Source: a virus
Direction: 5' to 3' (one strand)
IMG/VR virus record: IMGVR_UViG_3300014059_000004
Length of the DNA stretch: 21,429 nt
In this document: positions 1 to 21,429 of the stretch, in pieces
Layout: every line of letters starts with the position of its first letter
Numbering within the stretch: the stretch's first letter is position 1
Program-made: the position numbers and the translations under genes
Notes under the pieces: generated by a model
What the model saw: only the letters and a program-made list of their open reading frames with translations
Told to the model about the DNA's origin: nothing
The model's database searches: none

Positions 1-2
1 CT

Positions 3-170
3 GACATCATCAATGTCTGCCGGAGTGAACTGTTCGAGATGATTCGCGAGGATCTCGACGCAGTGAAGTGGGACGAGCTCGACTTGGATGCCGTTGTTGC
101 ACACCCGATCGTCCACAAGATGATGGTGGAGCACCTCCGCGGGATCATCACTGACTTCACCGGGAAGTGA
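3..170 (+). CDS. 3' fragment of upstream gene (5' truncated by window)
   Basis: Open frame from the window edge; product ...DIINVCRSELFEMIREDLDAVKWDELDLDAVVAHPIVHKMMVEHLRGIITDFTGK. The TGA stop at 168-170 lies inside the first GTGAA box. Confidence 0.45.
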   Translation, partial: DIINVCRSELFEMIREDLDAVKWDELDLDAVVAHPIVHKMMVEHLRGIITDFTGK

Positions 171-202
171 ATAGTCGCTCCTGAAAGAGGTATACTAAGA
201 TC

Positions 203-370
203 ATGGACAAGCCCACCAAGAAGAGCAAGCGTGAGTTCATCCTCTGTCCCATCTGCGGTGCACGGTCGAAGAAGCTCTCATCGGAGTTCGGTGGTCTGGA
301 GACGCGGATGTGCACTGGCGGGTGCATCTTCAAGATCGACACGTGGATGAAGAAGCGAATTCGTCTGTGA
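203..370 (+). CDS. 55-aa zinc-ribbon-like small protein (CPICG...CTGGC)
   Basis: ATGG at 203 sits 6 nt after TATACT of the conserved unit; product MDKPTKKSKREFILCPICGARSKK...CTGGCIFKIDTWMKKRIRL. Below the ORF-track length cutoff. Stop TGA inside the next GTGAAT box. Confidence 0.6.
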   Translation: MDKPTKKSKREFILCPICGARSKKLSSEFGGLETRMCTGGCIFKIDTWMKKRIRL

Positions 371-402
371 ATCTTCACTCTTGAAAGAGGTATACTAGAA
401 TC

Positions 403-657
403 ATGGCGACCAAGAAGACCAAGAAGCCCGCACCCCAGCCCACCGACCTCGAGGCGGCGCTGAACATGCAGCTCGCAGAGGTCACAGAGGATGAACTTAC
501 CGCGGACGACGTGGAGACTGCGAGCAATGCAGAGAACTTTCTCTGTGAATTGATGCGAGCGTTCTACGGTCGTCCGGACATCTACAAGGTCCTGGAAACT
601 GCTGCGAACCTGTGCGCAGACATCCAGGCGCGAGGCGAAGAGCTCGATCTGGTGTAA
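403..657 (+). CDS. 84-aa acidic hypothetical protein
   Basis: Conserved promoter unit 367-405 followed by ATGG; ORF-track ORF; good GC3. Confidence 0.7.
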   Translation: MATKKTKKPAPQPTDLEAALNMQLAEVTEDELTADDVETASNAENFLCELMRAFYGRPDIYKVLETAANLCADIQARGEELDLV

Positions 658-727
658 TTCAGTCGCTCCTTAGCTTATACTGTAATCCACCAACGGACTT
701 CGACAGTCCACTGCAAAGAGAGAACGC

Positions 728-1000
728 ATGAACGTTTCGTTTTACCAGAAGTACCAGGATGTCATGGATCCCAGCCGGTACGTGGTTCCCATGCAGAAGG
801 GTTTGCAGAAGGGTTACCTCGACTGCCGGGTGTACTTCGATCGCTGCTTCGTCGGACGTGCCGAGATCTCGGAGTCGCTCCTGACCAACGAGGACGTGGG
901 CTTCAAGCTTCAGTTAACTGAAGAGCACGGGGTCGCAATAGCGGCAATTGCCTCGGTGGAAAGCCGAAGACGCAGGTTCGAATCCTGCCCCCGTGCCTAA
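728..1000 (+). CDS. 90-aa hypothetical ORF whose last ~25 codons overlap a tRNA-like element
   Basis: ATG preceded by AAGAGAG (SD-like) on a ~40-nt leader from TATACT at 676-681. The C-terminus ...SVESRRRRFESCPRA is the tRNA T-arm read as protein, so coding status is doubtful. Confidence 0.3.
   Translation: MNVSFYQKYQDVMDPSRYVVPMQKGLQKGYLDCRVYFDRCFVGRAEISESLLTNEDVGFKLQLTEEHGVAIAAIASVESRRRRFESCPRA
908..923. repeat. 16-bp perfect palindrome CTTCAGTTAACTGAAG immediately 5' of the tRNA-like gene
   Basis: Direct reading: CTTCAGTT and AACTGAAG are reverse complements. Confidence 0.8.
926..996 (+). tRNA. tRNA-like gene with non-canonical anticodon arm (candidate anticodon GAA)
   Basis: Acceptor 5' CACGGGG (926-932) pairs 7/7 with CCCCGTG (989-995). 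D-stem GCAA/TTGC with GG in the loop. T-arm GCAGG-TTCGAAT-CCTGC (972-988). No encoded CCA. The anticodon arm is imperfect: one C-A mismatch, G at position 33, a 3-nt variable loop, and 71 nt total. Confidence 0.45.
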
Positions 1001-1010
1001 GGATTCACGC

Positions 1011-1286
1011 ATGTCACGGTCAAAAGACGAACACAAGCTCGTCATCTACATCGCCACACCTCTTCGATGGCTCTTCTTCGGGCTCTACGATCCGCTCTTG
1101 TGGTGGGCCATGAAGCGGGTGACGAACACCATCAAGGTTCTTGTTCCTGACGTGGACATCACACGGTACCGTGAAGCAGGCGCTCTTGTCCTCGTGATAG
1201 ACGGCGAAAGAGTGGGTCAAGTCGCCGAGGCAGTCGGACATGTCCACGTTTGGATCGTCTCTTCGATCCAGAAGATCTGGTTGTAA
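1011..1286 (+). CDS. 91-aa hypothetical protein
   Basis: ATG with AAGGA 8 nt upstream, directly after the tRNA-like gene. GC3 about 65%. Competes with antisense ORF 1020-1364. Confidence 0.45.
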   Translation: MSRSKDEHKLVIYIATPLRWLFFGLYDPLLWWAMKRVTNTIKVLVPDVDITRYREAGALVLVIDGERVGQVAEAVGHVHVWIVSSIQKIWL

Positions 1287-1287
1287 C

Positions 1288-1536
1288 ATGGAACTCCGCT
1301 GGTTTTCTTTGCTTGCACTTTCGCTCGTCGTTTCGATCCTGTTTGTCATCGGCCTGTGGCTCAAAGAGCCGAAGCCCCCGCGAACCGTGAGGAAGATCGA
1401 ACGGACTTACGGACCTGACGGCGAGCCTGGTCCTCTACCACCCAAAGACCAGAAGTGGTTACATGAATCCCGGCGTTCTTTTTATCCTCTTCTTTGCAAT
1501 CCTCGGATTCGTCGGATTTGCGGGCGCTCTCGTTGA
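1288..1536 (+). CDS. 82-aa small protein with N-terminal transmembrane helix
   Basis: MELRWFSLLALSLVVSILFVIGLWLKEP...; internal ATG of track ORF 1240-1536, chosen because the hydrophobic segment starts there. Confidence 0.4.
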   Translation: MELRWFSLLALSLVVSILFVIGLWLKEPKPPRTVRKIERTYGPDGEPGPLPPKDQKWLHESRRSFYPLLCNPRIRRICGRSR

Positions 1537-1822
1537 ACGACGACACTCCAGGTACAAAGCTCAGCTCATCATCGAGCAGGAAGATCCAGGTTACCGTGCA
1601 TCTGGGAAGACGTACGTGGCCCGCATCGTGCCTGATAAGGCGCTGAATGAGGAGTACAAGTACTTCATAGATGATATATCCCAGATCCCAGATGCCTTTC
1701 ACAGGAGGATCGCAGCCAAAGAGCTAGACAAAGTCATCACTTTCTGGTGCAACTGTCGGTACGGTGCCAACAGGTGGACCGTGGAGGAAGACATTTATTC
1801 TCCGGCTCACGTTGACGAGTGA
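1463..1822 (+). CDS. 119-aa small protein with N-terminal transmembrane helix
   Basis: MNPGVLFILFFAILGFVGFAGALVERRH...; overlaps the previous ORF by 74 nt, so one of the two ends may be wrong. Confidence 0.45.
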   Translation: MNPGVLFILFFAILGFVGFAGALVERRHSRYKAQLIIEQEDPGYRASGKTYVARIVPDKALNEEYKYFIDDISQIPDAFHRRIAAKELDKVITFWCNCRYGANRWTVEEDIYSPAHVDE

Positions 1823-1854
1823 AAGGTCTATGGCGATTGAGTTAGTATTAGACC

Positions 1855-2223
1855 ATGGCAACACGCTCCCTCATCGGATACGAGAAGTCTGACGGTACCA
1901 TCGTCGTTTCGTACTGTCACTTCGACGGGTACCTGACCGGCGTCGGTGCAGATCTCCTGGCGTTGAAGCCCTCGGCTGTGAAAAAGATCATCGATGCCGG
2001 CGACATGAGCACGCTGAAGAGCGGACCATACACCCCAGTTGTCAAACCGAAGGTGTTCACTTCCCGCGAGGCTGCTCATACCTTCTTCAAGAATTCGTGG
2101 TGTGAATACTTCTACCTCCTGAGCCGCACGGGTCGGACGTGGTTTTACAACTGCGATTCGTCTGGCGTTTTTCACCCGCTCCGCGCCGCGGTGAACCAGG
2201 CGATCGAAAACGAAATGCGGTGA
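1855..2223 (+). CDS. 122-aa hypothetical protein
   Basis: Variant promoter unit GTGAAAGG...GAGTTAGTATTAGACC-ATGG; track ORF; stop TGA begins the next TGAACG box. Confidence 0.65.
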   Translation: MATRSLIGYEKSDGTIVVSYCHFDGYLTGVGADLLALKPSAVKKIIDAGDMSTLKSGPYTPVVKPKVFTSREAAHTFFKNSWCEYFYLLSRTGRTWFYNCDSSGVFHPLRAAVNQAIENEMR

Positions 2224-2255
2224 ACGCTCACGGCTGAACGAGGTATACTAGACTC

Positions 2256-2543
2256 ATGGACACCACGGGACTGCACCTCCTCAACCAGCTCTACATCATC
2301 GGAAGCGACAGTGCACTGAAGGCTGCGATGCAGCACCCGGACTGGGACGCTGGTTTCGATGCAGCGCTTCGGTTCAATGAACTTCCGTTTCGTCGGAAGG
2401 ACGTGTCTGACCTGGTCCTCCTGGCGTACCTCATCTCCGACCTCAGCTGTGAATTTTCCGTCGATGAGGATGGTCGACTGGTGTGTGAGTCACAGTACGA
2501 ATCGTGCGTTTGGTCTGACGGCATGTGGGTTACCGTCGACTGA
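2256..2543 (+). CDS. 95-aa hypothetical protein
   Basis: Unit TGAACGctcacggcTGAACGAGGTATACTagactcATGG; followed by palindromic element A. Confidence 0.7.
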   Translation: MDTTGLHLLNQLYIIGSDSALKAAMQHPDWDAGFDAALRFNELPFRRKDVSDLVLLAYLISDLSCEFSVDEDGRLVCESQYESCVWSDGMWVTVD

Positions 2544-2640
2544 TCACGTGAGGCCCACCGTTTAATCATCCGGATCAGTTAATGGTTACATACCTTCCGG
2601 CACCGTGATTAAACGGTGGGTCAACGGTGGGCTTCTCAGC
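2544..2640. repeat. Palindromic repeat element A (15-bp perfect inverted repeat CCCACCGTTTAATCA / TGATTAAACGGTGGG, 37-nt spacer)
   Basis: Inverted repeat arms at 2554-2568 and 2606-2620. Contains an ATCCGGAT palindrome and the boxes CACGTGAGGC and GGGTCAACGGTGGGCT that are shared with elements B and C. Confidence 0.75.
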
Positions 2641-2690
2641 AATTCATCTTCATTGTGAACTGCCGCAGCGATTCATGGTATACTAGAACC

Positions 2691-2951
2691 ATGGCAACCA
2701 AGCTGACTCTCACAGAAGTCAAGGTGCAGTTTCCCGGTGCTTGGGAATCGGAAATCGCAGGCCTGGATCCTGAGGATATCATGGATCTCCTGGGTGATAT
2801 GGCAGCCGGGGAATCGGAATACTGGGTTCACAACGGTACACTCTACGGACGCTCATGGTGGACTGCGCTTGGGTGGCACTACGGTGAATGGGACGGGACT
2901 TCTTGGTTCTGCCCGAATGCAGGGGAGGAAGTGTGTCCCTGGGGTGAGTGA
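2691..2951 (+). CDS. 86-aa hypothetical protein (MATKLTLTEV...)
   Basis: ATGG 6 nt after TATACT (tcATGGTATACTagaaccATGG). The track ORF 2616-2951 has an N-terminal extension that runs through repeat element A, which I rejected. Confidence 0.65.
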   Translation: MATKLTLTEVKVQFPGAWESEIAGLDPEDIMDLLGDMAAGESEYWVHNGTLYGRSWWTALGWHYGEWDGTSWFCPNAGEEVCPWGE

Positions 2952-2991
2952 CGCGGTGTAAATCATCGGCGATCTAGGTTATACTAGGCTC

Positions 2992-3327
2992 ATGGACACT
3001 AAGGCGAAGAAGGTTCGCAACTTCGTGGCGATCGCCATGGAGAAGCGTTGGGGCAAGAAGAGCAACGTTCACCGTCACCGTGCAGATCGTCGACCGAAGG
3101 ACGCTCGTCGTCACTGGTCCCGCGAGGAAGGATTACAGAGATGTGCCAATGTTTCACAATCGGCGGACCGTTCATCGGTGCTGACCCTGATTGCGCAGTT
3201 CACGGGGACGATGCGCAGGAACGCGATCGAGCGTTGGATTCACGGTTCGATGAGCTTCACGAGGAGATTGCACTTCTCCGGATGGAGATTGGGACTCTCC
3301 GCGATCTTCTCCAGGCACGAACTGTGA
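2992..3327 (+). CDS. 111-aa basic hypothetical protein (3' half overlaps an alternative frame)
   Basis: Unit ...ctaGGTTATACTaggctcATGG; N-terminus MDTKAKKVRNFVAIAMEKRWGKK is plausible; stop TGA inside a GTGAAT box. Confidence 0.4.
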   Translation: MDTKAKKVRNFVAIAMEKRWGKKSNVHRHRADRRPKDARRHWSREEGLQRCANVSQSADRSSVLTLIAQFTGTMRRNAIERWIHGSMSFTRRLHFSGWRLGLSAIFSRHEL

Positions 3328-3341
3328 ATCCTAACTCCTGA
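3141..3341 (+). CDS. 66-aa acidic coiled-coil protein in alternative frame
   Basis: ATG with GGAAGGA 8 nt upstream; product MCQCFTIGG...DELHEEIALLRMEIGTLRDLLQAR is very protein-like; stop TGA inside the next cTGAAAGAGG box. Confidence 0.4.
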   Translation: MCQCFTIGGPFIGADPDCAVHGDDAQERDRALDSRFDELHEEIALLRMEIGTLRDLLQARTVNPNS

Positions 3342-3359
3342 AAGAGGTATACTGAGATC

Positions 3360-3686
3360 ATGGCAATCGTCGACGCAGTGGTCATCAACGCAGCGAAGTT
3401 CCTGTGGAGTGGGAAGGTGGGCACGGCAGAGCTCTCGGATCTCCACGAGCAGGCTGTTGCAGAGCGTTGGGTCGATGTTCCGCGAGTCATGACGCTTGTG
3501 AACTTGTCGCGAGGAACGAAGCGAGTCTTCGCCGATCGCCGTGTCGTGAAAGACGATGGGGGTGATCCCGCTGGATGGTCCTGGACTTGCACTTCAGATC
3601 CCAACATGCAGGTCATCATCTACAACGATTTACGGTGCAACGTCACCCCTGAAAGAGGTACAGTAAGATCATGTCCAGTCCCCTGA
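3360..3686 (+). CDS. 108-aa hypothetical protein
   Basis: Unit cctGAAAGAGGTATACTgagatcATGG; the 3' end overlaps the next unit and start by 16 nt. Confidence 0.6.
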   Translation: MAIVDAVVINAAKFLWSGKVGTAELSDLHEQAVAERWVDVPRVMTLVNLSRGTKRVFADRRVVKDDGGDPAGWSWTCTSDPNMQVIIYNDLRCNVTPERGTVRSCPVP

Positions 3687-3898
3687 TGCTGCAGACCGAC
3701 TTCGAGATTCTCATCGACAACATCACAGATCTCGTGGAGGACGAGAGCAGGCTGCGCGCCATCTTTGCTGGTGAAATCATGCATGCACTCCACGATGGTC
3801 GCAAAGCGGTGCTGCTTCTCAGGAAGATTGCACCCTTCGTCAACGAGAGCACCGGTGGTGAGGTTGCTCGTTTTTTGAGCGATCTGGAACAGAAGTGA
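3671..3898 (+). CDS. 75-aa hypothetical protein
   Basis: Unit cctGAAAGAGGTACAGTaagatcATG; stop TGA inside a GTGAAC box. Confidence 0.65.
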   Translation: MSSPLMLQTDFEILIDNITDLVEDESRLRAIFAGEIMHALHDGRKAVLLLRKIAPFVNESTGGEVARFLSDLEQK

Positions 3899-3930
3899 AC
3901 AGTCAGACCTTAAAGAGGTACAGTAAGATC

Positions 3931-4224
3931 ATGGCACGGATCAACTGGTCGGAACCTAACGATATCGGCCGCAGCAATGCAATCTTCACCACGGAAGCAG
4001 CAGCTGGTTGGGAGGTGTATACCTACGATGCCTGGCCCGATCGGATCGAAGTCAACGCTCCTCAGTCGAGTCGTGTGAACATCGAGATCGAAGTCTCACG
4101 AGAGGAAGTTCGCGTATACGGTGAACATGCCTCGCGAGGTTACGGCGAAGCTTCTCCTTGTCAAGTGTACATCCCGTTCGAAGTGATGCGTTGCATCGTG
4201 GAATGGCAGGCTGCGCACCAGTGA
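3931..4224 (+). CDS. 97-aa hypothetical protein (MARINWSEP...)
   Basis: Unit GTGAACagtcagaccTTAAAGAGGTACAGTaagatcATGG at 3895-3933. I rejected the track's N-terminal extension 3895-. Confidence 0.65.
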   Translation: MARINWSEPNDIGRSNAIFTTEAAAGWEVYTYDAWPDRIEVNAPQSSRVNIEIEVSREEVRVYGEHASRGYGEASPCQVYIPFEVMRCIVEWQAAHQ

Positions 4225-4256
4225 ACAGTCAACCTTGAAAGAGGTATATTAAGACC

Positions 4257-4445
4257 ATGGCTGCTCCCTACAAGCGCGGAACGAAGCTGCAGTACGTCGG
4301 TGCACATCACAGTCATGGTCCCGTCACTTACGTGAAGTGGCATGGTTTTCTTCGAGGAGCACTCATCACCGTGCGCTTCCCGGACGGGGTGAAGAGAGTC
4401 GTTCACGTGGACGAAGTCTACCCGGTTGTGAATTTACCCTCGTGA
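4257..4445 (+). CDS. 62-aa hypothetical protein
   Basis: Unit GTGAACagtcaaccTTGAAAGAGGTATATTaagaccATGG at 4221-4259. Confidence 0.65.
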   Translation: MAAPYKRGTKLQYVGAHHSHGPVTYVKWHGFLRGALITVRFPDGVKRVVHVDEVYPVVNLPS

Positions 4446-4463
4446 AAGAGGTATACTGAGATC

Positions 4464-4697
4464 ATGGACAAGGCAACGTTGAACCGGTTGTACAGCGATT
4501 ACCATGCTCAGATCGTCCTCTTGGCACGTGACCTCAAGGAGGTGAAGCGCAGCTTGGACACGATCGTTCACATCCGTGAGCAGCTCATGCTCGAGGCCGT
4601 CCATTTCGAGGAGGAACTTTTGGAGGAAGGCAGCGACGAAGTGCAAAACCTCATCGATGTCATCCCGCTTCTCCAGATGGAAGTTGACGATCGCTGA
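4464..4697 (+). CDS. 77-aa acidic coiled-coil protein
   Basis: Unit GTGAATttaccctcgTGAAAGAGGTATACTgagatcATGG. Confidence 0.7.
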   Translation: MDKATLNRLYSDYHAQIVLLARDLKEVKRSLDTIVHIREQLMLEAVHFEEELLEEGSDEVQNLIDVIPLLQMEVDDR

Positions 4698-4733
4698 GTG
4701 AATCTTCACCCCTGATTGAGGTATACTAGAACC

Positions 4734-4940
4734 ATGGACACCAAGCAACTCGCTGCGAAGGCCGCCAACGCCATCTCCGACCTGGTCCTCGAGGATGAGT
4801 ACACTGTCGACATCGACCAGGTGGTGGGTGGTCTTGACGACGACGGAAAGTTCACAATGGAGAAGTTGTTGACCATCAACACCAAGCTTGTGTACGAAGT
4901 CACCGTGACCGCGAAGGTCGTGAACCTCGACGACGAGTGA
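4734..4940 (+). CDS. 68-aa acidic hypothetical protein (MDTKQLAAKAANA...)
   Basis: Unit GTGAATCTTCACccctgattGAGGTATACTagaaccATGG at 4698-4736; I rejected the track's N-terminal extension. Confidence 0.7.
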   Translation: MDTKQLAAKAANAISDLVLEDEYTVDIDQVVGGLDDDGKFTMEKLLTINTKLVYEVTVTAKVVNLDDE

Positions 4941-5379
4941 AAAGCTTCCCCTCCTTGTGGTATACTTAACTTATCTTAAAGCTTGCTGGAATGAGGGTGC
5001 GCACCAGGATAAAAACTCACTCCCAATGCCGAGCACTGTCGAAAAGGTTCCGGGTAGGAACGCCTGCAAGGGTGCACAGTGAATCGATTCGGTTCGACTC
5101 CGAAGCTTGGCTCGAAGAGATCGACGGTTGGTCACCGTCGGTTGAATCCCTGGGTGATCCAAAGCTGGCTGACCACTTGCATTAAATCACCCAGGAAAGT
5201 CTCATTCGTCTAGTTGGACCAGGACGCCGGCGTCAGTCGGAGACGGAGGATCATAGCCTCCATGAGACGCAACTGTGAAAGAGAAGCGCAGGTTCGAATC
5301 CTGCTCGCCGGGCGATTGCCAGGCGAAAGTGTCGAAGACGGTGCACGCTCTTGCTAACTCACCTCATGAGGAGCACAGA
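4941..5379 (+). ncRNA. Structured non-coding island behind an extended -10 promoter (TGG-TATACT, 4958-4966), carrying tRNA-like modules
   Basis: No credible ORF. Three T-loop-like motifs: GGTTCGACTCC (5091-5101), GGTTGAATCC (5140-5149) and GGTTCGAATCC (5291-5301). A 10-bp stem CCTGGGTGAT/ATCACCCAGG (5149-5158 and 5185-5194). An anticodon-like hairpin GGAGG-ATCATAG-CCTCC (5245-5261, CAT in the loop). A candidate class-II-length tRNA at 5028-5112, where acceptor GCCGAGC pairs 7/7 with GCTTGGC including one G-U pair. The 3' module 5288-5312 (T-arm plus acceptor strand) is 18/18 identical to the T-arm of tRNA-like gene 926-996. Confidence 0.35.
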
Positions 5380-5601
5380 ATGGAATTTCCGAAAGTTACT
5401 CTACCGATTGATCCCGAGCTGGTGCAGACTACCATCAACATTCTGCACGACTTCATCGCCGAAAAAACTCGCGAGGCGTGGGTGGCTCAAGAACTCTTGA
5501 AGTTCATCAGGAGCACATGTCCCCACAAGAACGTTAAGCGCGACGGCGACATGTGCTCCGAATGCGGGTATACCCAGTACAACAACGATCCGAACTATTA
5601 G
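5380..5601 (+). CDS. 73-aa protein with C-terminal CxxxK...CxxC metal-binding motif
   Basis: ATG with GAGGAG 7 nt upstream (classical SD). The track ORF 5275-5601 has an N-terminal extension through the tRNA-like T-arm (RRFESC), which I rejected. Confidence 0.5.
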   Translation: MEFPKVTLPIDPELVQTTINILHDFIAEKTREAWVAQELLKFIRSTCPHKNVKRDGDMCSECGYTQYNNDPNY

Positions 5602-5603
5602 AC

Positions 5604-5864
5604 ATGACTGACGAGCAATGCACTTTCTGCGGGCAGCGGAAGAGTGGAACGCTTAAGCCAGTGATTCTCACCAATCCGGGCGAGGGATGCACGTACGGCT
5701 TGAGGCACGAGTGGGTGCAGATCTCTGTGAAAAGAACTGCAAGGCCAAAGTACACCGTCCCGCCGAAGTGGCGTCCCTCGTGGCGAGAGGCATGGTCAGA
5801 ACTGTTCATGTGTCGCTTTGATCATCGATGTCGTCGGCTGATATCTGTGAACTGCTCGAGCTGA
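5604..5864 (+). CDS. 86-aa Cys-rich hypothetical protein (MTDEQCTFCGQ...)
   Basis: ATG 3 nt after the previous stop; stop TGA inside the next cTGAACGAGG box. Confidence 0.45.
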   Translation: MTDEQCTFCGQRKSGTLKPVILTNPGEGCTYGLRHEWVQISVKRTARPKYTVPPKWRPSWREAWSELFMCRFDHRCRRLISVNCSS

Positions 5865-5882
5865 ACGAGGTATACTAGAACC

Positions 5883-6152
5883 ATGAAGATCATCATCGCT
5901 GGCGTCCCCAACGAAGGCAAGACGACCATTGCCCAGTTCATCACCCACGCTCTTCGCGATGCCGGGTTCGCTGTGAATCACACAGATTGTGATAGCGGTC
6001 TCGTGGCGGACGAAGCCTCAGGCCTCCAGCGCAGCCGCCTCGAGGCAGTGGGCAAGAGGCTCGGACCCATCACCGTGGCGACCACTTCCATTGGCCGCTC
6101 GGGCTGCACGGTGATCATCCCACCGCCCGAAGGTGGTTTACCATTGGTCTGA
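5883..6152 (+). CDS. 89-aa P-loop (Walker A GVPNEGKTT) protein, probably truncated
   Basis: Unit cTGAACGAGGTATACTagaaccATG. The Walker A motif is at residues 7-14 with no recognisable Walker B. The last ~8 codons and the stop are encoded by the repeat box GGTGGTTTACCA..TCTGA, shared with the 3' end of ORF 10643-10981. Confidence 0.6.
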   Translation: MKIIIAGVPNEGKTTIAQFITHALRDAGFAVNHTDCDSGLVADEASGLQRSRLEAVGKRLGPITVATTSIGRSGCTVIIPPPEGGLPLV

Positions 6153-6200
6153 CATGATGATTAAACCGTGAGGCTTCTGTGGGCTGCAGTTTAATCATCG
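6153..6200. repeat. Palindromic repeat element B (11-bp perfect inverted repeat GATGATTAAAC / GTTTAATCATC, 22-nt spacer)
   Basis: Arms at 6156-6166 and 6189-6199. The spacer carries CCGTGAGGCTTCTGTGGGCTG, related to elements A and C. Confidence 0.75.
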
Positions 6201-6241
6201 CTGAAGTGAACGTTGGTCTCGGTGCGAGGTATACTAGAACC

Positions 6242-6487
6242 ATGAAGACTCTCACTGCTCGGTCCATGTGTCGGTGGATTGGAAACCGTGTTCGTCTGAA
6301 GCCGAACGTGAAGGAAGGATGGAAGGAAGAGTTTGGTACGTACGAGGGTGCTTCTGGTAACGGGTGCTGCATTGTCACAGTCGACGAGAAATACCGTGAC
6401 GGAAAGCTGGACGACGGCGTTCGTGAAGTGACGTACGACCAGATCGAGAAAATCTACGTTCCTGGGCAGCGTGCGCCCAAGGTGTGA
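6242..6487 (+). CDS. 81-aa hypothetical protein (MKTLTARSMCRW...)
   Basis: Unit GTGAACgttggtctcggtgcGAGGTATACTagaaccATG. I rejected the track's N-terminal extension through element B. Confidence 0.65.
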   Translation: MKTLTARSMCRWIGNRVRLKPNVKEGWKEEFGTYEGASGNGCCIVTVDEKYRDGKLDDGVREVTYDQIEKIYVPGQRAPKV

Positions 6488-6521
6488 ATCATTCACGTAG
6501 GTGAGGTATACTAGGATCATG
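6484..6521 (+). promoter_or_regulatory. Representative promoter unit: palindromic -35-like box GTGAATCATTCAC, then GAGGTATACT, aggatc, ATGG
   Basis: 13-bp perfect palindrome GTGAAT-C-ATTCAC at 6484-6496 overlapping stop TGA 6485-6487. TATACT at 6507-6512, 6 nt before ATG 6519. Confidence 0.6.
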
Positions 6522-6809
6522 GACCCCATCGTCGGCGGACGTGTTCAGAAGACGTGTTCGAACTGCAAGAAGTTTGTGTACATCACGGTCGAAGAAGATG
6601 AAAACCTGATCGGATGTCACGTGCTCTGCCAGCGTTGCGATGCAGCGTACTATTCCTGGCGAGTGCGCACCTGTGGTGTATATGTCGATACCTTCCTGAA
6701 GTCTGTGGAGGCAAAGCGGGCGCGACCTGTGAAGCCACGGGCCAAGAAGTTGCACAAGAAGCGCTCGGCGGCGCAGCGGAAGGCAGATCGCGCGAAGTGC
6801 GGCGGCTGA
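6519..6809 (+). CDS. 96-aa zinc-ribbon protein, paralog 1 (CSNCKK...GCHVLCQRCD)
   Basis: Conserved unit. About 50% identical over ~60 aa to the next gene: KTCSNCKKFVYITVEEDENLIGCHVLCQRCDAAYYSWRVRT versus KSCSNCRKMVYLTERDAKHVVGCYLFCERCDIAYYDWKMRT. Confidence 0.7.
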   Translation: MDPIVGGRVQKTCSNCKKFVYITVEEDENLIGCHVLCQRCDAAYYSWRVRTCGVYVDTFLKSVEAKRARPVKPRAKKLHKKRSAAQRKADRAKCGG

Positions 6810-6846
6810 AGTGCAACGTCCCTCGGGAAAGGGGTATACTAAGATC

Positions 6847-7086
6847 ATGGACATCGCGAGCATCACCAATATGACGTGGAAGTCTTGTTCGAACTGCAGA
6901 AAGATGGTATACCTCACCGAGCGTGATGCTAAGCACGTGGTTGGTTGTTACTTGTTCTGTGAACGTTGCGATATCGCCTACTACGACTGGAAGATGCGAA
7001 CGGGCAATGCACTTGCTCAGGTCTTCCTGGCGTCTGTCGAAGCCAGACGAGCGCGGTTGCCTCGTTACGCACGAAACTACTTCTGA
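6847..7086 (+). CDS. 79-aa zinc-ribbon protein, paralog 2 (tandem duplicate of 6519-6809)
   Basis: Unit GGGAAAGGGGTATACTaagatcATGG; paralogy read directly from the translations. Confidence 0.7.
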   Translation: MDIASITNMTWKSCSNCRKMVYLTERDAKHVVGCYLFCERCDIAYYDWKMRTGNALAQVFLASVEARRARLPRYARNYF

Positions 7087-7123
7087 GGTGTAACCTCTCC
7101 ACTGAAAGGGGTATACTAAGATC

Positions 7124-7558
7124 ATGGCCACCAAGAAGAAGAACGATCTGGTTCAGATGCTCGAGAACCGCGCCTGGGATTGCACCGTGGGCGCTGGAAT
7201 CACGGACGAAGACGACGTTCCCTCGTACCAGAAGGAGTGCCGTCGCAACGTGGAGAGTGAACTTGGCCGTGCCCTGACGATGGAAGAGGTCAACGCGTTC
7301 TGGGACGCCTGGAAGCGTTGCATGCAGGAGATCGCTCAGCCTTTAGGAGGTGAACAGTGTCTCACACGAACTACCGTCGGAAGCCTCGCGGGCGTCACAA
7401 GAACGAAAAGTTCGCTTGGAAGAATGCAAGTGCATGGCGGCAGATCATCGTCCAGCAGGAGCGTGCTGCCTCGCGGATCGTGGTGTACACCAACATCGTT
7501 CGAGTTCCGGTACCGAAGCGCATTCCGCGACCGTGGTAGTTACTTATCGGCATCATGA
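7124..7558 (+). CDS. 144-aa ORF (MATKKKNDLV...); the C-terminal ~65 aa is low-complexity and overlaps the 7357 gene
   Basis: Unit cacTGAAAGGGGTATACTaagatcATGG. The first ~80 aa are plausible. No in-frame stop until 7558. Confidence 0.45.
   Translation: MATKKKNDLVQMLENRAWDCTVGAGITDEDDVPSYQKECRRNVESELGRALTMEEVNAFWDAWKRCMQEIAQPLGGEQCLTRTTVGSLAGVTRTKSSLGRMQVHGGRSSSSRSVLPRGSWCTPTSFEFRYRSAFRDRGSYLSAS
7357..7539 (+). CDS. 60-aa basic protein with GTG start and strong SD AGGAGG
   Basis: AGGAGGtgaacaGTG; GC3 is higher than in the overlapping frame; a TGA closes this frame immediately upstream. Confidence 0.4.
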   Translation: MSHTNYRRKPRGRHKNEKFAWKNASAWRQIIVQQERAASRIVVYTNIVRVPVPKRIPRPW

Positions 7559-7815
7559 CGATGCCGCACTATTCACCGCCGAAGCAGAAGCCGCCAGCTG
7601 AACCTCAGAAGAAGCAACTCTTCGGCGATGCACCCCCAGCCACTTGCCACGTGGTGATGCGGAAAGATCCAGGTCTCGGGTGGTCTCCCATCGCGGTCTT
7701 CAGCAGCGGTGAACCTGCGTTGAAGCACGCAGAAGACTTCATGGAGAAGATGCAGGCCAAGAGACCCGATCTGGAGCTTCGGATTGAAGACAGGATTCCG
7801 CTGATCAGCACGTGA
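7555..7815 (+). CDS. 86-aa proline-rich hypothetical protein
   Basis: Track ORF with good GC3; no conserved unit and a weak RBS. Confidence 0.5.
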   Translation: MTMPHYSPPKQKPPAEPQKKQLFGDAPPATCHVVMRKDPGLGWSPIAVFSSGEPALKHAEDFMEKMQAKRPDLELRIEDRIPLIST

Positions 7816-7855
7816 AAGAGTGCAACGTTCCACCTCACAGTGGTAAACTAGAATC

Positions 7856-8107
7856 ATGGAAGAGTTCATCACCTACCGGTGCCCGGACTGCGGCGGACCC
7901 TCGCATCCCGCTTCTGGGTGCCAGTACACCGAGACCTACGTGGTGTGCGGACCTTGCACCCGGCGAGCCTGGAAGTGGATCATTTCACAGGTGAACGGAA
8001 AAGGTCGCCGGAACGGGATCAACTTTTACGACCACGTGAACCGGATCGCACCTCCCATCAGTGCAACATCCACCACGAACGAGGTACAGTTAGATCATGG
8101 CTGCTAA
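7856..8107 (+). CDS. 83-aa zinc-ribbon protein (CPDCGG...CGPC)
   Basis: Variant unit GTGAAAGAGtgcaacgttccacctcacagtGGTAAACTagaatcATGG. The C-terminus ...TNEVQLDHGC is encoded by read-through of the next promoter unit. Confidence 0.65.
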   Translation: MEEFITYRCPDCGGPSHPASGCQYTETYVVCGPCTRRAWKWIISQVNGKGRRNGINFYDHVNRIAPPISATSTTNEVQLDHGC

Positions 8108-8348
8108 AAGAGGTAACGGGTTCATCGATTACAAACCGACCATGTCCGACATCAAGGAGAATGCACTCGCAAAGATCCGTGATGCATCCTGGGACGTATC
8201 CATGCTGGAAGGTGACCTTTCGGACAGGGGTTTCCCGGAGGTTGCACTTCGCTACGAGGCAATCCAGAAAAAGCTGGAGGAGTTGGAGGCCGAGCTCCGC
8301 AAGCTTCCGCTGTTACACACCGTGCACATCAACCCTTCCTTAGCTTAG
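8097..8348 (+). CDS. 83-aa hypothetical protein with C-terminal coiled coil
   Basis: Unit cacGAACGAGGTACAGTtagatcATGG; stop TAG inside the CCTTAGCTTAG box. Confidence 0.65.
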   Translation: MAAKRGNGFIDYKPTMSDIKENALAKIRDASWDVSMLEGDLSDRGFPEVALRYEAIQKKLEELEAELRKLPLLHTVHINPSLA

Positions 8349-8386
8349 CAGTGAATATTCTTCGTTAAAAGAGGTACAGTAAGACC

Positions 8387-9241
8387 ATGGCAATCACCAC
8401 CACCTACGGGAATCCCCGCAACGGCGATCAGGTTACCACGATCAACTTCGAAGGTCGCGTGGTCTCGGTCGACAATGTCACCGAGCGTCGGAACTGGAGC
8501 GACACGCTGGACTACAGCGACTGGCGGATGACTGACTGCACCATCGCCACTGTGTACCTGGGACGCTACGGTGCCAAGAACACCTACGATCGCTACGATG
8601 CTGCCACGATGCCCCGCGAGCGCTACGGGGCGCTGGTGGCTGACAAGCGTCGGTCGCCCATCGTGGAACTTCCCGTTCACGAGCGCTTCCTGGAGGTCGA
8701 CGTGACGAACATGTGGGCATGGCGCACTGGCAAGGTCGACGTAGCGGTCGCCGATGCGGACGAGGCCACGTATCCCGAGCTCAACCACGATTACGCAGAG
8801 TACATGGCTCACATCGCCAACGAGCGGAAGCGTGACGAGGAACGTCGGCGTGCCCGAGAGGAGGCCGAGCTGGCTGAGCGCATCCGTGAGGAAGAGAACC
8901 GACCGGTCATCGGGAAGAAGATGATCGTGGCTCGTGGTCGCAAGGTGAAGGTCGGAACTGTGGGCACGGTTGCATTCGTCAGGGACGGTAGCGTCCTCCT
9001 GAAGCCCGATGCCACGTGGACGGATCGGAAGGTCGGCGGTGTCTGGGTGCAGGCTCACAACCTGGAGCTTCGTCGGCCGTGCACTGCTCACGAGGATTGT
9101 GCAGCCTCGCCCGAGCTGGGTGAAGCTTGCGTCGGTCAGAAGCACATCCACCTCTTAAACGAGGCCCACTCGGGCTTCACAGAAAAACTTTGGGTTATTG
9201 GATGGGGATTACCACCATCCGGACTCAAGGCGACACCGTGA
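8387..9241 (+). CDS. 284-aa hypothetical protein with central charged ER/K-rich helix and C-terminal C-x2-HEDC motif
   Basis: Unit GTGAATattcttcgTTAAAAGAGGTACAGTaagaccATGG. Longest gene of the array. The C-terminus RRPCTAHEDCAASPELGEACVG is shared with ORF 13707-14135. Confidence 0.75.
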   Translation: MAITTTYGNPRNGDQVTTINFEGRVVSVDNVTERRNWSDTLDYSDWRMTDCTIATVYLGRYGAKNTYDRYDAATMPRERYGALVADKRRSPIVELPVHERFLEVDVTNMWAWRTGKVDVAVADADEATYPELNHDYAEYMAHIANERKRDEERRRAREEAELAERIREEENRPVIGKKMIVARGRKVKVGTVGTVAFVRDGSVLLKPDATWTDRKVGGVWVQAHNLELRRPCTAHEDCAASPELGEACVGQKHIHLLNEAHSGFTEKLWVIGWGLPPSGLKATP

Positions 9242-9291
9242 GGCCCGAGAGTGAAGTGAATCTTCGGAAACGAACGAGGTATACTAGAACC

Positions 9292-9531
9292 ATGAACAAC
9301 ACCTACGATCACGCTGCTGCGTTGTGGGCTCTCGGAACGCACATGGGTGATGAGGCCCGTGAGATCAATGCGTTGGTCGACCAGCTGAGCGAGAAGATCG
9401 CCAAGCTCGACAGTGCAAAGCTTCCAGTAGAGGTTCGCGTTCAGATCTTCTCGCACGTCACCAAGATCTGTGCACTCTCCCACGAGGCCAAGGATCTGGA
9501 GAAGCTTCTTTGCGATCCCACGTGGGAGTGA
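9292..9531 (+). CDS. 79-aa hypothetical protein (MNNTYDHAAALWALG...)
   Basis: Unit GTGAAGTGAATCTTCggaaacGAACGAGGTATACTagaaccATG; I rejected the track's N-terminal extension 9127-. Confidence 0.65.
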   Translation: MNNTYDHAAALWALGTHMGDEAREINALVDQLSEKIAKLDSAKLPVEVRVQIFSHVTKICALSHEAKDLEKLLCDPTWE

Positions 9532-9563
9532 AAGATCGTCTCTGAAAGGGGTATACTAGAACC

Positions 9564-9746
9564 ATGGAAACCATGAAGACCCTTAAGCGAATCGTCGTCC
9601 GCACTCGGTGGGAAGGCTGCAACGTCGACCTGAAGTTCACTGTCGACGAGATGAAAGAGGCTCGTCGCATCTGCGCCTGGATCAACAGCGGTGCAACTGA
9701 GTTCGGAGCCGCGAAGATCGTCAAGGTGTTCGCGCGGTCGAAGTGA
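9564..9746 (+). CDS. 60-aa hypothetical protein
   Basis: Unit GTGAAAGatcgtctcTGAAAGGGGTATACTagaaccATGG. Confidence 0.6.
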   Translation: METMKTLKRIVVRTRWEGCNVDLKFTVDEMKEARRICAWINSGATEFGAAKIVKVFARSK

Positions 9747-9781
9747 ACAGTCCCTCCTGAAAGGGGTATACTAAGATCATG
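9743..9781 (+). promoter_or_regulatory. Representative promoter unit GTGAACagtccctccTGAAAGGGGTATACTaagatcATGG
   Basis: -35-like GTGAAC (overlapping stop TGA 9744-9746), 17-nt spacer containing TGAAAGGGG, TATACT at 9767-9772, ATG at 9779. Confidence 0.6.
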
Positions 9782-10099
9782 GCCCGGAAGAAGAGCTACA
9801 ACCCCGAGAAGCGACAGTGGCGCGGTGCATCTTACAAGGCAGGCCGCGAGCGAATCGCGGTTCTCCGTGAAAAGGCGCACCGCGAGGTGCAACCCGCCGA
9901 GACGCTCTTCACCTGCCGGTGCTGCGGTGAATCTTCTCGAGGCCTGACGGACGGGACGTTCTTCAACCCAGGCTGGGGTCGGATCGATCGGATCGACGGC
10001 CCGAATGCAATCTGCCCGGAGTGCATCGCGGATCCCCATGCTCTTGATGGCCTGAAGGAAGACGGGTTCGAGAGTGCGGCAGTGAAACTTCTCTCCTGA
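9779..10099 (+). CDS. 106-aa zinc-ribbon protein (CRCCG...CPEC)
   Basis: Conserved unit; N-terminus MARKKSYNPEKRQ is basic. Confidence 0.65.
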   Translation: MARKKSYNPEKRQWRGASYKAGRERIAVLREKAHREVQPAETLFTCRCCGESSRGLTDGTFFNPGWGRIDRIDGPNAICPECIADPHALDGLKEDGFESAAVKLLS

Positions 10100-10117
10100 A
10101 AGAGGTATACTGAGATC

Positions 10118-10435
10118 ATGGACATCTACGGAATCGCACTTCACTCGGCCCTGGAGCGTCGGAAGCACCTCGCAGCAGTGCTCGCAGTGCAGCTCCAGAA
10201 CCCGCTGCTGAGCCGCGCGGCAGCGAAGACGGGTGAACAGATCTTCGTCGTGGATCGGATCATCGAGGACCTGGAGACGGACATCCTGAAGCGCTGTGCA
10301 ACTTCCCTCCCGAATGAGGTACAGTTAGATCATGCTCCACCAAACGATTCGCAAAGCCAAGATCCAGTCCACCTCCGGACATCCCAAGCCCTTCATCGTC
10401 TTTCGTTCCGCGAAGCTCACCCCCGTCTCTGGTGA
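10118..10435 (+). CDS. 105-aa ORF that reads through an internal promoter unit (…PNEVQLDH…)
   Basis: Unit GTGAAActtctctccTGAAAGAGGTATACTgagatcATGG. The frame continues through the GAGGTACAGTtagatcATG unit at 10315-10334 and overlaps the next gene by 100 nt. The 3' ~35 codons are doubtful. Confidence 0.5.
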   Translation: MDIYGIALHSALERRKHLAAVLAVQLQNPLLSRAAAKTGEQIFVVDRIIEDLETDILKRCATSLPNEVQLDHAPPNDSQSQDPVHLRTSQALHRLSFREAHPRLW

Positions 10436-10589
10436 CACCAAGTTCCAACCCGGTGATACGGTGCAAATTTGGTTCGACTCAAGCATCTCATTCACCTCAA
10501 ACGTCAACGACGCATCAAAGCACCTCATTCGCAAAGATAAGTCAGACACGGGTGAAATCTGGTCGTGGTTAGGTTACGTCTCATCTTAG
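10332..10589 (+). CDS. 85-aa hypothetical protein
   Basis: ATG 6 nt after TACAGT of the internal unit; stop TAG inside a CTTAGCTTAT box. Confidence 0.55.
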   Translation: MLHQTIRKAKIQSTSGHPKPFIVFRSAKLTPVSGDTKFQPGDTVQIWFDSSISFTSNVNDASKHLIRKDKSDTGEIWSWLGYVSS

Positions 10590-10642
10590 CTTATCTTCTT
10601 CCCGCGATGCAATGTTTCCACTGAAAGAGGTATACTGAGATC

Positions 10643-10981
10643 ATGGCCGCTACATTCAAGATCATCCCGGGCAGCATGTTCAAGGCGCAGTACGTGGAGG
10701 CGTTCGAGTGCGTCGACAATGACGAGCTCGACCTGGAGATCGAGGAGCCGTTCACTTTCGGTGAGGTGTCGATCCCCGGCCACGGGAAGCGTGGGTGTCT
10801 CGTGATGAGCTCCACCAAGAAGCCAGGGTGGTTCTACGACGAGGACGATGGGTGGCAGCGTGTACCGAGCGGTGAGACCTTCATCGAGGTCACCAGCACC
10901 GGCCAACCGGTGGCCAACACAGGGAAGCCCAGGGCTGCACGGTTAAACCCGTGCGGTCAAGGGGTGGTTTACCACCTCTGA
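10643..10981 (+). CDS. 112-aa hypothetical protein; C-terminus encoded by repeat element C
   Basis: Unit cacTGAAAGAGGTATACTgagatcATGG. The last ~15 codons contain hairpins GCACGG-ttaaac-CCGTGC and GGTGG-ttta-CCACC plus the shared box GGTGGTTTACCAcctcTGA. Confidence 0.65.
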   Translation: MAATFKIIPGSMFKAQYVEAFECVDNDELDLEIEEPFTFGEVSIPGHGKRGCLVMSSTKKPGWFYDEDDGWQRVPSGETFIEVTSTGQPVANTGKPRAARLNPCGQGVVYHL

Positions 10982-11020
10982 ATAATCAAAGGGCTCACGT
11001 GGGTCAACGGTGGGCTCGAA
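10937..11020. repeat. Palindromic repeat element C (shares GGTGGTTTACCA with B and GGGTCAACGGTGGGCT and CACGTGGG with A)
   Basis: Direct comparison of sequences 10937-11020, 2544-2640 and 6128-6200. Confidence 0.7.
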
Positions 11021-11071
11021 ACTCGCTCTGTTTCCGTGCAACGGTGATTGTAGCTGAGGTATACTAGACTC

Positions 11072-11287
11072 ATGGCACAGCTCATCTCTCCGGACGACGT
11101 TCCCCGTGACATTCTCAATGCGCTGGCACCTGACACAGACCTGGATGAACTGTGCTTCTACGTGGCAGATGGAGAGTACTATTACCTCGCGAACCACGAT
11201 GACACTGTCGCGTTCAAGTTCACCGACAAGTGGGTCGAAATGGATTGGGATGCATTTCTTACCGAGATACGCACTTCCTCGCGGTGA
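11072..11287 (+). CDS. 71-aa acidic hypothetical protein
   Basis: Unit gtagcTGAGGTATACTagactcATGG. Confidence 0.65.
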   Translation: MAQLISPDDVPRDILNALAPDTDLDELCFYVADGEYYYLANHDDTVAFKFTDKWVEMDWDAFLTEIRTSSR

Positions 11288-11319
11288 AAAGTAACCCCAA
11301 AGCGAGTTAAACTAGGCTC

Positions 11320-11514
11320 ATGGCAACGAAGAAGATCAAGATCGAGATGATCTTTTCGGATGAGTCTTACGGAGTGCCCGAGTACGGTCTTCTACCACGA
11401 CATCCTTCTCGAGACGAGGACGAAGAAGATATTGCATACCGTCGTCACCTGAAGAATTTGGGTCTCAGGGCGGGCGTCAGCGACGGATTTGTGTATCTGA
11501 TAGTAGAAGAGTGA
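11320..11514 (+). CDS. 64-aa hypothetical protein (MATKKIKIEM...)
   Basis: Variant unit GTGAAAAGtaaccccaaagcGAGTTAAACTaggctcATGG. Confidence 0.6.
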   Translation: MATKKIKIEMIFSDESYGVPEYGLLPRHPSRDEDEEDIAYRRHLKNLGLRAGVSDGFVYLIVEE

Positions 11515-11546
11515 ACGTTGCACCGCCCTTAGCTTATACTTGGTTC

Positions 11547-11864
11547 ATGGAAACTCCTCTTACGCCTGCTCAAGTCAACGTCCGCGTCGCCGAGCTGGTT
11601 GATCCGAAGCTGATCAGCATGCTCAACGAGATGATTGTGAAGGCGTACGCAGTACGTTACTTCGACATGGCACAGCTTGACATGGGCAAGGTGATGTCTG
11701 CGGCAGAAGAGCTGCTGCCAGAGCTCGATGAGCCGGCAGTGACGCTGATGATCTCGCGGGCAAGTCAAGTGTTCAGGTCCCAAGGGTGGCACGTCAGGGT
11801 TCAGAACAAGAACCTTGAGTTCAGCGCGGAGCCCTTCGAGGACGAAGACGAGGACTACGAATGA
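11547..11864 (+). CDS. 105-aa acidic hypothetical protein (METPLTPAQV...)
   Basis: Unit GTGAACgttgcaccgcCCTTAGCTTATACTtggttcATGG; I rejected the track's N-terminal extension. Confidence 0.65.
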   Translation: METPLTPAQVNVRVAELVDPKLISMLNEMIVKAYAVRYFDMAQLDMGKVMSAAEELLPELDEPAVTLMISRASQVFRSQGWHVRVQNKNLEFSAEPFEDEDEDYE

Positions 11865-12118
11865 GCGCCCGGGTTCTAGACTGGCTCAGTGATTCTGCGA
11901 ACTTCTTCGTTGCATTGCTAGGTTCTGGTTGCATCATCGTGATCGTTATGGGATTGATGTGGCTAGCGGAGCATAATGCCGTACTGCACAACCATCTGTG
12001 GAGCTACAACTTCCAGCTGAGTCCGGCAGACGAGTGTGTCCCTCGGCAGTGGGACTGCGCCCTGTCAGACGAGCTGGAGGCCACGTGGATCTGCGTGCCT
12101 CGCCGGGATGATGACTGA
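11861..12118 (+). CDS. 85-aa membrane protein (one transmembrane helix), translationally coupled (ATGA)
   Basis: ATGA overlap with the previous stop; GAGGA 8 nt upstream; hydrophobic FFVALLGSGCIIVIVMGLMWLA. Confidence 0.55.
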   Translation: MSARVLDWLSDSANFFVALLGSGCIIVIVMGLMWLAEHNAVLHNHLWSYNFQLSPADECVPRQWDCALSDELEATWICVPRRDDD

Positions 12119-12155
12119 AGTGTAATTCAACGGTGATCTGGGTTATACTAGAACC

Positions 12156-12461
12156 ATGGACACCACCTCCACCATCAAGACGGTCATCGGCGCGGTTCTC
12201 TTCGTTGCTTCCACGATCGTTGCATCCGCTGCGGTTTCCCCGCGCGGTCCGATCCACACGGTCGCGGACGGGATCACCGCGCTGAGCGTCCCTGCCCCCA
12301 CGGCACCCGTGGTCCTGGACACCATCACCATCGAGGGCACTGTCCGCAAGGTTGCACCCGCCAAGAAGCCCGCAGCGAAGAAGGTCTGGACGTGCGGTGG
12401 GCAGGAGCGTCTCCTGATGGGACCGGTCGGAAGCCGCGTTGTTCGCTGCGACTGGAAGTGA
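12156..12461 (+). CDS. 101-aa protein with N-terminal signal/anchor sequence and Ala/Pro/Lys-rich region
   Basis: Unit ...ctgGGTTATACTagaaccATGG; the hydrophobic stretch IKTVIGAVLFVASTIVASAAV starts at residue 7. Confidence 0.65.
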   Translation: MDTTSTIKTVIGAVLFVASTIVASAAVSPRGPIHTVADGITALSVPAPTAPVVLDTITIEGTVRKVAPAKKPAAKKVWTCGGQERLLMGPVGSRVVRCDWK

Positions 12462-12493
12462 ACCTGCAGGCGCGGGCGAGGTAAGATAGAACC

Positions 12494-12796
12494 ATGGACG
12501 CTCCCTATCGCTGCACCTTGAAGATCTTCTACCGCACGGCTGAGGCTATCAAGCGTGATCCGGTTGTCACTGTGCCCCATGATGACGGTCTCCTCAAAGA
12601 GGATTACGAGTACATCACCGATCTGGGCGACGTCACTCTAGAGGAAGCATTCCGTCAGATGAACGTCGTCGACGGTGATGAGCTGCCCACAAAGCTGGGC
12701 GTGCGATCGATGATGAACGGTGACGTCATCCTTGATGAGGATGGTGACGTCTGGTTTCTCGGGGTCGTCGGCTGGGAACGCTGCAATTGGTGGTGA
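12494..12796 (+). CDS. 100-aa acidic hypothetical protein
   Basis: Variant unit GTGAACctgcaggcgcgggcGAGGTAAGATagaaccATGG. Confidence 0.65.
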   Translation: MDAPYRCTLKIFYRTAEAIKRDPVVTVPHDDGLLKEDYEYITDLGDVTLEEAFRQMNVVDGDELPTKLGVRSMMNGDVILDEDGDVWFLGVVGWERCNWW

Positions 12797-12828
12797 ACGA
12801 TCGATGCGTGTTGGGTTAAGATAGAACC

Positions 12829-12990
12829 ATGGACAGCGCTGGAGGAAACGTGAAGCTGGGTCGTCGCTTCACGGTAGACGAGATGAAGTTCCCTCGCGAG
12901 GCTGAGGCTGCGATCGCTGCCGCTGCTTCTCGCGAGGTGAAGAGCATGGAGGATATCTACAGCGAGCTCTTCGGAGCGGAAGACGAATGA
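12829..12990 (+). CDS. 53-aa hypothetical protein (below the ORF-track cutoff)
   Basis: Variant unit GGTGAACgatcgatgcgtgttGGGTTAAGATagaaccATGG; product MDSAGGNVKLGRRFTVDEMKFPREAEAAIAAAASREVKSMEDIYSELFGAEDE; stop overlaps the next start (ATGA). Confidence 0.5.
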   Translation: MDSAGGNVKLGRRFTVDEMKFPREAEAAIAAAASREVKSMEDIYSELFGAEDE

Positions 12991-13205
12991 AACCCACGAT
13001 CCAGCTGCTCATTGCGGTTCTCCTGTGGTCTGCTGCCTCAGCTCTCGTCATGGGCGCGGAAGGAAACCCAAGCCACTGCGAGAGCATCAGGGACGCAGAC
13101 CGCCGACACTTCTGCAGAGCCGTCACGATCCCGCGAGCTTCTGAGTGCGAGCTGATCAGGAGCGCGGACCTCAGAGCAGAGTGCAGAGCTCGAGCCCCGA
13201 GATGA
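12987..13205 (+). CDS. 72-aa secreted Cys-rich small protein (signal peptide plus 5 Cys)
   Basis: ATGA coupling; N-terminus MKPTIQLLIAVLLWSAASALVMGAEG looks like a signal peptide. Confidence 0.55.
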   Translation: MKPTIQLLIAVLLWSAASALVMGAEGNPSHCESIRDADRRHFCRAVTIPRASECELIRSADLRAECRARAPR

Positions 13206-13233
13206 ATACTTAGCCCAACACGGTCGGACCCAG

Positions 13234-13270
13234 AGACTTCAAGTCTGGTTTCAAGTGCAATCCCTGAAGT
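13234..13270. promoter_or_regulatory. Operator-like cluster: 13-bp palindrome AGACTT-C-AAGTCT plus two further GACTTCA(A/G)G-related half-sites
   Basis: Palindrome at 13234-13246; TTCAAGT repeated at 13250-13256; CCTGAAGTC (13262-13270) is the reverse complement of GACTTCAGG. Sits immediately upstream of the extended -10 TGGTATACT of gene 13291. Confidence 0.45.
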
Positions 13271-13290
13271 CGTTTTGGTATACTAGAGAC

Positions 13291-13692
13291 ATGGACATCA
13301 ACCAGCTCCAGTACGCCCCGCGGGTCACTCGTGTTTCCCTGGGTAAGTGCAGCTCTGTCGACTTCGTGGTCTTGCTCCTGGCCCGAGCCGGTGAGCAGGG
13401 CATGGCAGTCAAGGACATCTACGCTGCTTACTGTGCATGGCGCGGTGGTGTGCTGGGCCGCAATGGCCAAGACAGCCGCATCACCTACTTCTTCGCTCGT
13501 GAATACGGTCACATCTCGGTGAGTTGGCTCGACACCCGCCATTCGCTGGGCAATCCTGGTTACTTGTTTGGCAACCATCGCACCACGCTGTGGTACCGGG
13601 TGTCCCGTGGCGTCTATGCTCTCAACGTCAACGGCCGTGCTCGGGCCGAGGTGATCGCAACCACGTTACCGTGCAATCGTAGCAGCTCTTAG
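13291..13692 (+). CDS. 133-aa hypothetical protein, possible helix-turn-helix DNA-binding
   Basis: ttTGGTATACTagagacATGG; I rejected the N-terminal extension. The segment SSVDFVVLLLARAGEQGMAVKDIYAAY resembles a helix-turn-helix (weak, by eye only). Confidence 0.6.
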   Translation: MDINQLQYAPRVTRVSLGKCSSVDFVVLLLARAGEQGMAVKDIYAAYCAWRGGVLGRNGQDSRITYFFAREYGHISVSWLDTRHSLGNPGYLFGNHRTTLWYRVSRGVYALNVNGRARAEVIATTLPCNRSSS

Positions 13693-13706
13693 CTTATACT
13701 AGACTC

Positions 13707-21429: not shown

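Follow-up and report, generated by a model that had tools for sequence, protein, structure and literature searches.

What is the tRNA-like sequence that lies between two small reading frames of IMG/VR virus record IMGVR_UViG_3300014059_000004? The window, that is, the whole 21,429-nucleotide stretch of DNA that was analysed, had been given a preliminary description from its letters and open reading frames, in which the sequence was seen as possibly a functional phage tRNA with candidate anticodon GAA, a tRNA-derived regulatory or processing element, or a decoy. The sequence features listed there were all found where they had been placed, and a conserved tRNA-shaped RNA gene is present in the window. 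The questions addressed here are whether this gene decodes, whether it is decaying, and what it could do if it neither decodes nor decays.

Detection, fold and conservation of the element

Two of the checks proposed there recognise the element. ARAGORN calls a tRNA-Phe(gaa) at 926-997, as it does in 13 relatives, and the covariance model of Rfam family RF00005 gives 39.2 bits (E = 3e-5), above the gathering score of 29. Two allelic forms, here types A and B, occur among the relatives and both retain the acceptor, D and T arms. In Rfam, type A reaches 32-43 bits, while type B falls below threshold and is unreported. Canonical tRNAs of distant relatives outscore the element in every case (18/18, with 46-71 bits in Rfam), and the Infernal alignment of the third arm requires a 2-nt deletion. 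The minimum free energy fold has a 5-bp third stem with a pentaloop, and the fold z-score of -2.9 becomes -4.1 with G-1 included. Together with conservation and covariation in relatives, the ARAGORN and Rfam calls and the fold z-score place the cloverleaf beyond chance. A tmRNA was reported by neither ARAGORN nor Rfam within the window.

Table 1. Positions of the element, its parts and its neighbouring features in the window.
Feature	Position	Strand	Sequence or content	Basis or remark
Promoter-like site	652-681	+	GTGTAA 652-657, 18-nt spacer, TATACT 676-681	predicted function
5'-UTR hairpin	695-709	+	GGACU-UCGAC-AGUCC	upstream of ORF1; identical in most relatives
ORF1 conserved core	728-916	+	63 aa, ends ...GFKLQL	
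Perfect palindrome, 16 nt	908-923		CTTCAGTTAACTGAAG	left arm in ORF1 codons K-L-Q, right arm in variable linker
Hypervariable linker, ORF1 core to element	917-924	+	ACTGAAGA	
tRNA-like element	925-996	+		ARAGORN, Rfam 39.2 bits, 22 related loci
G-1	925	+	G, pairs with C996 as eighth acceptor pair	conserved
Acceptor stem	926-932 / 989-995	+	CACGGGG / CCCCGTG	7/7 paired
U8 C9	933-934	+	UC	part of element
D-arm	935-951	+	GCAA 935-938 / TTGC 948-951	loop TAGCGGCAA, GG inside
Position 26	952	+	C	comparative data
Third arm	953-967	+	5-bp stem, pentaloop GGAAA 958-962	
Third-stem pairs		+	U953-A967, C-G, G-C, G-C, U957·G963	favoured by comparative data
Variable loop	968-971	+	AGAC (4 nt)	comparative data
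T-arm	972-988	+	GCAGG 972-976, TTCGAAT 977-983, CCTGC 984-988	sequence
Discriminator	996	+	C	sequence
Stop of extended ORF1 and Shine-Dalgarno site of ORF2	998-1003	+	TAA 998-1000 overlapping AAGGA 999-1003	
ORF2	1011-1286	+	91 aa	Shine-Dalgarno-led, no promoter unit of its own

The cloverleaf helices are all present in the nine distinct sequences available (a 7-bp acceptor, a D stem within the canonical 3-4 bp and a 5-bp T stem), and so are the elbow bases, with TTCGAAT or TTCAAAT in the T-loop and GG in the D-loop of every member. U8 is present without its A14 partner, position 14 being U in type A and L013 and C in L025. The encoded element lacks a 3' CCA and is followed by CUA.

The same element was found at 22 related metagenomic loci, each time directly 3' of the conserved 63-aa ORF1 core, and every locus that carries ORF1 (22/22) has it at this place, with a Shine-Dalgarno site no more than 3 nt beyond it and the next ORF after that. 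Across the nine distinct sequences the proposed pairs are kept in 99.5% of cells, as against 38-45% for slid controls. Four compensatory pairs were observed (G-C to U-A in the acceptor, A-U to G-C in the D stem, and U-A to C-G and G-C to A-U in the third stem), and because the comparative set comprises only 9 distinct sequences from 2 types, this covariation rests on few independent events. Within types the element diverges pairwise by 4.3%, whereas the adjacent ORF1 core diverges by 13.3% at third and by 5.9% at first and second codon positions. The rate of change in the element is thus about a third of that at third codon positions nearby, which places it under selection as an RNA. It is without coding periodicity (GC by codon position 0.60/0.64/0.60); the corresponding values are 0.56/0.29/0.79 for the ORF1 core and 0.59/0.36/0.67 for ORF2.

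Such slow divergence, below even that of first and second codon positions, is difficult to reconcile with a decaying and functionless tRNA pseudogene, a remnant of the tRNA-rich region of distant relatives that would be kept by linkage. Moreover, the observed substitutions all preserve pairing or sit in loops, compensatory pairs are among them, and all 22 ORF1 loci carry the element in one of two divergent forms with intact acceptor, D and T arms. Decay could account for the low Rfam score (39 bits, with type B under the threshold), the non-canonical anticodon loop, the loss of A14 and the single acceptor mismatch, an A·G in one member (L013/L014). It would also suit the arrays of normal tRNAs found among similar small genes in distant relatives, and the several degenerate tRNA-like modules of a nearby locus at ~4973-5379. 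On balance a pseudogene is considered improbable. A family covariance model found no second copy among the related loci, element 2 reaching 20 bits only.

The element types are swapped between otherwise similar genomes, and gene content shifts right after the junction of element and Shine-Dalgarno site: some relatives begin a 432-aa ORF there in place of the 91-aa ORF, and the otherwise collinear L170 has a ~1-kb insertion directly after it. Homing-endonuclease genes also vary nearby in relatives. These observations could point to a site acting as DNA, where recombination or integration takes place (an attP-like site or the boundary of a module) and which has only the look of a tRNA. We consider this scarcely credible, since compensatory changes in four helices imply selection on RNA pairing and not on a DNA motif. 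In addition, no integrase domain occurs in the gene tables for ~20 kb around the element, and its 3' half is common to no cellular tRNA; a genome scan for a host donor tRNA, using the T-arm and the acceptor 3' strand, gave 4 unrelated matches.

Database searches returned little for the element or its surroundings. DNA similarity to GenBank phages was absent for positions 1-6000 and 700-1300, and the element, searched by itself, aligns in that set only with fragments of various phage tRNAs centred on the T-arm. The best BLAST match is the 3' half of a tRNA-Trp from Cluster M phages, in which the acceptor does not align in register, and therefore no isotype can be assigned. Exact and pattern scans of IMG/VR and JGI metagenomes yielded ordinary tRNAs only, in which GCAATTGC covers the end of the D stem and the anticodon stem. 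Pfam and PHROG searches with 10 ORFs of the window gave nothing useful, and tblastn against GenBank phages gave no match for the 284-aa ORF of the window or the 432-aa ORF of a relative; the sole such match was that of a relative's MoxR-like ATPase to large phages, at ~30% identity.

The third arm and the decoding question

The third arm had been drawn in the preliminary description as TCGG 953-956 and CCGA 964-967 enclosing UGGAAAG, with G at position 33 and C952·A968 unpaired. The letters are as described, and base 952 (C or A) is indeed never paired with A968 in any member, but the comparative data favour a 5-bp stem, a 5-nt loop and a 4-nt variable loop. The type-A loop is GGAAA or GAAAA and freely polymorphic among near-identical genomes, a polymorphism that appears as K for E in 8 of the ~22 protein variants; the type-B loop has 10 nt, UACAGUGAUU.

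These data bear directly on the option of a decoding tRNA-Phe (GAA) with an odd arm, in which a 4-bp stem would carry the 7-nt loop UGGAAAG with G33, perhaps altered to escape host anticodon nucleases. The option agrees with the ARAGORN calls and with an Rfam score exceeding the gathering threshold, and anticodon-loop substitutions are known in phage tRNAs and have been suggested to let these escape the tRNases of the host (van den Berg et al. 2023, PMC10264068). It is nevertheless very improbable for this element. The near-universal U33 is replaced by G and A14 by U or C, the stretch from D stem to T stem is 20 nt instead of the 22-23 nt of canonical tRNAs, and the Rfam score lies under all of the canonical tRNAs compared. 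The pairing of U957 with G963, indicated by covariation, leaves a 5-nt loop, and the homologous arm of type B has a 10-nt loop and is called a tRNA by neither tool. Furthermore, the wobble base is polymorphic (G/A), the putative anticodon GAA/AAA is not constant within the lineage, and the discriminator is C or U. Bacteria do not normally use an AAA anticodon, and the typical discriminator of bacterial tRNA-Phe is A73. A decoding tRNA-Phe is unlikely because no form of the element has a 7-nt loop with U33 and because A14 is absent, and on the comparative evidence the element is almost certainly non-decoding.

The element shares with the phage tRNAs of van den Berg et al. (2023, PMC10264068) a departure from the canonical form that is concentrated in the anticodon loop. 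Those tRNAs, however, retain a loop of 7 nt with an anticodon that can be used, and they are proposed to go on decoding, whereas the loop here has 5 or 10 nt and its 'anticodon' is polymorphic. The distinction has consequences for annotation, as the 'tRNA-Phe' label assigned by gene finders would lead routine pipelines to include it in the tRNA repertoire of the phage and in arguments on codon usage. Loop-size polymorphism combined with stem covariation provides a practical criterion that sets tRNA-like elements apart from both true tRNAs and pseudogenes.

Two likenesses of the loop were considered. Carried on a 5-bp stem, the G[G/A]AAA loop of type A fits, in our view, the GNRNA pattern of lambda boxB pentaloops (GAAAA, GAAGA), with the variable base at N. 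Unlike boxB, this hairpin is closed by U·G and lies within a cloverleaf, and the type-B loop is an unrelated 10 nt; an N-like protein or nut context was not identified. The suggested resemblance to a promoter-spacer box did not hold, extending over only 5 nt (GAAAG) and being broken by the GAAAA allele.

A putative processing element between ORF1 and ORF2

The element begins 8 nt past the ORF1 core and ends 14 nt ahead of the ORF2 ATG, and the only promoter-like unit for ORF1, element and ORF2 lies upstream of ORF1, while most genes in the region have their own. This site belongs to a type represented by over 25 promoter units of the window, with a leader of ~45 nt instead of a leaderless ATG, and is kept in relatives as GTG[T/C]AA ... 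TTA(TACT/AAGT/GAGT/CAGT), which fits TANNNT. ORF1 has 30 homologous proteins, whose conservation stops at residue 63. Its sequence has no Pfam or PHROG match, its AF2 model (pLDDT 65) has no significant PDB fold or sequence match, and a profile search for more distant homologues found none.

Beyond the core the reading frame varies. The linker measures 5, 8, 12 or 16 nt in relatives, and the ORF1 stop lies before the element (within the linker in L021-23; also P0013 and P0026), inside it (L024) or after it. The element had been described as embedded in an ORF, and the frame 728-1000, ending ...RRRRFESCPRA*, does run through it; the overlap is incidental, given the stops before or inside the element in relatives, and of the three reading frames across the element two are open. 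The tail is without coding periodicity. Selection for ORF read-through was considered and rejected. All type-A loci conserve the junction CCTAAGGATT with its Shine-Dalgarno site, including those in which a different gene follows.

Of the options set out at the start, a tRNA-derived regulatory or processing element is the best supported, by purifying selection, by the retained acceptor, T and D arms and by the fixed position between ORF1 core and Shine-Dalgarno site. In its specific form, to which we give roughly an even chance, 925-996 would be a tRNA-derived, non-decoding RNA maintained by selection in an uncultured virus-like lineage and excised by RNase P and a 3' tRNase; the cloverleaf with its conservation and covariation, the purifying selection, the odd third arm and the constant placement are established from sequence, and the transcription, the cleavage and any downstream role are inferred. 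The promoter at 652-681 would drive one message carrying ORF1, element and ORF2. The features that tRNA-processing enzymes recognise are all retained, namely the 7-bp acceptor with G-1:C73, the canonical T-arm, the D-arm and U8, and the elbow can form because the D-arm has G18 and G19. The third arm would then be a structural hairpin only, its loop being 5 nt long in the window and 10 nt long in the other allele. Host RNase P could cut 5' of the element, at or adjoining G-1, and a 3' tRNase, presumably of the RNase Z type since CCA is not encoded, could cut after C996. The two cuts would part the ORF1 message from one for ORF2 that begins a few nt ahead of its Shine-Dalgarno site, and would release a stable ~72-nt RNA able to receive CCA and possibly having a trans-acting role. 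Conservation of the D-arm and third stem, which a pure processing signal does not obviously need, hints at such a role for the released RNA.

The nearest parallel is found in plant mitochondria, where t-elements guide the cutting of mRNAs by RNase P and RNase Z, in-frame cases included (Forner et al. 2007, PMC1920247). Shared with them are a non-canonical cloverleaf, a perfectly conserved T-arm (GGTTCRANYCC) and a location at a coding-region boundary in a longer protein-coding transcript, co-transcription being predicted here. Some t-elements, in nad6 and ccmC, lie inside the reading frame and consequently give cleaved mRNAs without a stop codon (PMC1920247), which the ORF1 frame running through the present element parallels. 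This touches on a difficulty of the proposed processing, as the 5' cut would leave ORF1 stop-less in the window, a state that is tolerated in plant mitochondria and that in bacteria would normally call for ribosome rescue. The element differs from t-elements in belonging to the phage-like genome of a bacterium, in having predicted processing, in the covariation of the whole cloverleaf including D-arm and third stem, in its His-type G-1:C73 pair and in the Shine-Dalgarno site of the next gene within 3 nt. Should the proposed processing take place, the element would be the equivalent, in a bacterial virus, of the t-elements and tRNA punctuation of organelles, and would show how a phage with mostly promoter-proximal, leaderless genes makes a separate Shine-Dalgarno-led message.

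The acceptor end and sequences upstream

G-1 is present in 9/9 distinct sequences and in six linker contexts, some of them coding in differing codon positions and one outside coding sequence; C occupies position 73 in eight sequences and U in one, carried by L026/27. In type B, GUG occurs within the 10-nt loop as part of GUGAU, a sequence also present in tRNA-His anticodon loops such as that of E. coli, and in type A GUG is absent from the loop context. In bacteria, G-1 and C73 make up the main His identity set and microhelices with this pair are charged by HisRS, with the anticodon also adding to His identity in vivo (PMC9976931).

The released RNA could be a trans-acting tRNA mimic that, after excision and CCA addition, acts through its tRNA-His-type acceptor end. 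HisRS might charge it, or it might bind or titrate a tRNA-binding factor of the host, for instance a synthetase, a modification enzyme or a nuclease used in defence; its third-arm loop would be an exchangeable module, either one for specificity or a neutral one. Since excision would still be needed, this proposal is compatible with the processing element and extends it. The preservation of G-1 across its linker contexts, the GUGAU of type B, the exchange of two loop types among similar genomes and selection on the whole cloverleaf, with D-arm and third stem beyond the acceptor/T minihelix, are all consistent with it. The contribution of the anticodon in vivo, set beside the absence of GUG from type A, is less so, as is the lack of an isotype in BLAST. 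Furthermore, the -1:73 pair varies only from G-C to G-U and so shows no true covariation, and searches for antisense or kissing partners of the type-A and type-B loops found no complementarity beyond chance. Weighing these points, a mimic seems unlikely; the decoy option of the preliminary description is neither supported nor excluded by the data.

Bacterial tRNA-His and the HisRS-chargeable tRNA-like structures of plant viruses (PMC9976931) share with the element the G-1:C73 pair and the 8-bp acceptor, and tRNA-His shares GUGAU with the type-B loop. Unlike tRNA-His, the element has no GUG anticodon in a 7-nt loop; unlike the viral structures, it does not form the 3' end of a viral RNA genome and its acceptor is not pseudoknotted. 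The Bacillus cereus pseudo-tRNA tRNA-Other (Rogers et al. 2012, PMC3399842) is likewise tRNA-derived, predicted by gene finders and not acting in translation. It differs in being chromosomal, in flanking a genomic island and in having a regulatory role shown experimentally, whereas the present element lies between two small phage ORFs and is known from sequence.

A wider form of the proposal, which we hold to be distinctly doubtful, is that the phage lineage may maintain a family of non-decoding His-acceptor-type mimics with a swappable third-arm loop (a GNRA-like pentaloop or 10 nt), excised and trans-acting, and that the second, non-coding locus at ~4973-5379, with its further tRNA-like modules that lack an anticodon, would be part of the same strategy. 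Host tRNA-processing enzymes would excise the RNA from the mRNA, after which it would, for instance, be charged by HisRS or, as a decoy or sponge, engage a tRNA-binding factor of the host that works in defence or modification. If the released RNA does act in trans through its His-type end, it would be a phage example joining the small set of non-translational tRNA mimics.

Upstream of the element, the perfect palindrome reported before it is present at 908-923 but is neither conserved nor statistically remarkable, as the window has 2 palindromes of 16 nt where 0.47 would be expected (P ~0.085). Only L026-28 and L168 retain its arms, and there the centre is changed. It is lost in L015-20/L170, L021-24, L013 and L025, and was accordingly rejected as a conserved part of the element. 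Further upstream, at the site of the 5'-UTR hairpin, L013 carries a different self-complementary sequence, GGCAGCUGCC.

The cloverleaf and its third arm

The cloverleaf at 925-996 (+), between the core of ORF1 (728-1000) and ORF2, is a genuine tRNA-like RNA that is under selection and does not decode, akin to known tRNA-like elements and pseudo-tRNAs. The acceptor, D-arm and T-arm of the preliminary description were all found in the sequence of 600-1300, and its tRNA-like gene is borne out by a match to Rfam RF00005 (39.2 bits, E = 3e-5, against a gathering score of 29), the sole gathering-level Rfam match in the window. ARAGORN calls tRNA-Phe(gaa) at 926-997. The fold z-score is -2.9, or -4.1 once G925 (G-1) is added. 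The third arm, counterpart of the anticodon arm, had been drawn as TCGG...CCGA enclosing UGGAAAG; these segments are present, but the MFE fold has a U957-G963 pair that extends the stem to 5 bp and leaves GGAAA as a pentaloop. Infernal alignment needs two deleted positions in the anticodon arm, and the interval from D stem to T stem is 20 nt versus 22-23 in canonical tRNAs.

The suggestion of a functional tRNA with anticodon GAA is not supported, as the loop has the wrong size, the wobble base is polymorphic, U33 is missing and A14 is lost. The third-arm loop of type A, the window's pentaloop form, reads GGAAA or GAAAA; this 'wobble' G/A polymorphism occurs on several backgrounds (locus L028 being a DNA-level case), and K replaces E in 8 of about 22 full-length ORF1 protein variants. 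Type B, an allelic form (loci L013/14, L025 and L167), retains the acceptor, D and T arms and has a third arm with a CCGAC/GUCGG stem and a 10-nt loop, UACAGUGAUU; it is called by neither ARAGORN nor Rfam. Type B can also follow an ORF1 whose N-terminus matches the window's exactly (protein variant P0023), indicating exchange of the two forms between closely related genomes. The base at 952, C or A, is never seen to pair with A968 and so behaves as position 26; A14 gives way to U or C, and a 7-nt loop with U33 occurs in none of the members. The label 'tRNA-Phe' arises as an artefact from the way the loop is counted.

Coordinates of features in the window
Feature	Position	Strand	Remark
Promoter-like unit, examples	167-205, 3324-3362, 4221-4259, 8351-8389, 14424-14462	+	
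ORF1 5'-UTR hairpin GGACU-UCGAC-AGUCC	695-709		same sequence in most relatives
Acceptor CACGGGG / CCCCGTG	926-932 / 989-995	+	7/7 pairs
D-arm GCAA/TTGC	935-938/948-951	+	GG within loop
T-arm GCAGG-TTCGAAT-CCTGC	972-988	+	
Discriminator C	996	+	
TAA stop of ORF1	998-1000		overlaps ORF2 SD
ORF2 SD AAGGA	999-1003		
ORF2 ATG	1011		
tRNA-like modules of the 4937-5379 region	5028-5111, 5199-5269, 5288-5311		

Conservation among relatives

Queries 1-6000 and 700-1300 gave no DNA-level similarity to GenBank phages. A distant protein relative of the ORF at 8387-9241 lies on viral contigs in IMG/VR, with lengths reaching 278 kb, which share the motif GGTATACT-N5-CATG with the window and carry ordinary tRNA genes (Rfam 46-71 bits). 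ORF1 homologues numbered 30 sequences in 7 clusters from Logan, ENA and JGI assemblies, and 22 loci were retrieved for comparison; one, a 92-kb contig from SRR1145916 (L166), is where the window comes from, with 1 mismatch in 11 kb. The element lies directly 3' of the ORF1 core in all 22.

Nine distinct element sequences were aligned and a structure comprising G-1:N73 and the acceptor (7 bp), D stem (4 bp), third stem and T stem (5 bp each) was tested; 99.5% of its cells are paired, versus 38-45% with partners slid by 1-3 columns. Two-sided changes occur at four pairs: G-C to U-A at acceptor 5-68, A-U to G-C in the D stem, and both U-A to C-G and G-C to A-U in the third stem. The closing U·G of the type-A third stem is C-G in the other type. 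Protein-tail polymorphisms in the ORF1 clusters map to the element as loop or wobble-compatible changes. Within each type the element diverges at 4.3% of positions, and the adjacent ORF core at 13.3% (third codon positions) and 5.9% (first and second combined), all from non-independent pairs; this roughly threefold deficit argues against both a decaying pseudogene and protein-level constraint. A covariance model of the family scores its members at 78-102 bits versus at most 40 bits for canonical tRNAs, and it found no second copy in the loci retrieved.

Every member has G-1, in six linker contexts between them; some of these place it at a fourfold-degenerate codon position, and one is non-coding. 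Its partner, the discriminator (position 73), is C in all but one of the nine sequences, which has U. Bacterial histidine identity depends mainly on G-1 with C73, and microhelices bearing this set are charged by HisRS (PMC9976931); alongside this, the type-B loop contains GUGAU. The apparent histidine-type acceptor end is a lead, not a demonstration. No isotype was assignable from BLAST, and a genome scan with the T-arm and acceptor 3' strand found no cellular donor. These two segments are shared with an ARAGORN tRNA of undetermined type on the Kitasatospora sp. KL5 chromosome (L162, 6182-6257, minus strand), whose 4-base 'anticodon' (cgac) is an enlarged anticodon loop; this tRNA is probably unrelated.

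The ORF1-ORF2 junction

Codon-position GC indicates coding over 728-925 (0.56/0.29/0.79) and gives no coding signature over 926-1000 (0.60/0.64/0.60). ORF1 does run through the element and end in ...RRRRFESCPRA*, as first described, but the embedding is incidental, since the stop shifts among relatives: it lies 4 nt upstream of the element in L021-23, likewise upstream in variants P0013, P0026 and P0028-30, 16 nt within it in L024, and downstream in the window and remaining loci. Protein conservation ends at residue 63 (...GFKLQL), beyond which homologues either stop or encode whatever the RNA element dictates. The linker from core to G-1 is highly variable (5, 8, 12 or 16 nt), and stop codons are missing from two of the three frames across the element. 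The perfect 16-nt palindrome reported before it is present at 908-923 and is also incidental, being lost in several relatives; its arms are kept, with a changed centre, in the closest relatives only, and are absent from L015-20/L170, L021-24, L013 and L025. Two such palindromes occur in the window versus 0.47 expected, the other being CCAATATATATATTGG at 18490-18505.

A promoter-like unit of about 40 nt (GTGAAY - N - CTGAAAGAGG - TATACT - 6 nt - ATG(G), with GAAAGAGG in its spacer) recurs more than 25 times at 160-14470 (+), each copy directly ahead of a small plus-strand ORF. This placement implies leaderless starts, with most genes of the window apparently each having a promoter of its own. 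ORF1 is set apart: between its unit of this type (GTGTAA 652-657, TATACT 676-681) and ATG 728 lie 45 nt of leader containing a hairpin. In L013 a different self-complementary sequence, GGCAGCUGCC, replaces this hairpin, which suggests that a leader hairpin is conserved. ORF2 (91 aa) has no promoter unit of its own. The junction CCTAAGGATT is kept even in relatives where a 432-aa ORF takes its place (L170 1053-2351, L015 5830-7128, L168 10284-11582). The C-terminal portion of that ORF, about 91 aa, corresponds to ORF2, which thus looks like a short version; the two versions would differ by roughly 1 kb, deleted or inserted precisely at the junction. Upstream, relatives vary in whether they carry GIY-YIG and Endonuclease VII genes. 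Ten window ORFs tested gave no Pfam family and just two weak PHROG matches, both to families of unknown function, and no recognisable fold was found for ORF1.

Putative processing and other features of the window

RNase P and a 3' tRNase would cut the element out. This reading draws on the retained acceptor/T minihelix, elbow and U8, the loss of decoding features and an unvarying location, with the ORF1 core on one side and the ORF2 SD on the other, which fit a tRNA-derived excised element with predicted processing. Among precedents, the plant-mitochondrial t-element comes closest; some t-elements lie in frame and yield stop-less mRNAs (PMC1920247). A second is B. cereus tRNA-Other, a pseudo-tRNA that a larger RNA has taken on as a structural module (PMC3399842). 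The D-arm and third stem are under selection too, which suggests a possible additional role in trans for the released RNA. The third-arm loops had no complementary partners beyond chance.

Another region with tRNA-like modules, 4937-5379, begins with a promoter unit (GTGAAA 4937, TATACT 4961) followed by about 400 nt without coding periodicity; the 'ORF' called at 4991-5185 has codon-position GC of 0.55/0.49/0.58 and a frame not conserved in L013 or L170. A clean cloverleaf at 5199-5268, with an 'anticodon' arm of a 5-bp stem and 4-nt loop, is followed by a hairpin identical to the element's T-arm; ARAGORN's alternative at 5227-5313 is a 'tRNA-Met(cat)' of 87 nt that lacks a D-arm. Rfam has no match to the region, and of the four positions at which it differs from its L013 homologue, three lie in a single 7-nt loop (AUCAUAG to AUCGUAC).

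Three tandem paralogous ORFs (267, 264 and 241 aa; period about 600 nt) at 14969-17482 (-) share many repeat families (D8-D19) and have no match in Pfam or PHROG. At 14815-14975, in the gap between the plus-strand and minus-strand gene blocks and immediately after a GC-rich terminator-like hairpin region (about 14670-14760), lie at least seven direct repeats of AAATTTCAC, which could be an operator or iteron array; on the minus strand the repeat reads GTGAAATTT, resembling the -35-like GTGAA motif.

Follow-up and report, generated by a model that had tools for sequence, protein, structure and literature searches.

Conserved modular elements at gene ends in a phage cassette array look like fixed punctuation between genes and not like inserted mobile DNA

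The window (the whole analysed stretch of DNA from an uncultivated phage, 21,429 nt) is an array of at least 36 cassettes, each made of a promoter and a leaderless gene, in which the promoters also provide stop codons for upstream genes. Stops lie inside the next promoter with 32-nt gaps in 10 cases and 18-nt gaps in four, and 20 of 33 promoters close all three reading frames, compared with 3% of random windows. Synteny breaks between related phages fall on these promoters, not in the elements described here, and cassette gain and loss at the promoters is frequent. A palindromic module is present in only four of the units, namely elements A, B and C and a probable degenerate element D (Table 1).

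Table 1. Positions of the elements, their parts and the neighbouring genes and promoter units in the window
Feature	Position	Strand	Remarks
ORF upstream of A	2256-2543	+	95 aa; final codons ..MWVTVD* overlap GTGGGTTACC box
Element A	2525-2633	+	motif counts, fold, conservation across 5 lineages
A, stop-proximal box GTGGGTTACC	2525-2534	+	
A, CTGA	2540-2543	+	holds stop of ORF 2256-2543
A, TCACGTG	2544-2550	+	
A, long hairpin	2554-2620	+	perfect 15-bp arms 2554-2568 / 2606-2620, inner CCGGA/TCCGG stem, 37-nt loop
A, TGATTAAAC box and G-rich core	2606-2633	+	
Promoter and leaderless ATG 3' of A	2655-2693	+	GTGAAC-N18-TATACT-N6-ATG
ORF upstream of B	5883-6152	+	89 aa; Walker-A-like N-terminus; tail ..EGGLPLV* encoded by box
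Element B	6132-6199	+	motif counts, conservation across 8 lineages
B, box GGTGGTTTACCA	6132-6143	+	
B, CTGA	6149-6152	+	holds stop of ORF 5883-6152
B, 11-bp inverted repeat	6156-6166 / 6189-6199		GATGATTAAAC / GTTTAATCATC
B, invariant core GATGATTAAACCGTGAGGCTTCTGTGGGC	6156-6184	+	
Promoter and leaderless-gene unit 3' of B	6206-6244	+	
Probable degenerate element D	9146-9250	+	now inside 3' end of ORF 8387-9241; contains ..CCACCTCTTAAACGAGGCCCAC..
D, GGGGATTACCACC	9211-9223	+	
D, CCGTGAGGCCC with stop TGA	TGA at 9239-9241	+	
Promoter and leaderless-gene unit 3' of D	9256-9294	+	
Decayed promoter-like stretch	10583-10606		
ORF upstream of C	10643-10981	+	112 aa; last ~17 codons within conserved element
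Element C	10933-11017	+	motif counts, fold, conservation across 7 lineages
C, hairpin within ORF	10933-10958	+	
C, box hairpin AGGGGTGG-TTTA-CCACCTCT	10960-10979	+	final base is T of stop TGA 10979-10981
C, AATAATCAAAG		+	between box hairpin/stop and 22-nt core
C, 22-nt core TCACGTGGGTCAACGGTGGGCT	10995-11016	+	
Promoter and leaderless-gene unit 3' of C	11036-11074	+	

One colinear plan, always on the transcribed strand, is common to elements A, B and C. It begins with a short hairpin box, GTGG[G/T]TT(T)ACC, located 5-7 nt upstream of the stop codon in three different frames, and continues with the stop codon itself, contained in CTGA, then with the AT-rich box TGATTAAAC, of which C has a degenerate form, and with a G-rich two-box core, CGTG(A)GG..GTGGGCT, whose GTG(A)GG and GTGGG boxes are spaced by 11 nt in each element. 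An extra, inverted copy of the AT-rich box in A and B gives rise to the long hairpin. A relaxed version of the first box (GTGG[GTA]?TT[TA]?ACC) has just three matches in the window, located 5-7 nt upstream of the stops at A, B and C and without exception on the + strand; 0.15 matches are expected, and three were reached in 0 of 300 shuffles. GGGTCAACGGTGGGCT occurs exactly twice (2618 and 11001; 0.24 matches with up to three mismatches are expected, and two were reached in 0 of 100 shuffles), GGTGGTTTACCA exactly twice (6132 and 10963; 0.02 expected) and GTTTAATCATC three times (2560 and 6189 on the + strand, 6156 on the - strand; 0.24 expected). This non-chance co-occurrence of motifs, together with the inverted-repeat arms of A and B, confirms the proposal of the first-pass annotation that the three loci form one modular palindromic family, except that one of its shared modules, CACGTGAGGC, is at chance level in the window when taken alone (four matches, 2.4 expected). 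A is the 22-nt core of C plus a 68-nt hairpin block: with 2551-2618 removed, 2544-2550 joined to 2619-2633 is identical to C 10995-11016. The block has GTG at both borders and is fixed in all A orthologues; it is the sole insertion-like feature of the family, and it is old.

As had been noticed earlier for B and C, unrelated ORFs take their final codons and stop from the elements, and this extends to A and to the probable fourth locus. The same 12-mer, GGTGGTTTACCA, is read in different frames in B and C, encoding ..EGGLPLV* and ..GQGVVYHL*, respectively. Relatives of ORF 5883-6152 end at DGG*, ..LPLV*, ..LPLVDHDD* or ..LPLVDLDD*, the B stop codon being found at three different positions over conserved DNA. 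This ORF had been taken for a truncated P-loop gene. However, all five homologue clusters measure 85-93 aa from a common start (with one call extended further upstream), no longer relative was found among them, and the Pfam and PDB matches are weak, covering only residues ~1-50 of 180-215-aa kinases. Any truncation predates the whole clade.

Every related metagenomic phage contig recovered carries the elements at the same places, which amounts to five distinct lineages for A, eight for B and seven for C, with the identity of flanking proteins going down to 63-75%. No other part of its neighbourhood is as conserved as the element itself, which in each case lies between a variable ORF and a variable spacer. 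The proportion of variable columns is 7/111 (0.06) in A versus 33/176 (0.19) in its ORF and 19/24 (0.79) in the following spacer, and 16/89 (0.18) in C versus 112/146 (0.77) and 14/19 (0.74), respectively; the core of B has 0/29 variable columns (0.00) versus 0.38 in the ORF and 0.86 in the linker. Comparison of the window with the related lineage L021 gives the same picture of islands of conservation. The upstream gene keeps its element among relatives, whereas the gene downstream of B and C is swapped. Judging from these alignments, the elements are under purifying selection, and the constraint is on nucleotides and not on protein, because the box is read in three frames, the B stop shifts and the D stop has been lost in the window lineage.

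With regard to the fourth locus, a copy of ACCGTGAGGCC had been reported at the stop of ORF 8387-9241 (position 9235). It is at chance level by itself and is supported only by its context in element D. The orthologue of this ORF in L021 stops at CCACCTCTGA, a 10-mer identical to that of C, and is followed by ~145 nt of non-coding DNA with CACGTG hairpins, whereas the ORF in the window continues for 29 codons. A local alignment of the L021 D locus with C of the window scores 29, which was reached by 1 of 1000 shuffles; within the window alone, the similarity of D to the other elements is at chance level. D is probably a decayed fourth copy into which its ORF reads after loss of the stop in the window lineage.

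RNA folding had been suggested as a test of terminator function. A (-49.6 kcal/mol, z = -4.5) and C (z = -3.5) are predicted to fold better than shuffles and B only weakly so (z = -1.45), while no site at A, B or C matches the intrinsic terminator pattern of a G+C-rich stem-loop directly followed by a U-tract. U-tracts are absent from all elements; the tails read UCAACGG, GCUGAAG and GAAUAAU. Terminator-like sites do not exceed background anywhere in the phage, and the pattern may not be the one relevant in the host. With E <= 10 as the limit, no credible Rfam match lies at any of the three elements, and only tRNA passed the gathering threshold in the window. The hairpin is not the selected feature in B, because its 3' arm decays (9 of 17 columns variable, uncompensated in lineages L021 and L030) while the 5' arm and core are invariant. 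In C, 95.8% of cells are paired across the seven lineages, and G-U pairing on the + strand would accommodate several of the one-sided changes in C and A. A compensatory change was seen in a single cell (G-C to A-U, in the box hairpin of C); no significant covariation was found in the elements, whose relatives are fairly close and offer so little diversity that every structural test is limited, and the shuffle control showed no excess. Loops are conserved as strongly as stems, in keeping with a primary sequence that is recognised on either DNA or RNA.

On this comparative evidence, the conserved elements have the look of punctuation fixed between cassettes and not of mobile DNA that has invaded genes. 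They would be lineage-specific, vertically inherited, non-coding boundary modules (A, B, C and D, the last of them decayed), each separating an early gene from the promoter that follows. An upstream ORF would simply extend as far as the module, where it meets a stop, as happens elsewhere with the next promoter, and the tail so gained would therefore be incidental. The likeliest role, which we suggest only tentatively, is that of gene-end structures acting on the transcript. Such structures may generate the 3' end of the upstream message or shield it (by termination, processing or an exonuclease block) and also uncouple this message from the next cassette, with a phage or host factor reading the invariant single-stranded boxes. 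What the analysis shows directly is the plan, its conservation and its overlap with ORF ends; action on the transcript, which we infer, is the weakest step. A quite unlikely extension is that the elements could represent a new kind of phage gene-end signal coupled to translation termination: the terminating ribosome would unwind the small hairpin, stopping 5-7 nt after it in any frame, and the factor-bound invariant single-stranded boxes would then set transcript ends or insulate cassettes. If true, the signal works in a genome of at least 36 self-contained units whose promoters double as three-frame stop signals.

Two known phage systems may be compared with such boundary modules. RNase III sites in the early and late transcripts of T7 protect the upstream message by a hairpin left at its 3' end. 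They are likewise few, related, long imperfect hairpins conserved in sequence between co-directional genes, and A has ~23 bp in two coaxial stems in its predicted fold; however, B and C have no stem of two helical turns. The PeSL (promoter-early stem-loop) cassettes of T4-like phages carry a stem-loop and an early promoter between small variable early genes (PMC2839356, PMC4122927). The likeness appears to be partial: stem-loop and early promoter are combined in both systems, with a repeated regulatory sequence as the site of gene gain, loss and swap. However, the PeSL stem-loop is terminator-like and present in most units, whereas almost all units of this array have the promoter alone and four have a module, the breaks fall in the promoter and not in the module, and the genes are leaderless.

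The elements could instead be double-stranded DNA binding sites for a phage or host protein (an operator, a stoperator-type roadblock or an iteron-like site); the protein would then recognise the TGATTAAAC box and the pair of GTGGG boxes, which are separated by one helical turn. The 29-nt core of B is invariant whatever its pairing partner, and the conserved loops and constant box spacing point in the same direction, as do the palindromes TCACGTGA and CTCACGTGGG and the distance of 19-21 nt between the end of the core and the next -35 in A, B and C of the window. However, this distance is not kept in C orthologues (11, 13, 21 or 33 nt), while that to the upstream stop is, and dimer sites do not usually have inverted-repeat spacers of 22 and 37 nt. 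The genes called in 35 kb include none in which a DNA-binding domain was seen, and outside the elements the motif words are neither in excess nor skewed between strands. This explanation is rather unlikely. The stoperators of cluster A mycobacteriophages are 13-bp sites in ~20-30 copies bound by the phage repressor; like the elements, they are conserved, asymmetric and placed in the short gaps where genes end, with one orientation relative to transcription, but the modules here are 60-110 nt long and few.

The first-pass annotation had favoured insertion of MITE- or REP-like copies, or of a homing-endonuclease target, in the 3' ends of pre-existing genes. Modular paralogous copies, putatively terminal inverted repeats in A and B, the clean, GTG-flanked block that separates A from the C core, CTGA on either side of the inverted repeat of B, and HNH and GIY-YIG genes elsewhere in these phages would all suit such an origin. 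However, no relative has an empty site at any of the three loci, an outcome which that annotation had itself named as contrary to insertion. The flanking repeat differs among the loci, with nothing comparable to CTGA or GTG at C, and no target-site duplication is consistent. Only three to four copies exist in ~35 kb of the 92-kb genome, all on the + strand; no transposase or RAYT-like domain was found among the called genes of ~35 kb of contig, and no further copies in IMG/VR. A gapped B/C-type pattern gave 30 scattered, chance-like matches in bacterial genomes of unrelated taxa, none element-like on inspection. Considering also the purifying selection on the elements and the uniformly short ORF 5883 family, recent insertion is not supported and a mobile-element origin is improbable. 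A small size and non-coding sequence are shared with MITEs; inverted repeats occur in A and B, where they do not mark the ends of the conserved unit, but not in C. Presence/absence polymorphism and a partner transposase are lacking, and copy number is very low. REPs stabilise upstream mRNA or interfere with translation termination. Short imperfect palindromes combined with other short motifs in mosaic units, at gene 3' ends on the transcribed strand and often a few nt from the stop codon, are common to REP/BIME and the elements. However, REPs are RAYT-linked and present in hundreds of copies in both orientations, whereas here there are three to four in one orientation, with no RAYT gene seen, no copies in the bacterial genomes scanned and no sequence similarity (the REP and BIME of enterobacteria are reportedly treated by Newbury et al. 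in 1987 and by Liang, Rudd and Deutscher in 2015).

The elements might also be decayed former promoter cassettes, that is, deletion or fusion scars with a secondary present function. In a weight matrix built from 33 promoters, the whole of B (6161-6199, TTAAAC-N18-TGCAGT-TTAATC-ATC) ranks 12th of ~42,800 non-training positions and its box plus stop 162nd overall. Moreover, GGTTTACC is one base from GGTATACC, a near-palindrome of the -10 region, a further promoter-like stretch has decayed upstream of C, and cassette turnover at promoters is frequent. However, A and C rank ~1000 or worse, a gapped profile search (nhmmer) recovers no element even at E <= 1000, and neutral scars are not expected to be the most conserved parts of their neighbourhoods, leaving little probability for this origin. 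Finally, B reads ATTAAAC ... GTTTAAT, one base off each attC core (the integron inverse core and core being RYYYAAC ... GTTRRRY), at the 3' end of a small ORF whose stop it overlaps in some relatives, but attC-like sites at which a recombinase moves the upstream gene as a cassette are very improbable, since no integrase domain is present in 35 kb, the boxes of A are in opposite order, C is without cores, the element accompanies only three to four of ~50 cassettes, and synteny breaks in promoters and not in elements.

Elements A, B and C constitute a real, conserved and lineage-specific family of gene-end modules, whose function is putative and which encode the tails of the adjoining ORFs only incidentally. 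Their shared words lie where a first-pass annotation had placed them and the main ones occur far above chance, with GGGTCAACGGTGGGCT and GGTGGTTTACCA each found twice and GTTTAATCATC three times in the window, and with perfect 15-bp arms in A; however, CACGTGAGGC and the isolated ACCGTGAGGCC at 9235, which that annotation had also counted, are not above chance when taken alone. A also carries a stop-proximal box, GTGGGTTACC. A relaxed pattern for this hairpin motif (GTGG[GTA]?TT[TA]?ACC) matches the window three times, always on the plus strand, at 5, 6 and 7 nt before the TGA of C, A and B, respectively (0.15 matches expected; three reached in 0 of 300 shuffles), and this one nucleotide motif is read in all three frames, giving proteins that end in WVTVD, GGLPLV and VVYHL. 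The parts are colinear at A, B and C, namely the box, CTGA, an AT-rich TGATTAAAC box (degenerate in C, TAATCAAAG), CGTG(A)GG and GTGGGCT, the last two being spaced by 11 nt in each element. Once the hairpin of A is removed, pairwise scores for A-B and A-C rank with the highest obtained between other pre-promoter regions, and that for B-C is weaker. A 68-nt hairpin block of A has GTG at both borders, and without this block A is identical to a 22-mer of C. Because its arms repeat the neighbouring AACGGTGGG, the block could be an old insertion or inverted duplication, and it is fixed in all A orthologues.

Coordinates of the elements and of other features in the window
Feature	Position	Strand	Upstream ORF or remark
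Element A	2525-2633	+	ORF 2256-2543
Stop-proximal box of A	2525-2534	+	
68-nt block of A	2551-2618	+	
Element B	6132-6199	+	ORF 5883-6152
Element C	10933-11017	+	ORF 10643-10981
22-mer of C shared with A	10995-11016	+	
Element D, probable degenerate fourth	9146-9250	+	ORF 8387-9241
Promoter-gene array	160-14,666	+	
Promoter units, examples	4221-4259; 9743-9781		stop codons in three frames
Borders of similarity blocks	4464, 4734, 5883, 6242, 6519, 9779, 10118, 11072		
Gene after B	6242-6487		
tRNA-Phe	926-997		
Promoter unit with no ATG after it	4937-4966		
tRNA-Met-like gene	5227-5313		
Decayed-promoter-like stretch	10560-10612		
Convergent gap	14667-14968		
Hairpin with T-rich tail, example	~14670-14697		
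Four tandem paralogous genes	14969-17482	-	

Relatives were gathered by exact-protein look-ups and three homologue searches; they are contigs from other samples, with flanking proteins 63-100% identical to those of the window. The element is present in every contig that has the flanking gene, amounting to 5 (A), 8 (B) and 7 (C) distinct lineages. The fraction of variable alignment columns is 0.19 in the ORF, 0.06 in the element and 0.79 in the following spacer at the A locus, and 0.77, 0.18 and 0.74, respectively, at the C locus; at the B locus it is 0.38 in the ORF, 0.23 in the box, 0.00 in TGATTAAAC plus the G-rich two-box core, 0.86 in the linker and 0.53 in the 3' arm. The elements are conservation islands, and comparison of the window with L021, the most divergent of the related phage contigs, agrees. 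Considering that both flanks are variable, recent exchange of large blocks does not explain this conservation, and selection appears to act on the element nucleotides themselves. The first-pass annotation had proposed that a small mobile palindromic element (MITE- or REP-like), or a homing-endonuclease target, was inserted into genes. This is not supported, since no empty site was seen among the lineages counted for each locus, only three to four copies exist in about 35 kb of contig, all in a single orientation, and the genes called there have no recorded transposase, RAYT or integrase domain. Short border repeats differ from locus to locus, and a gapped B/C-type pattern gave only scattered, chance-like matches in 185,579 bacterial and archaeal genomes.

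The C-terminal tails were compared within the two ORF families that end in B and C. In the ORF 10643 family, the tail P(K/R)AARLNP(R/C)G..V(V/D)Y(H/R)(L/H) is kept in all 8 clusters, and the codons GCT GCA CGG TTA AAC CCG show no synonymous change across 7 lineages. In the ORF 5883 family, almost identical DNA gives the ends DGG, LPLV, LPLVDHDD or LPLVDLDD, so it is not the tail that is conserved. Counted from the shared start, all of its members have 85-93 aa, and their matches to P-loop kinases are weak and confined to about the first 50 residues; the idea that ORF 5883 was truncated by a recent insertion is not supported. SECIS-like read-through of the UGA of B was dismissed, as it would add only 3 residues before a TAA and relatives show plain stop shifts. 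The 3' locus of ORF 8387-9241 is counted as a probable decayed fourth member, D. The L021 orthologue of this ORF has 269 aa and stops at CCACCTCTGA, a 10-mer also found in C; a non-coding stretch of ~145 nt follows, in which there are hairpins centred on CACGTG, a GGGGATTACCACC box and CCGTGGGTCA. In this gap (L021 8956-9100) the hairpin GGGTCAC-NNNN-GTGACCC occurs twice around CACGTG, and both copies are lost in the window lineage. This L021 sequence resembles C with a score of 29, which was reached by 1 of 1000 shuffles. At the position of the L021 stop, the window lineage has CTCTTA and reads on for 29 codons to the TGA in CCGTGAGGCC. D would thus show directly how an ORF gains an element-encoded tail, by stop loss and not by insertion.

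The cassette architecture around the elements deserves at least as much attention as they do. A unit of the form GTGAAY-N18-(G)GTATACT-N6-ATG is repeated in tandem, with at least 33 strict and about 36 relaxed copies, and such promoter-like units abutting the start codons of small genes imply that the array genes would be leaderless. In most units the next promoter contains the end of the upstream ORF: stop and ATG are separated by exactly 32 nt in 10 cases, the TGA then falling inside the -35 GTGAAC, and by 18 nt in 4 cases, and the gaps at A, B and C are exceptional (147, 89 and 90 nt). The promoter consensus has stops at -35, -21 and -7, that is, in three different frames, with TGA at -35 in 21 and at -21 in 19 of 33 units and TAA, TAG or TGA at -7 in 31; all three frames are closed in 20/33 promoters versus 3% of random windows. 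The extended -10 GGTATACTAG fits the GNTANANTNG form described for Corynebacterium, which may hint at an actinobacterial host. The unit upstream of the tRNA-Met-like gene has a TG-extended TATACT; this 87-nt gene is an ARAGORN call only and shares its T-arm with tRNA-Phe, which is above the Rfam gathering threshold. Directly before the promoter of ORF 10643, GTGGTTAGGTTACGTC..CTTAGCTTATCTT resembles a decayed CTTAGCTTATACT promoter subtype; the -35 of the ORF 10643 promoter itself is ATGCAA and not GTGCAA.

Gene content differs between relatives and the breaks fall on promoters. Similarity blocks against L021, L023 and L009 start and stop at promoters or start codons, with whole genes present, absent or swapped. 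L023, L028, L030 and L033 lack the gene that follows B, and the one downstream of C is different in almost every lineage; the elements remain linked to the upstream gene and to the -35 side of the next promoter. These swaps at repeated regulatory sequences look like modular shuffling, as for the promoter-early stem-loop (PeSL) cassettes of T4-like phages (PMC2839356, PMC4122927). The elements behave most like these cassettes, T7 RNase III sites and the REP/BIME elements found at gene ends in enterobacteria, but they belong to none of these families. They differ from REP and MITE in copy number, orientation spread and transposase linkage, from intrinsic terminators in the U-tract, and from PeSLs in that the stem-loop is confined to 4 of at least 36 units.

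Predicted folds are better than shuffles for A (z = -4.5) and C (z = -3.5) but not for B (z = -1.45). All 7 lineages are compatible with three hairpins of C, 95.8% of cells being paired. Several of the changes are G-U compatible on the plus strand, and one, in the box hairpin, replaces G-C by A-U; covariation in C shows no excess over the shuffle control. The 3' arm of B decays without compensation while its 5' arm and core are invariant, and the loop of A is as conserved as the stem, so selection is largely on primary sequence. No U-tract or terminator pattern was found at the elements, terminator-like sites are at background level across the phage, and Rfam and tRNA scans revealed no family that fits the elements. 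Considering their single orientation, position at the stop, long-spacer inverted repeats and linkage to the upstream gene, our best guess, held tentatively, is that they may act at the transcript level as gene-end signals, for 3'-end formation or protection or for uncoupling from the next cassette, and that a factor would read their invariant boxes. The main rival, that they are double-stranded DNA sites for a regulator, seems to us rather unlikely. It is possible that the elements originated as decayed promoter cassettes, as B ranks 12th of ~42,800 positions against the promoter weight matrix; however, that support is limited to B and the profile search recovers no element. An activator site at a fixed distance from the next -35 was rejected, because the distance from the core is 19-21 nt in the window but 11-33 nt in C orthologues, whose spacing from the upstream stop is preserved. 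Other rejected candidates are a minus-strand promoter read in the sequence of C (TTGACC-N17-TATTCA; not shared by A or B), a Chi-like site (G-rich words without excess or skew) and a tRNA/attP fragment (no similarity of the elements to the two tRNAs).

If transcript or translation boundaries are really set by the modules, these would reveal the punctuation of a long series of leaderless one-gene transcription units in which terminators otherwise have no room, and would illustrate cleanly how non-coding signals can dictate the C-terminal tails and stops of unrelated proteins. For annotation, when unrelated phage ORFs have short 3' ends in common, these can be regulatory DNA into which the ORFs read, and need not imply homology, truncation or transposon insertion.

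The window is included in a metagenomic Logan contig of 92,121 bp (SRR1145916_13777), whose genes comprise a sigma-70-family gene, an HNH gene and many small ORFs without a Pfam match; no host indication was obtained from the sigma factor. Megablast of the whole window found no near match among 50,697 phage records. Exact-pattern scans of IMG/VR gave 0 matches for the promoter consensus and the B and C cores, and 5 stray single matches of the 16-mer in unrelated contigs, uninspected and presumed to be chance. The ORF 10643 family was found at one locus only in a scan of JGI metagenomes, the promoter pattern yielded nothing in genome scans and its string nothing relevant in a literature search. 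Based on the collection negatives and the gene content, we treat the contig as an uncultivated, probably lytic phage. Pfam and PHROGs returned only a weak Walker-A match for ten neighbouring proteins.

Other repeats were observed where the array meets minus-strand genes. The convergent gap holds at least 8 copies of AAATTTCAC(G), some making CACGTG-centred palindromes, together with G+C-rich hairpins followed by T-rich tails (e.g., GGGGTGG-aacggg-CCGCCCC-TTAAATT), these being candidates for operator or iteron repeats and for terminators. Beyond it, the four paralogous genes (~200-267 aa, DNA repeats with a ~600-nt period) have no Pfam or PHROG match and vary in copy number between relatives. 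The CACGTG palindrome, which forms part of A, C and the 14.8-kb repeats, occurs 18 times in the window, ~3 times the number in shuffles that control for mononucleotide composition only.

Follow-up and report, generated by a model that had tools for sequence, protein, structure and literature searches.

In the genome of an uncultivated giant (jumbo) phage we find a promoter-driven, non-coding and tRNA-related locus, which we regard, with a modest degree of confidence, as a tRNA-operon-like unit converted to non-decoding tRNA mimics. The locus, here called the island, lies on the plus strand of the window (the whole stretch of 21,429 nucleotides that was analysed) and consists of a promoter (4937-4966) and an RNA of roughly 380 bases (about 4973-5352). 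Comparison with 15 distinct variants of the island found in other metagenomes, and with the 309-kb IMG/VR contig L040 as a distant relative, supports its origin and structure; the contig family holding the island ranges from about 90 to 314 kb. The leaderless promoters and a GC content of about 55% suggest an actinobacterial or similar host.

Promoter, coding status and conservation of the island

The phage promoter is composed of a -35-like GTGAAA (4937-4942), a 15-nt spacer and the extended -10 sequence TGGTATACT at 4958-4966, which had already been proposed to open the island, and transcription is predicted to start near A4973. The promoter is one of many, as GGTATACT occurs 21 times on the plus strand of the window (0.10 expected) and the pattern GTGNA-N17-(G/C)(G/T)TATACT-N6-ATG gives 26 promoter copies if variants of TATACT are allowed. 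An ATG is found 6 nt past the -10 in 24 of these 26 copies, which thus drive leaderless genes; only the copies at 4961 and 676 are without it, and the island copy has ATC in this place. The island promoter is kept in all 15 variants and L040 carries an equivalent one (GTGAA-N19-TAGAGT), likewise without ATG. Another proposed element, the 'promoter-spacer box' ctgtGAAAGAG, is indeed present as CTGTGAAAGAG at 5273-5283, but we rejected it since it is not conserved among the variants, L020 and L030 reading TCCCAAAGAG. As a separate observation, the GTG of CTGTGAAAGAG is the microhomology for a deletion in L015 that reaches the -35 of the next promoter.

The original prediction saw no convincing open reading frame for about 440 bp, and the variants likewise share no conserved one. 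In the variant alignment L009/L011 lack 40 nt that include the only ATG of the longest reading frame, and other island sites have indels of 23-27 nt. We therefore rejected a protein-coding reading of the frames 4991-5185 and 5275-5601, both of which are disrupted by these changes. A gene does follow on the plus strand (5368-5598), with a Shine-Dalgarno sequence GAGGAG at 5368-5373, an ATG at 5380 and a product of 73 aa with CxxC motifs that has no match in Pfam. No TATACT promoter was found between 4961 and 5871, and the gene, being without a promoter of its own, is probably co-transcribed with the island in the variant of this window.

Our comparison shows that constraint is distributed very unevenly. 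Only 2 of 85 sites vary in module A (5028-5112) compared with 52 of 204 in the adjacent gene (Fisher p = 6e-7, 15 variants), where variation at third codon positions amounts to 31%; no site varies among the 17 of the linkers link1 and link2, or among the 17 of the module D T arm. In these 15 genomes the variability of modules A and D and of the linkers is about a tenth of that of the adjacent gene. Modules B and C, with 26-40% of their sites variable, retain their stems through compensatory changes: four pairs are changed on both sides, a number reached in 4 of 500 shuffles, and slid controls gave 0-1. The variants are mosaic, for instance L030, which is 98% identical in the flanking gene vs 83% in module C. 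The island is also modular, its units folding separately and being separately deletable according to the variant comparison; the leader, the D, E and tail segment and module F (seen in relatives) are each absent from some variants. The plus strand is supported by many G-U pairs and also carries the T-loop motifs and the promoter; its fold is marginally better than that of shuffled sequences (z = -1.86), and four T arms are found in the window vs 0.18 in 300 dinucleotide shuffles.

A distant-mode blastn search of 4600-5700 against known phage records gave no match, comparison of the window proteins with PHROGs and Pfam gave nothing significant, and direct Pfam scans of 14 window proteins were negative. 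Exact patterns of the promoter, of modules A, C and D and of a gapped module A motif were also scanned for; among viruses the L040 contig alone was recovered, and metagenomes and genomes gave no match. All 4,227 Rfam families were searched on 4850-5450, at gathering threshold and at E <= 10; nothing exceeded threshold on the island and only two weak tRNA-clan matches appeared at E <= 10. No part of the island reaches the 29 bits over a full cloverleaf expected for RF00005. The Rfam scan suggested as a check on the original prediction is therefore formally empty, yet the other suggested check, comparison in related phages, shows a conserved structured RNA. As for intron-containing tRNAs, ARAGORN -i found none and no Rfam intron family matched. 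The individual sequence features that had been listed for the island all occur, displaced by no more than one or two bases from the positions first assigned to them.

Modular architecture of the RNA

The RNA begins with a 5' leader (4973-5027) in which RNAalifold predicts a hairpin, GGAAUGAG (4988-4995) pairing with CUCACUCC (5016-5023). Only 3 of its 55 sites vary, and its deletion in L009/L011 indicates that it is dispensable.

The 85 nt of module A (plus strand, 5028-5112) contain a 7-bp acceptor (GCCGAGC/GCTTGGC, 5028-5034/5105-5111); a helix X (5035-5039/5076-5080) that leads over a junction GAAAAGG to the hairpins H1 (5047-5051/5057-5061, loop GGGUA) and H2 (5062-5064/5071-5073, a 3-bp stem with the 6-nt loop UGCAAG); a linker GAAUCGA (5081-5087); a 5-bp T arm (5088-5104) with the canonical loop UUCGACU; and the discriminator U5112. 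The T-loop motif GGTTCGACTCC (5091-5101) is situated inside this proper 5-bp T arm, and the 85-nt tRNA candidate with a fully paired acceptor, as initially proposed, proves to be a real acceptor-plus-T-arm RNA. A homologue of module A is found at L040:5072-5157 (nhmmer E = 2e-8), behind the same kind of ATG-less promoter. The fold is kept there although the marker protein of L040 is only 36% identical: eight pairs, all seen against this single divergent sequence, are changed on both sides, with 98.7% of cells paired and 0-3 such pairs in slid controls, and these changes back the acceptor, helix X, H1 and the T arm. Moreover, L040 conserves AAAAGG, GGGUA, GAAUCGA and GGUUCGACUCC, which are unpaired.

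Module A thus retains a 7-bp acceptor and a 5-bp T stem, both covarying, a T loop of the form UUCRANY and a GG-containing junction, with a new helix and two small hairpins in place of the D and anticodon arms. Among canonical tRNAs, our covariance model R1 matches best a phage tRNA-Cys(GCA) (L038:15165-15240, 24 bits), and we therefore consider module A as a remodelled tRNA-Cys occurring in two distant phage lineages. The triplet of the former anticodon hairpin is not conserved (UGCAAG here vs CUCCAG in L040). Acceptor and discriminator differ wholly between the lineages (GCCGAGC...U vs CUCCCAC...A), which implies that they share no aminoacylation identity and gives no clue to the partner protein. 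An alternative cloverleaf with the D stem CUGUC/GGUAG was rejected, its energy being -21.3 vs -27 to -29 kcal/mol for the helix-X fold; this D stem breaks in L040 by hand pairing, and helix X covaries instead. The Rfam tRNA models stay below threshold on module A, the only alignment being to tRNA-Sec (15.2 bits, E = 4.4). The combination of an acceptor/T-arm limb, helix X and two hairpins makes module A a candidate for a new RNA family.

Module B (5122-5195) comprises two hairpins with covarying stems and invariant, complementary 7-nt loops. Hairpin B1 (plus strand, 5122-5140) has a 6-bp stem CGACGG/CCGUCG and a 7-nt loop (U/C)UGGUCA, whose core UGGUCA is invariant among the variants, and its stem shows two independent compensatory changes (CGUCGG/CCGACG in L028; CAACGG/CUGUUG in L008, L015 and L019). 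The junction GUUGAAUC to the second hairpin (plus strand, 5141-5148) does not vary at any of its 8 sites. Three T-loop motifs had been read in the island; those at 5091-5101 and 5291-5301 are placed in T arms, but the third, GGTTGAATCC (5140-5149), falls in this junction and has no T stem, although its UUGAA might form a T-loop-type turn. Hairpin B2 (plus strand, 5149-5195) has an outer stem CCUGGGUG/CACCCAGG, a variable interior and an apical loop with the invariant GCUGACCACU within 5168-5178; the 10-bp stem CCTGGGTGAT/ATCACCCAGG noticed earlier was recovered here, at 5149-5158 and 5186-5195. The interior is short in the window, whereas 8 of the 15 variants have a long form with 23-24 additional nt; covariation is seen in the apical stem of this long form (UA to CG, GU to GC) and in an inner hairpin (GC to AU).

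In all 15 variants UGACCA of the B2 loop (5170-5175) is complementary to UGGUCA of the B1 loop over 6 bp (-7.8 kcal/mol), a potential pairing that is invariant throughout the close lineage. L040 has a comparable complementary pair, GGUCUC/GAGACCACUU; its homology to module B, assessed by eye and from the duplex energy, is uncertain, and other pairings compete in L040. No enrichment of antisense targets of the B2 loop was detected within the window (4 matches, one of them the loop itself, vs 1.8 expected).

Module C (plus strand, 5199-5269) is a tRNA-Asp/Glu-like cloverleaf without an anticodon. It has an acceptor (5199-5205/5262-5268), a D arm (5207-5226), an 'anticodon' stem (5227-5231/5236-5240) with the 4-nt loop GUCA, a T arm (5245-5261) with the loop AUCAUAG, and the discriminator G5269. 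All stems are paired in 15 of 15 variants, with a compensatory UA to CG change in the acceptor of L020/L030, and the 'anticodon' loop is always of 4 nt (GUCA, GUGG, GCGA or GGAA). Module C has the acceptor and T stem of a tRNA; its T loop reads AUCAUAG, AUCGUAC, AUCAUAC, UUUGAAU or, in L020 only, the canonical UUCGAAU, and the L020 form also ends in CCA. Because the T loop is non-canonical in the window, module C may not form a tRNA elbow here. Module F, identified in relatives, is an intact cloverleaf with a 3-nt loop in place of 7 (Rfam tRNA, 32.5 bits). None of modules A, C and F has a conserved anticodon presented in a 7-nt loop on a 5-bp stem.

The hairpin GGAGG-ATCATAG-CCTCC, suggested to present CAU like an anticodon arm, exists at 5245-5261, but it constitutes the T arm of the cloverleaf 5199-5268, and the supposed CAU loop reads ATCGTAC or ATCATAC in other variants and TTCGAAT in L020. 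The tRNA-Met(CAT) that ARAGORN reports at 5227-5313 is consequently false. Most variants have a U-U mismatch in its acceptor, to which L020/L030 add an A-C mismatch, L015 lacks its 3' half, and in L001 the call becomes a 'tRNA-Thr'.

Module D (plus strand, 5288-5304) is an orphan T arm, GCAGG-UUCGAAU-CCUGC, followed by an acceptor-like 3' strand UCGCCGG (5305-5311); it places the T-loop motif GGTTCGAATCC (5291-5301) in a proper 5-bp T arm. This T arm, the sole island match to RF00005 (15.3 bits, E = 3.2), is invariant wherever the module occurs, the module being absent in L015. No conserved 5' acceptor partner was found, and that chosen by ARAGORN (5227-5233) breaks in L020/L030. As first noticed by eye, the T arm is shared with a related but separate tRNA-like element on the plus strand at 926-996: CGCAGGTTCGAATCCTGC is 18/18 identical at 971-988 and 5287-5304, with 0 expected by chance. 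The 926-996 element (Rfam tRNA, 39.2 bits; ARAGORN tRNA-Phe(GAA)) has G33 instead of the usual U33 and is located within the reading frame 728-1000, and in its L001 homologue a 12-nt loop replaces the anticodon loop.

Hairpin E (plus strand, 5306-5325) pairs CGCCGGGC with GCCAGGCG, and its stem is kept while the loop is GAUU, GAACG or AGAAAC among the variants. No U tract was found on its 3' side; it might serve as a terminator or 3' stabiliser. The conserved tail AAAGUGUCGAAGACGGUGCACGCUCUU (plus strand, 5326-5352; 6 of 27 sites vary) contains GUCGAAG at 5331-5337, and the similarity between the variants stops 3' of it.

Alternative explanations of the island

In more distant relatives, large arrays of canonical tRNAs are found within 10 kb of the homologous marker protein, and hence such an array was plausibly the ancestor of the island. 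The same arrays would fit a decaying cluster, in which the modules are functionless pseudogenes and conservation stems from recent ancestry or recombinational spread; the destroyed anticodon loops, the degenerate T loop of module C, the reduction of D to a 3' fragment, the deletion of whole modules in some variants and the mosaic nature of the variants all agree with it. However, the low variation of A, D and the linkers is interleaved with the highly variable B2 and C, unlike a recent sweep, and compensatory changes maintain the stems. Moreover, the module A fold persists in L040, a dedicated promoter is kept in both lineages, and in both C and F the anticodon loop is cleanly excised while the stems are intact, unlike random decay, so that we consider decay rather unlikely. 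Decoding by module A, and perhaps by 926-996, as tRNAs of unusual shape (e.g. a tRNA-Cys with 6 nt in its anticodon loop and a long extra arm, overlooked by standard tRNA finders) seems improbable to us. The H2 loop can be read as U-GCA-AG, the closest canonical relative is a phage tRNA-Cys, the level of conservation is typical of tRNA genes, and the tRNAs of related phages include 6- and 8-nt anticodon loops and long variable regions. Module A also has the discriminator U73, which is an identity element of CysRS. Against this, the 'anticodon' stem, of 3 bp with a 6-nt loop, emerges from a three-way junction; L040 differs in the triplet, in the discriminator (A) and in the entire acceptor stem; a D arm is missing while helix X covaries; and the Rfam tRNA and tRNA-Sec models give at most 15 bits.

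The island may instead act as one large uncut structured RNA closed by 4993-5005/5340-5352, like the large phage-associated RNAs beside tRNA genes. This possible long-range duplex (-20 kcal/mol) is retained despite sequence change in L001 and present in the MFE structure, and the invariant linkers and the complementary B1 and B2 loops point in the same direction. We rejected it as a required closing helix in spite of its good energy, and take it as optional, because its 5' strand is missing in L009/L011 and its 3' strand in L015, with A, B and C kept in both cases. In L040 only module A is clearly shared and the module order apparently differs, if the motif pair is homologous to B; the GOLLD, ROOL, HEARO, 6S and group I intron models, like the rest of Rfam, have no match on the island, and a single large RNA is accordingly quite unlikely. 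A role in cis, as a 5' leader by which the zinc-ribbon genes downstream (5380-5598 and 5604-5861, preceded by Shine-Dalgarno sequences) are controlled or stabilised, would suit the window, L020/L030 and L009/L011, where these genes have no promoter of their own. It is very improbable, however, as another promoter or unrelated genes come directly after the island in 10 of the 15 variants and in L040, which means that the island persists independently of the zinc-ribbon genes. The least credible proposals are that the tRNA 3'-end copies (D and 961-996) are attachment or recombination cores, or that the island is a homologue of tmRNA or YrlA. D is a tRNA 3' fragment of the form typical of attachment sites, tRNA-like modules are a hallmark of YrlA and tmRNA, and the tail has a YrlA-like GNCGAAN0-1G motif. 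But the 26-mer of module D, GCGCAGGTTCGAATCCTGCTCGCCGG, has no exact match among 185,579 species genomes, leaving a host-derived attachment core without support, and Pfam detected no integrase among genes within 10 kb and window proteins. ARAGORN -m found no tmRNA even at an 80% threshold, and neither tmRNA nor the YrlA covariance model gave an Rfam match at E <= 10. No Rsr/TROVE gene was detected within 10 kb, where the Pfam matches of called genes are limited to AAA_5, and the GNCGAAN0-1G motif, found in the 3' tail only (5331-5337), is expected about 0.16 times by chance.

Known tRNA-like RNAs and a possible role of the proposed mimics

The island resembles the phage tRNA clusters, of which the T4 operon is an example, in that a large phage carries several units of tRNA shape in one polycistronic array behind a promoter; the units of the island are presumably matured likewise by host RNase P and 3' processing. 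The T4 tRNA operon reportedly also yields two small stable RNAs, species 1 and 2 (rnaC/rnaD), which are transcribed together with the tRNAs and have no known function. The island differs from these clusters in having no unit with a 7-nt anticodon loop and none that can be assigned to an amino acid, and module A, its best conserved unit, retains neither a D nor an anticodon arm. For modules C and F a good analogy is the mascRNA/MALAT1-type element, a cloverleaf with a small, poorly conserved anticodon loop that recruits RNase P and RNase Z and so defines the ends of neighbouring RNAs. However, mascRNA elements are eukaryotic and nuclear whereas the island has several tandem modules in a phage, and the conservation of module A far exceeds the need of such a cleavage signal. 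The tRNA-like domain of tmRNA resembles module A in combining acceptor and T arm, without a normal D or anticodon arm, with a body formed by another helix, and pseudoknot-type elements occur nearby in both. However, adjacent sequence (85 nt apart) closes the acceptor in module A, where in tmRNA the ends of a 350-nt RNA do so; module A also has G4-U69 where tmRNA has G3-U70, and no tag reading frame was identified in the island. Module D shares with integration-site tRNA fragments a T arm and 3' acceptor strand without the 5' half, but no exact match to it was found in the species genomes and no integrase was detected nearby, and it is invariant inside a predicted non-coding RNA unit.

The YrlA RNAs of bacteria and mycobacteriophages offer a further parallel, as they too are non-decoding RNAs that keep T-arm, D-loop-like and acceptor-like features, besides the GNCGAAN0-1G motif. 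The YrlA of Mycobacterium smegmatis is an RNase P substrate to which CCA is added (Chen et al. 2014, PMC4201824), and Yrn1 of Deinococcus radiodurans has a 6-nt 'anticodon' loop (PMC4201824). The genes of YrlA lie within 4 kb of rsr on the same strand (PMC4201824). However, the motif is near the 5' end in YrlA, and its tRNA-like domain is closed at the acceptor end and opens to the Ro-binding stem, whereas module A opens at the acceptor.

If the island is a unit of non-decoding tRNA mimics, as we favour, we infer its expression, processing and molecular role as follows. A primary transcript would start near 4973 and be made alongside the neighbouring small leaderless genes; host RNase P would cut 5' of G5028 and G5199, and 3' processing and CCA addition would finish the ends as in pre-tRNAs. 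The expected products are a stable RNA of about 85 nt (module A), a B domain and module C. Within the B domain the two loops may kiss to form a compact domain, and C, D and E would mainly supply processing sites and 3' stability. Module A, presumably unable to read codons, would offer a limb of acceptor and T arm and an elbow, both tRNA-like, to a host or phage protein that recognises tRNA, and act as a mimic, competitor or adaptor.

For annotation the island is a warning, as ARAGORN gives a false tRNA-Met and the conserved elements are missed by both ARAGORN and Rfam. The usual explanations for phage tRNA genes are that they help with codon usage or replace tRNAs that host defences have cleaved. 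The tRNA genes of the island have been remodelled to an extent that makes decoding very unlikely, but in two distant phage lineages they remain under strong constraint and keep a promoter of their own, which points to a use of the tRNA shape itself. One tentative and rather speculative reading is that the jumbo phages of this clade have made from tRNA genes a dedicated class of anticodon-less mimics (the module A fold and cloverleaves with 3-4-nt loops), which, expressed from early-type promoters, serve as decoys or adaptors for tRNA-recognising host factors; candidate targets would be acceptor- or elbow-directed defence toxins, RNase P, and CCA-adding or modification enzymes. If this is true, the island would represent an RNA-based counter-defence or takeover device, distinct from the supply of replacement decoding tRNAs.

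Transcription unit and related loci

The island begins with the promoter named in the original prediction, which we located in 4700-5600 as an extended -10 TGGTATACT at 4958-4966 and a -35-like GTGAAA at 4937-4942. On the + strand we counted 21 occurrences of GGTATACT where 0.10 would be expected, and alignment of the TATACT sites gave 26 copies of one promoter, GTGNA-N17-(G/C)(G/T)TATACT, across window positions 160-14460. In 24 of the 26 copies an ATG stands exactly 6 nt past the -10, which makes the genes leaderless, and the set points to a long series of such genes, small and ORFan. The ATG is missing only at 4961 (island) and at 676, upstream of the ORF that holds a separate tRNA-like element at 926-996. 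Because the copy at 4961 has no ATG, the island is deduced to be a transcription unit of the phage's standard type with a non-coding start, and transcription is predicted, by analogy with the leaderless genes, to begin near A4973. The transcribed strand is fixed as + by its numerous G-U pairs, the promoter and the T-loop orientation, despite a better fold z-score on the minus strand.

Related contigs were found via homologues of the 284-aa product (8387-9241) and of the 68-aa product (4734-4937) adjoining the island, in many independent metagenomes (sources: Logan, ENA and JGI). Since the cluster of proteins identical to the 68-aa product of the window includes a contig of 313,755 bp as its longest, and a 92-kb contig (L024) also matches the window, the genome is jumbo-phage-like. 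We recovered 15 distinct island versions from these loci (handles L), all of them with promoter, leader and modules A and B in identical order (15/15); the leader is 40 nt shorter in L009 and L011. No reading frame survives the differences among the variants, and hence the island is non-coding, as had been proposed. The variants are mosaic: L030, for instance, is 98% identical in the flanking gene versus 83% in module C. In L015 all island sequence past 5277 is missing (module D, hairpin E and tail), and the island's CTGTG (compare window 5273-5283) is fused to the -35 GTGCAA of the next promoter (L015:1420-1470), which suggests that promoter-like GTG(A/C)A sequences recombined with one another. 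With a profile built on the 284-aa family, 21 more distant jumbo-phage loci were retrieved from IMG/VR. Among them is the contig L040 (309 kb; marker protein 36% identical), whose promoters have the architecture described above, with TAGAGT/TAGACT as -10.

Annotated phage records gave no DNA match to the island region, and neighbouring proteins compared with PHROGs and Pfam gave nothing. Two small CxxC-containing genes within 5368-5861 (5380-5598 and 5604-5861) differ from their leaderless neighbours in having Shine-Dalgarno sequences but no promoter, and would be co-transcribed with the island; a homologue of the second lies directly 3' of the extra module F in L009 and L011. The next gene (5883-6149) encodes an 89-aa protein with a Walker A motif, GVPNEGKT, for which Pfam returned only sub-threshold matches to P-loop kinases/NTPases, including KTI12 (E = 0.008); it comes directly after the island in L001, L008 and L015. 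At the other promoter without ATG, CTTATACT at 674-681 precedes a hairpin, GGACU-UCGAC-AGUCC, and a Shine-Dalgarno-led ORF (728-1000), whose last 24 codons make up the 926-996 element, with G33 replacing U33. The L001 counterpart of this ORF remains in frame (+6 nt), but its element has a 12-nt 'anticodon' loop and a weaker acceptor, and none of the tools used called it a tRNA.

Constraint on RNA elements and the fold of module A

Variable sites, counted per region over the same set of genomes, are distributed very unevenly. The upstream 68-aa gene has 52/204 (21/68 at third codon positions), module A only 2/85 (Fisher p = 6e-7 against the gene), the leader 3/55, and both the two linkers together and the T arm of module D 0/17, while B1 has 6/19, B2 19/47 and module C 18/70. 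Invariant blocks thus alternate with blocks whose variability equals or exceeds the neutral-looking rate seen in the neighbouring gene; such interleaving is consistent with selection on particular RNA elements and speaks against a recent sweep of the island as a whole. A hand-specified structure of 95 pairs laid on the 15-sequence alignment is 97.5% paired, and four of its pairs are changed on both sides, a number reached in only 4 of 500 shuffles (slid controls 0-1).

Module A is the 85-nt unit at 5028-5112 that had been proposed as a candidate tRNA, and the pairing GCCGAGC/GCTTGGC noted then is indeed part of it. Its 7-bp acceptor is directly followed by helix X (5-6 bp), which encloses a purine-rich junction (AAAAGG), the hairpin H1 (loop GGGUA) and H2 (stem GCC/GGU with a 6-nt loop); a conserved linker, GAAUCGA, and a T arm with the loop UUCGACU complete the unit. 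L040 carries a homologue (nhmmer E = 2e-8; blastn 78% over 65 nt), which follows a promoter built in the same way and likewise without ATG. When the two are aligned at exact boundaries, 98.7% of cells are paired and eight pairs are changed on both sides (acceptor 4, helix X 1, H1 1, T stem 2; slid controls 0-3). A D stem of the cloverleaf type was also considered for module A; it is 6-8 kcal/mol less stable and, by hand pairing, broken in L040. The window lineage has the H2 loop UGCAAG and the discriminator U, L040 has CUCCAG and A, and their acceptor sequences are unrelated. From these comparisons, module A conserves its shape and an unpaired core, and not an anticodon or an aminoacylation identity set. 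In L040, a leader segment, CUCCCA, duplicates the 5' acceptor strand of module A, and in the MFE structure the leader pairs with the 3' side of the module, so that alternative folds of this RNA are possible.

A covariance model of module A (R1), run over 450 kb of related loci, scored known copies at 95-110 bits, and its next-best match was a canonical phage tRNA-Cys(GCA) in a distant relative (L038:15165-15240; 24 bits). The two have in common the discriminator U73, the 3' trailer CGAA and the T loop UUCGACU, and also UGAAU (long variable region), UGCAA (anticodon loop) and AAAGG (D loop). Because of these common features, module A is best read as a former tRNA-Cys gene whose anticodon arm was shortened and in which new pairings arose, giving a different conserved fold. 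In several distant relatives (L032 from Hainich groundwater, L036-L039 and L050/L051) an array of 9-20 ordinary tRNA genes lies no more than 10 kb from the gene for the homologous marker protein, which fits derivation of the island from an ancestral array of this kind. Odd tRNAs also occur in such arrays (L032:1-3700; L038:13900-20400; L037:400-5100), with 8-nt anticodon loops ('taat', 'ggtg'), a 6-nt anticodon loop (L032:1389-1461) or, in an 86-nt tRNA-Asn, a long variable arm. Two tRNA-like units in L032 are uncalled, one with a hairpin within the D loop (614-697) and one with acceptor G3:U70, A73 and a non-cloverleaf body (1743-1819).

Modules B to F and the tRNA calls

Rfam at gathering thresholds matched only the tRNA at 926-996 (39.2 bits); relaxing the cut-off to E <= 10 for the region 4850-5450 added two matches and no more, the T arm of 5284-5304 (15.3 bits) and 5028-5111 aligned poorly to tRNA-Sec (15.2 bits, E = 4.4). 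ARAGORN was negative for a tmRNA or an intron-containing tRNA, lowered thresholds included, which speaks against both of these earlier suggestions. The three T-loop-like motifs are real and lie at 5091-5101, 5140-5149 and 5291-5301. The window has four canonical T-arm hairpins (300 dinucleotide shuffles give 0.18), two of them inside the island; the fourth, CGAGG-TTCGATC-CCTTG (about 19932-19948, minus strand), coincides with no tRNA call.

ARAGORN did report a 'tRNA-Met(CAT)' at 5227-5313, with its anticodon at position 26. The hairpin GGAGG-ATCATAG-CCTCC (5245-5261), once taken to present CAU like an anticodon, is instead the T arm of module C, a full cloverleaf at 5199-5268, and its loop sequence varies (AUCAUAG, AUCGUAC, AUCAUAC, UUUGAAU and, in L020, the canonical UUCGAAU followed by an encoded CCA). 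The other parts of module C are the acceptor GUCUCAU/AUGAGAC, a D arm of tRNA-Glu/Asp type (UC-GUC-UAGUUGGACCAG-GAC), a 5-bp 'anticodon' stem (CCGGC/GUCGG) with a loop of only 4 nt, and a 4-nt variable region. All its stems are paired in 15/15 variants, with a compensatory U-A to C-G change in the acceptor of L020 and L030, and the 4-nt loop reads GUCA, GUGG, GCGA or GGAA. The tRNA-Met is a false positive that uses a strand of module C's anticodon stem as acceptor and its T arm as anticodon arm; its acceptor is broken in L020 and L030, its 3' half is missing in L015, and in L001 it becomes a 'tRNA-Thr'. Seven variants (L002, L003, L008, L009, L011, L021 and L023) possess module F 3' of the tail, a second cloverleaf (e.g. 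L003:1636-1705; Rfam tRNA 32.5 bits) with acceptor AGCCCUU/AAGGGCU, U8-A9, a T-arm loop UGCGAGU and a 3-nt 'anticodon' loop (GUGAC-AGA-GUCAC). A further 8-nt deletion in the L008 copy has removed one strand of the anticodon stem.

Module B (5122-5195) includes the predicted 10-bp stem, at 5149-5158/5186-5195. The B1 stem CGACGG/CCGUCG changes in a compensatory manner to CGUCGG/CCGACG (L028) and CAACGG/CUGUUG (L008, L015, L019), and so does the apical stem of B2 among variants. B2 has a short form and a long one (+23-24 nt); RNAalifold on six long-form B domains gave the same helices and, in addition, an inner hairpin in which A-U replaces G-C. The loops of B1, (U/C)UGGUCA, and of B2 (apical), CUGACCA, have complementary 6-nt cores (6 bp, -7.8 kcal/mol) that are invariant in the close lineage; a loop-loop contact is plausible, as a pairing without covariation. 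The L040 RNA (L040:4974-5070 and 5150-5215) has several mutually complementary copies of CUGGUC/GACCAG.

Module D (5288-5304) is a perfect, invariant T arm with an acceptor-like 3' strand and no conserved 5' partner; this strand is used instead in hairpin E (5306-5325), whose stem is kept while its loop varies (GAUU, GAACG, AGAAAC). The 18-nt identity with the 926-996 element holds (5287-5304 versus 971-988; 0 expected by chance). A host-derived attachment core, as also envisaged, finds no support: the 26-mer of module D matched nothing exactly when 185,579 species were searched with one genome each. Nor is the promoter-spacer box before module D conserved, since CTGTGAAAGAG is replaced by TCCCAAAGAG in L020 and L030. 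The tail (5326-5352) can form a duplex with the leader (-20 kcal/mol), and L001 retains this pairing; some variants lack one strand of it and some the other. This conserved tail also contains GUCGAAG (5331-5337; GUCGAAGG or GUCGAAUG in variants), which fits GNCGAAN0-1G, a motif linked to Ro60/Rsr binding in YrlA RNAs (PMC4201824) with about 0.16 chance occurrences expected in 384 nt; no Rsr gene was seen within 10 kb.

Proposed processing and kinship with known RNAs

A dedicated promoter, a non-coding nature, derivation from tRNA genes and a conserved covarying structure are established for the island, together with strong constraint on A, D and the linkers; normal anticodon loops have been lost from A, C and F. 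The acceptor/T-arm stack and the elbow are the features by which RNase P knows its substrates. [quoted passage not shown] On these two grounds, and by analogy with pre-tRNA processing, cleavage of the transcript would generate the 5' ends of A and C, and maturation their 3' ends; module A would then accumulate as a stable, tRNA-shaped, non-decoding RNA and may act via a tRNA-recognising protein. Candidate roles are those of a decoy for a host factor in defence or processing and of an adaptor for a phage protein, among others.

In its working the island would most resemble a phage tRNA operon that yields tRNA mimics. The closest described analogies include the tRNA-like domains of YrlA Y RNAs and of tmRNA (the latter without a D arm), and for modules C and F the processing cloverleaves of mascRNA type, although by the membership criteria tested the island falls outside these compared systems. 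Judged from sequence, it is a tRNA-derived structured ncRNA, a known kind, with module A as a candidate new family in two lineages so far. The island is conserved and structured and escapes annotation by current tools; it hints that jumbo phages may use the tRNA shape for something other than decoding.
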